From NCBI RefSeq assembly GCF_965221685.1, contig NZ_OZ244907.1: a stretch of DNA of 64,000 nucleotides, one strand, 5' to 3'. A program made the position numbers and the translations under genes. How positions within the stretch are numbered: position 1 is the stretch's first letter; each line of letters begins with the position of its first letter. The notes below the pieces were generated by a model. It ran no database searches and had not been told where the DNA came from. It saw nothing but the letters and a program-made list of their open reading frames with translations. Shown in pieces: positions 1 through 64,000 of this stretch. Source of the DNA: Candidatus Palauibacter sp. GTDB lineage: Bacteria > Gemmatimonadota > Gemmatimonadetes > Palauibacterales > Palauibacteraceae.

Positions 1-104
1 GAAAGGGTCGAGGCCCCGGCGAGCATCGCCGCGGCCAGGAAGGTCCCGGCCAGGAAGGTCCCGGCCGCGAAGATCCGTCGCCGGCTTGATCCTGAATATC
101 GCAT
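1..104 (-). CDS. N-terminal fragment of an exported protein with a twin-arginine (Tat) signal peptide; the 3' end lies beyond the window start
   Basis: ATG at 104..102 with an AGGAA Shine-Dalgarno 6 nt upstream. Translation is MRYSGSSRRRIFAAGTFLAGTFLAAAMLAGAS, an S-R-R-x-F-like Tat motif followed by a hydrophobic h-region. Not in the ORF track because it is truncated by the window edge. Confidence 0.45.
   Translation of the reverse strand, partial: MRYSGSSRRRIFAAGTFLAGTFLAAAMLAGASTL
33..62. repeat. Perfect 15-bp direct tandem duplication (ggccaggaaggtccc x2) inside the Tat signal coding region
   Basis: Positions 33-47 and 48-62 are identical. In frame, they encode GTFLA-GTFLA on the minus strand. 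Confidence 0.8.
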
Positions 105-212
105 GATCGTTCCTGCTCTCATATATCGTTGGCTGCGGCTTCCCACTGGGAGGCAGCGGGAATGCCCATCTGTTGATTAGAAAATATGCGATACCTGGCA
201 GGAGGGGGCCAG

Positions 213-2053
213 CTAGAGCCCCTTGAGCACTGCGGCGGCGCGATCAACCTCGTTTCCGGGCGTGCTGACGAGCGCGCCCGCCACATGAGGCCGGATCGCA
301 TCCAGCACCTCGCGAACCACGTCGACGCCCTCCTGCGCGGCCGCCTCGGCCCCGCGCTCCCGGGCCCGCGTCATTCGCTCCAGCACCTCGGGCGGCACAT
401 CGACTCCAGGCACCTCGTGCGCCAGGAACTCCGCGTTCTCCAGCGATAGCGGGGGCCAGAGCCCCACGAGGAGCGGCACCCCGAAGCCCTCGATCTCGCG
501 TACGAATGCGAGGAACTTCTCCGGGTCGAAGATGGGCTGCGTGACGGCGAAGTCCGCGCCCGCCTCGGCCTTCCAGGCGAAGCGGCGGACCTCTTCCTCC
601 CGGTCGACGGCGCCGGGATTCACGGCGACGCCCTTCACGAACGAGGTCGGGGCGCCGATCGAACTCCCCCCCGGATCGAGGCCGAGGTTGAGCTGCCGGA
701 CGATGTTCGTGAGTCCGATGCTGTCGATGTCGTACACGCCGCCCGTGTCGTAGGGGCCGCCGCGCGGGGGGTCGCCGGTGATGAGAAAGACGTTGCGGAG
801 GCCCGCCGCGGCAGCGCCGAGGAGGTCGCTCAGCATGCCGAGCATGTTGCGGTCGCGGCAGCTGTAGTGCGGGACGGCCTCCATGCCGAGTTCGCGCTCG
901 ATGACGATCGCGGCGGGGAGCGAGGCGATGCGGCTCCGGTGCGCCGGGCCATCGACGATGTGGACGGCGTGCACGCCGGCGTCGCGAAGCCGGGCGGCTC
1001 CCGCCACCAGTTCGCCCGGGTCCCACCCGTGCGGCGGCGTCAACTCCACCGCCCCGACGAACTCGCCGCGCGCGAGACGGCGTCCGAGTGCGGAGCGGTC
1101 CACGAGCGGCGGCGGCTCCGCCGCTCCGCGATCCCCCGCGTCGCTCGGGGAGGGGACGGCCACGCGAGCCGGCCCGGGGCCGTTCGTCCCGAGCAGCGTC
1201 GCCGTCAGGCGGGTGTGTTCGGGCGATGTGCCGCAGCACCCTCCCACGAAGCGGGCGCCCGTCTCCACCATGCGCCGGGCGTAGCGGGCCATGTATTCCG
1301 GACTCGCGAGGTAGATCTTCCGGTCCCCGATGTCGCGTGGCAGCCCCGCGTTGGGCGACGCCGACACCGGCCGCGACGTCGCCGCCACCATCCGCTCCAC
1401 GCCGACCAACATGGAGGAGGGGCCGACCGAACAGTTGAGGCCGATGACGTCCGCCCCGGCCCCTTCCAGCGCCGCCGCTGCGGCTTCGATCGTGGCACCG
1501 TACTCCGTGTGGCCCGCATCTCCGAAGGTCATCTGGGCGAAGGCCGGCACATCCCCGGCGACCTTCCGCACCGCCCGCACGGCCTGTAGCAGTTCGTCGA
1601 GATCGGAGAACGTCTCGAGCATGAAGCCGTTGACGCCGCCTTCCGCGAGCCCGGCGACCTGTCTCCCGAAGAGGTCGGTCGCCTCGTCCACCGACGTGGG
1701 ACCCCAGGGTTCGATGCGGATGCCGAGCGGCCCGATCGCCCCGAGCACTTCGGCGCGCTCTCCGGCCGCCTGCCGGGCCAGGCGCGCGGCCGCCACGTTG
1801 ATCTCGTGCACGGACGGCTCGAGACCGAACGGTTCGAGTTTGACGGGGTTCGCGCCGAAGGTGTTCGTCTCGATGAGCTGCGCCCCGGCGCGCACATAGT
1901 CGGCGTGGACGCCAAGGACGAGGTCGGGCTCCGAGAGGTTCAGTTCGTCGTAGCACTGGTTCACGAAGACGCCGCTCTCGTAGAGCACCGTCCCCATCGC
2001 GCCATCGATCACGTGGATCGCGCCTCCGTCGATCCACTCCCGCAGCCGACCGC

Positions 2054-2057
<4 letters not shown>
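213..2057 (-). CDS. Bifunctional homocysteine S-methyltransferase domain / 5,10-methylenetetrahydrofolate reductase (MetF-like) fusion
   Basis: The N-terminal half has a Hcy-binding (pterin-binding TIM barrel) signature (IDGAMGT, TNTFGAN). The C-terminal half is MTHFR-like ([10 protein letters not shown] ... ITGDPP ... FAVTQPIFD). The internal ATG at 2057 forms an ATGA overlap with the metH stop. The upstream extension to 2336 in the ORF track is Arg/Pro-rich junk. Confidence 0.8.
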
Positions 2058-5818
<3,761 letters not shown>

Positions 5819-5830
5819 GACGTTCACCCC

Positions 5831-5866
5831 AAAAAAAAGCCCGGCCGCCAAAGAATCGCGCCCGGG
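5831..5866 (-). promoter_or_regulatory. Terminator-like hairpin plus U8 tract in the metH 5' leader (candidate attenuator or riboswitch expression platform)
   Basis: On the minus strand: CCCGGGCGC-(9-nt loop)-GCGGCCGGG, a 9-bp GC stem with one central mismatch. It is followed by C plus eight U (A-run at 5831-5838 on the plus strand), and ends 12 nt before the metH GTG. No upstream gene on this strand exists to be terminated; the next gene upstream (6026..) is divergent. Confidence 0.4.
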
Positions 5867-6025
5867 GCGTGGCTCTTTAGCGATTGTTTTACGTGGCTGC
5901 AATCCGCCTCAAATCACCACGTCCGGATTCCCCCGGCGAACCTGAAACTAGCGCTCTCGCGGCGCCGACGAAACTTGGATCGGACTCCATTAAACGATGT
6001 CGCGGGAAGATGTGTCTGGCCTTAC

Positions 6026-8824
6026 ATGCAAAACTGGCGTCTGGCGAGCCGCGCGGTGCTCCTCTCCGCGGCTCTGGCGATAAACGGGGTGGGGTGGGGG
6101 CTTCACGGGCAGCAGGAGGGGCTCTCACCGCCCGAAGGACCCGAAGCGACCGTCTTCCGGGGAGGCGTGTATCCGGCGGCCGTGGACGCGGTGCGTCGCG
6201 AGGGAGCGCTCTCGATCGACGGCCGACTCGACGATCCGGCCTGGCAGCCGGCCCCCATCATCACCGACTTCGTCCAGGGCGTTCCTCTGGAGGGAGCGGA
6301 ACCGTCCGAGCCCACCGAGGTCCGGGTCGTGTTCGACGACGGCGCGATCTACGTCGCCGCCCGCATGTACGAGAGCGACCCGAGCGTGATCCGGGCGCGT
6401 CTCACCCGTCGGGATGAACGGGGTTCCTTCGATTCCTTCAAGCTCTCCCTCGATCCGAACCGGGACGGGCTGACCGGCTACGAGTTCGAGGTCAGCGCCG
6501 CCGGCGCCGAGACGGACCGGTACCTGTTCGGCGATACCCAGGAAGACGTGAACTGGGACGCGATCTGGGACTCCGCGGTGCAGGTCGACGAGCGGGGGTG
6601 GACGGTGGAGATGCGGATTCCGCTCTCCCAGATCCGCTACGAGGCCCGCCCCGGCATGCAGACGTGGGGCATCAACTTCGAGCGGCGGCGTCTCGAGACG
6701 AACGAGACGGACTATTTCGCTCTGCAGTCGCGCACGGCCCGGGGGCGCGTGAGCCAGTTCGGCACGATCGACGGGCTCCAACTCGCGAGCGCGAGCCGCA
6801 GGTTCGAGGTTCGGCCCTTCGCCGTGTCCCAGTACCACACCGCCCCCGCGACACCGGGGAATCCGCTGTTCGACGGCACGGAGATGGAACCTCGTGGCGG
6901 TCTCGACATGAGCATGGGGATCGGCTCCGCCTTCAGCCTCGATGCGACCATCTACCCCGACTTCGGGCAGGTGGAGGTGGACCCCGAGGTCATCAACCTC
7001 ACGGCGTTCGAGACCTTCTTCCCGGAGAAACGTCCCTTCTTCGTGCGCGACGCGCAGATCTTCACCTTCGCGGGCTCGCGCGGCGGCCGCATGGGCGGCG
7101 GGAAGGCGCTCTTCTTCAGCCGGCGGATCGGGCGGGAGCCGCGGGGATCCGGGCCTTACGAGGCGGACTTCCACGACCAGCCGCACCAGACGTCGATCCT
7201 GGGGGCGGCAAAGCTCACGGGCAGAACCCGGAGCGGCCTCTCGGTAGGCGCCCTGGCGGCGGTCACCGGACAGGAGATGGGGCAGGCGTTTTTCGCCCAG
7301 GATGATTCCCTGGGAAGGTTCGTCGCCGAGCCCCAGGCTGAGCATGCGGTCGTTCGGCTGCAGCAGGACTTTCGCGGGGGCGCGAGCAAGATCGGCGTCA
7401 TCGGGACCGGACTCAAACGGGAACTCCCGGGCGATGAATCGTTCGATTTCCTCCCCTCGGAGGCGTTCAGTTTCGGGCTCGACTTCGAACATCAGTGGGG
7501 CGGGGCCCGCGGTCGAGATTTTCGCCTGTGGGGCTTCTATTCGGGCAGTCTCGTCCAGGGTTCGAGCGAGGCGCTCACGCGGCTTCAGCGGAATCCGACC
7601 CACTACTTCCAGCGCCCCGACGCGACGTACCTGGCGGTCGACTCCACCGCCACGTCCATGTTCGGGAGCGACTGGCGGGTACAGCTCGAGAAGGAGGGCG
7701 AGCACTGGACCTGGGGTACTTGGGCAGGCCAGCAGACACCCGGCTTCGAGGTCAACGACTTCGGTTTCCTCACCACCGGCGAGCGGCTCGATGTGGGAGC
7801 CCGCATCGGATACCGGGAGATCAGGCCGGGCAACCTGTTCCGCAACTACAACATAAGCCTCTTCACCTACCACAACTTCCGCCATTCGCTGCTGGAGAAG
7901 ACGTGGGGCCCGGACCACTTCCAGCGATCCTACGACACGGGCGCGGCGTGGATGAGCGGGAGGTTCACCTTCCTGAACAACTGGGCCTTCAACCTCAACT
8001 TCTCGTATTCGCCCGAGTCCCAGTCGGACACGCAGACCCGCGGCGGTCCGCTCATGGCCGAACCGGCGGAGTTCAACGTGCGCGTGGACGCGAACACGGA
8101 CCGGAGCCGGTCGTTCCACGTGTCCCCGCGTTTCTCGTACCGCGTGGCGGCGCACGGCCGGGGACACGATTTCAATACGGGCCTGAACATCTCCTACCGG
8201 CCGCTTCCGAACTGGCGGTTTTCGCTGAGCCCGAACTACACGGACAGGCGGGATGCGGCGCAGTACGTGACGCGGACGAGCACCCTCGACTACCTGCCGA
8301 CCTACGGGACGCGATACCTGTTCGGAGACCTCCAGCGGACGGGCTTCTCGATGGAAACCCGGCTGAACGTGTCCTTCACGCCCGACATCAGCCTCCAGCT
8401 CTATGCGCAGCCGCTCCTCACCGCGGGTGACTATCTCGGCTATCGACAGCTGGAGGCTCCCGGATCGTTCGACTTCGTCGAATACGCCGAGGGGCGGGCC
8501 TACCGCTTCAACGGCGTCGTCACCGGCTGCACGGACGGGACGACATGCGCCTTCGACGGCTCGCGCTACTTCGACTTCGACGGCGACGGCACGCTGGACT
8601 ACTCCACCCGGGACCGCGACTTCAACATCCGTTCGCTGCGGGGCAACGCGGTGTTCCGCTGGGAGTACCGCCCGGGTTCCGAGCTCTTCCTCGTCTGGCA
8701 GCACGCGCGCCGCGAGAGCGTCCTGCTCGGCAATTTCGACCTCAATCGAGACGTGGAGGGGTTGTTCCTCGCGCCGGCCGAGAACGTCTTCATCGTGAAG
8801 GTGAGTCACTACCTCTCCATCTGA
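6026..8824 (+). CDS. DUF5916-family protein with an N-terminal carbohydrate-binding (CBM9-like) domain; probable outer-membrane/secreted
   Basis: ATG 6026 with a hydrophobic signal (MQNWRLASRAVLLSAALAING). N-terminal region is CBM9-like (IDGRLDDPAWQPA ... FGDTQEDVNWDAIWDS). The C-terminal half has amphipathic beta-strand periodicity with aromatic residues. Boundaries confirmed by codon arithmetic against the ORF track. The 2049-aa ORF 2675..8824 is this gene fused to an antisense shadow of metH. Confidence 0.6.
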   Translation: MQNWRLASRAVLLSAALAINGVGWGLHGQQEGLSPPEGPEATVFRGGVYPAAVDAVRREGALSIDGRLDDPAWQPAPIITDFVQGVPLEGAEPSEPTEVRVVFDDGAIYVAARMYESDPSVIRARLTRRDERGSFDSFKLSLDPNRDGLTGYEFEVSAAGAETDRYLFGDTQEDVNWDAIWDSAVQVDERGWTVEMRIPLSQIRYEARPGMQTWGINFERRRLETNETDYFALQSRTARGRVSQFGTIDGLQLASASRRFEVRPFAVSQYHTAPATPGNPLFDGTEMEPRGGLDMSMGIGSAFSLDATIYPDFGQVEVDPEVINLTAFETFFPEKRPFFVRDAQIFTFAGSRGGRMGGGKALFFSRRIGREPRGSGPYEADFHDQPHQTSILGAAKLTGRTRSGLSVGALAAVTGQEMGQAFFAQDDSLGRFVAEPQAEHAVVRLQQDFRGGASKIGVIGTGLKRELPGDESFDFLPSEAFSFGLDFEHQWGGARGRDFRLWGFYSGSLVQGSSEALTRLQRNPTHYFQRPDATYLAVDSTATSMFGSDWRVQLEKEGEHWTWGTWAGQQTPGFEVNDFGFLTTGERLDVGARIGYREIRPGNLFRNYNISLFTYHNFRHSLLEKTWGPDHFQRSYDTGAAWMSGRFTFLNNWAFNLNFSYSPESQSDTQTRGGPLMAEPAEFNVRVDANTDRSRSFHVSPRFSYRVAAHGRGHDFNTGLNISYRPLPNWRFSLSPNYTDRRDAAQYVTRTSTLDYLPTYGTRYLFGDLQRTGFSMETRLNVSFTPDISLQLYAQPLLTAGDYLGYRQLEAPGSFDFVEYAEGRAYRFNGVVTGCTDGTTCAFDGSRYFDFDGDGTLDYSTRDRDFNIRSLRGNAVFRWEYRPGSELFLVWQHARRESVLLGNFDLNRDVEGLFLAPAENVFIVKVSHYLSI

Positions 8825-9000
8825 CCTGCCCCGCCGAGCCCGGATTCTGGCGCGACCCGTGTGGCAACGGCTAACGTCCCGCCAGCTGACCGGGTTTTTC
8901 CGCGGCTGGTGGACCCCGACCGTACGGGGCGCCCGCGCCGACGCCGGATCGGGCCCGGGCGATCGATTGCGGAGCGACCCACCCCACGGAGACGAACGCC

Positions 9001-10157
9001 TTGCCGACGAGTCCTCTGTGCCTGACGGACGTCACGCTGAGGGAGATCGAACTCCCGCTCCGTGAGCGGTTCATCATCTCGTCCGGATGGGTCGAGAACC
9101 GCCGGATCCTTCTCCTCGAACTCCGCGACGAGAGCGGGCCACGGCCTGGTCGGAGTGCGTGTGCGGGGAGGAGCCGAACTACTCCCCCGAGACCGTGGAC
9201 ACGGCGCGGCTGGCGTTGCGGCGATGGCTGCTGCCGCGGGTGCTGGGGCGGGAACTCGAGGGTCCGGAGGCGGTCAGGCCCCTTCTGGACGAGGGCGTTC
9301 AGGGTCACCCGATGGCCAAGGCAGCGATCGAGATGGGCATCTGGGGCCTGAGCGCCGAAGTCGGGGGCGTCTCGCTGTCGGAACTCGTCGGAGGGACCCG
9401 GGACCGGGTGGCGACGGGCATCTCGCTCGGCCTCCAGCCTTCACCGGCCGCGCTCGTCGAGAAGGCGCGGCAGGCGGTCGACCAGGGCTACGGGAAGGTC
9501 AAGCTCAAGATCAGCCCGGAGAAGGACATCGAGTACGTCGCGGCGGTGCGCGAGGCGCTGGGCCCCGACCGTGAACTCGCCGTCGACGCGAACGCCGCGT
9601 ACACGCTGGACGACACGGACCGCCTGGCGGAACTCGACGCGTTCGGCCTGATCATGATCGAGCAGCCGCTGGCGGCCGGCGACCTCGTGCGCCATGCCCG
9701 TCTCCAGGAGCGGCTCGCCACCCCCGTCTGCCTCGACGAGTCGATCGTGGACCCGGCGTCGTGCGAGGACATGCTGGCGCTCGGCAGCGGGCGGATCGTG
9801 AACATCAAGCCGGGCCGCGTCGGCGGGTTCCGGAACTCCCGGGAGATCCACGACATCTCGGCACGGGCCGGGGTTCCGGTCTGGTGCGGGGGGATGCTCG
9901 AGAGCGGGATCGGGCGCGCCTACAACGTCGCGCTGGCTTCGATGCCCAACTTCCGGCTTCCGGGCGATCTGTCGCCGAGCGCCCGCTACTGGGAACGCGA
10001 CATCGTCACCCCGGAGTGGACGATGAGCGCGGATGGCTTCGTGACCGTGCCGCGCGACCGGCCCGGGATCGGCGTCGAGGTGGACATGAAACGCGTGGAA
10101 GCGCTGACGCGACGGAGCGAGACGATCGCCGCCACCGGCGTCCGCGTTCCGGCGTGA
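9001..10157 (+). pseudogene. Enolase-superfamily o-succinylbenzoate synthase / N-succinylamino-acid racemase-like gene interrupted by an apparent 1-nt frameshift (or sequencing error) near 9136-9140
   Basis: N-terminal 46 aa lie in frame 1 (…DVTLREIELPLRERFIISSGWVENRRILLLELRDESG). The rest lies in frame 0 (ATAWSECVCGEEPNYSPETV ... KVKLKISP ... DANAAYT ... MIEQPL ... D-x-S ... NIKPGRVGG), a typical MR/MLE/OSBS metal-binding core. The junction is in a GCGGGCC run. Start codon uncertain (TTG 9001). Confidence 0.55.
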
Positions 10158-10966
10158 TGGAGTTTCGCGCGCTCGAGACGCTCGATGAGTGGCGTGCGTG
10201 CGTGCGGCTCCAGGAGACGACGTGGGGGGAGGGCTTCTCCGACATCGTTCCCGCCTCCGTCCTCCAGGTCTCGCAGAAGATCGGCGGCTTTGCGGGCGGG
10301 GCGTTCGAGGACGGACGCATGATCGGCTTCGTCTATTCCCTGCTTGGGCGGTTCGAAGGTGTCGCCTCTCACTGGTCGCACATGCTGGCCGTCGAGCCGT
10401 CCGCGCGCGGGCGGGGCCTGGGCCGCGACCTGAAGCTCTTTCAGCGGGAGTCTGTCCGGTCCGGCGGCATCCGCACCATCTTCTGGACGTACGACCCAAT
10501 GGTCGCGCGCAACGCACACTTGAACCTGAACCGGCTCGGCGCGACGGTGCTTCGCTACGCGCCGAACATGTACGGCGCCGATACGGGGAGCCCCTTGCAC
10601 GCGGGGGGGGAAACCGACCGGTTCATCGTGCGCTGGGATCTTGAGGGCCCGGAGACGCGCCGGGCCCTCGACGACGGATCCCGGCGGTCGGCCCGGCGGC
10701 TCCACGTGCCGCTTCCGGATCCGGCCTGCGTCGTGCCCCGGCCGGGAGAAGGCGGCGCGGCGGATGTCGGACTGCCCGGCGGCGACGAGGTCTTCGTCGA
10801 GGTTCCGGCGGATGTCGAATCGCTGCCACCCGACGGGTCGCTCGTGCGGTGGCGCGAAACGGTGCGGGACGCGTTCCTGGCCTATCTCAGGAGGGGCTAT
10901 GCGGTGGAGAGCCTTGTCAGAAATCCCTCGGCGGACCGGTGTTTCTATGTCCTGCGCCGCAGTTGA
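10157..10966 (+). CDS. Hypothetical protein, possibly a GNAT-like acyltransferase, translationally coupled to the OSBS/NSAR-like gene
   Basis: ATG 10157 overlaps the upstream TGA (TGATG). Mixed alpha/beta protein with a central motif SHWSHMLAVEPSARGRGLGRDLK. The GNAT assignment is by weak motif resemblance only. Confidence 0.4.
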   Translation: MEFRALETLDEWRACVRLQETTWGEGFSDIVPASVLQVSQKIGGFAGGAFEDGRMIGFVYSLLGRFEGVASHWSHMLAVEPSARGRGLGRDLKLFQRESVRSGGIRTIFWTYDPMVARNAHLNLNRLGATVLRYAPNMYGADTGSPLHAGGETDRFIVRWDLEGPETRRALDDGSRRSARRLHVPLPDPACVVPRPGEGGAADVGLPGGDEVFVEVPADVESLPPDGSLVRWRETVRDAFLAYLRRGYAVESLVRNPSADRCFYVLRRS

Positions 10967-11003
10967 TCACGTGAACCCGCCGGTCGCGACGGCCCGCGGC
11001 CGG

Positions 11004-13097
11004 ATGTGGACGGCCGGCATCCTGGGGCTCCTCGCTCCTCTCGTTCCGTCCGCTGCTTCGGCCCAGAGCCCGTATTCCGTCGAGGACATCCTCTCCGCGC
11101 CCTTCGCCACGGATCTCACCGCCGCACCCGTCGGGGCCGCTTTCGCCTGGGTCCGGTACGACCGGGGCGTCCGCAACCTCTGGGTCGCCGAGGGCCCGGA
11201 GTACGTGGGTCGCCGGCTCACGGACTGGACCGAGGACGACGGTCAGGATCTGTCCCAGCTCCGGTTCACGCCCGACGGGCGTCAGCTCATCTTCGTGCGC
11301 GGAGGCGGGCCGAACCGGTCCGGTGAGATCCCGAACCCGCGCTCCGATCCCGAACCGGCGACTCAGATGGTGTGGGTGGCGGGGCTCGACGGAACCTCGC
11401 GGCCGCTCGCCGAAGGGAGTGCTCCGGCGATCGCGCCGGACGGACGCACGCTCGCGTTCGTCAACCGCGGCCAGATCTTCACGCTCACGCTCGATGGCTC
11501 GGCGCCGCCCGGCCCACTCCTTCGCATCCGCGGGAGCGCGAGTTCGCTGGCCTGGTCCCCCGACGGCGGCCGGCTGGCCTTCGTCAGCAACCGCGGAGAT
11601 CATGCGTTCGTCGGCATCTTTTCGCTGGACGACCGGTCGGTCCGCTACCTGGATCCGAGCCTGGATCGCGACGGCAGCCCCACGTGGGCGCCGGACGGCT
11701 CGGCCATCGCGTTCATCCGCGTCCCGAACGAGGGGGCGCAGCTGCCCTTCTCGCCGCTCCGCAGCGCCTTGCCCTGGTCGATCCGGATGGCGGATCCCGC
11801 CACGGGCGAGGCACGCGCGGTGTGGAAGGCTCCGCCCGGGCGAGGGAGCGCCTTTCAGGCCATGACCGGCCCCTCCCTGATCTGGCTCGCCTCCGACCGG
11901 CTCGTCTTCCCCTGGGAACGGGAGGGCTGGCACCAGCTCTACTCCGTGCCGGTCGCAGGCGGCGAGGCGACGCACCTCACGCCGGGCGAGTTCGAGGTCG
12001 AATCCGTGCTCCCTTCGCCGGACGGAGAGTCCGTCTACTACGCCTCCAACGCGGGCGACATCGACCGCCGCCACGTGTGGCGGGTGACCGCCGAAGGTCC
12101 GCCTGAAGCGCTGACATCGGGAGACGGCATCGAGTGGAACCCCGCCGTCACGCCCGACGGCGTCCTCGCGTTCCTCGCCGCCGACGGCCGGACCCCGGCC
12201 CACGCCGAGGTGGCTGCGGGCGGAGCGCGGCGTCCCTTCGTCGACGGATTCATGCCGGATGCCTTCCCCTTCGAGAGCCTCGTGGAGCCACGGCAGGTGA
12301 CCTTCGAGTCCGAGGACGGAATTCTGATCCACGGACAACTCTTTCTCCCGCCCGTGTCGGTGGAGGGCGGGCGGCACCCGGCCGCGATCTTCTTTCACGG
12401 CGGGTCGAGGCGGCAGATGCTCCTCGGCTGGCACTACATGCGCTACTACCACAACGCGTACGCGCTGAACCAGTACCTGGCGAGCCGGGGCTACGTCGTC
12501 CTCTCGGTGAACTATCGCAGCGGCACCGGCTACGGGCTCGAGTTCAGGGAGGCGCTGAATTACGGCGCCCGCGGTGCGAGTGAATACCGCGACGTCGTCG
12601 CGGCGGCACGCTTCCTCGGGGAACGGGATGATGTGGACGCGACGCGGGTCGGGCTCTGGGGCGGCTCCTACGGCGGCTACCTCACGGCCCTCGGCCTCGC
12701 GCGGAACTCCGATCTCTTCGCCGCCGGCGTCGACATCCACGGCGTGCACGACTGGAACATGGTCATCCGCAACTTCGTGCCGTCCTACCAGCCGGAGACG
12801 CGCGAGGCCTTCGCCCGGCTCGCGTTCGAATCCTCGCCGATGGCGTGGATCGACGGCTGGCGCTCCCCCGTGCTTCTCATCCACGGCGACGACGACCGCA
12901 ACGTGCCGTTCTCGGAATCCGTCGACCTCATCGAGTCGCTGCGGAGGCGCGGCGTCGAGGTCGAGCAACTCGTCTTCCCGGACGAGGTCCACGGCTTCCT
13001 CCTGCACCGGAACTGGGTCACCGCCTTCGAGCGATCCGCCGAATTCATGGATGCACACCTGCAGGAGACCCCGGCCACGGGAGGCGCGAAACCGTGA
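11004..13097 (+). CDS. S9-family serine peptidase (prolyl oligopeptidase / acylaminoacyl-peptidase type) with N-terminal beta-propeller; secreted
   Basis: Signal peptide MWTAGILGLLAPLVPSAASAQ. TolB/WD40-like repeats (RFTPDGRQLIF, SLAWSPDGGRLAF, SPTWAPDGSAIAF). C-terminal alpha/beta hydrolase with GGSYGGY nucleophile elbow plus the Asp/His region. Confidence 0.8.
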   Translation: MWTAGILGLLAPLVPSAASAQSPYSVEDILSAPFATDLTAAPVGAAFAWVRYDRGVRNLWVAEGPEYVGRRLTDWTEDDGQDLSQLRFTPDGRQLIFVRGGGPNRSGEIPNPRSDPEPATQMVWVAGLDGTSRPLAEGSAPAIAPDGRTLAFVNRGQIFTLTLDGSAPPGPLLRIRGSASSLAWSPDGGRLAFVSNRGDHAFVGIFSLDDRSVRYLDPSLDRDGSPTWAPDGSAIAFIRVPNEGAQLPFSPLRSALPWSIRMADPATGEARAVWKAPPGRGSAFQAMTGPSLIWLASDRLVFPWEREGWHQLYSVPVAGGEATHLTPGEFEVESVLPSPDGESVYYASNAGDIDRRHVWRVTAEGPPEALTSGDGIEWNPAVTPDGVLAFLAADGRTPAHAEVAAGGARRPFVDGFMPDAFPFESLVEPRQVTFESEDGILIHGQLFLPPVSVEGGRHPAAIFFHGGSRRQMLLGWHYMRYYHNAYALNQYLASRGYVVLSVNYRSGTGYGLEFREALNYGARGASEYRDVVAAARFLGERDDVDATRVGLWGGSYGGYLTALGLARNSDLFAAGVDIHGVHDWNMVIRNFVPSYQPETREAFARLAFESSPMAWIDGWRSPVLLIHGDDDRNVPFSESVDLIESLRRRGVEVEQLVFPDEVHGFLLHRNWVTAFERSAEFMDAHLQETPATGGAKP

Positions 13098-13873
13098 CCG
13101 CCCGCGCCGCGGGACAGCTTGCGCTCGTCACGGGAGCGAGTTCGGGAATCGGCGAGGCCATCGCCCGCCGCCTCGCCGATGACGGCGCCAACCTCGTGCT
13201 CTGGGCTCGCAGGGCGGAGCGACTCACTCGCCTCGCGGAGGCGATCACGGCGCAGAGCGGGGTCACCGTGGACATCGGCGTCGTCGATATCCGCGACCGC
13301 GACGCGGTGCGGGAGGAGGCGGAGCGGCTCGGCGCCGCACGCGGCGTCCCCGACATCCTTGTCAACAACGCGGGCCTCGCCGGCGGCATGGCGCTCGTCC
13401 ACGACGCCGATGTCGACGACTGGGACCGGATGATCGACACGAACGTGAAGGGACTGCTCTACGTGACGCGCGCATTCCTCCCCGCCATGGTCGAGCGCGA
13501 TTCGGGTCAGGTCGTCAACATCGGCAGTATCACCGGTCGACAGGTCTATCCCGGCGGGAGCGTGTACGCCGCCACGAAGTACGCGGTGCAGGCGATCACG
13601 GAGGGGACGAACCTCGATGTCCTCGGCACCGGCGTCCGCGTGTCGGGCATCCATCCGGGTCTCGTCGAAACGGAGTTCGCGCTCGTGCGCTTCAAGGGCG
13701 ACGAGGATCGCGCGCGAGCCACCTACGAGGGGGTGAAGCCCCTCAGCGGGGCGGACGTCGCCGAGGTCGTGTCCTACGTCGTGAACGCCCCGCCCCACAT
13801 CAACCTGGCCGACGTCGTCGTGTTCGGGCCAAGCCAGGGGAGCGTACACCACTTCCACCGCGACGGGGGCTGA
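13094..13873 (+). CDS. SDR-family short-chain dehydrogenase/reductase
   Basis: TGASSGIGEA Rossmann motif, NNAG, and the catalytic S...YxxxK (SVYAATKYAV). GTG 13094 forms a GTGA overlap with the peptidase stop. Confidence 0.85.
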   Translation: MTARAAGQLALVTGASSGIGEAIARRLADDGANLVLWARRAERLTRLAEAITAQSGVTVDIGVVDIRDRDAVREEAERLGAARGVPDILVNNAGLAGGMALVHDADVDDWDRMIDTNVKGLLYVTRAFLPAMVERDSGQVVNIGSITGRQVYPGGSVYAATKYAVQAITEGTNLDVLGTGVRVSGIHPGLVETEFALVRFKGDEDRARATYEGVKPLSGADVAEVVSYVVNAPPHINLADVVVFGPSQGSVHHFHRDGG

Positions 13874-13896
13874 ACCTCCACCCCTCTTGCATCGTT

Positions 13897-13928
13897 CCGA
13901 TATATCGGGTACTATTTCGATATATCGA
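13897..13928. promoter_or_regulatory. Two perfect 12-bp palindromes (CCGATATATCGG and TCGATATATCGA), 20 bp centre-to-centre, in the PadR promoter region; putative autoregulatory operator pair
   Basis: Read directly at 13897-13908 and 13917-13928, 27-58 bp upstream of the PadR ATG (13955). They flank a TACTAT -10-like hexamer. This is an AT-rich island in a ~70% GC genome. Confidence 0.55.
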
Positions 13929-13954
13929 GACCGGTCGGAAGCGGGGGAGGTTGG

Positions 13955-14533
13955 ATGTTCACGAGCAAGGATGGATTCGGCGCCTGGGCAAACTGTAGCG
14001 GCCCGGGCGTTTTTCGTTTCGGCGGGGGACTCGCGGGCACTCGGCGCGTGGTTCGGAAGGGGGAGTTGAAGTTCGTCCTCCTCCGCCTCCTCTCCGACGA
14101 ACCCATGCATGGCTACGAACTGATGCGGCGGCTGGAAGAGGAGTCCGGCGGCCTCTACACGCCGAGTCCGGGCTCCGTCTACCCTACCCTGCAGCTGCTC
14201 GAGGATCAGGGGTACGTGTCCTCGACACAGGAAGACGGGAAGCGCGTCTACCGGCTGACGGCCGCGGGCCGCGACTTCCTCCAGGAGCACCGCTCCCGCA
14301 CCCGCGACATCTTCGGCCGCTTCGTCAACATGGGAGAGCGCTTTACCGGGTCCGCGATGCGCGACGTGACGCGCTCGTTCATTCACCTCGCCCAGGTGAG
14401 CTTCGAGCGCGCGACGGGCGGACAGGGTGATCCCGAGACGCTTGCAAGAGTGAAGTCGATCCTGGACCGCGCGGCGCGCGAGATCGAGAGCGCGTGGCCG
14501 GAGCCCGGGACCGCAGCCTCGCGGGAGGGTTGA
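13955..14533 (+). CDS. PadR-family transcriptional regulator
   Basis: Winged-HTH PadR signature (KFVLLRLLSDEPMHGYELMRRLEEESGGLYTPSPGSVYPTLQLLEDQGYV). GGGGGAGG SD before ATG 13955. Confidence 0.85.
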   Translation: MFTSKDGFGAWANCSGPGVFRFGGGLAGTRRVVRKGELKFVLLRLLSDEPMHGYELMRRLEEESGGLYTPSPGSVYPTLQLLEDQGYVSSTQEDGKRVYRLTAAGRDFLQEHRSRTRDIFGRFVNMGERFTGSAMRDVTRSFIHLAQVSFERATGGQGDPETLARVKSILDRAAREIESAWPEPGTAASREG

Positions 14534-14536
14534 GCG

Positions 14537-15034
14537 ATGTTCGAGATCGTCTTCCTGGGAGGCATCGCCGCCGTGATCTACCGGAAACGCGTGCGCGCGG
14601 GCGACTGGAGTCGGGGCGACTTCCACCGCGTCCTCGTCGCCGTGGGTCGCGCGGTGAGCCGTGCGGTGGCGACCGTGTCGAAGTCCTGGCCCGGCCTCCT
14701 GCGACAGTGCGCGGCCGATGTGAAGAGCCTTGCGGGCGACGTGACGGGCGTCGTCCGGGTCGGGACCCGGAAACCCCGCGCCCGCCGGATCCGGCACTCT
14801 CGCGTCAAGGTGCCCGCGGCGGACGTCGCCGCGACGAGCGAAGCCTTGACGAGAGCGGAGAGCCGGATCTTCTCCCGACTCCAGCGCCGCTACGTCGCCG
14901 GCAGGATCAGCTTCTCCGAGTACGTGGAGGGCGTACGGCGTCTTCGAAGAGAAGGCGCCGCGCTTCAGGGCCTGGGCGGCACGGCCCCGCCGCGCGCGGA
15001 CGGCGAGGCCGGGAGGCTGGCGGCGGAGCGCTGA
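14537..15034 (+). CDS. Hypothetical membrane-anchored protein with SHOCT-like C-terminal motif, co-operonic with PadR
   Basis: Begins 3 nt after the PadR stop. N-terminal TM helix (MFEIVFLGGIAAVIY). C-terminal RLQRRYVAGRISFSEYVEGVRRLRREG resembles the SHOCT short C-terminal domain. Confidence 0.4.
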   Translation: MFEIVFLGGIAAVIYRKRVRAGDWSRGDFHRVLVAVGRAVSRAVATVSKSWPGLLRQCAADVKSLAGDVTGVVRVGTRKPRARRIRHSRVKVPAADVAATSEALTRAESRIFSRLQRRYVAGRISFSEYVEGVRRLRREGAALQGLGGTAPPRADGEAGRLAAER

Positions 15035-15048
15035 CCGCCCCCAGCAGC

Positions 15049-16740
15049 CTAGCGGTGCCGCTCCCAGGGGCTGCGGGTGAAGTAGGACTCCGTCATCTCC
15101 TTGATCTGAGGCGCGAGGAAGATCAGCGCGATCAGGTTCGGGATGATGACGATGGCCAGGAAGATGTCCCCCAGCGACCACACCACGGCGAGCGGCAGCA
15201 CGGCCCCGACGAAGTGCATCGCGACGAACACGAGCTTGTACGGGATGATCGCACTCGGCCCGAAGAGGTAGTTCGCGCAGCGGTCCCCGTAGTAACTCCA
15301 TGAGATCGCGGTCGAGATCGCGAACAGGAAGACCGAGAAGATCACGATGTAGTGACCCCAGTCGCCGAGCGGCGACAGGCCGCGCTGGAAGCCCATCTGC
15401 GTGAGGGGCGCGCCGGTCTCGTAGGCCTGCCCGTAGAGGACGGCCAACTCCCGTCCGTCGTCGGCGATCGCGACGGACCGCGCCGGGTCGACGGCCCCGC
15501 TGAACGGCTGCGTCTGCGCCTCGTCCTCGAACAGCTGCGGCACGGAGACCTCGTGCCACGCGAGGTGGGGCTCGCTCGTCACGCCCGGCCGCCCGATCGT
15601 ATAGCGGATCGTTCCCGTGGGCTCCGTGGGCACGGAGCTTCCGCCCTCGTCGAGCACCACGTAGCTGATGTCCCCGCCTTCCAGTTGGATCGCGGTCGGG
15701 ATCTGCGAGTTCCACGCGCCCGTCATGATGATGACCAGCGCCGTCATCGTGACGATGACGATCGTATCGATGAACGGTTCGAGCAGCGCGACGACGCCCT
15801 CGGAGACCGGTTCGTCCGTCTTCGCCGCCGCGTGCGCGATCGGCGCGGACCCCTGCCCCGCCTCGTTCGAGAACAGTCCGCGCCGCACGCCCCACATGAG
15901 CGTGACGAGGAAGGCGCCAACCCCGGTGCCCGCCACGCCGGCGGTCGGGTTGAAGGCCTCGCGGAAGATGAGCGCGAAGGTCGCCGGCACCTCGCCGAGG
16001 TTCAGGATGATGATGATCATGGCGGCGGTCACGTAGACGATCGCCATGAACGGAGCGAGGATGCTCGTCACGCGGCCGATGCGCTTGATGCCGCCCAGGA
16101 TCACCAGGGCGACGATCGTCGAGGTCGTGAGACCGGTGATCCATGTGGCGATCCCGAACTCGGCGAGCATCGCGTCCGCGACCGTATTGGCCTGGTTCGC
16201 GTTCCCCGTCATGAACGCCGTCATCCCCAGCATGACGGCGAAGAACGCCGCCACGGGCTTCCAGCGCGGCCCGAGCCCCTTCTCGATGTAGTACATCGGT
16301 CCGCCCGACACCTTCCCGCTGTATTTCGCGGACGACTCGTCGACTTCGCGGTACTTCTGCGCCAGCGTGACTTCGCTGTACTTCGTCGCCATGCCGAGGA
16401 AGGCGGTCATCCACATCCAGAAGAGCGCCCCCGGACCCCCGAGGTGGATGGCGATCGCGGCGCCGGCGATGTTCCCGATGCCCACCGTGGCGCTGAGCGC
16501 GGTGGTCAGCGCCTGAAAATGCGACACGTCGCCCGGATCGTTCGGGTCGTCGTATCGACCCGTGGCCACGGCGACGCCGTGCGCGAACTTGCGGATCTGC
16601 GGCAGGCCGAGCCGGAGGGTGAGATAGGTCCCGATCCCGAGGAGGAGCAGGACCTGAAGCGTCAGGCGCTCTCCCCCGATCGTGATCCCGAACTGCGCGA
16701 CGTTCCGGTCGAGCCAGTCTACGATTGTGGCGAAGTCCAT
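15049..16740 (-). CDS. AGCS-family sodium:alanine (amino-acid) symporter
   Basis: Multi-TM protein with typical AGCS blocks (SATVGIGNIAGAA, GGPGALFWMW, SNEAGQGSAPIAHAAA). Confidence 0.85.
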   Translation of the reverse strand: MDFATIVDWLDRNVAQFGITIGGERLTLQVLLLLGIGTYLTLRLGLPQIRKFAHGVAVATGRYDDPNDPGDVSHFQALTTALSATVGIGNIAGAAIAIHLGGPGALFWMWMTAFLGMATKYSEVTLAQKYREVDESSAKYSGKVSGGPMYYIEKGLGPRWKPVAAFFAVMLGMTAFMTGNANQANTVADAMLAEFGIATWITGLTTSTIVALVILGGIKRIGRVTSILAPFMAIVYVTAAMIIIILNLGEVPATFALIFREAFNPTAGVAGTGVGAFLVTLMWGVRRGLFSNEAGQGSAPIAHAAAKTDEPVSEGVVALLEPFIDTIVIVTMTALVIIMTGAWNSQIPTAIQLEGGDISYVVLDEGGSSVPTEPTGTIRYTIGRPGVTSEPHLAWHEVSVPQLFEDEAQTQPFSGAVDPARSVAIADDGRELAVLYGQAYETGAPLTQMGFQRGLSPLGDWGHYIVIFSVFLFAISTAISWSYYGDRCANYLFGPSAIIPYKLVFVAMHFVGAVLPLAVVWSLGDIFLAIVIIPNLIALIFLAPQIKEMTESYFTRSPWERHR

Positions 16741-16880
16741 GCGTTGTCCCCGTTAGCGACGAGTGTGCGGGAGGAGCGCTGAGTTTGGCCCCGCGCCGCT
16801 GAGGCTGCAACGGTTGGGCGATGCGGCGTGGACCGGCGGGGTCGCGGAAGGAGACGACGGCGGGGTGTGTCGCGCACGTC

Positions 16881-16890
16881 ACGGTACCGT
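16881..16890. promoter_or_regulatory. 10-bp perfect palindrome ACGGTACCGT in the divergent AGCS / glgP-like intergenic region
   Basis: Read in sequence. Position confirmed by codon arithmetic against an overlapping ORF-track entry. Confidence 0.3.
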
Positions 16891-16985
16891 AACTTCGTTC
16901 GCGCTCCGGCTCCGCCGGCGCCCCGCCGCACCCCAACCCCGGCCGTGACGAGCACCCCCGCGGAAGCAAGGAGACAAAGAGGAAC

Positions 16986-19184
16986 GTGGGTCCAGACAAC
17001 CGAATCCCCCACCGCATCGGGCGGCTGTGGGAACTCGCGAACGACCTCTCGTGGACGTGGAACCCGGAGGCCCCGGCCCTCTTCCGGGCCATCGATCCGC
17101 CGCTGTGGCGCCGCACGCGGCACAACCCCGTGGCGCTGTTGCGGACCGTCGGAGGCGAGCGCCTGCGCAGCCTGGCCGAGGATCCCGTCTTCCTCCGGAG
17201 ATACGACGCGGCGCTGGACGTCCGGCGTGACGCCGTGGTCGTCGGTCACGCGCCTGAAGCGGGGACAGCCGGGCACGCCGACAACATCCGGGCGGACGCC
17301 ACCCCGACCTGGTTCGACGAGCGCTATCCCGCGCTCCGCGACCTCCCGGTGGCGTACTTCTGCGCGGAATTCGCGTTGCACGAGTCCATCCCCATCTACT
17401 CCGGGGGACTCGGCGTGCTCGCGGGCGACCATCTCAAGGCGGCGTCGGAACTGGGGGTCCCCCTTGTCGGCGTCGGGCTGATGTACGCGCACGGCTACTT
17501 CGACCAGACGCTGGGGTCGGACGGCTGGCAGGAGGATGCGGACGACCCGCTCGACCCCGACCTGACCCCGCTGGAGCGGTTGCGGGGCGTGGACGGCGTC
17601 CCCTGGCTCGCTTCGATCCGCGGCGGGGGACGCCGCATCCATATCGGGGCGTGGAGGCTGCGCGTCGGGCGCGTCTCGCTGTACCTCCTCGACACGGATC
17701 TCGAGGAGAACGATCCCGCCGACCGGGGCCTCTCCCACCAACTCTACGCGGGCGGCGCGGATCACCGGCTGCGGCAGGAAGCGATCCTCGGCGTCGGCGG
17801 CGTGCGCGTGCTCGCTGCGCTCGGGATCGAGCCCGGGGCGTGGCACGCGAACGAGGGACACGCGGCGTTCATGATGGTGGAGCGCGTGCGCTGGCTGATG
17901 CGGGACGGCCGGTCCTTCGAGGACGCGGTGTCCCGGGTCCGGGCTTCGACCGTTTTCACGACGCATACGCCCGTATCTGCGGGTCACGACGTGTTCTCTC
18001 ACGCGCAGATGCGCGATTGGATCGGCGAGACGTTCTGGGAAGAGATCCCTCACCGCGAGGAGTTGCTGGCACTCGGTCTCCATCCGGACGACGAGGCGCA
18101 GGACCGGTTCCACATGACGGCGGCGGCGATCCGGCTGTCGCGACGCGTCAACGGCGTCTCCGCCAGGCACGGGCGCGTGACCCGGGAAATCTGGCGCGGC
18201 CTCTGGGGGGACCGTGCGGCCGGAGAGGTACCGATCCGGCACGTGACGAACGGGGTCCACCTCGCCACGTGGATGAGCGATGACATCGCCGGGCTTCTGG
18301 ACGAGTGGCTGCCCGCCGGGTGGCGATGCACGGGCGACGAAGCGATGTGGCGCGCGGTGCGCGACGTGCCGGCGCAGGCGCTGTGGCGCGTGCGGCGCCG
18401 GCTGAAGCTCCGGCTCCTCGACCTGATGCGCGACGAGGCCAGGCGCCGGTGGCCCGGCCATTGGCCGGAGTCGGCCCACCTCGCCGGAGCCGGCACGCTG
18501 ATGAGCCCCGAGCCGCTCACGATCGGATTCGCGCGGCGCTTCGCGACCTACAAGCGCGCGGACCTCATCTTCCGCGACCGTGAACGCCTGCTGGCGCTGC
18601 TCTCGGACCCCGCCCGCCCCGTGCAGTTGATCTTCGCCGGCAAGGCGCACCCGCGGGACGACGACGGCAAGCGCGTCCTCCAGCGCGTGTACGAGCATAC
18701 GCGCGATCCGGAGTTCGAGGGGAGAATCGCCTTTCTCGAGAACTACGGACTCCATGCGGCGCACGGTCTCGTCGAGGGCGTGGACCTGTGGCTCAACCTC
18801 CCCCGGGTCCCGCTGGAGGCGAGCGGGACGAGCGGGATGAAGGCCGCCCTCAACGGCGTCCCCCAGCTCGCGACCGCAGACGGCTGGTGGGAGGAGGGTT
18901 TCGAGGGCGACAACGGGTGGATCATCCCGCTCGCCCCCGCGACGGCGAGCGAGAAGGAGGTGGACGAGCACGACGCCGGACAGCTCTTCCGGCTCCTGGA
19001 GGAGGAGGTCATCCCCCTCTACTACGATCGGCCCGGCGCCGGGGCCGCGGACGACGCCCCGGCAAGCTGGCTCGCGCCCGCCCGGCGCGCGATCGAGGTG
19101 GCCGGCGCGCGATTCACGGCGGGCCGCATGGTGCGGGACTACGCGCGGGACTACTACGTCCCGTCGCTGCGCGGCGACGACTGA
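16986..19184 (+). CDS. glgP: Alpha-glucan phosphorylase (GT35, GlgP-like, DUF3417-type N-terminus)
   Basis: WTWNPEA ... YFCAEFALHESIPIYSGGLGVLAGDHLK ... pyridoxal-phosphate phosphorylase core. GTG start. Confidence 0.85.
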   Translation: MGPDNRIPHRIGRLWELANDLSWTWNPEAPALFRAIDPPLWRRTRHNPVALLRTVGGERLRSLAEDPVFLRRYDAALDVRRDAVVVGHAPEAGTAGHADNIRADATPTWFDERYPALRDLPVAYFCAEFALHESIPIYSGGLGVLAGDHLKAASELGVPLVGVGLMYAHGYFDQTLGSDGWQEDADDPLDPDLTPLERLRGVDGVPWLASIRGGGRRIHIGAWRLRVGRVSLYLLDTDLEENDPADRGLSHQLYAGGADHRLRQEAILGVGGVRVLAALGIEPGAWHANEGHAAFMMVERVRWLMRDGRSFEDAVSRVRASTVFTTHTPVSAGHDVFSHAQMRDWIGETFWEEIPHREELLALGLHPDDEAQDRFHMTAAAIRLSRRVNGVSARHGRVTREIWRGLWGDRAAGEVPIRHVTNGVHLATWMSDDIAGLLDEWLPAGWRCTGDEAMWRAVRDVPAQALWRVRRRLKLRLLDLMRDEARRRWPGHWPESAHLAGAGTLMSPEPLTIGFARRFATYKRADLIFRDRERLLALLSDPARPVQLIFAGKAHPRDDDGKRVLQRVYEHTRDPEFEGRIAFLENYGLHAAHGLVEGVDLWLNLPRVPLEASGTSGMKAALNGVPQLATADGWWEEGFEGDNGWIIPLAPATASEKEVDEHDAGQLFRLLEEEVIPLYYDRPGAGAADDAPASWLAPARRAIEVAGARFTAGRMVRDYARDYYVPSLRGDD

Positions 19185-19240
19185 TCGCGAAGCCCGGTGG
19201 CCGGCCCCCTCGATCCCAGCGGGGCTCTTGCCACGGGCCG

Positions 19241-19993
19241 CTAGGGGGGCGGAAGCAGCTCGTCGAGGTAGCGGAGGAGCATGTTGCGCCACGTGGGCCA
19301 GTCGTGGTGCCACTCCTCGCCCCAGTCGTCCATCCGGTTCGGCACGCCCTTTTGCCCCAGGAGCGAGGCCGCGCGCCAGGACTCGCCGATATCCTCCGCC
19401 CGCCCGCTCCCGGAGGCGAGGAGGACGAAACGCCGACGCAGCCGGTCGAGCGTCTCGCCCTCGAGTTGCGGCAGATGGTGCACGGGCGAGGCTCGGTAGA
19501 AGTCGCCCGTCGCTCTCGCCTCGACGCCGGCGTCGTCTTTCAAAAAGCGCTGGAGATCGTAGGTGCCGCTCATGCACACGGCATGCGAGAAGGCATCGGG
19601 GAACCGGCACAGCGCGGCGAGCGCGTTGAACGCTCCGATGGAGGAGCCTCCGACGATGACCTCGATCCCCGGATCGTTGCAGTCCTCCCGGATCATGGGG
19701 ACGAACTCGCGGTAGACGAACTCCTGAAACCGGTTCAGGACGGCCATGCGGTGTTCGGGGGTCCCCTCGCGTCCGAGCATGACGCGGCCCGCCACGCTGT
19801 CGCACGAATAGACCTTGATCCGGCCGGCCGTCAGGTAGTCCGCCACCGTGTCGATGACGAGAAAGCGCTCGATCTCCTCCGCATCTCCTCCGGCGGTGGG
19901 AAACATGAGGAAGGGCACGCCGACCTCGCCCCACCGCGCGACGTTGACCTCCTGTCCGAGACGATGCGACCACCAGCTGGCATTGAGTTTCAT
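19241..19993 (-). CDS. Esterase-family alpha/beta hydrolase (PF00756-like)
   Basis: GGSSIGAF nucleophile elbow and overall esterase-D/FrmB-like layout. ATG 19993 overlaps the stop of the upstream ATP-grasp gene (ATGA). The ORF-track N-terminal extension to 20488 is spurious. Confidence 0.6.
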   Translation of the reverse strand: MKLNASWWSHRLGQEVNVARWGEVGVPFLMFPTAGGDAEEIERFLVIDTVADYLTAGRIKVYSCDSVAGRVMLGREGTPEHRMAVLNRFQEFVYREFVPMIREDCNDPGIEVIVGGSSIGAFNALAALCRFPDAFSHAVCMSGTYDLQRFLKDDAGVEARATGDFYRASPVHHLPQLEGETLDRLRRRFVLLASGSGRAEDIGESWRAASLLGQKGVPNRMDDWGEEWHHDWPTWRNMLLRYLDELLPPP

Positions 19994-21267
19994 GAGGCGA
20001 GAATCGGCACGGCGCCGGGGGGTTCCTCCCGGCGGGCCGCCTGTATGCGGTCGAAGAAGAGGGCGGTGAACTCCTCGATCTCGTGATCGGGGTAGAGCGA
20101 GGCCACCTTCTTGCGCACCGCCTCGTGAGCCGCCTCGCTGCCGAAGAACTCGTCGGCCACCTCGTCCAGCTCCGGGAGGTGCGTCTCGCAGAACTCCACG
20201 AAGCGGTCGGTCTCGAACCTGGCCTCCGCGATCCCGGCGCAGGCTCGAACCCTCTCGCCGACCGACATCCCCGGACGGCAGGCATCGAGGAACGGCTGCC
20301 AATCGAGGTTGATGCGCATCCTGCGCCGGGTCGCCGCGCAGAAGAGGGACCAGCGGAGATTCGCCTTGATGAGCCACGGGAAGTGGTAGTGGAGCGAGGT
20401 GACCTGCGAATCCGGACAGGGGTTCGCGAAGTCGATCGGCATCCACCGTCCACCGCTGCGAAGCACCTCGCACGAGTTGAAGTCCCACCCGAAGAAGGCG
20501 TTGATCGTGAGCGTCGTGTCGCGGATCGCGCCGGCGTCCGTGGGCTCGAGGTGATCGCGCGCGACGGTGTAGCGGTCGTGCGCCGGGGCGCCGGGGTCGT
20601 AGAGCACGGCCCGCGTCTGGGGTCCCAGCCCGATGCAGCGGACGAAACGGTCGTGCTCCACCCCCTGCTGGAGGTGCATGACGAACTTGCCGCTCTCGTC
20701 GTAGGCGGCGCCGAGCGCCTCGTCGTCACCGATCCGCGACACGCCGCGCCAGCCACCGCCGTCGTAGGGCTTCATGAACACGGGATAGCCCAGGTTTCGC
20801 GCCACGGCGGGCAGGTCGAAGAGCCGCGCGTAGCGTTTCAGGGTGACCGCCAGATCGTCCTGCGGATCGTAGGACTTGGGCGGGATGAGCCACGTCCGCG
20901 GAACGGGGAGGCCCAGCCTCATCATCGCGCAGTAGGTGGAGTGCTTCTCCATCGACTGGACGCTCCACGGACTGTTGAACACGTAGAGCCCGTCCATGAT
21001 CACCGACTTCTTGATCCACTCCCGCGTCGGGAAAAACCAGTGCGTGAGGCGGTCGATGACGACGTCGTACTTCCCCTTCTGCTGCAGGTCGAAGGGCTCG
21101 ATCGTGACGTCCTCGATATGGAACCGGATCGTACCGTCGGACGAGGGGATCCGGGGGTTCATCCGTTCGAGGATCTCGCGGTAGGCGATGGGCCAGCAGA
21201 GGTCCGCCCCGAGCGAGAGGCCGATGCGGCGCGTGACCCCGCCCGCGGACGTCGACGGAGCCGTCAC
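19990..21267 (-). CDS. Divergent ATP-grasp-fold protein (ATP-grasp B)
   Basis: NSPW...KHSTYCAMMRLGLPVPRTWLIP ... YPVFMKPYDGGGWRGV ... resembles ATP-grasp B-loop and P-loop-like elements, but is unrelated in order to the three paralogs A/C/D. The family is not pinned down. GTG 21267 forms a GTGA overlap with the upstream esterase stop. Confidence 0.5.
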   Translation of the reverse strand: MTAPSTSAGGVTRRIGLSLGADLCWPIAYREILERMNPRIPSSDGTIRFHIEDVTIEPFDLQQKGKYDVVIDRLTHWFFPTREWIKKSVIMDGLYVFNSPWSVQSMEKHSTYCAMMRLGLPVPRTWLIPPKSYDPQDDLAVTLKRYARLFDLPAVARNLGYPVFMKPYDGGGWRGVSRIGDDEALGAAYDESGKFVMHLQQGVEHDRFVRCIGLGPQTRAVLYDPGAPAHDRYTVARDHLEPTDAGAIRDTTLTINAFFGWDFNSCEVLRSGGRWMPIDFANPCPDSQVTSLHYHFPWLIKANLRWSLFCAATRRRMRINLDWQPFLDACRPGMSVGERVRACAGIAEARFETDRFVEFCETHLPELDEVADEFFGSEAAHEAVRKKVASLYPDHEIEEFTALFFDRIQAARREEPPGAVPILAS

Positions 21268-22460
21268 TCGTAGACCATCCAGAGCGGGCCCGGGAAGAGC
21301 CACGACAGGCCCTCGCGCAGGCGGTCGCGCCAGTTCTCCCAGTTGTGGCCGTCGCGCGACTCGACGAAGCGCACGTCCGCGCCGCCGCGACGGAGAGCGT
21401 GTATCAGGGCTCGGTTCTCCGAGACCAGCGGTTCGTAGACGCCCACGGAGACGAACGCCTTCTCCGCGATGGCGGTCGGCTCGGCCCGGTACGCGTTCAT
21501 CATGTCGACGATGCGGTCGAAGACGGGGCCGCTCTCGTTGTCGCCGATATCCGTGAAGAGGAACGAGCCCGACTGGAGCAGGATACGGCCGAAGCGGCCG
21601 GGGTATTCGAGCGCGGCGTGGAAGGATGCGACGGCGCCCAGACTCGCGCCCATGAGGCCGCGCGACTCCGGATCCGGGAGCAGCGGATAGTCGCGTTCGA
21701 GACGCGGGAGCAACTCTTCGGCGACGAACCGGGCGTGCGCCGGATCGGCCGAGTATTCCGACATCCGATCGCCCGGGTGCAGAAGGGCGACGATCATCCG
21801 GGGGACCTCGAAGCGGTCGATCAGTCGGTCGAGCACGTGCTTCAGGCCGGCGTACTCGACGTAGTCCCCGCCGTCGTGCACGATCAGCAGCGGGTAGCGC
21901 CGGTTGGCGCGGAACTCCGCCGGACGGTACACCGTCACGTGACGGGCGGATTCGAGCGCCCTGCTCTCGACCGCGAGTTCGTCCATTTCGCCGGGCCGGA
22001 CCTCCTCGCTCTCACGGGCCCAGTCGGGGATCTCGTAGCCCCGTGCCTGCACGACCGAGTTCGCGCCGAACGGGTCGCGGGCGCGTTGGGGGTTCAGCGG
22101 ATCCTCGATCCATTCGGCGCGGCCGCGGGAGAGCACCTCGATCTTGTACTCCACCCGGGACTCGTCGGGGAGTTCGAGGGTGTAGCACCAGAGATCGGTT
22201 CCGTCCAGGCGGCGGAAGGGTGCCGAGGTCTGGAGTCCGTGCACCCAGTGTCGCAGGCGCACGGCGTCGGCGTGGCCCCGGTACACGAAGGTGTAGAGTG
22301 GCGGCTCGGCGAGGGGGAACTCGTTCGCATCGACGAACGCGTCGACCGCATCCGCCGCACCGAGACCCGAGACGAGCTGTTTCTCGAGCGCCGCGATCGC
22401 GGGCGAACGCGGCATCGACAGGTCGTACCCGTGTTCCCGGGCGCCGGCGTCGAATCGCAT
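21264..22460 (-). CDS. Esterase-family alpha/beta hydrolase with N-terminal E-set/CBM48-like beta-sandwich (enterochelin-esterase-like architecture)
   Basis: N-terminal domain: PLYTFVYRGHADAVRLRHWVHGLQTSAPFRRLDGTDLWCYTLELPDESRVEYKIEV, the pattern of CBM48/AMPK-beta-GBD and the Fes N-domain. C-terminal domain: LLIVHDGGDY ... GASLGAVASF nucleophile elbow ... DGHNWENW. Confidence 0.6.
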   Translation of the reverse strand: MRFDAGAREHGYDLSMPRSPAIAALEKQLVSGLGAADAVDAFVDANEFPLAEPPLYTFVYRGHADAVRLRHWVHGLQTSAPFRRLDGTDLWCYTLELPDESRVEYKIEVLSRGRAEWIEDPLNPQRARDPFGANSVVQARGYEIPDWARESEEVRPGEMDELAVESRALESARHVTVYRPAEFRANRRYPLLIVHDGGDYVEYAGLKHVLDRLIDRFEVPRMIVALLHPGDRMSEYSADPAHARFVAEELLPRLERDYPLLPDPESRGLMGASLGAVASFHAALEYPGRFGRILLQSGSFLFTDIGDNESGPVFDRIVDMMNAYRAEPTAIAEKAFVSVGVYEPLVSENRALIHALRRGGADVRFVESRDGHNWENWRDRLREGLSWLFPGPLWMVYE

Positions 22461-22468
22461 GGGCCGGA

Positions 22469-23464
22469 CTACGCCGCCGCGCGGAAGAGGACCCGGCGGC
22501 CCGTCAGATCGAGGCGCTCGACGCCGTCCACGCCGCTCCAGCCGTCGCCGGCCCGGTCGATGCGGCGGCCCGGGTCGAGGAGGACGCAGGAGGCCGGGGC
22601 GAAGCGGGCTGCGAGCCGTGCCCCCCGCGTCCGGTCGTCCAGCGCCAGGCGGGCCGAGGCGTGGGGAAGCGCGACGATCCCCTGGGCGATCCCGAGTCCC
22701 GCATCGAACACCTCGGGGTTCCCCTCCCCCCAGGGTGGCCGATCGTGAAAGAGGACGATGCGCTCCGTCAGCGCCATCGCGCCCGCCGAGCGGGCGATCA
22801 CGGTGCGCCCTTCGAGGAGTTCCCGTCCGCCGAAGAGGCGAAGCCGGCTGAGCAGATTCGAGACGTGCCCGCCCTCGACGACGACCAACTCGACCCCCTC
22901 GAGGCGCGCGTCCACCTCCCGTCGCTGCGACCGCACGGCATCGCGCTCATCCGGCGCCATGCGCTCTTCGAACTCCGAGCGAAGCTCGACCACGCGGTCC
23001 AGATGGCGGGCATCGAGGCAGCGAATCGCTTCGAGAGCCTCCTCCCGCTCGGCGGCGAGCACCGTCTCGTCTCCCCGCAGCCCGGTCAACTGCCGATGGG
23101 CGTCGATGAGACCGTGGAGCCGCAGGTTGTAGGCGCGGCGCAGCGCCCTGAGCCGGTTCCGGCTCTCCAGGTGCGCACGCGCGAGTTCCGCGTCCGCCTC
23201 GGCGATCCGGTCGGAGCGCCGATAGAGTTCGAGATCCACGACGCGATCCGCCAGGCGGGGATGGATGAGTCCTTCGTTCGCCTCCCGGTCCCGCCATCCG
23301 GCGGTGATGGCCGCGATCCGCGCGCCCGGCGACAGCGCGCCTCCGGCCTCCAGTTCCCGCACCACGTCGATGAGCGCAAGGTCGCCCCCTCGCGGACCCA
23401 GGAGGACGAGCCGGGACGGGGACCCGGCGTTGTCATTGACCCGACGCCTTCTCGACACCCTCAT
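22469..23464 (-). CDS. Peptidase S51-family (cyanophycinase / peptidase E family) serine hydrolase with N-terminal coiled-coil-like extension
   Basis: C-terminal class-I-glutamine-amidotransferase-like fold with VIARSAGAMAL (GxSAG serine motif of S51) and downstream His/Glu-containing blocks. The N-terminal ~150 aa are Arg/Glu/Ala-rich heptad-like. ATG 23464 forms an ATGA overlap with the upstream ATP-grasp stop. Confidence 0.55.
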   Translation of the reverse strand: MRVSRRRRVNDNAGSPSRLVLLGPRGGDLALIDVVRELEAGGALSPGARIAAITAGWRDREANEGLIHPRLADRVVDLELYRRSDRIAEADAELARAHLESRNRLRALRRAYNLRLHGLIDAHRQLTGLRGDETVLAAEREEALEAIRCLDARHLDRVVELRSEFEERMAPDERDAVRSQRREVDARLEGVELVVVEGGHVSNLLSRLRLFGGRELLEGRTVIARSAGAMALTERIVLFHDRPPWGEGNPEVFDAGLGIAQGIVALPHASARLALDDRTRGARLAARFAPASCVLLDPGRRIDRAGDGWSGVDGVERLDLTGRRVLFRAAA

Positions 23465-24684
23465 GCGGCGCGCACTCTCACCCAGCGTCCGACCGCGTCG
23501 AGCATTTCGCGCAGTTCGTCGTAGTCCGGGTGCCGCAGACGTAGCCAGGCGTTCGCCATGTATCCGGCCTCCACCGGCTGGGTGGGCGTACCGGGCGGCG
23601 GCAGGTGCGTGTCGATGATCCACTCCCCGAAGCGGGCTTCCACCTCGTCCAGACCCTCATACCCCGCGATCCGCCCATCGTTTTCGGGCCGCAGCGTCAC
23701 GATCCCCGCGGAGTACCGGCGCGACGCGTCCCGCAGTTTCCGGCCATGCACGATGCAGGCCGCCCACTCGCGGTACACATCCAGTTCGTTCGCCGCGCCG
23801 TAGAGGTCCCAGGCCCGGACGCCGGGCGGACGGCAACCGATCTCGGAGAATCTGAGTCCCTTCTCTCCGAAGAACCATTCCATGTGGGTGGCGGAGGTCC
23901 CGATCTCGAGCGCATCGATGACCCGCTGCCCCAGGTCCCGGACCTCCGCGTAGGCGTGAGCGGCGTCGATCCGGTTCGTGGCGATGAACTGGGGCGACAC
24001 CTCCCGCGTCCGCATCGCCTCGAGCACGTTCGGGTAGTAGTGGGTCATGAAATCGTGGACGATCACGCCGTCCACCGTCAGCGTGTCGTAGAAGGCCTCG
24101 TGTCCGTCCACGAACTCCTCGACGGCGACTTCGGCGCCATGCCCGACGCCGAGGCGCGGGAGCAGAGCCACAAGCTGCGCCTCATCGTCGACGCGATACG
24201 TGCCCGAGGCGCCCGCCCCGGCGCGAGGCTTGATGATGAGCGGATAACCGATCCTCCGGCCGAAACCGGCGATCTCCTCGGCGTCGCCTCCCCCCATGGA
24301 TTGAGCGGTCGCGATCCCCGCAGCGCGAAGGGCGTCCTTCATTGCCGGCTTGTCGCGGCACAGGTGCGCGGTCCTCACCGAGGTCCCGGCCAGTCCGGCG
24401 GCTTCCCGCACGCGGGCGACCGGAAGGATGTGGGCTTCCACCGTGGCCTCGAGGCGATCCACGGGTTGCCGCCGGTGGATCTCGTGAAGGGCGTGCGCGA
24501 GCGCGCCCTCGTCGCACACGGAGCCGACCTGCTCGTAGCAGGTGAGCCACCGGTGCAGATCCGGGCCGAGCGCCTCCACCGGGGCTTCGCCCACCGCCGA
24601 CACGTCCGCGCCGATCTCGTGCAGACCGCGCACGAAGTCCTTCTGGTTTCCGGGAAACAGGGGTTCAACGAATACGACGTGCAT
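23461..24684 (-). CDS. ATP-grasp ligase, L-amino-acid-ligase-like (paralog A)
   Basis: 407 aa from ATG 24684, homologous position to paralogs C and D. Motifs CRDKPAMKDALRAAGI, GYPLIIKP, VAVEEFVDGHE, THMEWF, EIGCRPPG. These resemble BacD/YwfE-type Lal (ARDKNKMRDAF ... THTE ... ESAARFAGW). Confidence 0.7.
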   Translation of the reverse strand: MHVVFVEPLFPGNQKDFVRGLHEIGADVSAVGEAPVEALGPDLHRWLTCYEQVGSVCDEGALAHALHEIHRRQPVDRLEATVEAHILPVARVREAAGLAGTSVRTAHLCRDKPAMKDALRAAGIATAQSMGGGDAEEIAGFGRRIGYPLIIKPRAGAGASGTYRVDDEAQLVALLPRLGVGHGAEVAVEEFVDGHEAFYDTLTVDGVIVHDFMTHYYPNVLEAMRTREVSPQFIATNRIDAAHAYAEVRDLGQRVIDALEIGTSATHMEWFFGEKGLRFSEIGCRPPGVRAWDLYGAANELDVYREWAACIVHGRKLRDASRRYSAGIVTLRPENDGRIAGYEGLDEVEARFGEWIIDTHLPPPGTPTQPVEAGYMANAWLRLRHPDYDELREMLDAVGRWVRVRAA

Positions 24685-24808
24685 TGCTTCGCCAACGACT
24701 CGTGGGAAAAACTTCACTTTGAGGGCCCGACATAGTACAGTCCCTGCTCTCAAACGCCAGCCCGTCCGGCGGCGGCCGTCCGGCCCGCCGCGGGAACCCG
24801 GAAGATCC
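24685..24808. promoter_or_regulatory. Shared 124-bp divergent promoter region between ATP-grasp paralogs A (minus) and C (plus), with an AT-rich core GGGAAAAACTTCACTTTGAGGG
   Basis: The only intergenic space inside the cluster larger than 20 bp. No ORF with a start and stop fits. The frame contiguous with C has no ATG. Confidence 0.4.
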
Positions 24809-26032
24809 ATGCTCAACGTCGCCTTCGTCGCCCCGTTCTATCTCCCTACCACGCTGCGCTTTCTGGAGGCCGCCGCGGGGCTCGCCGACGTGCGCCTCGG
24901 GGTCGTGACGCAGGAACCGCTCGAACGAACGCCGGCCGCCCTCCGGCAGCGGATCGCGGCGCACGTCCGGGTCGAGGACGCGCTGTCGGCGGAGGGCATC
25001 CACGTCGGGCTGCGCCGGCTCTCTGCCGACCTCGGCGGGATCGACCGTCTGCTGGGCGCGCTGGAGGAGCTTCAGGTACCGCTCGGGGAGCTGCGTGACG
25101 CCCTGGGGTTCGCCGGGATGGGTGGGGCCGCCGCGCGCAATTTCCGCGACAAGTCCCTGATGAAGGACGTGCTCCGGGCACACGGCCTGCCCTGTGCCCG
25201 CCACGCGCTGGTCCGCGATGAGGACGAGGCAACGGCCTTCTCGGATGCGACGGGCTTCCCCCTCATCGTGAAGCCGCCGGCCGGTTCCGGCGCCCGCGGC
25301 ACCTTCCGCGTCGAAACGTCGGCGCAGTTGCGCACGGCGATCGCGATGTCGCGGCCGAGCGGCGAGCGGCCGACGCTCGTCGAGGAGTTCGTCGTGGGCG
25401 AGGAACACTCCTTCGACGCGGTCTCGATCGGCGGGCGCCTCGTCTGGCATTCGATCAACCACTACCTGCCTTCCCCGCTCGAGGTGCTGCGCGAGCCGTG
25501 GATCCAGTGGTGCGTCCTCCTCCCGCGGGAGGTCGATTCGCCCCGGTACGAGGAGATCCGGCGCGTTGCCGGACCCGCGCTCGATGCGCTCGGGATGGAG
25601 ACGGGGTTGAGCCACATGGAGTGGTTCCGGCGGCCCGACGGTTCGGTGGCGATCTCCGAAGTCGGGGCCCGCCCCCCTGGAGCCCAGTTCGTCACACTGA
25701 TCTCGCAGGCGCACGACTTCGACCTCTACCGTGCCTGGGCCCACCTCCTGGTCTTCGACGAGTTCGATCCCCCGCCGCGCCCCTATGCGGCCGGCGCGGC
25801 CTATCTCCGGGGACAGGGGCGGGGCCCCGTGCGACGGGTGGCCGGCATCGAGGAGATCGCGAACGACCTCGGGCCGCTCTGCGTCGAGTGGCGCCTCCCT
25901 CGGGCGGGACAGGCGCAGAGCGCGTCGTACGAGGGAGAGGGCTACATCATCGTCCGCCATCCGCGCACCGAGGTCGTCGAGGAGGCGCTGGGGCGGATCA
26001 TCACCCGCGTACGGGTGGAACTCGCCAAGTAA
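24809..26032 (+). CDS. ATP-grasp ligase, L-amino-acid-ligase-like (paralog C)
   Basis: 407 aa from ATG 24809. FRDKSLMKDVLRAHGLP, GFPLIVKPPAGSGARG, LVEEFVVGEEHS, SHMEWF, EVGARPPG. Confidence 0.7.
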   Translation: MLNVAFVAPFYLPTTLRFLEAAAGLADVRLGVVTQEPLERTPAALRQRIAAHVRVEDALSAEGIHVGLRRLSADLGGIDRLLGALEELQVPLGELRDALGFAGMGGAAARNFRDKSLMKDVLRAHGLPCARHALVRDEDEATAFSDATGFPLIVKPPAGSGARGTFRVETSAQLRTAIAMSRPSGERPTLVEEFVVGEEHSFDAVSIGGRLVWHSINHYLPSPLEVLREPWIQWCVLLPREVDSPRYEEIRRVAGPALDALGMETGLSHMEWFRRPDGSVAISEVGARPPGAQFVTLISQAHDFDLYRAWAHLLVFDEFDPPPRPYAAGAAYLRGQGRGPVRRVAGIEEIANDLGPLCVEWRLPRAGQAQSASYEGEGYIIVRHPRTEVVEEALGRIITRVRVELAK

Positions 26033-26052
26033 CGAAACCATTCAACGGAACC

Positions 26053-27270
26053 ATGAACGTACTGATGATTTCGCCGGGTTACCCGGCCGAGATGACGTAT
26101 TTCACACGGGGGCTCGCGGAGGTGGGCGCGAACGTCATCGGCCTGGGCGATCAGCCCGGGTCGGCGCTGCCCGAGGTCGCCCGGACGAGCGTTTCCACGC
26201 ACCTGCAGGTGAGGTCGCTGGCGGATGAGGCGGACGTGATGCGGCAGGTCGCCGCGCTCGCCGAGAGCACCCGCATCGACCGCGTGGAGTGTCTCTGGGA
26301 GCCCTTCATGATCCTCGCGGCGCGGCTGCGGGAGATGCTGGAGCTGCCCGGGCCGACCGTCGCGCAGACGCTCCCCTTCCGCGACAAGGAAGTGATGAAG
26401 GACGTCCTCGACAGCGCGGGGATCCGGACGCCCCGCCACGGGAGGGCCACGAGCAGCGCCGAGTGCCGCGAGGTTGCGGAGCACGTCGGCTTCCCGCTCA
26501 TCGTGAAGCCCGTCGACGGGGCCGGCTCGGCCGACACGCACCGGGTCGATTCGGCGCGGGAGCTGGAGCGGATCCTTCCGGCTCTCCGGCACGTTCCGCA
26601 GGTCACGGTGGAGGAGTTCATCGAGGGCGAGGACATGACCTTCGACACGGTCACGGTCGGGGGTGTCGTCGCGCACTACAACATCTGCCGCTACTGGCCC
26701 CGTGCGCTCGAGTCGAAGACGCACGAGTGGCTCAGCCCCATCACCTATGCGCTGCGCGACGTGGAGGCGGATGATGTCGCCGCCGGACGCGAGATGGGGT
26801 TCGCCGTGCTCGCCGCGCTCGGATTCGAGACCGGCTACACGCACATGGAGTGGTACCGGACGGCGGACGGGGAGGCCGTGTTCGGCGAAATCGCCGCGAG
26901 GCCCCCCGGCGTGCGGACGGTCGACCTCATCAACTTTGCGAGCGACATCGACACCTATCGCGGGTGGGCCGAGGGCGTCGTGCACGCGAAGTGGTCGCAG
27001 CCGGTGGAACGGAAGTACAACGCCTGCTGGATCGTCAAGCGGGCGCGCGGGCAGGGCCGGATCCAGCGCATCGAGGGGCTCGGCCCCCTGCTGCAGGAGT
27101 ACGGCGAGCGTGTGTGCAGCCTCGATCTGCTCCCGGTCGGGTCGCCACGGCGGAACTGGCAGGCCACGCTCGTCTCCGACGGGATGATCTTCCTCCGGCA
27201 CCCCGACCTCGGGGCGCTGGAGACGATCGCCGGCGAGTTCGCGACGCGGCTGCAACTCTACGCGGCCTGA
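26053..27270 (+). CDS. ATP-grasp ligase, L-amino-acid-ligase-like (paralog D)
   Basis: 405 aa from ATG 26053, 20 bp after C. FRDKEVMKDVLDSAGIRTP, GFPLIVKPVDGAGS, TVEEFIEGED, THMEWY, EIAARPPG. Confidence 0.7.
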   Translation: MNVLMISPGYPAEMTYFTRGLAEVGANVIGLGDQPGSALPEVARTSVSTHLQVRSLADEADVMRQVAALAESTRIDRVECLWEPFMILAARLREMLELPGPTVAQTLPFRDKEVMKDVLDSAGIRTPRHGRATSSAECREVAEHVGFPLIVKPVDGAGSADTHRVDSARELERILPALRHVPQVTVEEFIEGEDMTFDTVTVGGVVAHYNICRYWPRALESKTHEWLSPITYALRDVEADDVAAGREMGFAVLAALGFETGYTHMEWYRTADGEAVFGEIAARPPGVRTVDLINFASDIDTYRGWAEGVVHAKWSQPVERKYNACWIVKRARGQGRIQRIEGLGPLLQEYGERVCSLDLLPVGSPRRNWQATLVSDGMIFLRHPDLGALETIAGEFATRLQLYAA

Positions 27271-29279
27271 CCCCCCTTGCCCGACTCTTCCGAGCGCGTG
27301 AGCACGAGAAAACCCAGCGGCGGGAGATCGAGCGCGAGCGAGGCGGGGCGTCCGTGGCGGGAGACCTCCTCCGCGCAAGCCGGAGACGCGGTGCGTCCGC
27401 TCCCCCCGAAATCCGGGTCGCCGCTGTCCAGCAGGACGCGGTACGGCCCGGCTTCGGGCAGGGCGACCCGATACCGCGGCCATGCGGTCGCGGAGAAGTT
27501 CGCGACGACGACGACCGCTCCCTCCCACTCCGGCCGCCAACGCACGTAGCTCAGTACGCTGTGCGACGCGTCGTGCACGTCCAGCCACTCGAACCCTTCC
27601 GGCCTGTGGTCGAAGGCGTGCAGCGCCGGTTCGCTCGCGTAGAGACGGTTCAGCGCGCGCACCCAGCGCCGGAGCCCGCGGTGCGCCCGGTGCGTCGGGT
27701 TCGCTGACGCATCCGGAAGACCCCAGTCCAGCTCACCATCCTCGTCCCATTCCCGCCGCTCCCCGATCTCCCCTCCCATGAAGAGCAGCTTGGCGCCGGG
27801 GTGCGTCCACATGTAGCCGAGGAGGAGGCGGAGGCCGGCGAACTTCTCGTCGTCCGTCCCCGGCATCTTTTCAACGAGAGAACACTTGAGGTGAACAACT
27901 TCATCATGCGACAAGGGAAGTAGATACCGTTCCGAATGCGCATAGTGAAGCGAGAACGTCAGGTGGCGGTGCAGGCGCGGCCGCCGCTTCGGTGGCGCGG
28001 CGAGGACCCGGAGCGTGTCGTTCATCCATCCCATGTTCCACTTGAAGTCGAACCCGAGCCCTCCCTCGTCCACCGGCGCCGTCACCCCCGGCCACGCGCT
28101 GCTCTCCTCCGCGAACAGGAGAACGCCCGGAAGGTCGCGGTGGACCATCTCCGAGAGTCCTTTCAGGAAGGCGATCGCGCCGAGGTTCTCCCGTCCCCCG
28201 AGTTCGTTCGGCTCCCACTCTCCCTCATCCCGTGAATAGTCGAGGTGGAGCATCGACGCCACCGCATCGACGCGCAGGCCGTCCACGTGGTAGTGCTCGA
28301 TCCAGTAGCGCGCGCTCGAGAGGAGGAAGGAGACGACCTCGGGGCGGTTGAAATCGAAGGCGAGCGTGCCCCAGTCCGGATGAACGGCCCGCGATTCTTC
28401 TCCCATCTCGTAGAGGGGAGCGCCGTCGAACGTGCGCAGGCCGTGGAGGTCGGGGCCGAAGTGGCCGGGCACCCAGTCGAGCACGACGCCCAGCCCCAGG
28501 CGGTGGGCCTCGTCCACGAAATGTGCGAAGTCCTCCGGCGGTCCGTAGCGGGAGGTGGGGGCGAAGTACCCGACGGTCTGATATCCCCAACTCCCGTCAT
28601 ACGGATGTTCCATGACGGGGAGGAGTTCGATGTGCGTGAAACCCAGGTCGGCCACGTAGGGCAGCAGCTCCCGGGCGAGCGCGCGGTACCCCAGCCACGA
28701 GCCGTCGGCGTTCCGGCGCCAGGAACCGGGGTGGACCTCGTAGATGGAGACGGGGACTCCGGGAGTCGCGCGTTCCGGCCGGGTCTCGACCCACGCCGCA
28801 TCCGTCCAGCCGTGGGGGGCGGTCGACACGACTCGCGACGCGGTGCCCGGCCTGACTTCGGCGGCGCGCCCGAGCGGATCGGCCTTGTCGACCGCAAGGG
28901 GGAGCCCGCCCGGGGCGCCGTCCGTCCCGGAGCGCACCCGGAACTTGTACAGCTCTCCGGGTCCGACGCCGGGGACGAAGCGCTCCCACACGCCGGCATC
29001 TCCCACCTGAGACATGGGATGCGCCTCCCCCTCCCACTCGTTGAACGAGCCCACGACGCTGACCCAATGGGCGCGCGGGGCCCACACGGCGAACCGCGTA
29101 CCCGACTCCCCACCGCGCTCGCACGGGTGCGCACCGAGGAGATCATGCAGCGCCGACTCCCGTCCCGCGTGGAACGCCTCGAAGTCGGACGCCTTCAGAG
29201 GGAACGAAGGATCGCGTGCCGGGGTTTGGAGAGGTCCGGGCGGGCCGCTAGATTTTTCCTGTTCGATCTGCCACCTCAT
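27258..29279 (-). CDS. glgB: 1,4-alpha-glucan branching enzyme GlgB (GH13)
   Basis: N-terminal CBM48 (RFAVWAPRAHWVSVVGSFNEWEG ... LYKFRV) and GH13 catalytic blocks (GFTHIELLPV, VVLDWVPGHF, GLRVDAV, LFAEESSAWPGVT, FSLHYAHSE). Start at ATG 29279 (MRWQIEQ...) by alignment with GlgB N-termini. Confidence 0.9.
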   Translation of the reverse strand: MRWQIEQEKSSGPPGPLQTPARDPSFPLKASDFEAFHAGRESALHDLLGAHPCERGGESGTRFAVWAPRAHWVSVVGSFNEWEGEAHPMSQVGDAGVWERFVPGVGPGELYKFRVRSGTDGAPGGLPLAVDKADPLGRAAEVRPGTASRVVSTAPHGWTDAAWVETRPERATPGVPVSIYEVHPGSWRRNADGSWLGYRALARELLPYVADLGFTHIELLPVMEHPYDGSWGYQTVGYFAPTSRYGPPEDFAHFVDEAHRLGLGVVLDWVPGHFGPDLHGLRTFDGAPLYEMGEESRAVHPDWGTLAFDFNRPEVVSFLLSSARYWIEHYHVDGLRVDAVASMLHLDYSRDEGEWEPNELGGRENLGAIAFLKGLSEMVHRDLPGVLLFAEESSAWPGVTAPVDEGGLGFDFKWNMGWMNDTLRVLAAPPKRRPRLHRHLTFSLHYAHSERYLLPLSHDEVVHLKCSLVEKMPGTDDEKFAGLRLLLGYMWTHPGAKLLFMGGEIGERREWDEDGELDWGLPDASANPTHRAHRGLRRWVRALNRLYASEPALHAFDHRPEGFEWLDVHDASHSVLSYVRWRPEWEGAVVVVANFSATAWPRYRVALPEAGPYRVLLDSGDPDFGGSGRTASPACAEEVSRHGRPASLALDLPPLGFLVLTRSEESGKGGQAA

Positions 29280-29290
29280 CGCGGCGCGTC

Positions 29291-29305
29291 CGTCCGGACC
29301 GGACG
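29291..29305. promoter_or_regulatory. Inverted repeat CGTCCGG-A-CCGGACG in the 67-bp divergent glgB / glgA intergenic region
   Basis: Perfect 7-bp arms with a 1-nt spacer. Confidence 0.3.
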
Positions 29306-29346
29306 CCGTCCCTTGCAGCCACACATTCGCCACTTCGCGACGAAGT

Positions 29347-30867
29347 ATGAGCCGCATGCCCGCAATCGCCAAGCCAGCGCCGACACGACCGGCGGCGGGG
29401 GTCAAGCCCCCGGAGGAGCTTGCCGTCGTGCATCTCGTCGCGGAGTACTGGCCGTACGCCCGCACCGGCGGTCTCGCGGAGGCGGTGCGCGGCATCGCCA
29501 CCTTCCAGGCGGCCCAGGGGACCCCCGTCACGGTGTTCATGCCGCTCTACCGGTCGGTGCGCGAGGCTTTCCCCGACCTGGAGCCGATCACGGACAGCTT
29601 CCGCGTGCGCGTGGGGCGTCTGGTCGAGGAAGTCCGGATTCTCCAGCATCCCGGCCCGCGCCGGAACCCGCGCGTGCTCTTCGTCGATCATCCCGGGTGC
29701 TTCGACCGGGACGGGATCTACGGGGAGGGCGGGGCGGACTACACGGACAATCCGCTGCGCTTCGCGCTCTACAACCTCGCGGCGCTCCAGATTCTGCCGG
29801 AACTCGCCAACGTGCCCGTCGTCGTGCACGCGCACGACTGGCATGCGGCCCTCGCCCCCGTCTTCCTGCGCACGCGGTTCGCGGGACGCGAGGCGCACGA
29901 CCGCATGGCGGCCGTCCTCTCCATTCACAACGCCGGCTACCAGGGACTTCAGGGACCCGGCGTGCTCGGAGAGATCGGGCTTCCGCGCGAACTGTTCCAC
30001 TGGCGGCTCATGGAGTTCCACGGCCACCTGAACCTCCTCAAGGGGGGGCTCGTGTTCGCCGACTACGCGACGACCGTGAGTCCCACGCACGCACACGAGC
30101 TTCGCACGGCCACCGGCGGCTTCGGTCTTCACGGCTCTTTCATCGAGATGGGCGACCGCTTCCTCGGAATCCTGAACGGAGTCGATCTGGAAGTCTGGGA
30201 CCCCGAGACGGACGAGGAGATCGCCGCAACATTCTCGAGCGCGGAGCTGGCCGGGAAAGCGGTGTGCAAGCGGGCGCTGCAGCGGGAATACTCCCTGGCC
30301 GAGGCGCCACGCGAACCGTTGTACGGGATGACCGCGCGACTCGTCGGGCAGAAGGGGCTCGACCTCCTCATCGACGGCGGGCCGCTGGAGCGGGCCGAAG
30401 GGCAGTTCATCTTCCTCGGCCAGGGCGAGGAGCGGTACGAGACGGCGCTGCGCGAGTTGGCCGGACGGTATCCCGACCGGATCGCCGTGGACACCGGGTT
30501 CACCGAACCCAAGGAGCACCGGCTCCTGGCGGGAATCGACCTCCTCCTGATGCCGTCGCTCTACGAACCGTGCGGTCTCACGCAGATGCGGGCGCAGCTT
30601 TACGGCGTCCTCCCGGTCGCCCGGCGCGTCGGGGGGCTGGCCGACACCATCGAAGACCAGGTCACGGGCTTCCTGTTCGACGGATACACGTCGGAGGATC
30701 TCGAGGTCGCGCTCGGGCGGGCCGCCACGCTCTATGCGGGGGGGCCGGAGGCGTGGAACGAGCACGTGGTCCAGGCGATGACCCGCGACTTCGGCTGGGC
30801 GAGCAGCGCGGACCGCTATCTGGACGTTTACCGGCGGGCGCTCGCCGCGCACGCCCCGGGCGACTGA
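29347..30867 (+). CDS. glgA: Glycogen synthase GlgA (GT5)
   Basis: VVHLVAEYWPYARTGGLAEAV (KTGGL motif), HAHDWH, and C-terminal GT-B blocks (PLYGMTARLVGQKGLDL ... EPCGLTQMRAQLYG). ATG 29347. Confidence 0.85.
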   Translation: MSRMPAIAKPAPTRPAAGVKPPEELAVVHLVAEYWPYARTGGLAEAVRGIATFQAAQGTPVTVFMPLYRSVREAFPDLEPITDSFRVRVGRLVEEVRILQHPGPRRNPRVLFVDHPGCFDRDGIYGEGGADYTDNPLRFALYNLAALQILPELANVPVVVHAHDWHAALAPVFLRTRFAGREAHDRMAAVLSIHNAGYQGLQGPGVLGEIGLPRELFHWRLMEFHGHLNLLKGGLVFADYATTVSPTHAHELRTATGGFGLHGSFIEMGDRFLGILNGVDLEVWDPETDEEIAATFSSAELAGKAVCKRALQREYSLAEAPREPLYGMTARLVGQKGLDLLIDGGPLERAEGQFIFLGQGEERYETALRELAGRYPDRIAVDTGFTEPKEHRLLAGIDLLLMPSLYEPCGLTQMRAQLYGVLPVARRVGGLADTIEDQVTGFLFDGYTSEDLEVALGRAATLYAGGPEAWNEHVVQAMTRDFGWASSADRYLDVYRRALAAHAPGD

Positions 30868-30881
30868 ACCCCTCCTCGACC

Positions 30882-32294
30882 GTGGGTCGCGCCACGGTTG
30901 TCCTCCACGGCCATTTCTACCAGCCGCCGCGGGAGGACCCGTGGACGGACCGGGTCCGTCGCGAGCCGAGTGCGGCTCCGTTCGAGAACTGGAACGAACG
31001 AATCGCGTCGGAATGCTACGAACCTCTGGCGCGGGCGGGGGCGTTCGACTGGCTGAGCTTCGACCTCGGCCCGACGCTCGCGCGCTGGCTCGAGGGGGAG
31101 CACCCCGACATCCACGAGCGCTTCGTCGGCGGGGACCGGGCGAGCCGCGATCGGCTGGGGCACGGCAACGCGGTCGCGCAGCCTTACCACCACATCATCC
31201 TTCCGCTCGCCTCCCGCCACGAGAAGGAAACGGAGGTGCGCTGGGGTCTCCGGGACTTCGAGCGGCGCTTCGGGCGGTGCGCCGAGGGCATGTGGCTCCC
31301 GGAGACGGCCGTCGACATGGCCACGCTCGAAGTGCTGGCGGCGGAGGGCGTGGCCTTCACGATCCTGGCCCCGCACCAGGTCGCGGACGCCCCGGACGGA
31401 GGCATCGGGCGGGTCCGCCTCGGTGAGGGCCGGGAGATCGCGGTCTTCATCTACGACGGCGAGCTCTCGCACGGCGTGGCGTTCGGGGCTCTGCTCGACG
31501 GCCGCGACGCGTGGTTCGAGGCGCTGCGGTCGGCCGCGGGCCGCGGGGTTCCCCTCGTGGCGCTGGCGACGGATGGCGAGACGTTCGGACACCACCACGG
31601 GGGCGCTGACCGCGCGCTAATGCAGGTGATCTCCCGCGCCCGCCGGAGCGGAGACGTGAAGATCGGGAACTTCGCCTCGGCGCTCGCGGCCGCGGGCGAA
31701 GTGCCGTTCGTGACTCTGAAGGAGCCCACTTCCTGGAGCTGCGCACATGGCGTGGAGCGCTGGCGCTCGGCGTGCGGGTGCCGGATGGCGCCTCACCTGG
31801 ATTCACAGCAGCACTGGCGGAGGCCGCTTCGCGAGGCGTTCGAGACGCTCGCCGCGAGCCTGGACGAGGCTTTCGCGATCCTCGCGCCGGGCCGGTTGTC
31901 GGAGCCCCGGCAGGCGCTGGCCGCCCTGGGAGGCGCCCTCGGCGACCCTGCGGGGCTGGAGGGTTTTGCGGCCCGGGTCGCCCGCGAAGGCCGCCGGGAC
32001 GACGTGTTGTCCCTCCTCGAACTCGCCCGCGACCGGGCGGCGATGTTCACCTCATGCGCCTGGTTCTTTGACGATGTGGCGGGGATCGAGGCCACGCAGG
32101 TGCTCGCCTACGCCGCGCACGCCATCGACCGCCTGCGTCGGCTCTCACCGGAGCGCGCGGAGGCATCGGAGGCCGCCTTCATCGCGGATCTCGCGAAGGC
32201 CCCGGCCAATGACGCCGATCTCGCGAACGCCGCGGTCGCGTACGAGCGCGCGTTCAGATCGGGGGCCGGCGTCCGCATCCCGGCGGACGCGTGA
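30882..32294 (+). CDS. GH57-related protein (DUF3536-type)
   Basis: N-terminus VVLHGHFYQPPREDPW and GH57-like catalytic region (MWLPETAV ... ATDGETFGHHH). GTG 30882 start; no ATG nearby. Confidence 0.6.
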   Translation: MGRATVVLHGHFYQPPREDPWTDRVRREPSAAPFENWNERIASECYEPLARAGAFDWLSFDLGPTLARWLEGEHPDIHERFVGGDRASRDRLGHGNAVAQPYHHIILPLASRHEKETEVRWGLRDFERRFGRCAEGMWLPETAVDMATLEVLAAEGVAFTILAPHQVADAPDGGIGRVRLGEGREIAVFIYDGELSHGVAFGALLDGRDAWFEALRSAAGRGVPLVALATDGETFGHHHGGADRALMQVISRARRSGDVKIGNFASALAAAGEVPFVTLKEPTSWSCAHGVERWRSACGCRMAPHLDSQQHWRRPLREAFETLAASLDEAFAILAPGRLSEPRQALAALGGALGDPAGLEGFAARVAREGRRDDVLSLLELARDRAAMFTSCAWFFDDVAGIEATQVLAYAAHAIDRLRRLSPERAEASEAAFIADLAKAPANDADLANAAVAYERAFRSGAGVRIPADA

Positions 32295-34282
32295 GTCGAG
32301 GCTCGCTCCGTTTTGCGTTCGCGATTCACCTTCACCAGCCGGTGGGGAACTTCGACCATGTGTTCGAGGACCACCTGACGGGGGTGTACCGGCCCCTCCT
32401 CGATGCGCTCCACGCACACGGCACATACCCGATCACGCTCCACGTCTCGGGTCCCCTCCTCGACTGGCTCGAGCGCCACGCGCCCGACTTCCTCGACGAT
32501 CTCGGGGCACGGGCCGGGCGCGGCCAGATCGAGTTCCTCGCCTCCGGACGCTACGAGCCCATCCTCGCGGCGCTCCCGGCGGCGGACCGAGTGGAGCAGA
32601 TCGAATGGATGCGGACGGATCTCCGCAGCCGGTTCGGCGTCGAGGCTACCGGCCTCTGGCTCACGGAACGCGTCTGGGAACCCGATCTCGCTGCCGATCT
32701 GGCACGCGCGGGCATCGAACACACGCTCCTCGATGACCGTCACTTCCTCGCCTGCGGACTCGAGCGCGAGGAGCTGGACGGCGTCTTCACGACGGAGAGC
32801 GGCGGGAAGCGGATCCGCCTCCTTCCGATCGACGAACGGCTTCGGTACCTGATCCCTTTCCGGCCCGCGAACGAGATCGTGGAGTTCTTCGGCGACGAGC
32901 GTCGGGCAGGTCGCGGTCAACTCGTGCTCGGCGACGACGGCGAGAAATTCGGCGGCTGGCCGGACACCCGCGAGTGGGTGCACGGCGGCTGGCTGGACGC
33001 GTTCCTCGATGCGCTGAACGCGGGGCGCGAGCGGGGTGAGCTGGAGTTGGTCACGACCCGCGAGGCAGCCTCCGGACCGAACCGCGGGCTCGTCTATCCC
33101 GCGACGGGCGCATACCGCGAGATGGAGGAATGGACCCTCCCCCGATCCGCCGCGCGGCGCCTGGCGCGGCTTGTCGTCACGGCACCCGGCCGAGACGGCG
33201 ACGATCCGCTGATGCGCGGCGGACACTGGAAGGGTTTCCTGCGTCGATACCCCGAGTCGAACCGCATGCACAAGACGGCGCTCCGGCTCTCCGCGACATG
33301 CCGGGACCGCGGCAACCCCGCCGCGGCCCGCCGCGCCATCGCGCGGGCACAGTGCAACGATGCGTATTGGCACGGAGTCTTCGGCGGGGTCTACCTTCCA
33401 CACCTGCGCCGGGCGATCTGGCGCGAACTCGCCGCGGCCGAGGAGCGGCTGCGCGAGGGAGAAGGCATCGCGTTCGAGATTCTCGACTTCGATTTGGACG
33501 GCCATGACGAGATCTGGATCCATTCGGCCCGGAGTTCCGTCGTGATCAGCCCCGCACGCGGGGGCGCGGCCGAGATTCTCACGGTCTTCCGGGACGGCGT
33601 GAACTACGTCGACGTCCTCTCCCGCCGCCTCGAGGCTTACCACCGGGACCCCTCGGAGTCCGGCGCGACGCATGTGAGAGACGGAGGGGCGACCCCCGGG
33701 GCGCGAACCCGGAGCGACGGCGTCGCCTCGGTCCACGACCGGGAATCCGAAGCCCCGGCCGCCCCCGCTCCGGACGGCGCCCCTCTGGCCTTGCTGCAGG
33801 AGATCGCCCTCGAACCGCCCGGCAGCCCGGGAATACCGGAACGGTCCATCGTCGTGGATTGGCGGACGCACCCGTTCCGGCTCGCCCGCGTGCCGAATCT
33901 GGAGCCCGGCTCCGCGTCCGGCCGGATCCGTCTCCACCTCGAGTCCGAACCGGGTCTCCCCCGCCTCGAGAAGACGCTCGACGTTCACGTCGATGGGAGG
34001 ATCGAGGCGACGCTGGACTGGAGCGCGGCCGAGATCCCCGCGGACAGCCGGATCGTCACCCGGCTGCCGCTCGCGCACCCCATGAGGATCGAGACCATGG
34101 CGTCCGGGGGCGCACCGAGGGAGTCGCGCACGCGGATCGTCACGCTGGCCAGGTCCGAACGGGGCTTCGAGGAGATCGACCAGGGGGACCTCGTCGAACT
34201 CGCGTGGCCTGCGGAGGTCCGGAGGGCGCATGTCAGCCTGGCGCCGGACGTCGGCCCCGGTGGGGCCGGAGGTCCGGAATGA
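32291..34282 (+). CDS. GH57-family 4-alpha-glucanotransferase / alpha-amylase-like protein
   Basis: FAIHLHQPVGNF ... GQIEFLASGRYEPIL ... WLTERVWEP ... GDDGEKFGGWP. GTGA overlap with the upstream gene. Confidence 0.7.
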   Translation: MSRGSLRFAFAIHLHQPVGNFDHVFEDHLTGVYRPLLDALHAHGTYPITLHVSGPLLDWLERHAPDFLDDLGARAGRGQIEFLASGRYEPILAALPAADRVEQIEWMRTDLRSRFGVEATGLWLTERVWEPDLAADLARAGIEHTLLDDRHFLACGLEREELDGVFTTESGGKRIRLLPIDERLRYLIPFRPANEIVEFFGDERRAGRGQLVLGDDGEKFGGWPDTREWVHGGWLDAFLDALNAGRERGELELVTTREAASGPNRGLVYPATGAYREMEEWTLPRSAARRLARLVVTAPGRDGDDPLMRGGHWKGFLRRYPESNRMHKTALRLSATCRDRGNPAAARRAIARAQCNDAYWHGVFGGVYLPHLRRAIWRELAAAEERLREGEGIAFEILDFDLDGHDEIWIHSARSSVVISPARGGAAEILTVFRDGVNYVDVLSRRLEAYHRDPSESGATHVRDGGATPGARTRSDGVASVHDRESEAPAAPAPDGAPLALLQEIALEPPGSPGIPERSIVVDWRTHPFRLARVPNLEPGSASGRIRLHLESEPGLPRLEKTLDVHVDGRIEATLDWSAAEIPADSRIVTRLPLAHPMRIETMASGGAPRESRTRIVTLARSERGFEEIDQGDLVELAWPAEVRRAHVSLAPDVGPGGAGGPE

Positions 34283-35664
34283 ACCGGCGGCGACGGAGCG
34301 ATCCGCGGCGGTTCGTCCTCCTGGCCGTCCTGGCCGCCGCCTGCGGAGAAGCCGAGACCGTGGCGCCGGCCGAGACGGGACCGGCATCCATCGTCGTCCT
34401 TGCGGGCGCGGATCAGCGCGGAGTTCCCGCGCGCCCCCCGGCCGAGGCCATCACCGTTCGGGTTCTCGACGCCGAGGGACGTCCGGTCGGCGGCAGCACC
34501 GTCACCTTCCAGCCGGAGCCCGGTCACGGAAGCGCGGATCCGGCTTCGACCGTCGCGGACGCCGGCGGCGAGGCGGCGACGACGTGGACGCTCGGGGCCA
34601 CTCCGGGGCCCCAGCGCCTCGCGGTTGCGGCCGGTCGGGCCGGCGCCACGGTTCGCGCCGAGGCGATCGATCTCGATGCCGAACTCGATGCGCTGTTCGC
34701 TCCCCCGTCGGCGGCGGAGATCGAAGCCGTGCGAGTCGACTGGGCGCAACGTGACATATCAGCGGCCGAGGTCTCGGTCGAACTGACCGAGGAGATGGCG
34801 TTCGGCGAGTCGACCGCTACGCTGCGAATCGTCTCCCACGTCGTGGCGGGCGCCCGCCACTTCGGCGCCATCATCGTGCCGGACGGCGCGGCGCCCGAAA
34901 CGCTGCCGCTCCTGATGTACTCTCACGGCGGCGATGGCGGGGTATCGGTCGACGACATCGAGATCGTGGCGCTGGCCCTCGGGGAGCGGAGCCGTCGCTT
35001 CGTATACGTGATCCCGTCGTTCCGCAGCGAACCGCTGCGATACGAGGGCCGGAGCTGGGTGTCGGAGGGTCCCTCGGGTCACTGGGACTACGACGTCGAC
35101 GATGCGCTGGCGCTCGCGAATGTCGCGTTCGAGACGACGCCGGAAGCCAGGCCCGACGCCATCCACATTATCGGCGGCAGTCGGGGGGCCGGCGTCGCCC
35201 TGCTCGCGGGAGCGCGCGACGAGCGGGTGGAGCGGATCGTGGCGTTCTTCGGGCCGACGGACTTCTTCGATGACTGGATCAGGGTCATCGCCTGGAAGAC
35301 CGCGCTCGACGGCCCCTGGGATCTGCCCGGGCTCATCCACCTCGACTCCACCGTCGTGCAGCCGCTGGTCCGGGGCACGCTCTCCTCCTCCGAGGCGCGT
35401 CTCGAGCTCGTGCGCCGATCCGCCGTCCTCTTCGCCGCCGACCTTCCCGCCGTCCAGGTGCATCACGGCACCGCGGACTTCGTCGTGCCCGTGAGCCAGG
35501 CGGAGTCGCTGATGCGAACGATGGCGGCTCTCGGCCGCACGCCTCCCGACTTCGAGGCGTTCCTCTACGAGGGAGGCGGGCACGATTTCCTCGCCCTGCC
35601 CGGAGCCATTCCCCGGGCGGTCGAGTTCATGTCGGAGGCACTGCAGCCGAAAGGAAACCCGTAA
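34279..35664 (+). CDS. Lipoprotein with Ig-like N-terminal domain and alpha/beta-hydrolase (S9/dienelactone-hydrolase-like) C-terminal domain
   Basis: Lipobox LAAAC after MNRRRRSDPRRFVLLAV. Ig-like beta-rich region. IIGGSRGAGV nucleophile elbow and a late HHGTADFVVP His block. ATGA overlap with the upstream GH57 gene. Confidence 0.6.
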   Translation: MNRRRRSDPRRFVLLAVLAAACGEAETVAPAETGPASIVVLAGADQRGVPARPPAEAITVRVLDAEGRPVGGSTVTFQPEPGHGSADPASTVADAGGEAATTWTLGATPGPQRLAVAAGRAGATVRAEAIDLDAELDALFAPPSAAEIEAVRVDWAQRDISAAEVSVELTEEMAFGESTATLRIVSHVVAGARHFGAIIVPDGAAPETLPLLMYSHGGDGGVSVDDIEIVALALGERSRRFVYVIPSFRSEPLRYEGRSWVSEGPSGHWDYDVDDALALANVAFETTPEARPDAIHIIGGSRGAGVALLAGARDERVERIVAFFGPTDFFDDWIRVIAWKTALDGPWDLPGLIHLDSTVVQPLVRGTLSSSEARLELVRRSAVLFAADLPAVQVHHGTADFVVPVSQAESLMRTMAALGRTPPDFEAFLYEGGGHDFLALPGAIPRAVEFMSEALQPKGNP

Positions 35665-35666
35665 GG

Positions 35667-36164
35667 ATGAGAACCCGGATCGCCCACACCATCGAGATCT
35701 TCGAAGCCGCGCGTAAACCTCTGTTCACCGTGCTCGACGGGATCTCGCGCGAGGATCTCGACTGGCAGCCCGCGGAAGGGATGCGCGGGATCGGGAAGAT
35801 CTGCCGCCACATGTACCGCGTGGACGTCTGGTTCCTGAAACAACTCGGCATCACGCCCGTGATCGCAGAAGATGGTCCGGGTCCGGCCAAGGAGATCGCG
35901 GCGCGCATGAAAACGATTCAGGGTCAGATCGTATCCGAAGTGGACGCGTGCGGGAGCGACGCGGATCTCGTCGCCGAGCGTACCTCTCCGGATGGAAAGA
36001 TGACCCTCAGGCTGGGGGCAACCGTCATCCATATCGCGCAGCATTATCTGTACCACCTCGCGCAGATCACGTACCTGCGCCGCATCCGCGACCCGGAGTG
36101 GTCCGCGCCGCTGGACGAGTGGGAGACCGCCACCCACATCATCGAGGACCGGATTCTGGAATAG
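35667..36164 (+). CDS. DinB/YfiT-like (DinB_2) four-helix-bundle metal-dependent hydrolase family protein
   Basis: Conserved His pattern (CRHMYRVDVWFL ... HIAQHYLYHLAQI), 165 aa. Confidence 0.65.
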   Translation: MRTRIAHTIEIFEAARKPLFTVLDGISREDLDWQPAEGMRGIGKICRHMYRVDVWFLKQLGITPVIAEDGPGPAKEIAARMKTIQGQIVSEVDACGSDADLVAERTSPDGKMTLRLGATVIHIAQHYLYHLAQITYLRRIRDPEWSAPLDEWETATHIIEDRILE

Positions 36165-36203
36165 CCGGGACCCGATCCACCGACCCCGAACGGGGAGGCC
36201 GGG

Positions 36204-37109
36204 ATGTCCGTCATACCACAGAGACCCCTGGGGTTCGGCGAGATACTGGATGGCGCCATCCAGTTCTACCGACGCGACTTCGGACTCTACTTCCTCATCG
36301 CCCTCGTGGGCGCCCTCCCGGGGTACGCCATGCTGCTCGCCCTCGGGACGCCCGGCACGGGCCTCGACCCCTCGGGCGCGCCGGCGGTCGGCGAACTCGG
36401 ATTCGACATGGCGATCGTGTTCCCGGCGGCGGCCCTCTCGTGGGTGGGGACGCTCGCGGTCGCCGTCGCCATGGCCGCCCGTCTGGAGGGGGGTTCGGCT
36501 TCGCTCGAGAGCGCGTACCGCGGAGCGCTCCGCCCCTTCCCGAGCGCGGCCGGCGGGCACCTGCTCGCCCTGCTGATCGCGGTCATCGCGGGTCTGGTCA
36601 TCATGGTCCCGGTCATGGTCGCGGGTGCCGCCGCGATCGCGACCCTGGACAGTTTCATCGCGGGGATGACCGTCTTCGGGCTCACGGGCCTCGCGGCCGC
36701 GCTCGTCGTACTGGCGATCTGGTTCCGCACCTCGTTCGCGGTCTTCCCGGCCGTGCTCCTGGAGGGGCGTAACGCCGCGGAGGCGGTGCGCCGCTCGCTC
36801 AAGCTCGGGAAGGGGGCCTGGCTACGGATCCTCGGGGTCATGCTCGTCGCCTCCATCATCCGCGATGGTCCCTCCTTCGGCATCTTCGCGCTCTTCGGAG
36901 GGTTCGAGATGTTCACGTCGCCCACGACGGCGGGCACGCTGAGTCCCGGTCTTCAGGCCGTACAGAACACCCTGAACCTGCTGATCGGATCGTTCACCAA
37001 ACCTTTCCTCGTGGCGACCGTGTTTCTCCTCTATCACGATCGGCGGGTGCGTCTGGAAGCCGCTGACCTGGAGACGGCCGCGGCGGCGATGGCAACGGAC
37101 GAAGGGTGA
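36204..37109 (+). CDS. Multi-pass membrane protein, first gene of the DUF4129/DUF4350/MoxR/DUF58 module
   Basis: 6-7 hydrophobic helices. GGGAGG SD before ATG 36204. Confidence 0.55.
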   Translation: MSVIPQRPLGFGEILDGAIQFYRRDFGLYFLIALVGALPGYAMLLALGTPGTGLDPSGAPAVGELGFDMAIVFPAAALSWVGTLAVAVAMAARLEGGSASLESAYRGALRPFPSAAGGHLLALLIAVIAGLVIMVPVMVAGAAAIATLDSFIAGMTVFGLTGLAAALVVLAIWFRTSFAVFPAVLLEGRNAAEAVRRSLKLGKGAWLRILGVMLVASIIRDGPSFGIFALFGGFEMFTSPTTAGTLSPGLQAVQNTLNLLIGSFTKPFLVATVFLLYHDRRVRLEAADLETAAAAMATDEG

Positions 37110-37798
37110 CTCGACTCGCCGATCGTGCGGTCCTTCCAGCCGGGCAGGAGCCGTCGCCCGCCGGCGAACCCCTCCCTTTGCCGGACGAGATGTCCGCTGC
37201 GTGGCGGGAGATCCTCGCCGATCCCGAGTTCGTCTCCCCTCTCCTTCCGGCGCGACGGCGGATCTTCGAATGGATCGCCAATACGCTCTCCGACGCGTGG
37301 GATTGGCTGCGGCGATTCCTGTTCGAAGAGGGCGGCGGGCTCATGGAGGTGATGGCCGTCCTCGTGGTCCTGGCCGCGCTCGTCGCGCTGGGGGCGGTGG
37401 CCCTGCGTCACGGGCCGCGGTGGGTGCACAGGGTGCGGGGGACGGGGGACGAGGGGCCGGAGGACGACGGCGCGCCCGTTTCGGCGCGCGAATGGTTGGT
37501 CCTTGCCCGGACGCGCGCGGGTGAGGGAGAGTACCGACCTGCGGCGAGCGCGATGTATCAGGGTTTCCTCCTCACCCTCGACAGAAAGGGCTCGGTGGCG
37601 TTTCACCCGTCGAAGACGCCCGGCGACTACGCCCTCGAGATGGAAACCAGCGCCGGCCGCAACTTCATCCGTCATTTCCAGGGATTTTCCTTCGGTCAGG
37701 AGACGCCCACCCCCGCCGGCTATGCGGCCCTGGAGGATCTCGCGCGTGACGCGGGGTGTCCGACACCCGCATCCAGCGAGGAGGCCGAGTCATCGTGA
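37106..37798 (+). CDS. DUF4129 domain protein
   Basis: One TM helix, then REWLVLARTRAGEGEYRPAASAMYQGFLLTLDRKG...FHPSKTPGDYA, the DUF4129 signature. GTGA overlap upstream. Confidence 0.6.
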   Translation: MTRLADRAVLPAGQEPSPAGEPLPLPDEMSAAWREILADPEFVSPLLPARRRIFEWIANTLSDAWDWLRRFLFEEGGGLMEVMAVLVVLAALVALGAVALRHGPRWVHRVRGTGDEGPEDDGAPVSAREWLVLARTRAGEGEYRPAASAMYQGFLLTLDRKGSVAFHPSKTPGDYALEMETSAGRNFIRHFQGFSFGQETPTPAGYAALEDLARDAGCPTPASSEEAESS

Positions 37799-39009
37799 GC
37801 GGAGTCCGCAGGTTCAGGACGTTCGCGTGGATCGGGGCGATCGCGCTGGGGGCGGGACTCGCCGCGTACCTCGCCCGCCCCGCGGGACGCACGGCGCTCG
37901 ACGTGAAGCGGAGTTCCTTCCGGACGACGCCGGACGGAGTGGCCGCGTTCGACCGGGGGCTCGAACGATTCGGCCGCCCGACCGCGCCCCGCTTCACACC
38001 GCTGGCCGATGCCGATCCGGTTCCGGGGGCGCTCGTGCTGCTCTCGCCCGCCGTCGTCCCGAGCCCGGTGGAGGTACACGCTCTCCTGGAGCGGGTGCGC
38101 CGCGGCGGCACCCTCGTCTACGCGCCGCGACTGTCTCCGGCGATCGCAAGCACGCTACGGATCACGCCGCTGATGGATTCCCTGGGCATCGCGTTCCGCG
38201 TGCCCCGGCCCGGCGACCTGGAAGATCCGGAGTGGGCGGCCCACTCGCTGACTGACGGCCTGCCGGAGCCGGCGGCTCCGCGCCGCGCGCTCCGCCGCAT
38301 GACGTCCCGTGAACTCGGCGAGCGATCCGTTCCTCCCGTGCAATTGCTGCTCACGGTGGGGAGAGATCCGGACCGGAGATGGACGGGCGCCGGGCTCATG
38401 CCCTTCGGGGAGGGGCACATGATCGTCCTCAGCGATGCCGAGCCGCTCTCGAACGGCCGCATCGCCGACGATCCCCTGGCATTCGTCGTCATGCGGGCCG
38501 TGCTCACGCACACGACGCCGGCCGACACGATCTTCTTCGCCGAGTTCCACCAGGGCATCCGTGGCTACGAGAGCACGGCGCGGCGCTGGGCGGGCTTCGT
38601 CTTCGGCACGGCGCGGGGGCAGACTCTCCTCCAACTCCTCCTCGCCGCGTTTCTCGCGCTCGCGTGCGCAGGGCTGCGCTTCGGCACTCCGACGACGGCC
38701 GCGGCGCCGCGGGACCTCGAGCGAAGGTCTCCGCTCGAACACGTCTCGGCCCTCGGCGACCTGTACGAGAAGGCGCGAGCCCGGCGGACCGCCGCCCTCC
38801 TCCTCCTGGCGCGACTGGCCCGGAGCGTTCGGCGCCCTCCACCGAGGGACGTTGCCGAGGCCCGGGCTCTGATCCGCGAGCTGCAGGCCCGGCGGGGAGA
38901 GCAGCCCGCTCTGGCCCGGATCCAACGCGGCTTGCGCGCCGAACCGGTGGACCTGACGATGGTCGCCGCCGGAATCGACGACCACCTCGGACGAAGGGCG
39001 AAGTCATGA
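37795..39009 (+). CDS. DUF4350 domain protein (membrane-anchored)
   Basis: N-terminal TM helix, periplasmic domain, second TM helix ([17 protein letters not shown]), C-terminal helical tail. Genomic position between DUF4129 and MoxR. GTGA overlap upstream. Confidence 0.55.
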
Positions 39010-39953
39010 CGACGCACGACGCGGCGCTGCGTCTGCTGGGCGACATCGAGAAGGTGATCCTGGGCCAGGAGACCGTCCTCCGACAGCTGATGATCACCCT
39101 CCTCGCCCGTGGCCATGCTCTGCTCGAGGGCGTGCCGGGGACGGCCAAGACGCTCTCCGTCCGTGCCCTCGGCCGCGGGCTTGGGCTCGACTTCGGCCGC
39201 GTCCAGTTCACCCCCGATCTCATGCCCACGGATCTCGTCGGCGTGAGCGTGCTGGACGAGACCCAGCGGAACTTCCGCTACCGGCCCGGTCCCGTGTTCA
39301 CCGACCTCCTCCTGGCCGATGAGATCAACCGCGCGCCGCCCAAGACCCAGGCGGCGCTGCTGGAGGCGATGGAGGAGCGCCAGGTCACCGTCGACGGCGC
39401 CACGCGGGCCCTGCCCGCGCCGTTCACGGTCTTCGCGACCCAGAATCCGGTCGAATACGAGGGGACCTATCCGCTCCCGGAGGCGCAGGTCGACCGCTTC
39501 CTGATGAAGATCGTGATCGACTATCCGCCGGAGGAGGCGGAGCGGGCGATTCTCGACCGCCACGAGGGGGGGTTCCGGGCGGACGACGAGACGACGTATC
39601 CGATGGGCAAGCCGCTGACGCGCGAGGCGCTCCTTGCGGCGCGGGACGCGGTGGACGGCGTTCACATGGACGAGAGGGTCCGGCGCTATGTAACCGGGAT
39701 CGTGCGGGCGACCCGGGACGACCAGGCCTTCGCGCTGGGGGCGAGCCCCCGCGCGGGCGTGGCCCTCTTCCAGGCCGCGAGAGCAGAGGCGTTTCTGCAC
39801 GGCCGGGACTTTGTGACGCCGGACGACGTGAAGTCGCTCTCGTTCCCCGTGCTGCGGCATCGCGTCGTGTTGACCGCCGAGGCGGAGGTCGAAGGACGTT
39901 CTTCGGACGACGAACTGCGGGCGCTCCTCGAGACGCTGGAGGCGCCCCGATAA
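39006..39953 (+). CDS. MoxR-family AAA+ ATPase
   Basis: Walker A GVPGTAKT, Walker [11 protein letters not shown], sensor/arginine finger and C-terminal lid ([17 protein letters not shown]). ATGA overlap with DUF4350. Confidence 0.9.
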
Positions 39954-39964
39954 TCCGCGTCGCG

Positions 39965-41272
39965 GTGGTCCCCGGCGGGCGGACCCTGTGGCTGCTGGGG
40001 CTGACCTCGTTCGTCTTCCTGTTTTCGGCGGCGGGCGCCCTGGCGGCGGACGCCGTCATCCTCCTCCTGGCCTGGATCGACGGTCGGCGGACGCGGCCTC
40101 CGTCGGTCTCCCGCACGGTGCCGCGCATCGCCGCGCTCGGCGAGATCACAGAGGTCGGCCTCGACGTGGTCAACCCGACGAACCGGCGGCTCTCCGTCCT
40201 CCTCACCGACGACCTCGATCCCTCCCTCCGCCGGGTCCCCGGGCGCGACGGGAACGAAGCGTGGGAGAGGGGCGTGCGGCTGGAGATCCCCCCCGCTTCC
40301 GTCGTGCACACCCGCTACAGGATGCGGCCGCGCACGCGCGGATTCCTCGCCATGGGCGCGACTCACCTGCGCACCCGCTCGCCGTGGGGGTTCGCGTGGC
40401 GGCGTTCCACCGTGGACGCGGCGCACACGCTGCAGGTGCAACCCGGGATCCGGAGCCTGTTGCGGGACCGCAGCGGCCACGCGCTCCGGCGCGGCCTCCG
40501 CACGGCCGGCTCTCGCCGCAGCCGGCAGTGGGGCGACGGCCGCGAGTTCGAAAGTCTGCGCGACTACGCCGAGGGGGATGACCCCCGCATCGTCGACTGG
40601 AAGGCGTCGGCGAGACGCCAGCGCTTCGTCGTCCGCAACTACGAAGCGGAACGCAGCCAGAACGTCGTCCTCGCGATCGACGCGGGCCGCCACATGCGCG
40701 AGCGGCTGGGCGATCGGGAACGGGTGGATTTTGCCCTGGCGGCGGGCATGATGCTCGCCAACCGCGCGCAGAGCTTCGGGGACCACGTCGGAACCGTGGT
40801 GTTCGACGACGAGATCCGGCATCTGTCGCCGCCCCGTCGATCCGATCCGGCGGCGCTCGCCCGGATCTTCGCCGGCGTGGAGACCCGGCCGGTCGAGCCC
40901 AACTACCCGCTCGCGCTCGCTACGTTGAGCCGGACGTTCCGGAAGCGGTCGCTCGTCATCCTCTTCTGCGACGTGATCGACGAGGCCGTCTCGAAGGCGC
41001 TCGTGACCTCGCTGGCCCGGATCGGGCGGGCACACCTCCCGCTGGCCGTCGCCATCCGCAACCCGGCCCTCGAGGTGGCCGCGACGCAGCCCGCCGCGGA
41101 TGAGGCCGCGGTCTTTCATCGCGCCGCCGCGGAGGAACTCGTGCAGTCGCGCGCCACGACGCTTCAGGTCATGCGCCAGTCGGGAATCCTCGTCGTGGAC
41201 ACCCCGCCCGGCGACGCGCTCGTGCGCACGCTGGACAAGTACGTCGAGATCAAGGAGCGGGGACTGCTCTGA
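39965..41272 (+). CDS. DUF58 (vWA-like) domain protein, MoxR partner
   Basis: N-terminal TM helices, then GDGREFESLRDYAEGDDPRIVDWKASAR and VLAIDAGRHM (vWA/MIDAS-like). Confidence 0.75.
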   Translation: MVPGGRTLWLLGLTSFVFLFSAAGALAADAVILLLAWIDGRRTRPPSVSRTVPRIAALGEITEVGLDVVNPTNRRLSVLLTDDLDPSLRRVPGRDGNEAWERGVRLEIPPASVVHTRYRMRPRTRGFLAMGATHLRTRSPWGFAWRRSTVDAAHTLQVQPGIRSLLRDRSGHALRRGLRTAGSRRSRQWGDGREFESLRDYAEGDDPRIVDWKASARRQRFVVRNYEAERSQNVVLAIDAGRHMRERLGDRERVDFALAAGMMLANRAQSFGDHVGTVVFDDEIRHLSPPRRSDPAALARIFAGVETRPVEPNYPLALATLSRTFRKRSLVILFCDVIDEAVSKALVTSLARIGRAHLPLAVAIRNPALEVAATQPAADEAAVFHRAAAEELVQSRATTLQVMRQSGILVVDTPPGDALVRTLDKYVEIKERGLL

Positions 41273-43010
41273 CCTTTCCGCGGCGGGCGTCGTCGGAACC
41301 CCGCCCGGCGAGACCGAAGTACGCCGTGAGCAGGAGCGCGGTGGCGCCGCCGAAGGCGAATTTCGCCGTCGCCGGAAGTCCGGAGGGGGAATAGAACCCC
41401 TCCACGAGACCCGCCACGATCAGCAGGAGCACGGCCCCGCCGACGAGCGAGAGGAAGGCGCGGCCCCGCTCCCTCAACGCTTCGCGACGGGTGCGCCGTC
41501 CGGGTACGAGCAGCGCCGAGCCGAGCCCCAGCCCCGCCCCGCCGGCCAGGCAGATGGCGGTGAGTTCCATGACGCCGTGCGGGAAAACGAAAGCGAGAAT
41601 CACGCCGAGAACGCCGTTGTTCGCATACAGCCCGAACGCGGCCCCCAGCAGGACGCCGTTGAAGATGAGGATCAGCACCGTGCCCGCGCCGGCGAGCAAC
41701 CCGGCCGCGAAAGCGACGAAACTCACCTGCACGTTGTTCGTCACGATCGCCGAGGAGAAGGCCGGCCGCTCGGCGCCGTCCACAGCGATGTAGGAAGCGT
41801 TGATGTCCCCGCGGGCGGTGTTCTCGGCTCTCGCCAGCATCCCCGCCGGCATGATCGCACGCGCACGCGCCGGACTCTCCCGGACCGCTGCGTACGAGGC
41901 CAGCATGGGACCGAAGAGAAGCAGAGCCGCCAGGAGCACCGGCCAGCGATGGCGCCGCACCGCCCGCGGCAGTTCGCGGCCGATCCAGCGGCCGAGGGGG
42001 ACCGCCGCCCTTCCCTTTGCACGGTACAGGAGGTTGTGGCCGGCCCCCGCCCACCGTTCCACCGCCTCCAGCAGCCCCGGTGAGGCGCCGTAGGTTCGCG
42101 CGCGCGCCAGGTCCGCCGTCACGCCGCGGTAGAGGCGCCCGAACGCGCGCACCTCCGCCTCGCTGAACCGGTCCAGCCCGGCCGCGCGCCCCTTCTCCAC
42201 GAGGTCCGTGTAGGCGCCCCACGCCTCGCGCCGCTCGCGCGCCATCGTCGCGGCCTGGAGGCTCGGCCCGCCCTGGCGCGCCGCATGCCTTGGAGCCTCT
42301 TCCTCGTGCAGGCGAACGAGGTGCGTGTCGGGAGCCGCCTCGGGGTCCAGACTGCCCCGGCCCGCCGCCGGTCGCACCGCATCCCGGACCGAGGCGGCGA
42401 CGCGGCTCCGGACGTCCGGCTCCAGTTCCTCCCGGCGGGCGACGTAACCCGCCAGCAGCGCGAACTGCTCGGCGGAGAGGCGCGGGCGCCCCGCTCGGCC
42501 GGCCGTCCGCGGTTCGTCCCCGAACAGCTCACCGCCCCCCGTGTCCCGGACGACGATCGTGCCGGCGACCAGGTCTCCGAGGCGCTGCGCCCGGCGGTTG
42601 AACAGGATCGACGCGGCCCCGGCCATCCCCGTCAGCGCCGGCTGCAGATCCACGATCCGGATCAGGTTGCGGAGCACGGCCCCCTGGAAGGAGAGCGGCT
42701 CCCCGCCGTCGTGCAGCACTCGCAGCCCCACCGCGCGTTTCCCCGGCGTGCGCCCGTCCCACACCGCTTCAAAGAAGAGGAAATACCCCCACACGGCGAA
42801 GAAGCCGACGATGTAGAGCACGGCCTGCCCCAACCCGCCCGTGTACCGGAAGACGAGCGCCACGAGCAGAATCGCGGCCACGATGATGGCCAGATCGAGG
42901 GCGAGGGCGGCCGCGCGCGAACCCAGATCCGCGAGCTGGTACTCGAGTTTGACGTGCTCCGGCGTCTCCAGCGCGATCCGGCGGTGCAGCCCCGCCCTCG
43001 TGTCGGCCAT
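41250..43010 (-). CDS. Fusion protein: N-terminal RDD-family membrane domain plus C-terminal stage II sporulation protein M (SpoIIM/DUF95)-like membrane domain
   Basis: Single uninterrupted 586-aa ORF. Residues 1-150 have the RDD architecture (…RAAALALDLAIIVAAILLVALVF ... GKRAVGLRV ... RLGDLVAGTIVV). Residues ~260-586 have SpoIIM-like topology (LYRAKGRAAVPLGRWIGRELP, 5-6 TM helices). Converges on DUF58 with a 23-bp overlap. Confidence 0.65.
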   Translation of the reverse strand: MADTRAGLHRRIALETPEHVKLEYQLADLGSRAAALALDLAIIVAAILLVALVFRYTGGLGQAVLYIVGFFAVWGYFLFFEAVWDGRTPGKRAVGLRVLHDGGEPLSFQGAVLRNLIRIVDLQPALTGMAGAASILFNRRAQRLGDLVAGTIVVRDTGGGELFGDEPRTAGRAGRPRLSAEQFALLAGYVARREELEPDVRSRVAASVRDAVRPAAGRGSLDPEAAPDTHLVRLHEEEAPRHAARQGGPSLQAATMARERREAWGAYTDLVEKGRAAGLDRFSEAEVRAFGRLYRGVTADLARARTYGASPGLLEAVERWAGAGHNLLYRAKGRAAVPLGRWIGRELPRAVRRHRWPVLLAALLLFGPMLASYAAVRESPARARAIMPAGMLARAENTARGDINASYIAVDGAERPAFSSAIVTNNVQVSFVAFAAGLLAGAGTVLILIFNGVLLGAAFGLYANNGVLGVILAFVFPHGVMELTAICLAGGAGLGLGSALLVPGRRTRREALRERGRAFLSLVGGAVLLLIVAGLVEGFYSPSGLPATAKFAFGGATALLLTAYFGLAGRGSDDARRGKVRAVPAP

Positions 43011-43056
43011 CAGCCAAGGCTATCCGCAGATCCCCCGTGCGCAAGCCGTCGCCGTG

Positions 43057-43890
43057 CTAGAGGTCCCGGCGGCGGAACAGGATGAAGGCGATGCCGACGA
43101 GGAGCGCCGTCCAGGCGGCGGCGGCGGCGAGGTGCCACGTGAGATCTAGCGGCGGGGAAGGCGTCCGGCCCGCCGCTTCGACGGCGGCGGCGTAGCGCTC
43201 GTAGGCCGGCGCGTCGTAGTTGCGGAACTCCAGGAGCGGGAAGCCGTTCGTGAACGGCAGGTACTCGAGCCAGCCGGCCTGGTCCGGAAGGAAACGGCGG
43301 ACGAGCGCGGGCAGCATCCCGGACTCGATCGGGCCGATCCAGAGGAACCATACGGCCAGCGCGGCTCCGGTCCGACGGATGACGAGCGACAGCAGGAACG
43401 CGAGCGCGGCCACGCTCAGAAACGCCAGCCCGAGCCCTCCGGCCGCCTGAAGGACGGACAGCGGCACGAGCGACCCCTCGGCGGCGGCGAAGTCGGTCCG
43501 AATCAGCGCAAGCAGCGTCGGGATCGCCACGTGGACGCCGATGAAGGCGAGCCCCACGACGGGCAGCAGGAGCGACTTGCCCCAGAACCACTGGGACTTG
43601 GAGAGGCCGTCGATCACGTTCTGCCGCGCGGTCCGCCAGCCGAACTCCGTCGCGGACAGCAACACGAGCGTGAGAGCGGCGAAGATCACGACCATGGTGG
43701 ATTCGTCCCCGAACACGGCGGTCCAGATGTCGGGGAGCCGGAAGCCCTCGCTGCGCTCGAGGAACGGCTGGCCGTGGTTCATGAGCGTGAAGAACGCGTA
43801 GAAGCCGAGGGCGACCCAGAAGGCGACCCGCTTCCTCGCCTTGAACCACTCGTTGCGCAGCAGCACGCCGAACGCCCGCGCGCCCTTCAT
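43057..43890 (-). CDS. ABC-2-type transporter permease
   Basis: 6 TM helices. ATGA overlap with the ATPase gene upstream. Confidence 0.6.
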   Translation of the reverse strand: MKGARAFGVLLRNEWFKARKRVAFWVALGFYAFFTLMNHGQPFLERSEGFRLPDIWTAVFGDESTMVVIFAALTLVLLSATEFGWRTARQNVIDGLSKSQWFWGKSLLLPVVGLAFIGVHVAIPTLLALIRTDFAAAEGSLVPLSVLQAAGGLGLAFLSVAALAFLLSLVIRRTGAALAVWFLWIGPIESGMLPALVRRFLPDQAGWLEYLPFTNGFPLLEFRNYDAPAYERYAAAVEAAGRTPSPPLDLTWHLAAAAAWTALLVGIAFILFRRRDL

Positions 43891-44822
43891 TGGATCTCTC
43901 CGAATCCCTCGGGCGTGCCCGTGATCTCCATGAAGGCGTCCTCCAGCGATTGCCGTTCCAGCGACAGGTGTGAGGCGTAGATCCCGCGCCCGGCGAGGAA
44001 GCGGTTCAGTTCGGAGAGCCCGGCGCCTCCGACCTGCACCAGGACGCGGTCGTCCTCGACCCGCGCATGGCCCGCGCCCTCGAACTCCGACACGGCCTGC
44101 CGAAGCGCCTCGATGTCCCCGTCGGCGGCCACCGCGGCCACCGTTCGGGCGGAGGTGAGTTCGTCCACGCTCCCCTCGCGGACGAGACGGCCGGTCTCGA
44201 TGATCGCGACGTGCGTGCAGGTGCGCTCGACCTCGTGCAGCATGTGGCTCGAAAGGAAGATCGTCTTCCCGCGGCTGGCGAGTTCGCGAATGATGTCGCG
44301 GATCTCCCGCTGCCCCGCCGGATCGAGCCCGTTGGCCGGTTCATCGAGGATGATGAGTTCCGGATCGCCGATCATCGTCGCCGCCAGGGCGAGTCGCTGC
44401 TTCATGCCCAGCGAGCACGCCTTGAACTTCGTCTTCCGGCGCGAGGTCAGGCCCACGATTTCGAGCACCTCGGCGATGTCCGCCTCGTCGCTCCCCTTCA
44501 CCCGGGCCACAACCCGCAGGTTGTCCCGGCAACTCAGGTAGGGGTAGAAGTTGGGATACTCGAGCGTGGCGCCGATCCGCTGGCGCGCGGCGTGCAGCTC
44601 GCCGGGCGTTTCCCCGCCGAACAGTCGGAAGGAACCGCCCGTCGGGTTGATGATCCCGAGGAGCATCCCGATCGTCGTCGTTTTGCCGCTTCCGTTCGGC
44701 CCCAGGAAACCGTACACCTGCTCGGCTTCCACCTGGACGGAAAGCTCGTCCACGGCTAGCGTCCCTGCTCCGCGCAACGCCGCGTATCGCTTGGACAGTC
44801 CTTCGGTCTCGATGATCGTCAT
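43887..44822 (-). CDS. ABC transporter ATP-binding protein
   Basis: Walker A GPNGSGKTT, signature LSLGMKQRL, Walker B LIILDEP, H-loop. Confidence 0.9.
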   Translation of the reverse strand: MTIIETEGLSKRYAALRGAGTLAVDELSVQVEAEQVYGFLGPNGSGKTTTIGMLLGIINPTGGSFRLFGGETPGELHAARQRIGATLEYPNFYPYLSCRDNLRVVARVKGSDEADIAEVLEIVGLTSRRKTKFKACSLGMKQRLALAATMIGDPELIILDEPANGLDPAGQREIRDIIRELASRGKTIFLSSHMLHEVERTCTHVAIIETGRLVREGSVDELTSARTVAAVAADGDIEALRQAVSEFEGAGHARVEDDRVLVQVGGAGLSELNRFLAGRGIYASHLSLERQSLEDAFMEITGTPEGFGEIQ

Positions 44823-45109
44823 GTGAGGTCCCGTGGCGTTTCACCGCCGGTGTGCTCTTCCAGTTGCCGCCGGAACAGTTCCGCCTCCGCGAGCTGATCC
44901 AGGAGTTCGCCCCGCTCCCGGCTCTCCCCCTCAAGCTGTTCGATCCGCTCCGTCAGCCGAGCGATCCTCTCGCGGTCCCGCTTCATCGGCCCCAGAGCTT
45001 CCGCCAGGTCCCGCACCAGCGGCCGCAGGGCGAAGTGCGTCGCCATCGCGAGGACCGGGATGCCGATCGTGAAGAAGATCGCAACGACGGCGATGATCAT
45101 GTCTTCCAT
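44819..45109 (-). CDS. Small membrane protein with coiled-coil tail, PspB-like; first gene of the ABC-2 exporter operon
   Basis: 96 aa: a TM helix (IIAVVAIFFTIGIPVLAMA), then RDRERIARLTERIEQLEGESRERGELL. ATGA overlap with the ATPase. Confidence 0.4.
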   Translation of the reverse strand: MEDMIIAVVAIFFTIGIPVLAMATHFALRPLVRDLAEALGPMKRDRERIARLTERIEQLEGESRERGELLDQLAEAELFRRQLEEHTGGETPRDLT

Positions 45110-45220
45110 ATCTCACCCCTGCGCATGCGCTTCATGCGGCATAAGAACGGAAGGCGTGGCGCGGGGGTTTCGCGAGGGCGGGAGCCCCCCTGGCTGGAGC
45201 GGCAGCGCCAGCAGTGCGTG

Positions 45221-47284
45221 CTAGCGGGGAGGCCGGCGGCCGAGAATGCCCCGGCCCCACACGTTGTTCCCGCGGTTCACGTCCGGCAGCACGCCGTCCG
45301 GGTCGATCTGGACGTTGCGCACGAACCCGCCGGACACGTTCAGCACGTAGGTGCCGTCCGCCTCCCACGCCTCCACCGGAACCTCGTGTCGCTGCTCTTC
45401 CCCGTCCTGGTAGAGGATCCGCACCTCGAGCGGCATCGGGATGCCTCCACGATTCTCGAACACGACCCGCGTCGTATCCCCCAGGCGCGTCACGGAGGCG
45501 ATCGCCTGGTCGAGGATCGCGTCCTCGTAGATCCAGCCCCTGAAGAACCAGTCGAGATCCTGCCCCGACACGTCCTCCATCGTGCGGATGAAATCGGCGG
45601 GTTGCGGGTGCTTGTACGCCCAGCGCCGGATGTATTCCCGGAAGCCCTCGTCGAACGTTTCGGGCCCGAGCACCTCCTCGCGCAGGAGGACGAGCACCGC
45701 GGCCGGCTTGTTGTAGGCGAGAACCCCGATGTCCGTTTCCGGAATGCTGTCGGCCGGCGTGTACACGGCGTGGCTCGGGAGGCGCGTGTCCGTCGCGATC
45801 TGGGCCGGGGACATGAGTTGGCCCAGGATCGGCTCCCCGCCCGCGAATTCGATGCCCGAATAGTAGTTGATGAAGGTGTTGAACCCCTCATCCATCCACG
45901 CGTACCGCCGCTCGTCCGACCCCACGATCATCGGGAACCACGTATGCCCGATCTCGTGGTCCGTGACGGAGAAGAGGAAGGCGCCGCGGGACCGCCAGGA
46001 ACAGAAGACGATCATGGGATATTCCATCCCGAGCGCGAGGCCGGCCACATTGATGGCGACGGGATACGGATAGCGAAGCCACTGTTCCGAATAGTACCGG
46101 ACACTGTGGCGGAGATACTCCGTGGAGCGCTCCCAGCCGCTGGATCCGGGTCGGCCGAGGCTCTCCTCGGGGTAGACGGACATGATGAGGACGTCCTCCC
46201 AGCCGGCGGCGTCCCAGACGAAGCGGTCGGATGCGGCCCACGCGAAGTCGCGCACGTTCTCCGCGCGGAAGCGCCATATGAGCGGGGTCTCGCCGGGGGG
46301 CCGCGTGTGATCCGCGCCGGCTTCGTCCGGCCCAATGATGTAGACCGTCTCCTCGGAGAGGCGCGCCTCCGCGAGCCGTTCGCGCTGCATCGGCGTGAGG
46401 ACCTGCTCGGGATTGAGGAGTTCTCCCGTGGCGACGACGACGAAGTCCCGCGGGACGGTGAGTTCGACGTCGAAATCGCCGTACTCCAGGTACCACTCGC
46501 CCTGCCCCAGGAAGGGGGACTGGTTCCACCCGTTGACGTCGTCGTACGTGAAGACGCGCGGATACCACTGCGCGAGCTGATAGATGATCCCGCCCCGGAT
46601 GTCGAGTTGCCCCATGCGGTCGCCGCCCGTCTCCGGGATCTCGAAGGCGAAATCGATCTCGACTTCCACCTGGCTTCCGCCGGGAGGGAGGGGTTCGCCG
46701 AGGAGGATCTCCATCATCGTGTCCTCGGTCCGGTACTCGGGGACCGTCATCTCGCCCTCGAGGTCGGCGCGCACACCCGAGATCACGAAACCGCCGTCCC
46801 TGAAGAAACCGCCGTGGCGGACATCCCCGCCGAGTTCCTCCGCTCTCTGCGCCCCGTAGCTGGTTTCCCGGAAGAGATTCTGGTCGAGCTGCACCCAGAG
46901 ACTCGTGAGGGAATCGGGACTGTTGTTCGTGTAGGTGATGCGTTCCGTGCCCTCGATGCGACCGTCGTCGAGCGTGGCCCGGATGTGGTAGTCGGCCCGC
47001 TGCTGCCAGTAGGCTTCGCCGGGGGCGCCGGCGCCATCCCGAAACTCGTCGGGCTCGGGGAGGTCGAGGGGCGCGAAGGCGCCCGCCGGATCGAAGATCC
47101 TGCGCAGGGAATCGCGGCGCGCGAGTTCGGCCGCCTCCGCCGCCTCCCGTTCTTCCCGTTCCTCTTCCTGCGCCGCCAGCCCGCCGTACGGTAACGGATG
47201 GAACAGCTGCGGCAGAACCGGCGTGAGTACCGCGAGCAGCATCACGACGGAAAACGTGCGTCCCCCCCGGACAATCGCCCTCAT
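45221..47284 (-). CDS. M1-family zinc metallopeptidase (aminopeptidase N-like), secreted
   Basis: Signal peptide, then the HEIGHTWF ... WMDEGF gluzincin motif (HExxH-18-E). Confidence 0.85.
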   Translation of the reverse strand: MRAIVRGGRTFSVVMLLAVLTPVLPQLFHPLPYGGLAAQEEEREEREAAEAAELARRDSLRRIFDPAGAFAPLDLPEPDEFRDGAGAPGEAYWQQRADYHIRATLDDGRIEGTERITYTNNSPDSLTSLWVQLDQNLFRETSYGAQRAEELGGDVRHGGFFRDGGFVISGVRADLEGEMTVPEYRTEDTMMEILLGEPLPPGGSQVEVEIDFAFEIPETGGDRMGQLDIRGGIIYQLAQWYPRVFTYDDVNGWNQSPFLGQGEWYLEYGDFDVELTVPRDFVVVATGELLNPEQVLTPMQRERLAEARLSEETVYIIGPDEAGADHTRPPGETPLIWRFRAENVRDFAWAASDRFVWDAAGWEDVLIMSVYPEESLGRPGSSGWERSTEYLRHSVRYYSEQWLRYPYPVAINVAGLALGMEYPMIVFCSWRSRGAFLFSVTDHEIGHTWFPMIVGSDERRYAWMDEGFNTFINYYSGIEFAGGEPILGQLMSPAQIATDTRLPSHAVYTPADSIPETDIGVLAYNKPAAVLVLLREEVLGPETFDEGFREYIRRWAYKHPQPADFIRTMEDVSGQDLDWFFRGWIYEDAILDQAIASVTRLGDTTRVVFENRGGIPMPLEVRILYQDGEEQRHEVPVEAWEADGTYVLNVSGGFVRNVQIDPDGVLPDVNRGNNVWGRGILGRRPPR

Positions 47285-47336
47285 CGAATCTCCCGGTTCC
47301 GTGCTGCGTCCATCACCACGTTCATTGTCCGTTCGT

Positions 47337-48596
47337 TCACGCGATCCTCATTGGCTGCCGCCGCCCGTAGGAAAGGGTACGCCAGAGCCACTCCAGGGGT
47401 CCGAAGCGGAACCGCGCGAGCCACCACGGCGACCATGCCAACTGGAGCGCCCAGATCGCCACCACGATGCCGACGCACCCCGCGCCCCCCACCCGCTCGA
47501 ACAGGCCCAACCCGTGGCCATAGAAGACGAGCGAGCACAGCACGCTCTGTGCAAGGTAGTTCGTGAACGCCATGCGACCGACGGCCGCCAGGCGCAGCCG
47601 AACCCGAGCCAGCCGCCCGGTTCGAGCCAGGAGCATCACCAACCCCACGTAGCCCAGAAAGACACCGACGGAGCCGACGTAGTTGAAGAGGGTCCCCCCC
47701 AACTTCGACTGCTCCCACGCGAACCCGCTCTCCACGTTGTACCAGACGCCGGCGGCGGCGAGCGGCAGGCCCGACCCCAGCCCCCAGAGGGCGAGCCGAC
47801 GGTAGAACGAGGCCGGCCACGTCGCCGAGAGCACCCCCAGCCTGTAAAGGGCCATCCCCACGAGCATGAGTCCCCCCGCCCGCCACAGGAGGTAGCCCGC
47901 GAAAGCGACGGTCTCGACGAGGAAGGCGTAGTAGGCCCGGATCTGCATCTGCTGCGCCCAGCCCCCACGCATGGCTTCGATCTCCGCGCCCGTCTCCGCG
48001 GCCGAGGGCGCCCACTGCGCGGCGACCTCCGCCCGCTCCCCGGCCGGCCAGTACGGAATCGACCAGTCGGCGAAACCCATGACGAGTACGACGATCCCGA
48101 CCGCACACCCGCCGGCCCACAGCAGGCGGCGGGGCGCCCAGTCGCGGAACCCGTACAGGATGAAACCGCAGAGGGCGTAGGGGACGAGGATGTCGCCGTG
48201 CCAGATCCCGTAGGCGTGAAGGAGTCCGATCACGAGGAGCCAGAACTGGCGGCGATAGTGCAACCGGCCTCCGGGGATACCGCGACGGTCCATGCGCTCG
48301 CTCATCATCGCGATCCCCGCGCCGAACAACAGGGAGAAGATCGAAATGAACTTCGTGTCCGCGAAGACGTTGACCGCGGCCCAGATCCAGAAGTCGGTGC
48401 CTCCGAGGCCTCCTCCCGGAGCGGAGGACGGGTTCCGGTACGCCGAGGAGACCCAGGCGAAGCTCCAGATGTTGACGATGAGGATGCCCAGCACGGCGAG
48501 GCCGCGGAGGCTGTCGATCGCGTGGATCCGCCCGGATTCCGACACCGGCGCGGCGACCCGCGGGGAGGATCGCGTTTGGGGCGGCGTTTCGGACAT
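47337..48596 (-). CDS. DUF418 (YeiB-like) membrane protein
   Basis: Multi-TM protein ending FRFGPLEWLWRTLSYG, the DUF418 C-terminal motif. Confidence 0.7.
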   Translation of the reverse strand: MSETPPQTRSSPRVAAPVSESGRIHAIDSLRGLAVLGILIVNIWSFAWVSSAYRNPSSAPGGGLGGTDFWIWAAVNVFADTKFISIFSLLFGAGIAMMSERMDRRGIPGGRLHYRRQFWLLVIGLLHAYGIWHGDILVPYALCGFILYGFRDWAPRRLLWAGGCAVGIVVLVMGFADWSIPYWPAGERAEVAAQWAPSAAETGAEIEAMRGGWAQQMQIRAYYAFLVETVAFAGYLLWRAGGLMLVGMALYRLGVLSATWPASFYRRLALWGLGSGLPLAAAGVWYNVESGFAWEQSKLGGTLFNYVGSVGVFLGYVGLVMLLARTGRLARVRLRLAAVGRMAFTNYLAQSVLCSLVFYGHGLGLFERVGGAGCVGIVVAIWALQLAWSPWWLARFRFGPLEWLWRTLSYGRRQPMRIA

Positions 48597-48676
48597 CGGG
48601 CACCTGTTCGTAATGTTGGATCATCTGTCCCACGCGGGAGCGCAGCGCAGCTTCAAGATAAGCGAGAGGTGTCGAC

Positions 48677-50863
48677 ATGTCCGGGTCCCAGAGCCTTGTC
48701 TCCCCATCCCTTCCCCTTCGAACGCCGGCGCCGGGATCGAGATGTCTCGCGCTCGCCGCCATCCTGTTCTTTCCCCTGGCCGTCCAGGCTCAGGCGGATG
48801 CCGCGCCGGCCGAGGCCGGGTGGACGCCCGCGCTGAGCATGCAGTATCGCGGGGTCTCCGGGACCGCGATCTCCCCCGACGGCTCCCGCATCGCCTTCGT
48901 CGTGCGCGAGCCGCTGATGGAAGGACCGCAGTCGGAGTATCTGAGTCACATCTGGATGACGGACGCGGACGGGATGGGGACCGCGCAGTGGACGCGCGGA
49001 GAGGCGTCGGCGGGGTCCCCGCAGTTCTCTCCCGACGGCGCCTGGTTGAGCTTCACATCCGGCCGAGAGGGAGAGGGCGAGGCGGGCAGCCAGGTGTGGG
49101 CGCTGCCGATGGCGGGCGGCGAGGCACGGCAGCTCACGAAGGCGGAGGGGTCGGTGGGAGGATACCGGTGGTCGCCCGACGGGACGCGGATCGCCTTCCT
49201 CATGCGCGATCCGCAGACCGCGGAGGAGAAGAAGGCGCGCGAGGAGAAGCGGGACGTCATCCTCGTCGACCGCGACTACAAGTTCTCTCACCTGTACGTC
49301 GTCGCGATCGACGCCGGGGCGGACGAGCCGGCCACGCCGGTGCGGCTCACGGCGGGGGACTTCCACATCACCGGCTTCAGCTGGGCGCCGGACGGGGAGC
49401 GGATCGTGTTCGCGCACCAGGCCGATCCTCGCATCAACACGGGGCGGCTGAGCGGCGACCTCTCGACAACGACGGTCCCGGACGCCCCGGCGATCGGCGA
49501 GATCCTGGCGGCGCGAGCATCAGCGGGCGACGAGGAGGACGACTCCGCCGAGGGCGCGGACACCGATCCGGCCACCGTTGGAGAGGTCGCGCTCCTCGTG
49601 GGCGGGGCGGGAATCGAGCGGAGCCCGCACTGGTCGCCCGACGGGGCTTCGATCGCCTACGTGTCGACCGGCGATCAGCCGGAGCCGATCGGGCTCGGCG
49701 ACGTGTACGTCATGCCGGCCGCGGGAGGCGAGGCGAGGCGGCTCGACACACCGAACCGCAGCGCGTCCGTGCTCGGCTGGTCCGGGGATTCCTCCGAACT
49801 GCTCCTGCTCGAATCGCTCGGTACGCGCCGGCACATGCTGGCCGTCCCCGTCGATGGCGGCGAACTGCGCTTCATCTCCTACGGGGACGGCCTGGTCGGC
49901 TCGGTCGCGCTCACGGACGACGCGAGCCGCATGGCCTTCACCTGGCAAACCCCCGATGAGCCGTGGGACGTCTTCGTCTCGCCCACGAACGGGTACGCGC
50001 CGACGCAGGTCACCGACCTTCACGCCGGCGTGGCGCGCCCGGAGATGGGGCGCACGCAACTCGTCTCCTGGACCTCGACGGAAGGGTTCGAGATCGAGGG
50101 CCTCCTCACGTATCCCGTCGGCTACGAGGAGGGCGAGCGCGTGCCGCTCATCCTGAACGTGCACGGCGGGCCGGCGGGCGTCTTCAGCCAGGGCTTCACG
50201 GGCAGCGCGTCCGCGTACATGCTCCAATACTTCGCCCAGGAGGGCTTCGCGATCCTGCGCCCGAACCCGCGCGGCTCCACCGGCTACGGGAAGGATTTTC
50301 GCTACGCGAACTTCCAGGACTGGGGCTACGGCGACTTCCGCGACCTCATGTCGGGCGTCGACCACGTGATCGGGATGGGCGTGGCGGACCCGGATCGCCT
50401 CCTCCTCATGGGCTGGAGCTACGGCGGCTACATGACCTCGTGGGCCGTCACCCAGACGGACCGTTTCGTGGCGGCGAGCATGGGGGCCGGCCTCCCGAAC
50501 CTGATCTCGATGACGACGACGACGGACATCCAGGACTACCTCGTGGGCCATATGGGGGTCGAGTTCTGGGAGGACTACGAGCGCTACGAGCGGCACTCGG
50601 CCATGTACCACATCGCGAACGTCGTCACGCCGACGCAGGTGATCCACGGAGCGCAGGACCTGAGGGTGCCGTTCACGCAGGGGCAGGAGTTCTACCGCGC
50701 GCTCGACCGGCGCGGCGTGCCCACGGAGATGGTCGTGTACCCGCGCACGCCGCACGGGCCGCGCGAGCCGAAGTTCGTCATGGACGTGTCGGAGCGGATC
50801 CTGACCTGGTTCCGGAAGCACCTGGGATCGGAGGCGGTCGCGGCTGAGGATGTGAGCCGCTGA
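48677..50863 (+). CDS. S9-family serine peptidase (prolyl oligopeptidase family) with beta-propeller, secreted
   Basis: Signal peptide. Propeller repeats (SPDGSRIAF, SPDGAWLSF, SPDGTRIAF). GWSYGGYMT nucleophile elbow; DLRVP...H catalytic region. Confidence 0.85.
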   Translation: MSGSQSLVSPSLPLRTPAPGSRCLALAAILFFPLAVQAQADAAPAEAGWTPALSMQYRGVSGTAISPDGSRIAFVVREPLMEGPQSEYLSHIWMTDADGMGTAQWTRGEASAGSPQFSPDGAWLSFTSGREGEGEAGSQVWALPMAGGEARQLTKAEGSVGGYRWSPDGTRIAFLMRDPQTAEEKKAREEKRDVILVDRDYKFSHLYVVAIDAGADEPATPVRLTAGDFHITGFSWAPDGERIVFAHQADPRINTGRLSGDLSTTTVPDAPAIGEILAARASAGDEEDDSAEGADTDPATVGEVALLVGGAGIERSPHWSPDGASIAYVSTGDQPEPIGLGDVYVMPAAGGEARRLDTPNRSASVLGWSGDSSELLLLESLGTRRHMLAVPVDGGELRFISYGDGLVGSVALTDDASRMAFTWQTPDEPWDVFVSPTNGYAPTQVTDLHAGVARPEMGRTQLVSWTSTEGFEIEGLLTYPVGYEEGERVPLILNVHGGPAGVFSQGFTGSASAYMLQYFAQEGFAILRPNPRGSTGYGKDFRYANFQDWGYGDFRDLMSGVDHVIGMGVADPDRLLLMGWSYGGYMTSWAVTQTDRFVAASMGAGLPNLISMTTTTDIQDYLVGHMGVEFWEDYERYERHSAMYHIANVVTPTQVIHGAQDLRVPFTQGQEFYRALDRRGVPTEMVVYPRTPHGPREPKFVMDVSERILTWFRKHLGSEAVAAEDVSR

Positions 50864-52065
50864 GCCGCCGGAGCCGCCCGAGTTTCACGCGGGAGGCGGC
50901 CAACCGACTGTGGCTGCACCGGCAGGGGTTCGACAGGCCCCGCGGGTCGACCCCGCTCGACGCCGCGGCCTTCGTCGGCCACCTGGAGCGGACGGGCGCC
51001 CTCCAACTCGACAGCGTCAACGTCGTGGACCGGGCCCATTACCTGACCCTGTGGAGCCGGTTCGGTTCATACGACCGCGCGGACGTGGACCGATGGGTGT
51101 ACGGGGACCGCCTCGCCTACGAGTACTGGGGGCACGAAGCCTCGATCCTTCCCATCTCCCACCTCCCTCTGGGACGGCGGCGCATGCGACGCTTTCCTCC
51201 CGAGAGCTGGTCGGGACGCGCGTGGTGGGACCGATACGCGACCTCCACGGCGTCGAAGCGGCGGGTGCTGCGGCGGCTGCGCACCGAAGGACCTCTGGAG
51301 AGCGTCGACTTCCAGCCGCAGCCGGCCGACCGCGGGGAAAAGACCGACTCGCTCGGGTGGCGTCTGAAGGAGGACAAGCGCTCGCTCAAGCTGCTGTGGC
51401 ACGACGGACGCGTCGCGGTGACGGGGCGGCGTCACTTCCGCTGCGTCTACGACCTGGCGGAACGGGTCTACCCCGACGGCCCCGCCGCGACGCTCGCCGA
51501 GTACCACGACAGCTGGCTTCTCATCGCGCTTTCGGGCTGCGGTATCGCCCCCGAGCGGCACCTCGTCAACTACTTCACCGGACCGGAACTCAACGCCGCG
51601 GAGCGGCGCCGAACCATCGCCCGCAACCTGCGGGAGAAGCGGATCGTCAAGGTCGAGGTCGAGGGGCTGCGGGGGCCGTGCTACGCCCTGCCCGAACACC
51701 TGGACGGCATCGACAAGCTCCCGGAGCCCGCCGGGACGACGCTCATCTGCCCCTTCGATTCGCTGCTCTGGCAGCGGAAACGCGCCGCCGAATTCCTGGA
51801 TTTCAGCTACACCGTAGAGATCTACGTCCCGGCCGCGAAGCGAAAGTACGGCTACTACGTCCTGCCCATCCTGCACGAGGGCCGCCTCGTGGGCCGGCTC
51901 GACCCGAAACTCCACCGCGACCGCGGCGTGCTCGAAATCCGGGCGCTGCACTTCGAACCGGACTTCGCCCCGACCGCGCGCTTCGAGGCCGGACTGAACG
52001 CTGCCGTCGCGGACCTCGCCGGTTTCCTGGGTGCGACCGACATCACCATGCCGTCGAGCGGCTGA
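50860..52065 (+). CDS. YcaQ/AlkZ-like winged-helix DNA-binding protein (DUF1006 family)
   Basis: The conserved N-terminus (FTREAANRLWLHRQGF ... LERTGALQLDSVNVVDRAHYL) lies upstream of the ORF-track GTG at 51025, in the same frame. That frame opens after a TGA at 50845 and contains no ATG/GTG before 51025. The only candidate start is CTG 50860, which would form a CTGA overlap with the peptidase stop. The exact start is uncertain. Confidence 0.55.
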   Translation: MSRRSRPSFTREAANRLWLHRQGFDRPRGSTPLDAAAFVGHLERTGALQLDSVNVVDRAHYLTLWSRFGSYDRADVDRWVYGDRLAYEYWGHEASILPISHLPLGRRRMRRFPPESWSGRAWWDRYATSTASKRRVLRRLRTEGPLESVDFQPQPADRGEKTDSLGWRLKEDKRSLKLLWHDGRVAVTGRRHFRCVYDLAERVYPDGPAATLAEYHDSWLLIALSGCGIAPERHLVNYFTGPELNAAERRRTIARNLREKRIVKVEVEGLRGPCYALPEHLDGIDKLPEPAGTTLICPFDSLLWQRKRAAEFLDFSYTVEIYVPAAKRKYGYYVLPILHEGRLVGRLDPKLHRDRGVLEIRALHFEPDFAPTARFEAGLNAAVADLAGFLGATDITMPSSG

Positions 52066-52153
52066 GCGGCGCCTCGCGGGGGCATGGGTATGGACCGGCA
52101 GGACCGCCGGGACGTACCGTTGGGAAGGTTCTCGCGAACTTCGGAGGTTCACG

Positions 52154-53233
52154 ATGAAACGCCTGTTCCGGCCCCGCCCCGCATACTTTCCAGCGGTCAT
52201 CGTTCCGGGCCTGCTCGCCCTCGCACTCTCCCCCGCCATCGCCGTCGCGGCGCAGGAGGGGAAGCTGCGGATCGTCCAGACGAACTCGGCGGGGGACAAC
52301 GTCCACATCATCGATCCGGCCACGAACGAGGTCGTGCAGGTGATCGACGGGATTCCGAAGGCGCACGGGGTCGCCGCTGCTCCGGACGGGAGCGCGCTCT
52401 ACTTCAGCAACGAGATCGCCCGCACGCTGGAGACCGTCCCGACGGACGTCATGGAGGTCACGGAGCGGATCCCGTTGTCGGGGCGGCCGCACAACGTCGC
52501 GATCAGCAACGACGGCACGAAGGTGTACGTCGCGATCATCCAGGACTGCAGCTGCGTCGACATCGTGGACCTGGCGAAGGGCGAGGTCGTGAAATCGATC
52601 CCCACGCGGGGGACCGTGCACAACGTGTTCATGTCGCCGGACGGGCGGCACGTCGCGGCGGGGATGATCGGGGCGCGCACGCTGACGATCATCGACACGG
52701 CGATCGACGAGGCGATCTGGTCGCTCCACTTCAGCGGGCGCACAACCGGCGGGTATGCGGACGGGGGCGTGCGGCCGATGGCGTTCGAGACGCATCCCGA
52801 CGGATCCACGAAGCGTCTCTTCATACAGATCTCCAACTACCACGGTGTGTACGTAGTGGACTTCGAGCAGCGCAGGGTCGTGCAGAAGCTGGACATGCCC
52901 TCGCTGCCGATCTCGCGGGTGACGAACGACGCGCTGCAGGGGTCGCCGGGGCACGGCCTCGCGGTGTCCCCGGACGGACGGCAGCTCTGGTCGACGAGCA
53001 AGCCCAACGGGCACGTCTACGCTTGGTCGCTCCCGGAACTCGAGTATCTGGGCGGGGTCGAGGTCGGCCACATCCCCGACTGGCTCACGATGACCCCGGA
53101 CAGCCGGTATCTCTACGTGGCGAACGCGGGCTCGAACGACGTGTCGGTGGTGGACACGCAGGAGATGGTGGAGATCGCCCGCATCCCCGTCGGCCAGACG
53201 CCGAAGCGCAACAAGACCGTGGTGTTCCCGTGA
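52154..53233 (+). CDS. YVTN-family beta-propeller repeat protein, secreted
   Basis: Signal peptide MKRLFRPRPAYFPAVIVPGLLALALSPAIAVAAQ. Repeated ~40-aa units (PHNVAISNDGTKVYVA ..., GHGLAVSPDGRQLW ..., SRYLYVANAGSNDVSVVD). Confidence 0.7.
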   Translation: MKRLFRPRPAYFPAVIVPGLLALALSPAIAVAAQEGKLRIVQTNSAGDNVHIIDPATNEVVQVIDGIPKAHGVAAAPDGSALYFSNEIARTLETVPTDVMEVTERIPLSGRPHNVAISNDGTKVYVAIIQDCSCVDIVDLAKGEVVKSIPTRGTVHNVFMSPDGRHVAAGMIGARTLTIIDTAIDEAIWSLHFSGRTTGGYADGGVRPMAFETHPDGSTKRLFIQISNYHGVYVVDFEQRRVVQKLDMPSLPISRVTNDALQGSPGHGLAVSPDGRQLWSTSKPNGHVYAWSLPELEYLGGVEVGHIPDWLTMTPDSRYLYVANAGSNDVSVVDTQEMVEIARIPVGQTPKRNKTVVFP

Positions 53234-54117
53234 GCCGCGCGCGGCGACCTTCGCGCCGTCCCTTGGGCGCCCCGCGGCCGTCCACGGTTCTCGCGCTCGC
53301 GTTGCTGGCGCCGGCTTCCGGGACCAGCGGGGTCGTGGGCCAGGAACCCCTGAGTTTCGAGCGCTACCGCGAGACCATCGAACCCATCTTCCTCGCGGAC
53401 CGCGGCGGGTGGGGACCGGGGCGGGCGCCCTGCGTCACCTGCCACGCCGAGCAGGGCACACCGCTGCGGCTTCAGCGGCTTCGCGAGACGGCGGACGGCG
53501 ACGTGTACTGGTCGGAGGACGATTCCCGTCGGAACTTCGAGGTCGTGTCGCGTCTCGTCACGCCCGGCGACCCGGACCGCAGCCGGCTTCTGAGGAAGGC
53601 GCTCGTCGTGCCGGAGGGCGGCGCGGCCCTCCATGTGGGGGGGAAGTTTTTCGAGTCAAAGTCGGACCCGGAGTGGCAAGCGATGGCCGACTGGGTCGCG
53701 GCGGCCGATCCGGTGGAGCGCCCTGCCCCGCCGCGGCTCGACTTCGACTTCTTCCGCGACTGCGTCCAGAGGATGTACCTCGATAAGCGCCCGGGCGACG
53801 TGGAGTGCATCCACTGTCATGAGACGGGCGTGCGCGGCTTCGCGCGGCACATCCCGGAGGGGCGCGACTTCTGGAACGAGGAGGAATCGCGCGGCAACTT
53901 CGCGATCACCCGCCGCTACGTGGAGCCCGGCGAGCCGATGATGAGCCGGCTCCTCACGCACGCCCTCTCCCCCGCCGCGGGCGGCGACTACTTCCACGGT
54001 GGCCCCCGCCGCTGGGACTCGACGGATGACCCCGAATGGCAGATGCTCGCCGCCTGGGTGCGCGGCGAGACCCCCGAGTGCGTGGTCGGAGCGGAGGCTG
54101 ACGCCGGGGGTCGATGA
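53230..54117 (+). CDS. Di-haem c-type cytochrome-like protein (two PSCyt1-like repeats)
   Basis: Two CxxCH motifs (CVTCHAEQG, CIHCHETG), each followed by PG[DE]P..SRLL. Signal peptide. GTGA overlap upstream and ATGA overlap downstream. Confidence 0.65.
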   Translation: MSRARRPSRRPLGAPRPSTVLALALLAPASGTSGVVGQEPLSFERYRETIEPIFLADRGGWGPGRAPCVTCHAEQGTPLRLQRLRETADGDVYWSEDDSRRNFEVVSRLVTPGDPDRSRLLRKALVVPEGGAALHVGGKFFESKSDPEWQAMADWVAAADPVERPAPPRLDFDFFRDCVQRMYLDKRPGDVECIHCHETGVRGFARHIPEGRDFWNEEESRGNFAITRRYVEPGEPMMSRLLTHALSPAAGGDYFHGGPRRWDSTDDPEWQMLAAWVRGETPECVVGAEADAGGR

Positions 54118-55313
54118 CGAGACCGCTCGACATCGCCGTCATCGGGGGCGGGATCGTCGGGCTCGCCACAGCCGACGCCCTCCGCCGGACCCGGCCGGAC
54201 CTTTCCCTCACCGTGCTCGAGAAGGAGCCGGAGGTCGCGGCGCACCAGACGGGCCGCAACAGCGGCGTCATCCATGCCGGGCTGTACTACGCGCCCGGGT
54301 CGCTCAAGGCGCGGCTGTGCACCGAGGGCGCCGAGCAGCTGTTTCGCTACTGCGCCGAGCGAGGCATTCCGACCACGCGCACCGGCAAGATCGTCGTCGC
54401 TACATCGCGGGATCAGCTCACCTCCCTCGCCGAACTCGAGCGGCGCGGCACGGCGAACGGCGTCGCGATGCAGCGGATCGGCCCCGGCGGAATCGCGGAG
54501 ATCGAACCGCACGCGCGCGGCGTCGAGGCGCTCCACGTACCGGCCACCGGGGCGGTCGACTTCGGGGACGTGGCGCGAGCCTTCGCGGTGGATCTTTCCC
54601 GCGCGGGCCACCCCATCCGCACCGGCTTCGAGGTGCGGGAAGCCCGCCGCTCCGGCCACTGCACCGTGCTCGCCGGCCCCACGGGCGACATCCCGGCCAG
54701 AGTCGTCGTCAACTGCGCCGGGCTGCACGTCGACCGCGTGATGCGGACCCTCGGGCACGAGCCCGACCTCAAGGTTCTCCCCTTCCGGGGCGAGTACTGG
54801 GGCCTCTCCGAAGCCGCCGCCGGACTTGTGCGGGGCCACATCTACCCGGTTCCGGACCCCCGGCTCCCCCACCTCGGCGTCCACTTCACCCGGAACGTGG
54901 CCGGGCGCGTGGAACTCGGTCCGAACGCGGTGTGGGCCTGGGGCCGGGAGGCGTACGGCCGCCTCTCGGGACGCCTTCCCGACGCGCTGGAGGCGCTGAG
55001 CTACCGCGGTTTCAGACGCCTCGCGCAGACCCACTGGCGCACCGCCATGGAGGAGCAGTGGCGCTCGCTGGACCGGAGATCCGTCGTGCGGAAGGCACGC
55101 GCCATGCTGCCCGAACTCGAAGTGCGCGACCTCGAGAGTTGGCGCTCCGGCATCCGCGCACAGGCCGTGGACACGGATGGCGCCCTCGTCCACGACTTCG
55201 TGATTCGGGAGGGACCGGGCGTCGTGAACGTGCTCAACGCCCCCTCCCCCGCCGCGACCGCCTGCCTCGCGATCGGACACCACATCGCGAAGCGCGCCCT
55301 CCAGCAACTCTGA
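54114..55313 (+). CDS. lhgO: FAD-dependent L-2-hydroxyglutarate oxidase/dehydrogenase-like (LhgO family)
   Basis: DIAVIGGGIVGLATA dinucleotide-binding motif at the extreme N-terminus and LhgO-like length and blocks (GVIHAGLYY, RTGKIVVAT, VVNCAGL). Confidence 0.7.
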   Translation: MTRPLDIAVIGGGIVGLATADALRRTRPDLSLTVLEKEPEVAAHQTGRNSGVIHAGLYYAPGSLKARLCTEGAEQLFRYCAERGIPTTRTGKIVVATSRDQLTSLAELERRGTANGVAMQRIGPGGIAEIEPHARGVEALHVPATGAVDFGDVARAFAVDLSRAGHPIRTGFEVREARRSGHCTVLAGPTGDIPARVVVNCAGLHVDRVMRTLGHEPDLKVLPFRGEYWGLSEAAAGLVRGHIYPVPDPRLPHLGVHFTRNVAGRVELGPNAVWAWGREAYGRLSGRLPDALEALSYRGFRRLAQTHWRTAMEEQWRSLDRRSVVRKARAMLPELEVRDLESWRSGIRAQAVDTDGALVHDFVIREGPGVVNVLNAPSPAATACLAIGHHIAKRALQQL

Positions 55314-55483
55314 CCGGCCTCGACTGAACGTCCCCGATTGCCGGATCGGGCAGATCAGCGGTCGAATCGGACGGGATCGGGACGAACCAACCCTGCTCTT
55401 GACAGACCAGGAGGTGGTCGACGAAGCCCTCGTTCACGGCCGCGGATCGGTGCGGCGAGAGGGGTGGCGGTTCTCCCTCGCGG

Positions 55484-56269
55484 TCAGGACGCGTAGTCCT
55501 GGCCTTCGGCGTCGAGCACTTCCTTCATGCCCTCGAGATAGCCGGCCTCGCCCGTCGACTCGACGGACATGTCGGCGTTGTGCTGCGCCGCTTCGGCCGG
55601 GATCGGGCGGATCTTCCGGCCCGCCTGGAGCGCGAGCATCTCGTTCATGCAGGCGCGCTCGAGTTGGTAGAGCCACAGCATGGCCTTCTCGATGGTATCG
55701 CCGACCAGCAGCACGCCGTGGTTCGCGAGGAAGAGGACCCGCTTGTCGCCCAGCGCCTCGACCATGCGCTCGCCTTCGTCCGCCTCCGTGACGATCCCCT
55801 CGTACCCGAAGTACGCGCAGTTCCCGTAGAAGACCGCCGCGTTCTGGCTCCCGCGCTCGTCCAGCCGCCACCCGTCGATCGATGCGAGTGCCGTGCTGTA
55901 CGGAGCGTGGATGTGGAGCGCGCACATGATGTCGGGCCGCGCGCGCTGGACGGGCTCGTGAATCGCCCATGCGCTCACGTTCAGACGCCCTTCCCCGCCC
56001 ACGGGACGCCCGTCCGGGCCCACCTCCACGAGACTGCTGGCCGTGACGCGCGAGAAGTGCGTCTGCCCGGGCGAAATGAGCAGGTGGCCCGGCCTCCCCG
56101 GCACCTTGCAGCTCAGGTGGTTCCACGTCCCCTCGTGCATGTTTTCATGCACGATGATCCGGTGCACCGCCGCGAAGTCGACCCGCGCCCGCCGGATCGC
56201 GGCTTCGTCGATGCTTTCCCCGGCGGGGGACGGAGCGGGAGCGACTGCGGTCTCCAGCGTGCTCATCAT
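55484..56269 (-). CDS. Class II aldolase/adducin-family protein
   Basis: HIHAPY and HEN...H metal-binding pattern of class II aldolases. GGAGG SD before the tandem ATG ATG. Confidence 0.8.
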   Translation of the reverse strand: MMSTLETAVAPAPSPAGESIDEAAIRRARVDFAAVHRIIVHENMHEGTWNHLSCKVPGRPGHLLISPGQTHFSRVTASSLVEVGPDGRPVGGEGRLNVSAWAIHEPVQRARPDIMCALHIHAPYSTALASIDGWRLDERGSQNAAVFYGNCAYFGYEGIVTEADEGERMVEALGDKRVLFLANHGVLLVGDTIEKAMLWLYQLERACMNEMLALQAGRKIRPIPAEAAQHNADMSVESTGEAGYLEGMKEVLDAEGQDYAS

Positions 56270-56439
56270 CTGCCTCCTCGGAAGACGAACCCGGCTCTCC
56301 ACCCAAAGCTCACTCCCGATACGCGGACGATCAAGCGGGGCCTTTATTCCCTTCCGCAGGGTGTCATGATTCGGATCTCCCAGCCGTTCGACAGAGGAAG
56401 GATCTGCACGCACTGAACCTGCGCTGCACGAGCGACCAC

Positions 56440-57129
56440 ATGACGAACATTATCGCCGCACTCCTCGTCGCCTCTGCCGGCGCCCTCGACCCAACCGGGG
56501 CGGCGAGTTCATCGATCCCGTTCAAGTGTGCTCCACGCGTGGGCGGAGATCCCGGCATGCCGGAGACGGCCATCATCATCGATCACGAGCCGTTCGAGGG
56601 CGACGTGTCCTCGTGGTACAAGGACCATGAAGATGACGTGTACTGGGGGGAGATCGTGTGCTGGCGCTGGGTCGAGGAGCACCTGGGGATCACGATCCGT
56701 CAGGGGGCAACCTACGTCTTGACCCGGAAGTGGGTGGAAGACACGCGGCAGGCGGGCATCGCCAGCCTCGAAGCTCTGATCGCGGCGCAGAACCGGTATC
56801 ATCGCGCCCACGGGTCCTTCGCCGGCGACCTGCGCCTCCTGTCCGGCTTCGGGGCCTTCTCCAGCTACGGCCTCCCCGAGTACCTCCGGCTGGAGCTGCA
56901 ACGGACCGAAGACGGCTGGGGAGCGACGCTCGAGGCCAGCCAGAGCTGGTTGGCGGCGTTCCGATATTCGTCGCCGATACCTCCCTGTTATGCGTTCGTG
57001 GGCACTCCTCCCGCGGAATGGGACGACTGGAAGGGCACCGGAACCGAGAGCCCCGGCGATCCGATTGAAGGCCGGCCGGCCTGCGTCGACCGGTACGCCG
57101 AAGACGATGCCGGGAAAGAAGGAACCTGA
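56440..57129 (+). CDS. Hypothetical secreted protein
   Basis: Signal-like N-terminus (MTNIIAALLVASAGALDP). No recognisable domain. Confidence 0.4.
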   Translation: MTNIIAALLVASAGALDPTGAASSSIPFKCAPRVGGDPGMPETAIIIDHEPFEGDVSSWYKDHEDDVYWGEIVCWRWVEEHLGITIRQGATYVLTRKWVEDTRQAGIASLEALIAAQNRYHRAHGSFAGDLRLLSGFGAFSSYGLPEYLRLELQRTEDGWGATLEASQSWLAAFRYSSPIPPCYAFVGTPPAEWDDWKGTGTESPGDPIEGRPACVDRYAEDDAGKEGT

Positions 57130-57202
57130 CGCCCCTCCCGGTTCCCACGTCCCGGCTCAGCGATTACCATCCCGCGCTCACGAACCCTCGGGAGAAGCGC
57201 GC

Positions 57203-58228
57203 GTGCCCCCAGAATCCAAAGCTGCGTCCGAACCGCTCGACGTGATCGTCGTCGGGGCCGGCCCATGCGGGCTCGCCGTGGCGGTGGCCGTGAAGGAGTG
57301 CGGGCTGCGCTACGCGATCCTCGACCGGGGGTGCATCACCGAGTCGCTGACCCGTTACCCCTCCTACATGACGTTCTTCTCCACGGCGGAGCGGCTGGAG
57401 ATCGGGGACGTCCCCTTCACGATTCCGGAGCCGAAACCCACGCGGCGCGACGCCCTCGCCTACTACCGGCATGTCGTCGCCCACCACGGTATCGGGGTTC
57501 GCCAGTACGAGGAGGTGACGGGCATTGAGCGGGAGAACGACGTCTTCACCGTCCACACCCGCACCCGGGACGGACGGGAGGATTGTCTCGCCTCCCGGGC
57601 CGTGGTCGTCGCCACCGGCGGCTTCGGCGAGCCGAACCGGCTCGGATTCGAGGGGGAGGACCCGCACCGCCGCGTCATCCATTACTACAAGGAGCCCTTC
57701 CCCTTCTTCGACCAGGACGTGCTCGTCGTGGGAGGCGGAAACTCGGCGGTGGAAGCGGCGCTGGAGTTGTACCGCAACGGCGTGCGCGTCCGCATGGTGC
57801 ACTTCGCCGAAGCTCTGGACCGCGGCGTCAAGCCGTGGGTGCGCCCCGACATCGAGAACCGGATCGAGAGCGGAGAGATTCCGATGCACTGGGGGTCCCG
57901 CGTCGCCCGGCTGGGTACGGGGAGCGCGACGATCGTCGAGGAATCCACGGGGGCGGAGACCGAGGTCCCAAACGATTGGGTGCTCGCGATGACAGGCTGG
58001 CGACCGGACGCGGCGCTGCTCACGGGTCTAGGCGTCGAGACGGATCCGGACACGGGGATTCCTGCGCACGACCCGGAGACCATGGAGACGACGGTGCCGG
58101 GCGTCTACATCGCGGGCGTGATCGCCGCGGGCTTCAACGCCAACAAGATCTTCATCGAGAACGGCCGAGAGCACGGCGCCCTCATCGCTGCCCGCCTGGT
58201 CGCTCGCCTCGGAGCCGCCAGCCGCTGA
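57203..58228 (+). CDS. YpdA-like NAD(P)/FAD-dependent oxidoreductase (thioredoxin-reductase-like flavoprotein; putative bacillithiol-disulfide-reductase family)
   Basis: VIVVGAGPCGLA, VVATGG, VLVVGGGNSAVE: two dinucleotide-binding motifs spaced as in YpdA/TrxB-like proteins. GTG start. Confidence 0.65.
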   Translation: MPPESKAASEPLDVIVVGAGPCGLAVAVAVKECGLRYAILDRGCITESLTRYPSYMTFFSTAERLEIGDVPFTIPEPKPTRRDALAYYRHVVAHHGIGVRQYEEVTGIERENDVFTVHTRTRDGREDCLASRAVVVATGGFGEPNRLGFEGEDPHRRVIHYYKEPFPFFDQDVLVVGGGNSAVEAALELYRNGVRVRMVHFAEALDRGVKPWVRPDIENRIESGEIPMHWGSRVARLGTGSATIVEESTGAETEVPNDWVLAMTGWRPDAALLTGLGVETDPDTGIPAHDPETMETTVPGVYIAGVIAAGFNANKIFIENGREHGALIAARLVARLGAASR

Positions 58229-58241
58229 TCAGCGCCCGCGT

Positions 58242-59675
58242 TCAGCCTTCCGGCTTCAGGACGCTGATGATCGGCGCCACGGGCAGCGCGTCGAGGTCGA
58301 CCCGCTGCCCGTCCTTGATCACGGCGTGGATCGACCGGTAGTTGCGGGCCGCCTCCAGCGGATTCGCGTCCAGGATGACGAGGTCCGCGATCATCCCCGG
58401 CTGCAGCGAGCCGATCTCGTCGTCGAGTTCGTAGGCGCGCGCGATGTGGCTCGTGACGGAGCGCAGGATCTCCATCGGCTCCATTCCGAGTTCCTCGAGC
58501 GCGGCCAGGGCGTTGAAGTGGCCCTCGCCCAGCTTCGTCCGCTGATCCACGGTGTCCGAAGCGATCGTGGCGGACTCCGCAAGCAACACCGGATGCTTGA
58601 TGCCGGCATCCGTCGAGAGGAGCATCGAAACGCCGGCCTCGATCATCCGCGCCTGGTTTTCACGGCCGACGGTCATGTAGGGCGTGAGCGTCCCGTCCGG
58701 GTTGTGTTCCTGGAGCGCCTCCAGACGTCGCTGCGTGATCGGGAGCACCGAGACGGCGATATCCCGCTCGACGAGCTTCCGCATCGTTTCCATCGGAATC
58801 GGAACGACGGGACCGGAGATGTCGCCGTGCGTGATGATGTCGACCCCAGCCTCGATCGCCATGTCGAGGCTTTCGACGGACGTCGTGTGCGTCTGGACGG
58901 TCATGCCCGCCCGGTGCCCTTCCTCGACGATCGCGCGCTGCACGCGCTCGGAGAAGGAGATGAAGTACATCTCCACGTGGCTGCTCGACCCGTACTTGAG
59001 GAAGTCGACACCCGTCCCCGTGTATTCGCGGATCGCGGCGCGCACGGAATCCGGCGTCATCCACATGAGATCCCGTCCCGTCCCGTGCACCCACGCCTCG
59101 TTCGTCCGGTTCACGAAAGACTTGCTCACGTGGGCCGCCGCCGCCGCGCGGAAGTCGGCCGAGAGGGGCCCGTCGAAGCCGATGATGTTGCCGGCGAAGT
59201 AGATCCGGCTCCCGGGCGCCTCTCCCTCGTTGATCGTGTCGCGCGCCTTGGCCAGCGAGGCCAACGGTCCCCAGGTGTCGAAGACGGTCGTCTGCCCCGT
59301 CTTGAGCGCGAGTTGCGCGGCCTCCAGCACGATCTCGTGGTAACGGCCCTCGTACTTGATGAGGGTTTCGAGATCGAGGTTCAGGTAGAGGTGAACGTTC
59401 GCATCCATAAGCCCGGGAATGACGTACTTGCCCCGCGCATCGATGACGGACGTTCCCGCGGGAACATCGACGGCGCCGGCCGGACCCACCGCGGTGATCC
59501 GCCCATCCGTCATCAAGACGACGCCGTCTTCGAGCGGCGCCTCGGCCAGCGGATCGATAACGGTCGCCCCCGTGACCGCGAGCGTCTGCCCCACAGCGGC
59601 CGAGGGGTCTGCGCCCTCCGCGAGCGCCAGGGCAAGTGCCAGCAGTGCCAGGAGCCTTGCGAGCTTTCGGATCAT
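58242..59675 (-). CDS. Amidohydrolase-family metal-dependent hydrolase, secreted
   Basis: Signal peptide. NVHLY (HxH-like) start of the TIM barrel ... ITHGD ... STDAG. Confidence 0.75.
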   Translation of the reverse strand: MIRKLARLLALLALALALAEGADPSAAVGQTLAVTGATVIDPLAEAPLEDGVVLMTDGRITAVGPAGAVDVPAGTSVIDARGKYVIPGLMDANVHLYLNLDLETLIKYEGRYHEIVLEAAQLALKTGQTTVFDTWGPLASLAKARDTINEGEAPGSRIYFAGNIIGFDGPLSADFRAAAAAHVSKSFVNRTNEAWVHGTGRDLMWMTPDSVRAAIREYTGTGVDFLKYGSSSHVEMYFISFSERVQRAIVEEGHRAGMTVQTHTTSVESLDMAIEAGVDIITHGDISGPVVPIPMETMRKLVERDIAVSVLPITQRRLEALQEHNPDGTLTPYMTVGRENQARMIEAGVSMLLSTDAGIKHPVLLAESATIASDTVDQRTKLGEGHFNALAALEELGMEPMEILRSVTSHIARAYELDDEIGSLQPGMIADLVILDANPLEAARNYRSIHAVIKDGQRVDLDALPVAPIISVLKPEG

Positions 59676-59838
59676 CTGTCCCTCCCATACCTGCAGCGGA
59701 CGGTCCTCAGGCGGTGCTGAAGACTACACGGGAGATCTTCACGGAAGAAGGGACTCGGGGGGACGCTTGAATGTCGGCGATTCGAGACCGAGGATGGGGC
59801 GACGGCCGACAGCGACATCGATTACCGGAGGTCATGAG

Positions 59839-61218
59839 ATGAAGACAATCGCGAGCGTGGCGGCGATGGCGTTGACCCTTGGCGGGATGCCCGGGCTCTC
59901 GGTGACGCCGTTGAAGGCGCAGGCGCGGGACTACCGGCCGGAGCGGCCGTTCGGGACGCTTCGGGAGCAGGCGCGGACGCAGCAGGCGTGGCTGGCGGAA
60001 CGGCTCGAGACGAACCTGCCCATGCTGATGCGGAAGCACGGGGTGGACATGTGGGTCATCGCCATGCGGGAGTACAACGAGGATCCCGTCTTCCCCGCCC
60101 TCGTCTCCCCCACGACCTTCGCGGCCCGCCGCCGGACCATCTACATCTTCCACGACCGCGGGCCGGAAGCAGGCGTCGAGCGCCTGGCGCTGGGGGGCAG
60201 TTCGCAGGGAGGCGTGTACGAAGCCGTGCGCGCCACGGCCACCGCCCCTGACGGACGCCAGGCGGAACTGTGGGGCGCGGACCAGTGGGACCTCTTCGCC
60301 GACATGGTGCGCGAGCGCGACCCGCAGCGGATCGCCGTGAACATCTCGCACGACCACAACTTCGCTGACGGACTCTCGGCGGGAGAGTGGGAGCAGATGG
60401 AGACCGCCCTGGGCTCGAACCTCGCGGGCCGCGTCGTCCGTGAACCGCTGCTGGCGATCGAGTACCTCGCCATGCGCGTGCCCTCGATGGCGCCCGTCTA
60501 TCGCCGGATCCAGGCGGTGGTGCACGAGGTCATCGGCACGGCGTTCTCCGAAGTCGTCATCGTCCCCGGCCAGACCACGACCGCCGATGTCGTGTGGTGG
60601 ATGCGCCAGCGCGTGCACGACCTGGGGCTTGACTCCTGGTTCCAGCCCTCCGTGTCCGTGCAACGGCGCGGCGTCGACATGACCGGCGTGACGGCGCCGG
60701 TGATCGAGCGCGGCGACGTCCTCCACTGCGACTTCGGGCTCGTCGCGTACGGACTCGCGACCGACACGCAGCACATGGCCTACGTCCTCCGGGAAGGCGA
60801 GACGGACGCCCCCGCCGGCCTCCAACAGGCGCTGGCGAACTCGAACCGCCTCCAGGACATCCTCCTTGAGGAGACGAAGGTCGGCCGCACCGGCAACGAG
60901 ATCCTCGCCTCCGTCCTCGAGAAGATGCGGGCGGAGGGGCTGAACGGAACGATGTACACACACCCGATCGGGGACCACGGCCACGGCGCGGGCCCGCTGA
61001 TCGGACTATGGGATTACCAGACCGGGGTTCCCGGCCGGGGCGATCCTCCGGTGATCCCGGGCATGTGGTTCTCGACCGAACTCCAGGTGACGACGCCGGT
61101 GGCCGAATGGGACGGTCAGCCCGTGCGCATGGCGCAGGAGGAGGAAGCGGAGATCACGCTGGACGGCGAGATCCGCTGGATGCTCCGGCGGCAGACCGAA
61201 CTGCACCTGGTCCGCTAG
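59839..61218 (+). CDS. M24-family metallopeptidase (Xaa-Pro aminopeptidase/creatinase-like), secreted
   Basis: Signal peptide. Pita-bread fold metal ligands (HCDFGLV..D, HPIGDHGHG, E...E). Confidence 0.7.
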   Translation: MKTIASVAAMALTLGGMPGLSVTPLKAQARDYRPERPFGTLREQARTQQAWLAERLETNLPMLMRKHGVDMWVIAMREYNEDPVFPALVSPTTFAARRRTIYIFHDRGPEAGVERLALGGSSQGGVYEAVRATATAPDGRQAELWGADQWDLFADMVRERDPQRIAVNISHDHNFADGLSAGEWEQMETALGSNLAGRVVREPLLAIEYLAMRVPSMAPVYRRIQAVVHEVIGTAFSEVVIVPGQTTTADVVWWMRQRVHDLGLDSWFQPSVSVQRRGVDMTGVTAPVIERGDVLHCDFGLVAYGLATDTQHMAYVLREGETDAPAGLQQALANSNRLQDILLEETKVGRTGNEILASVLEKMRAEGLNGTMYTHPIGDHGHGAGPLIGLWDYQTGVPGRGDPPVIPGMWFSTELQVTTPVAEWDGQPVRMAQEEEAEITLDGEIRWMLRRQTELHLVR

Positions 61219-61272
61219 CGACGCGCGGGCGCGCGGCTCCGGATGTTCCCGCGGGAATGCCCCGAATTTGTA

Positions 61273-62508
61273 CTACTCGTGTCCCTGGTCCGTACCGATC
61301 ACGGACTCGGCCGCCAGCCTGGAGACTTCCGCGTCGGAGAGTTCGAGCACGTCGGTCAGGATCTGTCTCGTGTCGCGGCCCAGGGTCGGCGCGGGGTTCA
61401 GCGGGACGTCGGGGGCGTCTGAGGTGAGGAGCGGCGTGCGGACGAACTGGAGTTCGCCGAGTCCGTCGTAGTCCACGGTGACCCGCACCCCGCGCGCCTC
61501 GAGTTGTGGACACTCGAGCAGGTCGTCGGAGGTCTGCACGGGACCGGCGGGGACGCCCACCTCCTGGAGCCGCCGTACGGCCTCGTCGCGCGTCAGTTCG
61601 GCGAACACGGGCCGGACGACCTCGTCGAGGAGCGCCCTGTGCTCGGTGCGCAGGTCGGGGGAGGCCAGACGGGGGTCGTCCAGCAGGTCGGGGCGTTCCA
61701 GCATGCGGCAGAAGCGGCGCCACATGATGTCGTCCGGAATCGTGAAGGCCACATAACCGTCGCTCACGGGCATTGGCCCGCGCGGATAGAAGCCGGGCGG
61801 ATCCCCCCGCTTCGGCCTCGCCCCCGTGTTGGCCGAGAGCGAGACCATGCGCTCGTTCAGTGACAGCACGCCGTCGTACATCGCCGAATCCACGAACTGG
61901 CCCGTCCCCGTCACCGTGCGCCGGTAGAGGGCCATCGAGATGCCGTGCGCCGCGGCCATCCCGGCGTAGAGATCCGGCATCCCGTAGATCGAGGGGGACG
62001 GCGGCTTATCGGCGAAGCCGATCATGTGCATGACGCCGCCCATCGCCTCCGCCACGACGTCGAACGACGGCCAGCTCCCGTACGGCCCCTCCCGCCCCGG
62101 CAGCCGCCCGAAGCCCGACACCGCCGCGTAGATCAGTCCCGGGTTCAGTTCCGAGAGCGCCTCGTAGCCTAGACCCATCCGGTCGACGGACCCCGGCCGC
62201 AGGTTCTCGACCACGACATCGGACTTCGCCACCAGGGACCGGTAGAGGTCGCGCCCCTCATCGCTCTTGAGGTTGAGCGCGAGCGATTTCTTGTTCCGGT
62301 TGTAGGCCATGAACCCGACGCCCATGCGGACGCCGTTCCGCTCGACGAAAGGAGGGATGGAGCGGCGCGGATCCCCCGCGCCCGGACGCTCGATCTTGAT
62401 GACTTCGGCCCCCGCGTCGGCGAGCAGCAGCGAGCAGTAGGGGGCGGACATGTATTGCTCGAGCGCGACCACGCGCACGCCCGCCAGCGGCCGACCGGAG
62501 TCGGTCAT
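61273..62508 (-). CDS. CaiB/BaiF family III CoA-transferase
   Basis: GVRVVALEQYMSAPYCSLLLADAGAEVIKIERP ... typical family III signature and length. Confidence 0.85.
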   Translation of the reverse strand: MTDSGRPLAGVRVVALEQYMSAPYCSLLLADAGAEVIKIERPGAGDPRRSIPPFVERNGVRMGVGFMAYNRNKKSLALNLKSDEGRDLYRSLVAKSDVVVENLRPGSVDRMGLGYEALSELNPGLIYAAVSGFGRLPGREGPYGSWPSFDVVAEAMGGVMHMIGFADKPPSPSIYGMPDLYAGMAAAHGISMALYRRTVTGTGQFVDSAMYDGVLSLNERMVSLSANTGARPKRGDPPGFYPRGPMPVSDGYVAFTIPDDIMWRRFCRMLERPDLLDDPRLASPDLRTEHRALLDEVVRPVFAELTRDEAVRRLQEVGVPAGPVQTSDDLLECPQLEARGVRVTVDYDGLGELQFVRTPLLTSDAPDVPLNPAPTLGRDTRQILTDVLELSDAEVSRLAAESVIGTDQGHE

Positions 62509-62565
62509 GGGTGGATCTCCCGGGTTCGAGGGGTCAAGTCTGGGTCCGGCGAGCGGCCCGAGGGG

Positions 62566-64000
62566 TCAGCTCGTCGCCGCCACGGTGCGATACTTGTCGA
62601 ACCACGCCACGATGTTCGCGATCTTGGCCATGAGTTGGCTCGGGCGGCGGCTCATGTCGTGCGAGGCCCCCGGCAGCCGGATCACGGCCGTGTCGATCCC
62701 GCGCAGCTTCAGCGCGTGGAACATCTGGTACGACTCCGAGAGCGGCGTCCGCAGATCCTCCTCTCCCGTGATGATCATCGTGGGCGTCGTCACGTTCCCC
62801 ACCAGGGAAATCGGGGAAAATTCCCAGTACGCGTCCGGGTTCTCCCACGGAAGCCCCTCGTAGCGGCTGTGGTAGTAGCCGTACCAGTTGTCCGCGGTGA
62901 GCGTCTTGCTGATCCAGTTGACGACGGGTTTCTGGGACACCGCGGCGCGGAAGCGGTCCGTCTTGCCGACGATCCAGGCCGTCATGATGCCGCCGGCGCT
63001 CCCTCCGGTGACGAAGAGGTTGTCCTCGTCGATGTACCCGTGATCGATCACGGCATCGACCCCGGAGATGAGATCGTCGTAGTCCTGCCCCGGATAGTTG
63101 TGATAGAGGAGGTCCGCGAACTCCTCGCCGTAGCTCGTGCTCCCGCGGGGGTTCGCGTAGAGAACGACGTAGCCGGCCGCGGCGAGAAGCTGCATCTCGG
63201 CCGAGAAGCGGTCGCCGTAGTTCGAGACGGGTCCGCCGTGAATTTCGAGGATGAGGGGATAGCGCCGGTCCGGGTCGAAATCGGGCGGCTTCACGATCCA
63301 CCCCTGGACCGGACGCCCGTCGAACGAGGAATCCCACCAGATCTCCTCGACCTCGCCGAGCTGACGGTTCGCGAGCAGGTCCTCGTTGAGCGACGTGATG
63401 CGGCGCACATCTCCGCCTCTCGAGCCTACGGCGACCTCGCCCGGGGATTCGGGACGCGTCTGGTTGAGCGCGAAACTCCCGTCGTTGGCCACGCTGAAGG
63501 AGCCGCCGCCGTAGGGACGCCCGTAGGATGTGCCTCCCAGATCCTCCGCCAGCACTTCGAGATCGCCGGCGAGCGTGGCGAAGCCGACCTTCGAGTTCCC
63601 CTCGTCGTCGTACTGGAAGTAGATCCCGCTCCCGTCGGAAGCCCACGCCGGGTTGGACACGCTGCGGTCGAGATCGCCCGTGAGGACGCGCTGCCCGCTC
63701 CCATCCAGGTTCATCACCTGCAGCTGGCTCACCTGGTAGGTGCGCGTGCGGTCCTCGTAACCGACGAACGCGATCTGCCGTCCGTTGGGAGAGACGGCCG
63801 GACTCCGGTCGGGTCCGGGGCGGTCCGTGAGGGGGCGCACTTCCCCGGTGGCGACCGAGACGACGTAGAGTTCGGAGTTCCGGTAATCGTGGATCCAGTC
63901 CTCGTTCCGGTTCGACGAGAAGACGAGGTGCTGACCGTCGGGGGTCCAGGCGGCGGGGCTCTGGTGCTGGAAATCGCCCGACGTGACCTGCGTCGGTGTC
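62566..64000 (-). CDS. S9-family serine peptidase, partial (N-terminus beyond the window end)
   Basis: GGSAGGIMTAW nucleophile elbow plus propeller repeats. The reading frame stays open upstream of the ORF-track start (…VVSVATGEVRPLTDRP...) to position 64000. Confidence 0.8.
   Translation of the reverse strand, partial: TPTQVTSGDFQHQSPAAWTPDGQHLVFSSNRNEDWIHDYRNSELYVVSVATGEVRPLTDRPGPDRSPAVSPNGRQIAFVGYEDRTRTYQVSQLQVMNLDGSGQRVLTGDLDRSVSNPAWASDGSGIYFQYDDEGNSKVGFATLAGDLEVLAEDLGGTSYGRPYGGGSFSVANDGSFALNQTRPESPGEVAVGSRGGDVRRITSLNEDLLANRQLGEVEEIWWDSSFDGRPVQGWIVKPPDFDPDRRYPLILEIHGGPVSNYGDRFSAEMQLLAAAGYVVLYANPRGSTSYGEEFADLLYHNYPGQDYDDLISGVDAVIDHGYIDEDNLFVTGGSAGGIMTAWIVGKTDRFRAAVSQKPVVNWISKTLTADNWYGYYHSRYEGLPWENPDAYWEFSPISLVGNVTTPTMIITGEEDLRTPLSESYQMFHALKLRGIDTAVIRLPGASHDMSRRPSQLMAKIANIVAWFDKYRTVAATS

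Follow-up and report, generated by a model that had tools for sequence, protein, structure and literature searches.

The glycogen locus of Candidatus Palauibacter sp. raises the question of what seven closely packed genes, encoding four ATP-grasp ligases, an S51-like peptidase and two esterases, are doing between glgP and glgB. Coordinates (Table 1) are those of the window, the whole stretch of 64,000 nucleotides that was analysed. The seven genes are an undescribed module that has kept its place beside glycogen genes across six or more bacterial phyla, and full-text literature searches directed at the cluster turned up no account of it. A general reading, in which these ligases and hydrolases work together with glycogen metabolism, would seem to have an even chance of being right or slightly better.

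Table 1. Features of the locus and its flanks in the window
Feature	Position	Strand	Description
Na+:alanine/glycine symporter family gene	15049..16740	-	Na_Ala_symp E 1e-133
glgP	16986..19184	+	flank; glgP-type alpha-glucan phosphorylase; Pfam DUF3417 + Phosphorylase
E2	19241..19993	-	250 aa; esterase; final gene of leftward unit
B	19990..21267	-	425 aa; ATP-grasp
E1	21264..22460	-	398 aa; Fes-like serine esterase
S51-like hydrolase	22469..23464	-	331 aa
A	23461..24684	-	407 aa; Lal-type ATP-grasp ligase; opening gene of leftward unit
A/C intergenic region	24685..24808	.	124 bp; divergent
C	24809..26032	+	407 aa; Lal-type ATP-grasp ligase
D	26053..27270	+	405 aa; Lal-type ATP-grasp ligase
glgB	27258..29540	-	flank; branching enzyme; GlgB_N, CBM_48, Alpha-amylase, Alpha-amylase_C
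glgA	29347..30867	+	flank; glycogen synthase, Gemmatimonadota type; Glyco_transf_5
Two GH57 genes	30882..34282	+	flank; 30882-32294 (GH57 + DUF3536) and 32342-34282 (GH57 AmyA / 4-alpha-glucanotransferase type)

Organisation of the locus

A first-pass annotation of this DNA had placed eight genes between glgP and glgB, with glgA and GH57 genes beyond. Coordinates and Pfam matches confirm the packed arrangement and the glycogen genes on either side, but the count is seven, the eighth member of the cluster, an embedded glgA, being found only in other phyla. Five genes run leftward in the order A, S51, E1, B, E2 and two run rightward, C then D, with 20 nt between them. The stop/start overlaps read in the sequence exactly as they had been reported (ATGA at 23461-23464, GTGA at 21264-21267 and ATGA at 19990-19993), and the last of these, together with a rise in GC3, was used to pick the start of E2. 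In frame, the third-position GC of the seven genes is high, at 0.81-0.93. D and glgB are convergent with 3' ends that share 13 bp; the start of glgB is uncertain because its longest ORF overlaps the glgA ORF.

The leftward and rightward layout behind the earlier claim of two transcription units stands, with transcription itself being deduced from spacing, since a scan for promoters and terminators gave nothing better than chance. The divergent region between A and C, which is presumed to be a bidirectional promoter, contains no complete ORF of at least 20 aa and has no match in Rfam and none to the sigma-70 consensus. On the flanks, glgA scores 462 bits against TIGR02095 (cut-off 328), and glgP holds the same position in the Gemmatimonadota loci L004-L013, in all of which, as here, it is adjoined by the alanine/glycine symporter gene, a possible though weak link to substrate supply.

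Distribution and synteny

The marker peptidase is present in at least 541 species genomes, and a recurring gene order, [D, C] <> [GlgA, A, S51, E1, B, E2], is found in Gemmatimonadota, Acidobacteriota, Planctomycetota, Myxococcota, Eisenbacteria/Krumholzibacteriia and Chloroflexota. The earlier proposal had been made to depend on the genes being found together elsewhere, and they do sit together in many genomes from several phyla. Forty-three loci are well flanked, with at least 6 kb on either side; these are not phylogenetically independent, several of them coming from relatives of Palauibacter. E1 is present in 41 of the 43, B in 35 and E2 in 35, with E2 orthologs adjoining B in 35/43. At least one of A, C and D accompanies them in 33 loci and all three do so in 23; the ten loci with none of the three consist of S51-E1-B-E2 only, or fewer. 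At least 30 of the 43 loci, or 32 if tblastn matches are counted, have a glycogen gene (glgB, glgC, glgP, GH57 or debranching enzyme) no more than 10 kb away; some of the loci that lack A, C and D (L001, L038) have none within that distance. The genes that recur near the loci include glgC, the GDE debranching enzyme, glgP and GH57. The cluster had been described as inserted in the glycogen locus, which is misleading, since its GC content matches that of its flanks and different phyla have kept it linked to glycogen genes.

The cluster usually contains a bona fide GlgA. This embedded GlgA is the gene immediately before A in Acidobacteriota, Planctomycetota, Myxococcota, Eisenbacteria and Limnocylindria, and forms a clade of its own that spans phyla with 50-61% identity, whereas the flanking Gemmatimonadota-type glgA shares only 34-39% identity with it. 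In L052 and L002 the embedded protein passes both TIGR02095 (543-549 bits against 328) and NF001899 (476-483 against 459). The glgA and A genes of L002 overlap by 4 bp and its D overlaps glgB; in Eisenbacteria glgB comes after D, in the same direction and overlapping.

Among further neighbours, PPK2 separates E1 from B in three Planctomycetota loci and an SDF glutamate/dicarboxylate-type symporter does so in L036; GCS2-CBS, AstE/AspA and GGACT are present at some loci. No small family is conserved across the loci, nor does the cluster have a conserved ORF for a carrier or substrate. The cluster encodes no exporter, inspection of its protein sequences, E2 included, showed no signal peptide, and the conserved set holds no TonB receptor, tailoring or resistance gene. 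The module is widely spread in a pattern that looks vertical, and it is conserved in the manner of housekeeping genes, which sets it apart from typical natural-product clusters.

The ligases

A, C and D, which had been described as paralogs of about 405 aa, are 405-407 aa in length with pairwise identities of 31-35%. All three match ATP-grasp in Pfam (C with E 5e-12; D also matches ATPgrasp_N), and RDK, K152 (KP), EEF, HMEW, E281 and RPPG are invariant in them across the three phyla compared. Their top PDB sequence matches are RizA 4wd3 (E 1e-18), BL00235 3vot and Lal 30vh, ahead of Ddl, PurD and CPS, and BacD is also among their closest characterised relatives. That they would be Lal-type enzymes, as first suggested, is supported in that the nearest characterised enzymes are L-amino-acid ligases, although at about 30 bits they fall far short of the 850 needed to pass a curated Lal model such as the BacD equivalog NF053745. 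The thought that they might instead belong to a housekeeping ATP-grasp family is not borne out, with NCBIfam scores far under the curated cut-offs for Ddl, PurK, PurT, CPS and RimK, and likewise for cyanophycin synthetase.

B is a divergent ATP-grasp enzyme with an additional C-terminal all-helical domain at about residues 296-414. It matches no family in Pfam; a fold search returned a generic ATP-grasp fold, with RimK, ArgX/LysX and TTLL among the matches, and its best though weak NCBIfam matches, to LysX (25.5 bits against 275.6) and rimK_fam (22.1 against 143.4), do not reach the cut-offs. A graspetide RiPP, which would have a precursor peptide gene beside an MdnB/MdnC-type ligase, was considered and rejected: as had been pointed out earlier, the intergenic spaces hold no small ORF that could be a precursor gene, there is no conserved small family, and for B graspetide ligases rank under Ddl and RimK in the fold search. 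They are absent among the matches of C.

B and A are unusually conserved between phyla (63% or more), and the homologs of A are exactly 407 aa long in almost all cases. This would fit a conserved macromolecular substrate, and together with the resemblance of B to RimK, LysX and TTLL it recalls a RimK- or TTL-like tagging in which amino-acid tails would be added to a protein, perhaps a glycogen enzyme or one associated with the granule, and trimmed by the S51 enzyme. Such tagging would seem quite improbable, as it leaves two esterases without an obvious role and would act on a substrate whose ORF is conserved nowhere in the cluster, and A, C and D are closer to free-amino-acid ligases than to protein ligases.

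The hydrolases

A fold search gave the peptidase the S51 (class I glutamine-amidotransferase-like) fold of its first annotation, with cyanophycinase as the top structural match and PepE also among the best. Its score against PF03575 falls just short of the gathering score (22.3 against 23.9 bits), so that S51 membership of the window protein rests on the fold search; a PF03575 match is precomputed for many of its homologs. An antiparallel helical hairpin of about 100 residues is inserted at 80-188. Among 23 family members S226 (in SAGAM), H240, D241 and E251 are invariant, S226 being the nucleophile that aligns with the PepE serine, whereas H268, the canonical histidine position of the S51 Ser-His-Glu triad, which aligns with the histidine of PepE 'IPHAS', is N, G or D in four of the 23 and the chemistry of the peptidase may therefore differ from that of known S51 peptidases. 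Fusions of S51 with E1 (four among the best 150 cluster representatives; one in an ordinary NCBI MAG) are counted in favour of the two enzymes acting on what may be one substrate.

Both esterases belong to PF00756, as annotated. E2 matches it with E 7.8e-07 and has the nucleophile motif GSSIG; E1 matches it with E 6e-25, has the motif GASLG and carries in front of the catalytic domain a beta-sandwich N-domain of the Enterochelin_N type (E 3e-05). E1 had been called a CBM48/E-set esterase, of which "E-set-like" is a fair description and CBM48 is unsupported: the N-domain matches Enterochelin_N in 14/14 orthologs, CBM_48 in four (best E 0.024) and CBM_20 in seven (best E 0.0014), the latter two being sub-threshold, and when it was compared by hhalign with the CBM48 of GlgB from the loci the probability was 18%. 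A recognised starch- or glycogen-binding module was found in none of the cluster proteins.

The nearest PDB sequences to E1 are the enterochelin esterases Fes 2b20 and 3mga, then CE1-CBM48 feruloyl esterases. Enterochelin esterases are thus its nearest solved relatives, and Lal enzymes are part of antibiotic pathways such as those of bacilysin and rhizocticin, which would suit a secreted, NRPS-independent peptide or siderophore-like product with E1 as a Fes-type esterase. Such a product is most improbable, given that E1 reaches 120.6 bits against the NCBIfam enterochelin esterase equivalog cut-off of 222, that the conserved set is without the export, uptake, tailoring and resistance genes and the signal peptides sought above, and that the module is so widely and apparently vertically spread. 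Nor do ent/iro genes occur in any of the conserved neighbour families. A small NRPS-independent peptide was the first of three options offered initially and, taken as a secreted or matured product, it is the least consistent with a cluster that has no exporter or signal peptide and whose conserved neighbours are glycogen enzymes.

Proposed function

The reading that is preferred here is that of a cytoplasmic module which builds and breaks an amino-acid-containing reserve compound functionally coupled to glycogen, and it is judged about as probable as its opposite. B together with A, C and D, as four active ATP-grasp enzymes, would convert carboxylates to acyl-phosphates and couple amino acids to one another, probably with acidic ones included; the amide bonds of the product would be cut by the S51 peptidase and its ester bonds by the two PF00756 serine esterases. 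Enzymes of synthesis and breakdown would then share operons, much as glgA lies with glgP and cphA with cphB. Hints of acidic residues may be seen in the S51 relatives PepE and cyanophycinase, in the weak RimK/LysX matches of B and in the GCS2-CBS, AstE/AspA and GGACT neighbours. PPK2, the SDF symporter of L036 and the alanine symporter of Gemmatimonadota are counted for a putative storage or supply theme, and the lack of an exporter and of visible signal peptides for a probable cytoplasmic location.

The same GCS2-CBS, GGACT and AstE/AspA neighbours also recall glutathione-like and N-acyl-amino-acid metabolism, di- to oligopeptides are typical of the Lal enzymes that A, C and D resemble by family, and PF00756 also takes in thioesterases such as S-formylglutathione hydrolase. 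These features would suit a soluble metabolite of low mass in the cytoplasm, such as an oligopeptide, gamma-glutamyl compound or glucosyl-peptide, that served as osmolyte, redox buffer or glycogen regulator and was turned over by the hydrolases. This is improbable, however, as GCS2, GGACT and AstE are found in only 6-11 loci, seven enzymes, three of them hydrolases, are many for one solute, and linkage to glgB, glgC, glgP and GDE points to a polymer and not to a single glucosylation.

If the product is a reserve compound, the simplest molecule to fit would be an aminoacyl group or short peptide attached through an ester bond to hydroxyls of the alpha-glucan, since it would have both amide and ester bonds, would be intracellular and would be made by enzymes whose operons also encode GlgA, GlgB and GlgC. 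Glucan esters had at first been put forward as the most speculative option; the constant association of the cluster with glgA, glgB and glgC raises them to a leading candidate, although as a specific product this is tentative, with rather less than an even chance of being correct. The ligase substrates, the ester link to a glucan and the storage role are what we infer from the genes and their neighbours. A glucan ester would be a combined store of carbon and nitrogen, or a tag on glycogen. Against it, Lal-type enzymes are known for forming amides, not esters; ATP-grasp enzymes of the VanA type and those of graspetides are known to make esters. The absence of a recognised starch- or glycogen-binding module, the ten loci without A, C and D and the variable H268 of the peptidase also count against the preferred reading.

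The sharing of operons could instead mean the co-regulation of two separate stores, of carbon and of nitrogen, and not one molecule. The second store would be a polymer or oligomer that is not attached to glucan; it could resemble cyanophycin, as in the second of the options offered initially, or be a depsipeptide whose ester links are to the oxygen of Ser/Thr. Stand-alone ATP-grasp ligases would make it, and the S51 enzyme and the esterases would break it down. Cyanophycinase and PepE as top structural matches of the peptidase, cyanophycin synthetase among the weak matches of A, C, D and B, the placing of build and degrade genes in one operon as in cphA/cphB, and nearby PPK2 and amino-acid symporters all suit this, and seryl esters are cut by Fes-type esterases, to which E1 is related by family similarity only. 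It is nevertheless fairly unlikely, as the Mur-ligase-like M domain is absent, cyanophycin synthetase models give 26-44 bits against 850-877 (TIGR02068 / NF010623), and co-regulation alone poorly explains a distinct GlgA clade that travels across phyla translationally coupled to A.

Comparison with known systems

The cluster is like the cyanophycin system in having ATP-grasp amino-acid ligation beside an S51-fold hydrolase, in its non-ribosomal, cytoplasmic storage logic, in keeping genes for synthesis and degradation together and in that cyanophycinase is the best structural match of its peptidase. It differs in lacking the CphA architecture, an ATP-grasp G domain fused to a Mur-ligase-like M domain, since a Mur-ligase domain is in none of the seven proteins and scores fall far below the synthetase cut-offs as given above, in having four separate ligases in place of one, in having two esterases, and in an S51 enzyme with a helical hairpin and a canonical histidine that is not invariant. 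We know of no counterpart in cyanophycin loci to the conserved linkage with glycogen genes.

RizA, BL00235, BacD/YwfE, TabS and PGM1 resemble A, C and D in fold, length (about 405-470 aa) and motifs, although the relationship is distant, as the BacD equivalog score indicates, and the cluster differs in having three paralogs, each conserved, in a primary-storage context in many phyla and not in an antibiotic cluster. RimK and the LysX-ArgX ligases are comparable to B as its best though weak sequence matches and as some of its top fold matches. With Fes/IroD and with CE1 esterases that bear an N-terminal CBM48, both groups being among its best PDB matches, E1 shares a beta-sandwich N-domain followed by PF00756; unlike Fes/IroD it is below the equivalog cut-off, lacks a siderophore context and is fused to S51 in some genomes, and unlike the CBM48-bearing CE1 esterases it has a CBM48 assignment that is unsupported.

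Finally, HOIL-1L in mammals carries out oxy-ester ubiquitination of glycogen, in which the carboxylate of a polypeptide is esterified to glucose units of glycogen or maltooligosaccharide (PMC13345935). This eukaryotic system, a precedent whose enzymology is unrelated, uses a ubiquitin E1/E2/RBR E3 cascade where the cluster has ATP-grasp ligases, and it serves tagging and not storage, the bacterial product being hypothetical; the likeness lies in the ester chemistry, which is that proposed for the favoured glucan ester.

Organisation of the cluster

The cluster consists of seven genes in two divergently oriented units, a leftward one encoding the ATP-grasp ligase A, an S51-like hydrolase, the serine esterase E1, the divergent ATP-grasp enzyme B and a second esterase, E2, and a rightward one encoding the ligases C and D, with glycogen genes on either side and a Na+:alanine symporter gene beyond glgP. 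Gene starts were set by third-position GC profiles, start/stop overlaps and homolog lengths; the first-pass annotation had counted eight genes where these models give seven, whilst the three overlaps it reported within the leftward unit are indeed present (ATGA at 23461-23464, GTGA at 21264-21267 and ATGA at 19990-19993). A scan of the cluster for consensus promoters and terminators produced no match above chance, and thus it is from spacing alone that the operon structure is deduced; a search of the divergent promoter region for known riboswitches and other known RNAs found none.

Coordinates of the cluster, its flanks and associated features in comparison loci
Feature	Locus	Position	Placement	Length or remark
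A	window	23461-24684	leftward unit	407 aa
S51	window	22469-23464	leftward unit	331 aa
E1	window	21264-22460	leftward unit	398 aa
B	window	19990-21267	leftward unit	425 aa
E2	window	19241-19993	leftward unit	250 aa
C	window	24809-26032	rightward unit	407 aa
D	window	26053-27270	rightward unit	405 aa
glgP	window	16986-19184	one flank	
glgB, glgA and two GH57 genes	window	27258-34282	other flank	
GCS2-CBS region	L002	15058-17938		also L020, L021, L027, L033, L047, L055, L078
PPK2	L051	3687-4577	between E1 and B	Planctomycetota
PPK2	L054	4264-5154	between E1 and B	Planctomycetota
PPK2	L073	12083-12949	between E1 and B	Planctomycetota
Sodium:dicarboxylate symporter family	L036	12171-13475	between E1 and B	Eisenbacteria
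S51-E1 fusion	L087	3967-6201	after PAD (arginine deiminase family) and HEAT-repeat genes	B, E2 and a further ATP-grasp gene come next

The nearest homologs of the window proteins, among the matches listed, belong to sponge-associated Gemmatimonadota of Candidatus Palauibacter. Recent horizontal insertion of the cluster is not supported, as its linkage is conserved, its GC content equals that of the flanks (~70% throughout the window) and there is no compositional break. The longest ORFs of the divergent flanking genes glgB (27258-29540, minus strand) and glgA (29347-30867, plus strand) overlap by ~190 bp, as they do in the comparison locus L006, and the true starts must be internal to these ORFs.

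Other features of the window include a SAM_alpha (SAM-II) riboswitch (5857-5930, minus strand; 48.8 bits, gathering score 36) upstream of metH, which encodes a B12-dependent methionine synthase of 1225 aa (2054-5731, minus strand) and precedes a homocysteine S-methyltransferase/MTHFR fusion (213-2057, minus strand). This arrangement is ordinary; the SAM_alpha family is named for the Alphaproteobacteria and the host here is Gemmatimonadota-like. Upstream of the cluster (9159-13873, plus strand) are genes for an MR_MLE enolase-superfamily protein (dipeptide-epimerase-like), a GNAT acetyltransferase, an S9 prolyl-oligopeptidase-family peptidase and an SDR. The last two are also close to the cluster in the Gemmatimonadota loci L004 and L005, which may be lineage synteny only. 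An operon of DUF4350, MoxR AAA+ ATPase (AAA_3) and DUF58/VWA genes (37795-41272, plus strand) is unrelated to the cluster.

Distribution and gene order

At least 541 species-representative genomes contain relatives of the S51-like protein, as judged by a profile search, and in the representative library the search identified 361 clusters at 50% identity (E<=1e-30). The window proteins were placed by tblastn on 85 fetched loci and every ORF of those loci was clustered. Co-localisation in other genomes had been named as a check in the first-pass annotation, and across the 85 mapped loci gene order proved to be conserved in several phyla: the recurring arrangement, [D, C] <> [GlgA, A, S51, E1, B, E2], is found in Acidobacteriota (including Thermoanaerobaculia), Planctomycetota, Myxococcota, Eisenbacteria/Krumholzibacteriia, one Limnocylindria (Chloroflexota) MAG and some Gemmatimonadota.

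Membership was counted in the 43 loci with flanks of 6 kb or more on each side, not all of which are phylogenetically independent. E1 is present in 41 of these, B and E2 in 35 each, and at least one of A, C and D in 33, with all three in 23. The remaining ten have S51-E1-B-E2 or fewer, so that these four genes constitute a separable core. In one Gemmatimonadota genome an IS element with HTH_Tnp_1 and rve transposase genes (L005 7395-9977) disrupts A, which is uninterrupted in the nearly identical locus L004.

Exporters, receptors, tailoring enzymes and precursor peptides are all absent from the conserved set, and inspection of the translated sequences of the three hydrolases revealed no signal peptide. 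A secreted natural product is on these grounds highly improbable as the output of the cluster.

Linkage to glycogen genes

In most loci outside the Gemmatimonadota a GT5 gene lies immediately upstream of A; in L002 the two overlap by 4 bp and D also overlaps glgB. The embedded GT5 proteins clear the NCBI glgA subfamily cut-off and one GlgA equivalog cut-off, which identifies them as genuine ADP-glucose glycogen synthases. Across phyla they group into a clade of their own with 50-61% identity, a divergence similar to that of the other cluster proteins, and have only 34-39% identity to the glgA product of the window itself, where, as in its Gemmatimonadota relatives, the cluster is instead located between glgP and glgB-glgA-GH57. 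GH57, glgC (12 loci) and a GDE-type debranching enzyme (four loci) also recur in the neighbourhood.

A glycogen gene is found within 10 kb in at least 30 of the 43 well-flanked loci (32 when tblastn matches in L020 and L047 are added), whereas by a rough estimate chance would place one in such a span in only a few percent of cases, for a handful of glycogen genes among a few thousand genes per genome. In many phyla the gene set has genetic ties to both the synthesis and the breakdown of alpha-glucan. In these loci glgA accompanies the cluster only where A, C or D is present (22 of 33 loci, and none of the ten core-only ones); core-only loci of Planctomycetota nevertheless have glgC and GDE nearby, and two core-only loci, L001 and L038, have no glycogen neighbours. 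No recognised glucan-binding module is present in the cluster proteins. A separate reserve, cyanophycin-like or a depsipeptide and merely co-regulated with glycogen, we regard as rather unlikely. That the module works with glycogen storage metabolism, in the broader sense, we consider marginally probable.

The ATP-grasp ligases

The paralogs A, C and D share 31-35% pairwise identity and their best solved sequence relatives are L-amino-acid ligases, namely RizA (4wd3, E 1e-18), BL00235 (3vot) and BacD. Scoring against curated HMMs had been proposed for the ATP-grasp enzymes, and with the NCBIfam models no housekeeping placement was found: A, C and D score far below the curated cut-offs for Ddl, PurK, PurT, PurD, CPS, RimK, LysX, cyanophycin synthetase and BacD, so that a housekeeping assignment (Ddl, PurK, PurT, CPS or RimK) is ruled out and the enzymes fall outside every named Lal family. 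The A family is very large and almost always exactly 407 aa in length, and source databases label it merely "ATP-grasp domain-containing protein".

When A, C and D of three phyla are aligned, the RDK, KP lysine, EEF, HMEW, second Mg glutamate and RPPG motifs are invariant, and judged from these all three look catalytically competent. The earlier argument against a graspetide RiPP holds, since the precursor ORF is absent and the ligase type is wrong. Ester formation is within reach of ATP-grasp enzymes, as in the VanA-type and graspetide ligases. As the output of the cluster, a small soluble peptide or glucosyl-peptide seems unlikely, and protein tagging as its role very unlikely.

The esterases and the S51-like hydrolase

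E1 has an Enterochelin_N-type N-domain and a PF00756 esterase domain, and its nearest solved relatives are Fes (enterochelin esterase) followed by CE1 esterases with CBM48; the CBM48 label originally given to the N-domain is unsupported by either Pfam or hhalign. Membership of a siderophore/Fes system is ruled out, as E1 scores under the Fes equivalog cut-off and siderophore genes are absent. E2 is a short PF00756-like esterase. An exact-sequence look-up of the S51 protein of the window returned no record.

Among the top 150 representatives, S51 is fused to E1 in four different 50%-identity clusters (P0390, P0463, P0480 and P0498; 698-787 aa), and one such fusion is located in an ordinary NCBI MAG, where B and E2 follow. 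These fusions indicate that the peptidase and esterase probably share a single substrate. An apparent B-E2 fusion (P0153, L086 8755-10926) was discounted as Rosetta-stone evidence, since it lies on a long-read contig of 1.63x coverage in which A is split into two ORFs, and is most likely a sequencing frameshift artefact.

Other neighbours

In 11 loci the gene immediately after E2 encodes a GCS2-type carboxylate-amine ligase fused to two CBS domains, and in six of them an AstE/AspA-type deacylase gene comes next. The L002 cluster also contains a GGACT gamma-glutamyl cyclotransferase-like gene; these genes may represent an optional extension of the pathway. The insertion of polyphosphate kinase 2 (PPK2) genes is another tie of the cluster to a storage polymer or to ATP regeneration. 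The inserted symporter, of the glutamate/aspartate/C4-dicarboxylate type, is a possible hint to the substrate, and several neighbours, the relatives of S51 (Asp-specific PepE and cyanophycinase) and the RimK/LysX-like matches of B hint weakly at acidic amino acids.

The proposed product and its significance

The cluster thus encodes a conserved and, as far as sequence can tell, cytoplasmic set of four apparently active ATP-grasp enzymes, an S51-fold hydrolase and two serine esterases. Ligases and hydrolases are encoded together, a pattern shared with glgA/glgP and cphA/cphB, and for this reason one and the same cell probably both makes and consumes the product, as a reserve or a reversible modification. 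The Lal-type ligases and S51 suggest that it would hold amide bonds, and the two esterases, one sometimes fused to the peptidase, that it would hold ester bonds. Once the glycogen linkage is taken into account, the simplest molecule of this kind would be a glucan whose hydroxyls carry ester-linked aminoacyl or short peptidyl groups, a structure that we propose only tentatively. It is equally tentative that in at least six bacterial phyla glycogen might be ester-decorated with amino acids or short peptides by ATP-grasp ligases and stripped by the esterases and S51 peptidase. Such a "peptido-glycogen" would serve as a combined carbon and nitrogen reserve or as a tag controlling granule turnover.

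All of the protein superfamilies involved are already known. Pfam and NCBIfam models do not capture the way in which they are combined, B and the hairpin-bearing S51 protein as distinct families, or the conserved association with glycogen genes, and two proteins of the seven- to eight-gene module have no curated family. No description of the cluster was found in the full-text literature, where subscription journals are thinly covered so that absence is not proof, and nothing relevant was found there for Palauibacter and glycogen together. That the product is categorically new is a substantial possibility.

Bacterial glycogen is regarded as a pure glucose polymer, and cyanophycin is to our knowledge the sole well-known non-ribosomal amino-acid reserve. 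The module adjoins or interleaves with glgA, glgB and glgC in Gemmatimonadota, Acidobacteriota, Planctomycetota, Myxococcota, Eisenbacteria and Chloroflexota, which are abundant soil, marine and sponge-associated groups, and its product is likely to be a common, unrecognised component of storage metabolism. If attached to glycogen, this product would represent a novel type of biopolymer modification; if a free polymer, it would be a novel store of nitrogen. Both cases would make the ligases novel catalysts that form peptides or esters independently of an NRPS.

The logic of the cluster is similar to that of cyanophycin metabolism. An oxy-ester between polypeptide and glycogen is known in mammals, where ester ubiquitination of glycogen was recently discovered (PMC13345935), and the bacterial system proposed here would be its ATP-grasp-based counterpart.

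What the first reader, a model, noticed from the sequence alone, without database searches (positions are those of the whole stretch)
19990..22460. Esterase with CBM48/E-set-like N-domain translationally coupled to a divergent ATP-grasp protein and a second esterase
The 398-aa esterase (21264..22460) has an N-terminal beta-sandwich whose pattern matches the glycogen-binding CBM48 / enterochelin-esterase N-domain (…YTFVYRGHADAVRLRHWVHG…WCYTLELPDESRVEYKIEV). It is followed by a PF00756-type esterase fold. Its stop overlaps (GTGA) the start of ATP-grasp B, a 426-aa protein unlike A/C/D. B's stop in turn overlaps (ATGA) a second esterase. Tight coupling of ester-bond hydrolases with an ATP-dependent ligase inside a glycogen locus suggests an ester-forming/ester-cleaving cycle on a sugar-containing or trilactone-like substrate. 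B's family is unassigned from sequence alone.
Basis: partly seen in the sequence, partly recalled or inferred. Interest (0 to 1): 0.6.

Follow-up and report, generated by a model that had tools for sequence, protein, structure and literature searches.

The report
Glycogen-synthase-linked ATP-grasp and esterase operon
The esterase, ATP-grasp and second esterase genes are real and belong to an uncharacterised operon, conserved across many bacterial phyla, that sits next to or near glycogen synthase together with four ATP-dependent ligases and three serine hydrolases, hinting at an unknown ester- or peptide-based chemistry tied to bacterial glycogen.

Summary
Est1 (21264..22460, minus strand), ATP-grasp B (19990..21267) and Est2 (19241..19993) are coding and are joined by GTGA and ATGA overlaps. 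The coupling extends upstream: ATP-grasp A overlaps an S51-like hydrolase gene (ATGA), which ends 8 nt before Est1. B has an ATP-grasp fold (nearest solved: ArgX/LysX, Ddl) but matches no Pfam model. It defines a compact family of more than 6,000 proteins that stay 60-67% identical across at least seven phyla. In 80 related loci Est2 follows B in 75 and Est1 precedes it in 72. A bona fide glgA lies directly upstream of ATP-grasp A in 28 loci. Est1 is a Fes/CE1-type Ser-Glu-His esterase. Its N-domain fold matches AMPK-beta CBM48 and the Fes N-domain equally well. However, it keeps invariant Lys/Trp/Asn at three of the four AMPK glycogen-contact positions, where Fes has Arg/Ala/Ala. No siderophore genes are nearby. 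Best reading (moderate confidence): a cytoplasmic cycle that forms and cleaves ester or peptide bonds in association with glycogen. The substrate is unknown, and I found no prior description. The window matches Candidatus Palauibacter (Gemmatimonadota).

The parts
19241..19993 (-). Est2: 250-aa minimal PF00756 serine esterase with no N-domain. Its ATG overlaps B's stop (ATGA).
   Evidence: Sequence. PF00756 E=2.2e-7. Invariant GxSxG Ser118 and His230 in 23 orthologs. Follows B in 75 of 80 loci.
19990..21267 (-). ATP-grasp B: 425 aa with a GTG start. It founds an unnamed ATP-grasp family, with a LysX/Ddl-like core plus an all-helical C-terminal domain (about residues 296-414).
   Evidence: No Pfam hit. 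AlphaFold model pLDDT 79, pTM 0.82. Foldseek best hits ArgX 3vpb at 8e-8, LysX and Ddl/VanA. K166 and the GGGW loop align to Ddl. More than 6,000 homologs at 60-67% identity across phyla. Only 211 clusters at 50% identity reach E<=1e-30.
21264..22460 (-). Est1: 398-aa Fes/CE1-type serine esterase (Ser273, Glu343, His372). Its stop overlaps B's start (GTGA). The C-terminus is a conserved ...PGPLWMVYE.
   Evidence: PF00756 E=6.3e-25. Fes 2b20 E=1e-16 with the sequence and 1.2e-21 with the family profile. Invariant residues. The last residue is Glu in 65 of 71 loci.
22041..22313 (-). Est1 N-terminal beta-sandwich (about residues 50-140): an E-set/CBM48-like module with invariant K106, W117 and N134.
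   Evidence: Model pLDDT 89. Foldseek ties AMPK-beta CBM48 with the Fes N-domain. Pfam: Enterochelin_N in 24/24, CBM_20 in 18/24 and CBM_48 in 3/24, the last two sub-threshold. hhalign to the AMPK-beta1 CBM gives E=6e-4.
22469..23464 (-). S51-like hydrolase: 331 aa, peptidase E/cyanophycinase-type core with a helical insert of about 110 aa. Its ATG overlaps ATP-grasp A's stop (ATGA), and its stop lies 8 nt before Est1's ATG.
   Evidence: Junctions. PF03575 at 22.3 bits against a cutoff of 23.9. The profile aligns to peptidase E 6iru over the GGx..L and SAG motifs. Ser201 is near-invariant and His215 invariant. Present in 63 of 80 loci.
23461..24684 (-). ATP-grasp A: 407 aa, L-amino-acid-ligase-like, first gene of the minus-strand operon. 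In other phyla it lies directly downstream of glgA.
   Evidence: PF02222 E=3e-9. Best solved relative is the L-amino acid ligase 4wd3 at 2.8e-17, followed by 3vot and BacD. glgA to A is within 150 nt in 28 of 29 adjacent pairs.
24685..24808 (.). 124-bp divergent intergenic region between ATP-grasp A and ATP-grasp C, the presumed shared promoter region.
   Evidence: Start codons read. No sigma-70 consensus was found.
24809..26032 (+). ATP-grasp C: 407 aa, paralog of A and D.
   Evidence: PF02222 E=5e-12. 31% identical to A and D. Present in 33 of 80 loci.
26053..27270 (+). ATP-grasp D: 405 aa, paralog of A and C, 20 nt downstream of C.
   Evidence: ATPgrasp_N and ATP-grasp hits. 35% identical to A. 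Start read. Present in 41 of 80 loci.
29404..30867 (+). glgA, ADP-glucose-type glycogen synthase (start approximate). This is the glycogen gene that travels with the module in other phyla.
   Evidence: TIGR02095 462.6 bits against a cutoff of 328. Module-linked glgA genes in L081, L030, L017, L058 and L038 score 513-540 bits.
27258..29540 (-). glgB, branching enzyme (CBM48, alpha-amylase domain and C-terminal domain). Flanking glycogen gene.
16986..19184 (+). Alpha-glucan phosphorylase (DUF3417 type), convergent with Est2. Flanking glycogen gene.
   Evidence: TIGR02094 742.8 bits.

Best explanation
The three genes are the downstream half of a cytoplasmic five-gene operon with stop/start overlaps at three of its four junctions and an 8-nt gap at the fourth: ATP-grasp A, S51-like hydrolase, Est1, ATP-grasp B, Est2. 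Together with the divergent ATP-grasps C and D and with glgA, it forms a module conserved across many phyla. Shown: B is a catalytically plausible ATP-grasp enzyme of a new family. A, C and D resemble L-amino-acid ligases. Est1 and Est2 are PF00756 serine esterases with conserved nucleophile and His residues. The S51-like protein keeps the Ser and His of peptidase E. Est1 carries a CBM48-like beta-sandwich with AMPK-type Lys, Trp and Asn residues. The module is linked to glycogen genes in many phyla. Inferred mechanism: the ligases activate carboxylates, most likely of amino acids, as acyl-phosphates and join them to amine or hydroxyl acceptors. B sits between two esterases and recurs with esterases even in its sister family, so it is the best candidate for an ester-forming step of the VanA/Ddl or graspetide-ligase type. 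Est1 docks on alpha-glucan through its N-domain and hydrolyses the ester. Est2 is a second esterase, and the S51-like enzyme cleaves a peptide or isopeptide bond. The net result would be a synthesis-and-breakdown cycle for an ester- or peptide-containing compound attached to glycogen or handled at the glycogen granule. The synthetic and degradative genes are co-transcribed, as in glgBXCAP. The chemical identity of the substrate is unknown.
For: Junction overlaps. B fold and ATP loop. B's invariant acidic and Asn residues (E267, D279, N282) lie on the hairpin that carries the Mg ligands in Ddl (inference). Est1 triad and Fes/CE1 relatives, including CBM48-bearing feruloyl esterases (6rzn, 8bbp, 7b5v, 6ne9) that act on esterified polysaccharide. 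N-domain fold and residues, with AMPK contact residues taken from PMC4032982. Synteny in 80 loci. Module glgA genes pass TIGR02095. L081 shows overlapping glgA, A, S51-like and Est1 genes. In the sister family of B, esterase-B' pairs lie next to glgC (L084, L086) or B' follows an S51 gene (L083). None of the module proteins has a signal-peptide-like N-terminus. A resembles L-amino acid ligases.
Against: No enzyme activity, substrate or glycogen binding has been shown. The N-domain passes a curated threshold only for Enterochelin_N, and CBM_20/CBM_48 hits are sub-threshold. hhalign to the AMPK CBM has only 28% probability. The N150-to-N134 match comes from my ungapped extension of that alignment. 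The fourth AMPK contact (W100) has no clear counterpart, since W72 lies five residues away in the alignment. K106, W117 and N134 could be conserved for structural reasons. glgA lies within 10 kb in only 23 of 35 full-flank loci, and three sister-family B' genes stand alone. ATP-grasp enzymes normally form amides. Ester formation is the exception, and no acylated glycogen is on record in the searched literature.
Confidence: 0.4

Rival explanations
1. The module makes a free small peptide or depsipeptide, or a cyanophycin-like reserve. The four ATP-grasp ligases would assemble a soluble oligopeptide or poly-amino-acid (nitrogen reserve, osmolyte or signal), and the S51-like enzyme and the esterases would recycle it. 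The link to glycogen genes would then reflect only co-regulation of storage metabolism. Est1's N-domain would be structural, or would merely localise the enzyme.
For: A, C and D resemble L-amino acid ligases that make free dipeptides. The S51 family contains peptidase E and cyanophycinase. B's best PDB sequence hit is the ATP-grasp domain of cyanophycin synthetase, though only over the ATP loop. The module splits into S51-Est1-B-Est2 and glgA-A(+D) sub-blocks in Steroidobacteraceae. About a third of full-flank loci lack glgA within 10 kb.
Against: This does not explain two PF00756 esterases (a family known for esters and thioesters, not peptides), the AMPK-type residues in Est1's N-domain, or the 4-nt overlap of glgA with ATP-grasp A. 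It also leaves unexplained the recurrence of glgC next to sister-family esterase-B' pairs.
Confidence: 0.3
2. B modifies a protein C-terminus. In the manner of LysX/ArgX (which act on LysW) or RimK (which acts on ribosomal protein S6), B would ligate one or more amino acids onto the nearly invariant C-terminal glutamate of Est1. This would use Est1 as a carrier, or would regulate it.
For: B's top structural hits are ArgX-LysW and LysX, and its top NCBIfam hits are LysX and RimK. Est1 ends in ...(V/I)YE in 65 of 71 loci plus 2 with Asp, whereas the C-termini of Est2, S51-like and B vary freely. Est1's stop overlaps B's start.
Against: The similarity to LysX is no better than to Ddl (12-17% identity). 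Est1 is a full-size enzyme and not a small acidic carrier. Four of 71 loci, and P0216 (which ends ...VYY), lack the acidic end. The tail may simply pack into the fold. Sister-family B' genes occur without any esterase.
Confidence: 0.1
3. Est1 is a true enterochelin (Fes-type) esterase that releases iron from a catecholate trilactone, and the ligases build the siderophore.
For: Fes is the closest characterised homolog of Est1. Many databases label the orthologs 'enterochelin esterase family'. Enterochelin_N is the only N-domain model at threshold.
Against: Est1 scores 120.6 bits against the 222-bit cutoff of the Fes equivalog model. No NRPS, isochorismate or DHB genes, TonB receptor or Fep-type transporter appears among the annotated ORFs of the window or in the conserved module. 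Fes lacks the K/W/N residues and has a 17-aa insertion at that site. The conserved partners are glgA, glgB, glgP and glgC.
Confidence: 0.03

Closest known systems
Enterochelin esterase Fes (PF11806 + PF00756; PDB 2b20, 3c87, 3mga)
   Same: Same two-domain architecture: an N-terminal E-set beta-sandwich followed by a PF00756 alpha/beta hydrolase. Both are cytoplasmic. The GxSxG Ser, the Glu and the C-terminal His align. The linker motif DPLNPQ is shared.
   Different: Est1 scores 120.6 bits against the 222-bit equivalog cutoff. There is no siderophore context. Fes has a 17-aa insertion and R, A and A where Est1 has invariant K106, W117 and N134. Est1 has a conserved ...PGPLWMVYE C-terminal tail.
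CE1 feruloyl esterases with an N-terminal CBM48 (PDB 6rzn/8bbp wtsFae1B; 7b5v; 6ne9/6mot)
   Same: A CBM48 beta-sandwich fused to a PF00756-type esterase that removes acyl esters from a polysaccharide. Both domains match Est1.
   Different: Those enzymes act on xylan, typically in polysaccharide degradation (background knowledge). Est1 has no signal peptide and sits in a glycogen-synthase operon with ATP-dependent ligases. Catalytic-domain similarity is somewhat weaker than to Fes.
AMPK-beta / SEX4-type CBM48 glycogen- and starch-binding modules (PDB 1z0m, 4yee, 2f15, 3nme)
   Same: Top-ranked fold match (6b2e_B at E=4.5e-4). The AMPK contact residues K126, W133 and N150 align with invariant K106, W117 and N134.
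   Different: Pfam CBM_48 and AMPK1_CBM score below threshold. The counterpart of W100 is unclear. Binding is untested.
LysX/ArgX/RimK and D-Ala-D-Ala/D-Ala-D-Lac ligases (ATP-grasp)
   Same: B shares the three-domain ATP-grasp fold, the ATP-binding Lys and the Gly-rich loop. VanA-type members show that this fold can make esters (background knowledge).
   Different: Identity is only 12-17%. All curated family cutoffs are missed by a wide margin. B has an extra C-terminal helical domain of about 120 aa and long invariant segments (residues 72-108 and 279-298) with no counterpart in those families.
Cyanophycin synthetase / cyanophycinase, and the glgBXCAP logic of storage-polymer operons
   Same: An ATP-grasp ligase is paired with an S51-type hydrolase, and synthetic and degradative enzymes share one operon.
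   Different: There is no Mur-ligase (M) domain or CphA architecture. The S51-like protein is below the Pfam cutoff and carries a large helical insert. Two esterases are present, which cyanophycin systems lack.
L-amino acid ligases (RizA 4wd3, BL00235 3vot, BacD)
   Same: A (and its paralogs C and D) are the same size and are the closest sequence matches (E=2.8e-17).
   Different: Known L-amino acid ligases are single genes in antibiotic or dipeptide pathways. Here three paralogs are conserved together with glgA, B and three hydrolases.

Membership tests
PF00756 'putative esterase' (Fes, CE1, esterase D, Ag85 superfamily) | Score above the Pfam gathering threshold (22 bits) | tested here: met
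   Est1 88.8 bits, Est2 31.4 bits.
PF00756 'putative esterase' | Conserved GxSxG nucleophile and C-terminal catalytic His | tested here: met
   Est1 S273, E343 and H372 are invariant in 36 orthologs and align to Fes. Est2 S118 and H230 are invariant in 23 orthologs.
Enterochelin esterase Fes (NCBIfam NF007758 equivalog) | Score above the curated equivalog cutoff (222 bits) | tested here: not met
   Est1 scores 120.6 bits, covering only the catalytic domain.
Enterochelin esterase Fes | Enterochelin_N (PF11806) N-terminal domain | tested here: inconclusive
   25.0 bits in the full protein (below the 27.1 cutoff) and 29.7 bits for the isolated domain. Only profile positions 33-62 of 120 are matched. 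24 of 24 orthologs hit.
Enterochelin esterase Fes | Siderophore biosynthesis or uptake gene context | tested here: not met
   None among the annotated ORFs of the window or in the conserved neighbourhood of 80 loci.
CBM48 (glycogen/starch-binding module) | Score above the Pfam CBM_48 gathering threshold | tested here: not met
   Only 2 of 36 and 3 of 24 orthologs give sub-threshold hits (best E=0.0028). CBM_20 hits appear in 14 of 36 and 18 of 24, also sub-threshold.
CBM48 | CBM48-type beta-sandwich fold | tested here: met
   Model pLDDT 89. Foldseek prob 1.00 to AMPK-beta, Snf1, SEX4, CE1-CBM48, pullulanase and GlgB modules. The match to the Fes N-domain is equally good.
CBM48 | Sugar-contact residues of the AMPK-beta1 GBD (W100, K126, W133, N150; PMC4032982) | tested here: inconclusive
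   K106 and W117 are aligned by hhalign, and N134 by ungapped extension; all three are invariant or at least 90% conserved. W100 has no clear counterpart. hhalign probability is 28%.
CBM48 | Binding to glycogen, amylopectin or cyclodextrin | not testable with these tools
   Needs a pull-down or ITC experiment with the purified domain.
ATP-grasp superfamily (protein B) | Three-domain ATP-grasp fold | tested here: met
   Foldseek E=8e-8 to 2e-6 and prob 1.00 to ArgX, LysX, Ddl, VanA and PurK-type enzymes.
ATP-grasp superfamily (protein B) | ATP-binding Lys and Gly-rich loop | tested here: met
   GYPlFMK166PYDGGGW is invariant. It aligns to Ddl and to ATP-grasp A with hhalign probability 94%.
ATP-grasp superfamily (protein B) | Mg-binding acidic/Asn residues on the C-domain hairpin | tested here: inconclusive
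   Invariant E267, D279 and N282 lie on the predicted hairpin, but the spacing is D-x-x-N and not E-x-N. No residue-level structural alignment was available.
ATP-grasp superfamily (protein B) | Any Pfam ATP-grasp model above threshold | tested here: not met
   No Pfam family at E<=0.01, and none of the listed homologs carries a precomputed ATP-grasp Pfam hit.
LysX / RimK family | Score above the NCBIfam cutoffs (275.6 and 143.4 bits) | tested here: not met
   25.5 and 22.1 bits.
Peptidase S51 (peptidase E / cyanophycinase) | Pfam PF03575 threshold (23.9 bits) and the catalytic Ser and His | tested here: inconclusive
   22.3 bits. Ser201 in SAGAM is at least 90% conserved and His215 is invariant. 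The profile aligns to peptidase E over these motifs at E=0.02.
Glycogen synthase GlgA (TIGR02095) | Score above the curated cutoff (328.45 bits) | tested here: met
   Window glgA scores 462.6 bits. Module-linked glgA genes in five loci from other phyla score 513-540 bits.
Cyanophycin synthetase CphA | ATP-grasp G domain fused to a Mur-ligase M domain | tested here: not met
   All four ligases are stand-alone proteins of about 405-425 aa with no Mur-ligase hit.

The most novel reading that the evidence does not exclude
Bacterial glycogen, or a primer or granule component of it, is covalently decorated with ester-linked amino acids or short peptides. Dedicated ATP-grasp ligases would install them, with B forming the ester and A, C and D extending it. 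A CBM48-bearing esterase (Est1), a second esterase (Est2) and an S51-type peptidase would strip them off. This would be a previously unknown combined carbon and nitrogen reserve, or a chemical control of glycogen turnover, widespread in Gemmatimonadota, Myxococcota, Planctomycetota, Acidobacteriota and some Proteobacteria.
Probability: 0.2. Interest if true: 0.9.

Novelty: new variant of a known kind. Interest (0 to 1): 0.66.

Why it matters
Bacterial glycogen metabolism is considered essentially complete (GlgC, A, B, P and X, plus the GlgE route). Here, an operon conserved across many phyla places four ATP-dependent ligases and three serine hydrolases beside glycogen synthase, with overlapping stop and start codons between glgA and ATP-grasp A in at least one locus. 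One component (B) belongs to a family of more than 6,000 proteins that has no Pfam model. Another (Est1) is routinely labelled 'enterochelin esterase', although it fails the Fes equivalog cutoff and has no siderophore context. If the module acts on glycogen, it would reveal a new covalent chemistry on a storage polysaccharide. If it makes a free peptide, it would be a new ribosome-independent peptide pathway co-regulated with carbon storage. Either way the finding gives concrete, testable targets, and it would correct a widespread annotation.

Tried and rejected
1. Literature. Eight full-text searches found no description of the module or of acylated glycogen. They combined ATP-grasp, glycogen synthase/glgA, esterase/enterochelin esterase, operon, Myxococcus, Gemmatimonas, amidoligases and cyanophycinase, plus six phrases for acylated or aminoacylated glycogen (one search covered Palauibacter). 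The Iyer/Aravind 2009 amidoligase survey (PMC3268129), the most likely place for a prior mention, is not held.

2. Gene fusions as functional links. P0033 is B fused to Est2, but it is a single sequence from one contig. The other long hits (P0245, P0267, P0301, P0356) are visibly frameshifted translations. I did not use them.

3. Genes inserted between Est1 and B in some Myxococcota. These are Ser/Thr kinase-FGE fusions, RPE65, DUF4056 and a caspase-like protein. They are heterogeneous and are not module parts.

4. Defence system. No PADLOC hits for any of the seven proteins.

5. Promoter and terminator consensus scan. Nothing usable.

6. hhalign of the N-domain against the window's own GlgB CBM48. 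Probability was 2.4%, which is uninformative with a single-sequence template.

7. N-domain profile against PDB sequences. Only marginal hits: glucoamylase CBM20 at E=0.011 and Fes at 0.57.

9. Siderophore reading. Rejected on the equivalog score and on gene context.

Full report
**1. What is there**

The window is about 70% G+C, so I called genes by third-position GC. On the minus strand there is a run of five genes.

- ATP-grasp A: 23461..24684, 407 aa.
- An S51-like hydrolase: 22469..23464, 331 aa.
- Esterase Est1: 21264..22460, 398 aa.
- ATP-grasp B: 19990..21267, 425 aa, GTG start.
- Esterase Est2: 19241..19993, 250 aa.

The junctions are as follows.

- A to the S51-like gene: ATGA overlap.
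- The S51-like gene to Est1: 8 nt.
- Est1 to B: GTGA overlap.
- B to Est2: ATGA overlap.

Divergent from A, across 124 bp, lie ATP-grasp C (24809..26032) and ATP-grasp D (26053..27270).

The block is flanked by an alpha-glucan phosphorylase gene (16986..19184) on one side. On the other side are glgB (27258..29540), glgA (about 29404..30867) and a GH57 enzyme (32291..34282).

**2. Origin and conservation**

B's closest relatives are from Candidatus Palauibacter, a Gemmatimonadota lineage; L001 is 97% identical.

B has more than 6,000 homologs that stay 60-67% identical across many phyla. By record title these are Gemmatimonadota, Myxococcota, Gamma- and Alphaproteobacteria, Planctomycetota, Eisenbacteria, Actinomycetota and Acidobacteriota. 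None of the listed homologs carries a Pfam domain for the B portion. An exhaustive HMMER scan of 1.84 billion representatives found only 211 clusters at E<=1e-30. The family is therefore compact and distinct.

I ran tblastn with the window's proteins against 80 related loci. The numbers of loci carrying each gene were as follows.

| Gene | Loci (of 80) |
|---|---|
| Est2 | 75 |
| Est1 | 72 |
| S51-like | 63 |
| ATP-grasp A | 53 |
| ATP-grasp D | 41 |
| glgA | 37 |
| ATP-grasp C | 33 |

In the 35 loci with full 10-kb flanks the counts were 34, 34, 32, 32, 27, 23 and 20.

Spacing is tight. Est1 to B is within 150 nt in 61 of 72 adjacent pairs. B to Est2 is within 150 nt in 73 of 75. glgA to A is within 150 nt in 28 of 29.

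The glgA that travels with the module passes the curated TIGR02095 cutoff in every locus I tested (513-540 bits against 328). These were five loci, from Myxococcota, Planctomycetota, Gammaproteobacteria and one MAG of unstated taxon (L081). In L081 the called genes glgA, A, the S51-like gene and Est1 overlap each other by 4-7 nt. The glycogen context is therefore a conserved property of the module and not an accident of this window.

**3. Protein B**

B has no Pfam hit. Its NCBIfam hits are far below cutoff: LysX at 25.5 bits against 275.6, and RimK at 22.1 against 143.4.

An AlphaFold model built from 40 homologs has pLDDT 79 and pTM 0.82. Its best matches among solved structures are ArgX/LysX and many D-Ala-D-Ala ligases and VanA (E from 8e-8, probability 1.00, 12-17% identity). 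The model shows an extra all-helical C-terminal domain (about residues 296-414).

The invariant segment GYPxFMK166PYDGGGW aligns to the ATP-binding Lys and Gly-rich loop of Ddl and of ATP-grasp A (hhalign probability 94%, over only 42 residues). Invariant E267, D279 and N282 sit on the hairpin where Ddl carries its Mg ligands. That placement is my inference.

B is thus an ATP-grasp enzyme, probably active, belonging to a new family. A, C and D are mutual paralogs (31-35% identity), and A's nearest solved relatives are L-amino-acid ligases (4wd3 at E=2.8e-17).

**4. Est1**

The catalytic domain is PF00756 (E=6.3e-25). The closest solved homolog is Fes, followed by CE1 feruloyl esterases, several of which carry an N-terminal CBM48. 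Ser273 (GASLG), Glu343 and His372 are invariant in 36 orthologs and align with the Fes residues.

Est1 fails the Fes equivalog model (120.6 bits against 222). There is no siderophore gene among the annotated ORFs of the window or in the conserved neighbourhood.

For the N-domain, sequence models give the following.

- Enterochelin_N: at or near threshold in all orthologs.
- CBM_20: sub-threshold, in 14 of 36 and 18 of 24 orthologs.
- CBM_48, GlgB_N, Alpha-amylase_N and AMPK1_CBM: a few sub-threshold hits each.

A confident model of the isolated domain (pLDDT 89) matches two groups of folds equally well.

- AMPK-beta CBM48: 6b2e at E=4.5e-4; also 4yee, 2f15 and Snf1.
- Fes N-domain: 3c8d at E=5.3e-4.

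Next come the SEX4, CE1-esterase, pullulanase and GlgB CBM48 modules and the STBD1 CBM20. Fold alone therefore cannot decide between the two readings.

Residues give more information. The AMPK-beta1 glycogen-binding domain contacts carbohydrate through W100, K126, W133 and N150 (PMC4032982). I checked the AMPK sequence I used against 1z0m. The mapping is as follows.

| AMPK-beta1 contact | Est1 residue | Basis | Fes residue at that position |
|---|---|---|---|
| K126 | K106 (invariant) | hhalign, E=6e-4, probability 28% | Arg |
| W133 | W117 (at least 90% conserved) | same hhalign alignment | Ala |
| N150 | N134 (invariant; NSVVQA against NNIIQV) | my ungapped extension of that alignment | Ala |
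| W100 | unclear; nearest Trp (W72) is five positions away | | not assessed |

The Fes residues come from the HMMER alignment, which also shows a 17-residue insertion in Fes at this site.

Est1's N-domain is thus a CBM48-like module that keeps three of the four AMPK-type sugar-platform residues, which Fes lacks. This suggests glucan binding but does not prove it.

**5. Est2 and the S51-like protein**

Est2 is a minimal PF00756 esterase with invariant Ser118 and His230.

The S51-like protein is just under the Pfam cutoff (22.3 bits against 23.9). Its family profile aligns to peptidase E over the GGx..L and SAG motifs. Ser201 is at least 90% conserved and His215 is invariant. It carries a helical insert of about 110 residues.

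None of the module proteins has a signal-peptide-like N-terminus.

**6. The sister family of B**

Full-length relatives at 35-46% identity show related contexts.

- L083: an S51 peptidase gene ends 6 nt before B'.
- L084: a PF00756-like gene is followed directly by B', beside a divergent, split glgC (310 and 266 bits to glucose-1-phosphate adenylyltransferase).
- L086: a glgC-like gene lies upstream, followed by PPK2, two PF00756 esterases (360 and 246 aa) and then B'.
- L085, L087 and L088: B' stands alone.

The trio of a B-type ligase with PF00756 esterases, and the vicinity to glycogen genes, therefore recur beyond the main family.

**7. Interpretation**

The following points are shown.

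- The operon is real, conserved and translationally coupled.
- B is a new ATP-grasp family.
- Est1 is a Fes/CE1-type esterase with a CBM48-like module.
- The link to glgA and glgC recurs across phyla.

The rest is inferred. The ligases would activate carboxylates, probably of amino acids, as acyl-phosphates. B, bracketed by esterases, is the best candidate for forming an ester, as VanA and the graspetide ligases do within this fold. Est1 would be targeted to alpha-glucan and would hydrolyse that ester. Est2 and the S51-like enzyme would complete the breakdown. Co-transcription of synthetic and degradative enzymes mirrors glgBXCAP and the cyanophycin genes cphA/cphB. I put about 0.4 on this glycogen-associated ester or peptide cycle.

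The main rival, at 0.3, is a free peptide or depsipeptide pathway that is merely co-regulated with glycogen.

A further lead is that Est1 ends in ...(V/I)YE-COOH in 65 of 71 loci, while the other proteins' C-termini vary freely. B's nearest structural relatives act on protein C-terminal glutamates. B might therefore modify Est1 itself (0.1).

The siderophore reading is unlikely (0.03).

**8. Novelty**

I found no description of the module, and none of acylated glycogen, in the searchable literature.

The parts belong to known superfamilies, so I class this as a new variant of a known kind. If the glycogen-decoration reading holds (about 0.2), it would be categorically new chemistry on a storage polysaccharide.

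Noticed in passing
window 5857..5930 (-), upstream of ORF 2054..5902 (-): A SAM-II (SAM_alpha, RF00521) riboswitch (48.8 bits, gathering score 36) sits directly upstream of a 1282-aa B12-dependent methionine synthase (MetH domains PF02574, PF00809, PF02607, PF02310, PF02965). Rfam describes the family as alpha-proteobacterial, but this genome is Gemmatimonadota.
   Followed up: partly
window 21264..21290 (-), the Est1 C-terminus; 71 related loci: Est1 terminates exactly at a conserved ...PGPLWMVYE. The last residue is Glu in 65 of 71 loci (Asp in 2). The C-termini of Est2, the S51-like protein and B are variable. This is suggestive because LysX- and RimK-type ATP-grasps act on protein C-terminal Glu residues.
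   Followed up: partly
All five minus-strand genes are therefore coupled, by three 4-nt overlaps and one 8-nt gap.
   Followed up: yes
L031, L034, L038, L044, L051, L054, L063, L079 (Steroidobacteraceae and other Gammaproteobacteria): Here the module is split into two blocks a few kb apart: S51-Est1-B-Est2, and D(-) with glgA-A(+). C is often missing. This suggests two sub-modules, with A (and D) most tightly tied to glgA.
   Followed up: partly
L086:3476-7562; L084:6241-11311; L083:5305-7991: Sister-family B' genes (35-46% identity) sit after two PF00756 esterases, with PPK2 directly upstream and a glgC-like gene nearby (L086). In L084, B' follows an esterase-like gene next to a split (frameshifted?) glgC. 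In L083, B' follows a 486-aa S51 peptidase.
   Followed up: partly
L081:12060-15981: In one MAG (GCA_942491735.1; taxon not stated in the record) the module is followed on the opposite strand by an alpha/beta hydrolase, an MBOAT acyltransferase, an unknown protein and a methyltransferase. An MBOAT next to the module could be relevant to acylation, but it is not conserved in the other loci.
   Followed up: no
window 9087..16740 and 45221..61218: The window is rich in peptide and amino-acid metabolism genes. These include two S9 prolyl-oligopeptidase-family proteins (10641..13097, 48677..50863), M1 and M24 peptidases, an amidohydrolase, an MR/MLE enolase-superfamily protein (9087..10157) and a Na+:alanine symporter (15049..16740) next to glgP. 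The symporter-glgP flank is conserved only within Palauibacter-like Gemmatimonadota.
   Followed up: no
P0033 (723 aa, ENA contig of 17.7 kb): An apparent natural fusion of B (N-terminal) with Est2 (C-terminal) through a linker of about 55 aa. It is a single sequence, so it may be a lost stop codon or a sequencing error. The other long 'fusions' are frameshift artefacts of high-GC contigs.
   Followed up: partly
B residues 82-103 and 283-289 (window about 20959..21024 and 20401..20421, minus strand): The segments of B with the lowest model confidence (pLDDT below 50) are among its most conserved (invariant R82, E83, W84, I85, K86, Y95, V96, N98, P100, W101, and C284-W298). They are likely mobile substrate- or partner-binding loops.
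   Followed up: no

Follow-up and report, generated by a model that had tools for sequence, protein, structure and literature searches.

RimK is a polymerising peptide ligase, and in the acyl-phosphate mechanism of ATP-grasp enzymes Lys, Glu and Arg residues serve ATP and Mg2+ binding and catalysis. Two cooperating L-amino-acid ligases, PnaB and PnaC, build tripeptides, and in loci of the PnaB/PnaC (phosphonoalamides) and RizA/RizB (rhizocticin) type the ligases share tripeptide building (PMC11867202). Characterised S51 enzymes cut aspartyl peptide or amide bonds, peptidase activity is absent from some S51 clades, and S51 peptidases can serve as self-resistance enzymes (PMC9239234). Relatives of both kinds of protein occur together in the locus described here, a two-operon, seven-gene module in which A, an S51-like gene, Est2, G4 and Est1 on the minus strand face C and D on the plus strand; no account of it turned up in the literature that could be searched. 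The best explanation, to which we assign a probability of roughly 0.6, is that A, C and D are the ancient ligase core of a cross-phylum module making a short amino-acid oligomer independently of the ribosome.

The window, by which we mean the whole 64-kb stretch of DNA analysed, contains three L-amino-acid-ligase-like genes whose coordinates, strands, lengths (407, 407 and 405 aa) and start peptides had been given correctly by the first-pass annotation, as had the gaps of 124 bp between A and C and 20 bp between C and D (Table 1). The divergent arrangement of A and C and the tandem arrangement of C and D are likewise real, and are conserved across loci. No further copy of A, C or D is present in the 64-kb window, save for the very divergent fourth ATP-grasp, G4 (19990-21267). 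At the two ends of the module the glgP-like gene is convergent with Est1, and glgB is convergent with D, with a 13-nt overlap at the D 3' end. The earlier picture was thus sound as to the three ligases, but it missed the fourth ATP-grasp, the S51-like protein, the two esterases and the link to glycogen.

Table 1. Features of the module and its neighbours in the window
Feature	Coordinates	Strand	Basis
Gene A, L-amino-acid-ligase-like ATP-grasp, 407 aa	23461..24684	-	ORF and start peptide MHVVFVEP; leads the minus-strand operon
Gene C, L-amino-acid-ligase-like ATP-grasp, 407 aa	24809..26032	+	ORF and start peptide MLNVAFVAP
Gene D, L-amino-acid-ligase-like ATP-grasp, ATPgrasp_N domain, 405 aa	26053..27270	+	Pfam PF18130, 34 bits; start MNVLMISPG
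S51 (peptidase E / cyanophycinase) fold protein, 331 aa	22469..23464	-	AF2 model, Foldseek
Est2, Fes / CE1-type serine esterase, Fes-like N-terminal domain, 398 aa	21264..22460	-	Pfam PF00756, E 6e-25
G4, fourth, highly divergent ATP-grasp, ~425 aa, GTG start	19990..21267	-	AF2 and Foldseek, profile search
Est1, small alpha/beta serine hydrolase (PF00756 / CE1-like), 250 aa	19241..19993	-	Pfam PF00756, E 8e-7
Divergent A-C intergenic region, 124 bp	24685..24808	.	
Alpha-glucan phosphorylase (glgP-like), context gene	16986..19184	+	Pfam Phosphorylase and DUF3417
Glycogen branching enzyme glgB, context gene; start approximate	27258..29201	-	Pfam CBM_48, Alpha-amylase, Alpha-amylase_C
GT5 glycogen synthase glgA, context gene; start approximate	29350..30867	+	Pfam Glyco_transf_5, E 8e-61

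The ATP-grasp, L-amino-acid-ligase-like identity of A, C and D is supported by both Pfam and PDB matches, and the solved structures most similar to them are without exception L-amino-acid ligases, namely BL00235 (89 bits), RizA (4wd3, 85 bits) and BacD. Gene A matches Pfam ATP-grasp PF02222 (37 bits) and has RizA 4wd3 as its best PDB match (E 2.8e-17), while gene D matches BL00235 with E 1.4e-11 in a single-sequence search and 2e-24 in a profile search; L-amino-acid ligases fill the top six places among the PDB matches to the D profile. HMMs built from the orthologue groups score the other two paralogues at 245–330 bits, against 142–188 for the nearest outgroup ATP-grasps and 89 for the best solved structure, and by these profile scores A, C and D make up one subfamily. 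We note that they reach just 30 bits against the BacD model, for which the cut-off is 850 bits, and this counts against the reading as an oligomer-making ligase core. The catalytic Lys, Glu/Glu, HxE and E...R..G residues are kept in all three orthologue groups; because of this, and because pairs of cooperating L-amino-acid ligases are known, sequential ligation by A, C and D up to a tetrapeptide is plausible by analogy.

By sequence comparison A, C and D are true full-length paralogues, with homology that runs end to end and lies far above chance (BLASTP: A-C, 31% identity, E 7e-50; A-D, 35%, E 5e-74; C-D, 31%, E 9e-58). All five motif blocks quoted by the first-pass annotation are found in the same order in the alignment, and in 42 columns all three orthologue groups carry the same residue with conservation of 90% or more, several of these columns, including D302, W307, R322, R332 and G337 (A numbering), lying outside the generic ATP-grasp motifs. 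In the strict sense, the copies are not each other's closest relatives, because each has far closer orthologues elsewhere.

The description of the triplication as recent-looking is not borne out. The paralogues are 31–35% identical, their remaining DNA-level similarity amounts to patches of at most 67 bp (72–79% identity) at motif sites, and a dN/dS comparison of the three copies gives dN of 0.70–0.81 with dS saturated. Orthologues are found in Gemmatimonadota, Acidobacteriota, Actinomycetota, Planctomycetota and other phyla, at 52–69% identity in phyla other than that of the window; those of A are 59–98% identical (61 loci) and those of C 51–97% (70 loci), and D has more than 6,600 homologues, with a relative in at least 589 genome stretches. 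Among 212 sequences, identity is 45–98% within orthologue groups and 25–41% between paralogue groups, ranges that do not overlap, and each of the three groups is monophyletic in 100 of 100 neighbour-joining bootstraps. These sequence relationships identify A, C and D as paralogues within a single subfamily that separated long ago and have each been conserved, and not as a recent amplification. The C-terminal ~100 residues, singled out earlier as the most divergent part, are indeed below the core (27–29% versus 32–41%), but the N-terminal 100 residues are equal or worse (24–30%), and inside each orthologue group the C-terminus is conserved equally to the rest of the protein. A recent triplication, whose copies act in turn to give up to a tetrapeptide and carry new specificities in the C-terminal ~100 residues, is unlikely: it accommodates the presence at one locus of three L-amino-acid-ligase-like enzymes that are all intact, and sequential or convergent pathways with two ATP-grasps are known (PMC11867202), but it overlooks the fourth ATP-grasp and the three hydrolases, the C-terminus is not uniquely divergent, and recency itself was rejected, every copy being closer to outside orthologues (up to 98%) than to its neighbours in the window.

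About 40 of the 80 loci, drawn from at least five phyla, retain the order of the module, and in 69 of the 80 C is followed directly by D, the median distance between them being 12 nt. Start and stop codons overlap at three junctions, A/S51-like (ATGA), Est2/G4 (GTGA, the GTG being the start of G4) and G4/Est1 (ATGA), and natural fusions join S51 to Est2 (P0405, P0464, P0471 and P0501) and G4 to Est1 (P0274, 68% identical to Est1). Orthologue dN/dS is 0.10 for A, 0.10–0.12 for C and 0.09–0.12 for A, C and D together, and 0.12–0.25 for the other five genes; purifying selection acts on all of the genes. An M20 peptidase gene lies downstream of D in 13 loci, mostly of Actinomycetota, and a GCS2+CBS ligase gene is present in seven loci from four phyla. 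The strict co-occurrence of A, C and D, the tight coupling of C to D and the similarly low rates at which all three evolve would also suit a single hetero-oligomeric enzyme performing one reaction, with one or two subunits structural or regulatory; we regard this as highly improbable, since each of the three groups preserves all of its ATP-binding and catalytic residues, which is unexpected for pseudo-enzyme subunits, and several genomes have C and D without a nearby A. This absence of A, together with the occurrence of D alone in two genomes, also counts against the preferred reading. A secondary-metabolite cluster for a di- or tripeptide antibiotic of the bacilysin, rhizocticin or phosphonoalamide type is extremely unlikely, even though the nearest characterised enzymes, BacD and RizA, come from such clusters and S51 peptidases can give self-resistance (PMC9239234): cross-phylum identity of 52–69% in hundreds of species, with a fixed gene order and a setting among glycogen genes, is atypical of these clusters, and the flanks contain no recurring warhead-biosynthesis, export or resistance genes. 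As a separate observation, co-transcription of ligases with hydrolases fits poorly with a simple make-then-break storage cycle, which counts against the preferred reading of an oligomer-making module.

The 331-residue product of the gene following A has only a weak Pfam match (PF03575, E 1e-4), but its AF2 model (pLDDT 91) confirms an S51 fold, as the top 18 Foldseek PDB matches are all S51 enzymes, among them cyanophycinase, pseudo-CphB and peptidase E. The nucleophile, Ser218 in an SAG motif, is invariant in a 23-locus alignment and at least 90% conserved in one of 36 sequences. The canonical S51 His varies between phyla (H, D, S or N), which counts against the preferred reading, and the protein has a helical-hairpin insert of ~100 residues. 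A search of G4 against Pfam gave no match; its profile finds Ddl in the PDB (E 1e-5), and Foldseek with the AF2 model (pLDDT 82) returns ArgX/LysX, Ddl and RimK, so that in the model its fold is closest to RimK/LysX/ArgX/Ddl, with an added C-terminal helical domain. G4 has more than 6,000 homologues, most of them unnamed or 'hypothetical protein' and a few 'ATP-grasp domain-containing protein'. These affinities bring to mind a cyanophycin-like nitrogen reserve, in which ATP-grasps would make a poly- or oligo-aspartyl polymer beside glycogen and the S51 enzyme would degrade it, and we consider this distinctly unlikely. It draws on the structural matches just described, on the aspartyl linkages on which characterised S51 enzymes work (PMC9239234), on the RimK/LysX-like character of G4 and on the adjoining storage-polymer genes; against it, the Mur-ligase-like domain of CphA is absent, matches to the cyanophycin synthetase models are generic (26–44 bits against cut-offs of 850–877), the S51 His is not conserved, and cyanophycin metabolism offers no role for the two esterases.

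The esterases have intact catalytic residues, Ser273, Asp370 and His372 of Est2 and Ser133 (GxSxG), Asp237 and His245 of Est1 being invariant. In the PDB the Est2 profile matches feruloyl esterases and Fes (2b20, E 2.5e-20), with S-formylglutathione hydrolase among the weak matches, and its Pfam match to Enterochelin_N is weak. Est1-like hydrolases also lie downstream of related ATP-grasps in Peptoclostridium and Pararhizobium. Since these hydrolases belong to esterase and not peptidase families, the product may hold ester or thioester bonds besides amides, which counts against the preferred reading. A gamma-glutamyl peptide or low-molecular-weight thiol pathway, glutathione-like and combining GCS2-type and ATP-grasp ligases, PF00756 thioesterases and an M20 dipeptidase of Cys-Gly type, seems very unlikely: the GCS2+CBS and M20 genes, and the placing of Est1 and Est2 in the family of S-formylglutathione hydrolase (esterase D), point towards it, but the GCS2 and M20 genes are accessory and are missing from the window and most loci, Est2 is nearest to Fes and feruloyl esterases and not to esterase D, and cysteine-related genes are absent.

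Outside Actinomycetota the module often adjoins or interleaves with glgA or glgB. A glg gene lies within 10 kb of the module in 15 of 19 Gemmatimonadota loci, 6 of 15 in Acidobacteriota and 6 of 8 others; the glgP-like gene is syntenic in Gemmatimonadota, glgB adjoins D in several phyla, GT5 glgA sits between A and C in other phyla, and in one locus (L081) glgA is translationally coupled to A. The link is nearly absent in Actinomycetota (2 of 31 loci), which counts against the preferred reading. D-Ala-D-lactate ligase is an ester-forming ATP-grasp, and by analogy the ligases might attach amino acids or short peptides to glycogen hydroxyls through ester bonds, as groups that the two CE1-type esterases remove or transfer. 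The positions of glgA and glgB, the coupling in L081 and the intact triads of two CE1/Fes-like esterases are consistent with such glycan decoration, but we think it rather improbable: no glycan-binding domain is apparent, the Est2 N-terminal domain being weakly Fes-N and dissimilar, by profile comparison, to the CBM48 of GlgB in the window (hhalign probability 0.4%), the glycogen link is nearly absent in Actinomycetota, the solved enzymes nearest to A, C and D use free amino acids as their ligation substrates, and the S51 and M20 partners indicate peptide bonds. Between A and C, the block at 24712-24743 (CTTCACTTTGAGGGCCCGACATAGTACAGTCC) is conserved in 10 Gemmatimonadota loci with variable flanking sequence and occurs once in the 64-kb window; it is likely a C-D promoter (TTCACT-17 nt-TACAGT), and a strict sigma-70 scan found no match.

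We return to the ribosome-independent oligomer module. Its homologies, synteny and gene fusions, the intact catalytic residues, the translational coupling and the purifying selection are shown; the substrates, the order of steps, the nature of the product and its physiological role are what we infer. A, C and D would each convert an amino-acid or short-peptide carboxylate to an acyl phosphate and join it to an amine, and if each has its own specificity they would together build a short oligomer. G4 may add to or extend a peptide carboxylate, and the S51-type protein and the two esterases, joined in 13 loci by the M20 dipeptidase, could trim, release or recycle the product. Co-expression with the glycogen synthesis genes would suggest a reserve or stress metabolite formed under glycogen-making conditions. 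The best reading is accordingly worded as synthesis and turnover of an amino-acid-derived oligomer, probably co-regulated with glycogen storage.

Comparison with known systems places the module near several of them. A, C and D share fold and domain order with BacD/YwfE, RizA and BL00235, their best matches among solved structures, but score just 57–89 bits in profile searches, and unlike antibiotic-cluster ligases they form their own subfamily of three fixed paralogues in a multi-phylum module that is not lineage-specific. CphA/CphB likewise pairs an ATP-grasp ligase with an S51-fold hydrolase in a storage-metabolism context; the module differs in lacking the Mur-ligase-like domain and a multi-domain CphA and in having two esterases, and its S51-like protein differs from CphB in the helical insert and the non-conserved His. 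G4 shares with RimK/LysX/ArgX the KP...GGG and D-x-N Mg2+ motifs, but at 14–19% identity, with no Pfam family and with an extra C-terminal helical domain of ~120 residues, and no LysW-like carrier or S6-like target gene is seen in the module. Among solved proteins, Est1 and Est2 are most closely related to Fes and CE1 feruloyl esterases, with which they share the intact Ser-Asp-His triad, although Est2 scores 121 bits against a curated Fes cut-off of 222, siderophore genes are absent nearby, and both proteins, apparently cytoplasmic, occur in fusion with or coupled to S51 or ATP-grasp partners. Glutathionylspermidine synthetase/amidase is a bifunctional ligase-hydrolase acting on the same metabolite, and by analogy only, the G4-Est1 and S51-Est2 fusions suggest a similar ligase-hydrolase coupling logic; the hydrolase folds are unrelated, a CHAP amidase there and an alpha/beta esterase here. 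The PnaB/PnaC and RizA/RizB loci resemble the module in having multiple L-amino-acid-ligase-type enzymes, but they are natural-product clusters of narrow range that include a warhead pathway, whereas the module, without warhead genes, combines its three ligases with a RimK/LysX-like ligase, three hydrolases and glycogen genes.

Re-reading of the coordinates shows that the three L-amino-acid-ligase-like ATP-grasp genes, A, C and D, occupy exactly the open reading frames called in the first-pass annotation, with the 124 bp divergent spacer between A and C and the 20 bp gap between C and D also as reported there; the five motif blocks that it had quoted are all found in register when the three proteins are aligned. 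The paralogues align from end to end, with 31% identity between A and C (E 7e-50), 35% between A and D (E 5e-74), and 31% between C and D (E 9e-58), and the window contains no further copy save for a very weak 34-residue match to the fourth ATP-grasp, G4. Candidatus Palauibacter is a marine Gemmatimonadota lineage (PMC10469786), and the G+C content of the window is about 70%; open reading frames of 1,345–1,446 aa at 12785-17125(-), 16719-20756(-) and 28245-32294(+) run across real genes that lie on the opposite strand or in another frame, and we reject them as genes because they are artefacts of this base composition.

Genes of the ATP-grasp/hydrolase module (feature, coordinates, strand, and type or basis of assignment)
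Gene A	23461-24684	-	ORF, 407 aa
Gene C	24809-26032	+	ORF, 407 aa
Gene D	26053-27270	+	ORF, 405 aa
S51-like	22469-23464	-	weak Pfam match; AF2 model and Foldseek
Est2	21264-22460	-	PF00756 esterase
G4	19990-21267	-	fourth ATP-grasp, fold-based
Est1	19241-19993	-	small PF00756/CE1-like hydrolase

The three copies had been taken for the product of a recent triplication, and this does not hold. They share only 31–35% amino acid identity, their DNA-level similarity is confined to motif-sized patches of no more than 67 bp, and the orthologues of each are 45–98% identical across phyla. Among 212 sequences, identities within groups (56–98% for A, 45–96% for C, and 48–98% for D) do not overlap with those between groups (25–41%), and each group is monophyletic in 100 of 100 neighbor-joining bootstraps, with a sister pairing of A and D weakly favoured (63 of 100). 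Between paralogues dN/dS is uninformative, because dS is saturated (dN is 0.70–0.81); among orthologues, dN/dS is 0.09–0.12 for A, C and D. Recent duplication is rejected on the amino acid identities, the short DNA patches, and the high dN with saturated dS. Nor are the copies each other's closest relatives; because the orthologues of each copy in other genomes are closer to it than its neighbours are, the three copies parted before the module spread into several phyla, through either descent or ancient whole-module transfer. It had also been claimed that the C-terminal 100 residues diverge most. This is only half right: the N-terminal 100 diverge as much or more, and inside each orthologue group conservation at the C-terminus matches that of the remainder of the protein.

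All three proteins exceed the cut-off of 27 bits for the Pfam ATP-grasp family PF02222 (A 37, C 47, and D 29 bits), and D additionally passes ATPgrasp_N. Residues K152, G158, E189/E190, E269, E281, R285 and G288 (A numbering), which correspond to the ATP-binding lysine, the glycine-rich loop, the hinge EE, the two acidic Mg2+ ligands and the catalytic arginine of ATP-grasp enzymes, show conservation of 90% or more in each of the three orthologue groups; since the catalytic columns are kept throughout, none of the three looks like a pseudo-enzyme. In total, 42 columns are conserved and identical across the groups, among them the ATP-binding lysine, the hinge EE, H-M-E-W, E...R..G, and several C-terminal positions. 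Hidden Markov models of each orthologue group score the other two paralogues at 245–330 bits, two plasmid ATP-grasps used as outgroups (from Peptoclostridium and Pararhizobium) at 142–188, and the best solved L-amino-acid ligase at 89, and A, C and D form one subfamily despite their old split.

Comparison with solved structures places this subfamily nearest to the L-amino-acid ligases. The top six matches of a D profile to the PDB are all enzymes of this kind (E 2e-24 to 2.5e-12), and in single-sequence and profile searches BL00235 (3vot), RizA (4wd3), BacD and 30vh rank first, RizA being the best single-sequence match of A; PurD, Ddl, carbamoyl-phosphate synthetase and cyanophycin synthetase rank below them. 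Against the curated equivalog for BacD-type alanine–anticapsin ligases (NF053745), A, C and D reach 30 bits versus a cut-off of 850, all NCBIfam equivalogs are failed by a wide margin, and no named L-amino-acid-ligase equivalog fits. The label 'L-amino-acid-ligase-like' is justified, and the scores stop short of placing the three in a characterised L-amino-acid-ligase family. Scores against cyanophycin synthetase (CphA) models, including TIGR02068, are 26–44 bits versus cut-offs of 850–877 and cover the ATP-grasp core only; CphA is a protein of about 900 aa that joins an ATP-grasp to a Mur-ligase-like domain, and Pfam and curated models find no Mur-ligase domain in the module.

A has four partners on the minus strand; structure predictions used alignments built from database homologues. 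The S51-like protein falls just under the cut-off of Pfam PF03575 (22.3 bits versus 23.9), and its AF2 model (pLDDT 91, with a long helical hairpin insert) has the S51 fold, as the top 18 Foldseek matches in the PDB are all S51 enzymes, each with a probability of 1.00; cyanophycinase, pseudo-CphB and peptidase E are among these neighbours. The nucleophile serine of its SAG elbow is invariant in a 23-locus alignment and at least 90% conserved in an alignment of 36 sequences; the canonical histidine of the Ser-His-Glu/Asp triad is present in the window protein and is D, S or N in other phyla, and an alternative FHD motif is nearly invariant. Est2 is closest to the enterochelin esterase Fes and to CE1 feruloyl esterases; its Ser-Asp-His triad is invariant, and Est1 also has its catalytic triad intact. 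G4 has no Pfam family, and most of its more than 6,000 homologues are unnamed or called 'hypothetical protein', with a few called 'ATP-grasp domain-containing protein'; Foldseek places its AF2 model nearest to ArgX/LysX, Ddl and RimK, and the protein has an added helical domain at its C-terminus. This likeness is one of fold only, as G4 scores 22–25 bits against the RimK/LysX models TIGR00768 and TIGR02144 (cut-offs 143 and 276).

Several observations bind these genes into one unit. The A/S51, Est2/G4 and G4/Est1 junctions are ATGA, GTGA and ATGA overlaps respectively, and the S51-like and Est2 genes are 8 nt apart; natural fusions of the latter two occur in four separate 50%-identity clusters (P0405, P0464, P0471 and P0501), and one protein (P0274) fuses G4 with Est1. 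All of the module genes are under strong purifying selection, with dN/dS values of 0.09–0.25. Within the A-C spacer, Gemmatimonadota loci share a conserved block of 32 bp (24712-24743) that looks like a promoter for C-D; a scan of the module found neither a strict sigma-70 promoter nor any convincing terminator, and Rfam gives no match to an RNA or riboswitch, be it in the spacer or in the rest of the module.

The module is widespread, occurring in at least ~590 species-level genomes. D has more than 6,600 database homologues, the best 120 of which are 62–93% identical to it, and with one genome scanned per species, a relative is encoded in at least 589 genome stretches. The best 80 of these are from Gemmatimonadota, Acidobacteriota, Actinomycetota (including cultured Pseudonocardia and Actinoplanes), Planctomycetota, Eisenbacteria, Chloroflexota and Gammaproteobacteria; tblastn with the window proteins finds separate A, C and D orthologues in each compared locus, and module proteins are about 50–65% identical across phyla. 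C is followed directly by D in 69 of these 80 loci (median gap 12 nt), A and C are divergent and adjacent in 47 (median 101 nt), and the order Est1-(G4)-Est2-S51-A facing C-D is kept in about 40. Genes inserted between A and C in four loci (L017, L036, L049 and L071) are unrelated and variable, and the neighbours of solitary D genes (L025 and L075) give no consistent hint. A Thermoanaerobaculia locus (L059:7549-11215) has an additional D-like copy (55% identity) upstream of C-D, such that the one-strand order D'-C-D replaces the divergent arrangement, and in a Pyrinomonadaceae locus (L057:6502-8582) two MvdD-type (graspetide) ATP-grasp genes lie directly upstream of C-D, with no A, S51 or esterase genes nearby. 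An M20 metallopeptidase gene directly follows D in 13 loci, mostly of Actinomycetota (e.g. L021:11136-12551), and in seven loci, spread over four phyla, the module has close by a GCS2 (Glu-Cys-ligase family 2) gene with two CBS domains (e.g. L013:990-2960). A plasmid collection yielded no A, C or D orthologues, only distant ATP-grasps at 26–32% identity; two of these, on plasmids of Peptoclostridium acidaminophilum (L082:6001-7966) and Pararhizobium qamdonense (L083:6001-7929), form two-gene cassettes in which the ligase-like ATP-grasp of the outgroup comparison is followed by an Est1-like hydrolase of about 250 aa (27–29% identity, E 1e-32). Since such pairs occur outside the module, the ligase–hydrolase pairing is older than the module itself.

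Glycogen genes flank the module in the window: glgP (16986-19184), glgB (27258-~29201, which runs into the 3′ end of D), glgA, and a pair of GH57 genes. The overlap of D with the convergent glgB is 13 nt (27258-27270), with no terminator-like structure detected between them. In Acidobacteriota, Planctomycetota and one gammaproteobacterium, a GT5 glycogen synthase gene separates A from C, glgB follows D in several other phyla, and in locus L081 the operon neighbouring glgB begins glgA-A-S51-Est2-G4-Est1, with glgA abutting A. The glycogen link is not peculiar to the Gemmatimonadota; a glg gene lies within 10 kb in 15 of 19 Gemmatimonadota loci, 6 of 15 Acidobacteriota, 2 of 7 Planctomycetota, 6 of 8 other loci, and just 2 of 31 from Actinomycetota. 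A reading of the region as an antibiotic cluster is rejected on distribution and context.

Elsewhere in the window, a sodium:alanine symporter family gene (15049-16740(-), PF01235, E 1e-133) borders the glycogen/ATP-grasp region, a short distance upstream of glgP. Peptidase genes abound in the window: five of them (10530-13097, 34270-35664, 45221-47347, 48662-50863 and 59395-61218) comprise two S9 prolyl-oligopeptidase types with beta-propellers, one S9/DLH-like, one M1 and one M24. A SAM-II riboswitch (SAM_alpha, RF00521; 5857-5930(-), 48.8 bits) is directly upstream of a B12-dependent methionine synthase gene (2054-5908(-)); Rfam describes this element as an alpha-proteobacterial SAM riboswitch, and the present occurrence is in a genome of the Gemmatimonadota.

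As we read it, the module comprises four intact carboxylate-amine-type ligases, an S51-fold protein, two serine esterases with intact triads, and accessory peptidase or ligase genes. This ligase and hydrolase content, together with the translational coupling, fusions and purifying selection, points to an oligomer or conjugate derived from amino acids that is made without the ribosome and turned over, in co-expression with glycogen synthesis. Every characterised S51 enzyme acts on aspartyl linkages (PMC9239234), and by analogy there is a hint of Asp-containing bonds in the product; the families of Est1 and Est2 similarly hint at ester or thioester bonds. The product may be a small peptide, a cyanophycin-like reserve, a gamma-glutamyl or thiol compound, or an aminoacylated glucan. 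One direct test of glucan binding, whether the N-terminal domain of Est2 is a CBM48 glycogen/starch-binding module, was negative: the domain has no Pfam CBM_48 match, CBM48-CE1 proteins in the PDB align over the catalytic domain only, and hhalign against the CBM48 of the window GlgB gives a probability of 0.4%. We give roughly one chance in five to the proposal that the module makes a previously unrecognised and widespread amino-acid polymer or conjugate, metabolically or physically coupled to glycogen, either as an ATP-grasp-only cyanophycin-like reserve or as an alpha-glucan with aminoacyl or peptidyl esters that are removed by the two CE1-type esterases; if true, the storage or stress materials of bacteria would gain a new class, in hundreds of species of at least five phyla.

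The supposed recent triplication is wrong and of little interest, and the seven-gene module beneath it is the more interesting, being repeatedly wired into glycogen operons while its genes carry no annotation beyond 'ATP-grasp domain-containing protein' or 'hypothetical protein'. Were its product identified, abundant bacteria of soil and sea (Gemmatimonadota, Acidobacteriota, Planctomycetota and Actinomycetota) could prove to have a new peptide-based reserve, osmolyte or glucan modification, and A, C and D could serve enzymatic peptide synthesis as three naturally diversified L-amino-acid ligases. We found no description of the module in the searchable full-text literature (ATP-grasp with S51, esterase, glycogen or cyanophycin), and the Palauibacterales genome paper makes no mention of glycogen, ATP-grasp or cyanophycin; the module may nevertheless have been predicted in a 2009 survey of amidoligase neighbourhoods. 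With that proviso, what is new lies in the setting of a known kind of chemistry: putative peptide synthesis by ATP-grasps of the L-amino-acid-ligase type, in an arrangement of four ligases and three hydrolases that is unusual, widely conserved and linked to glycogen. There is a precedent for L-amino-acid ligases that divide labour in PnaB and PnaC (PMC11867202), and by analogy the stepwise assembly by A, C and D that the first-pass annotation had envisaged is plausible, as only part of the picture.
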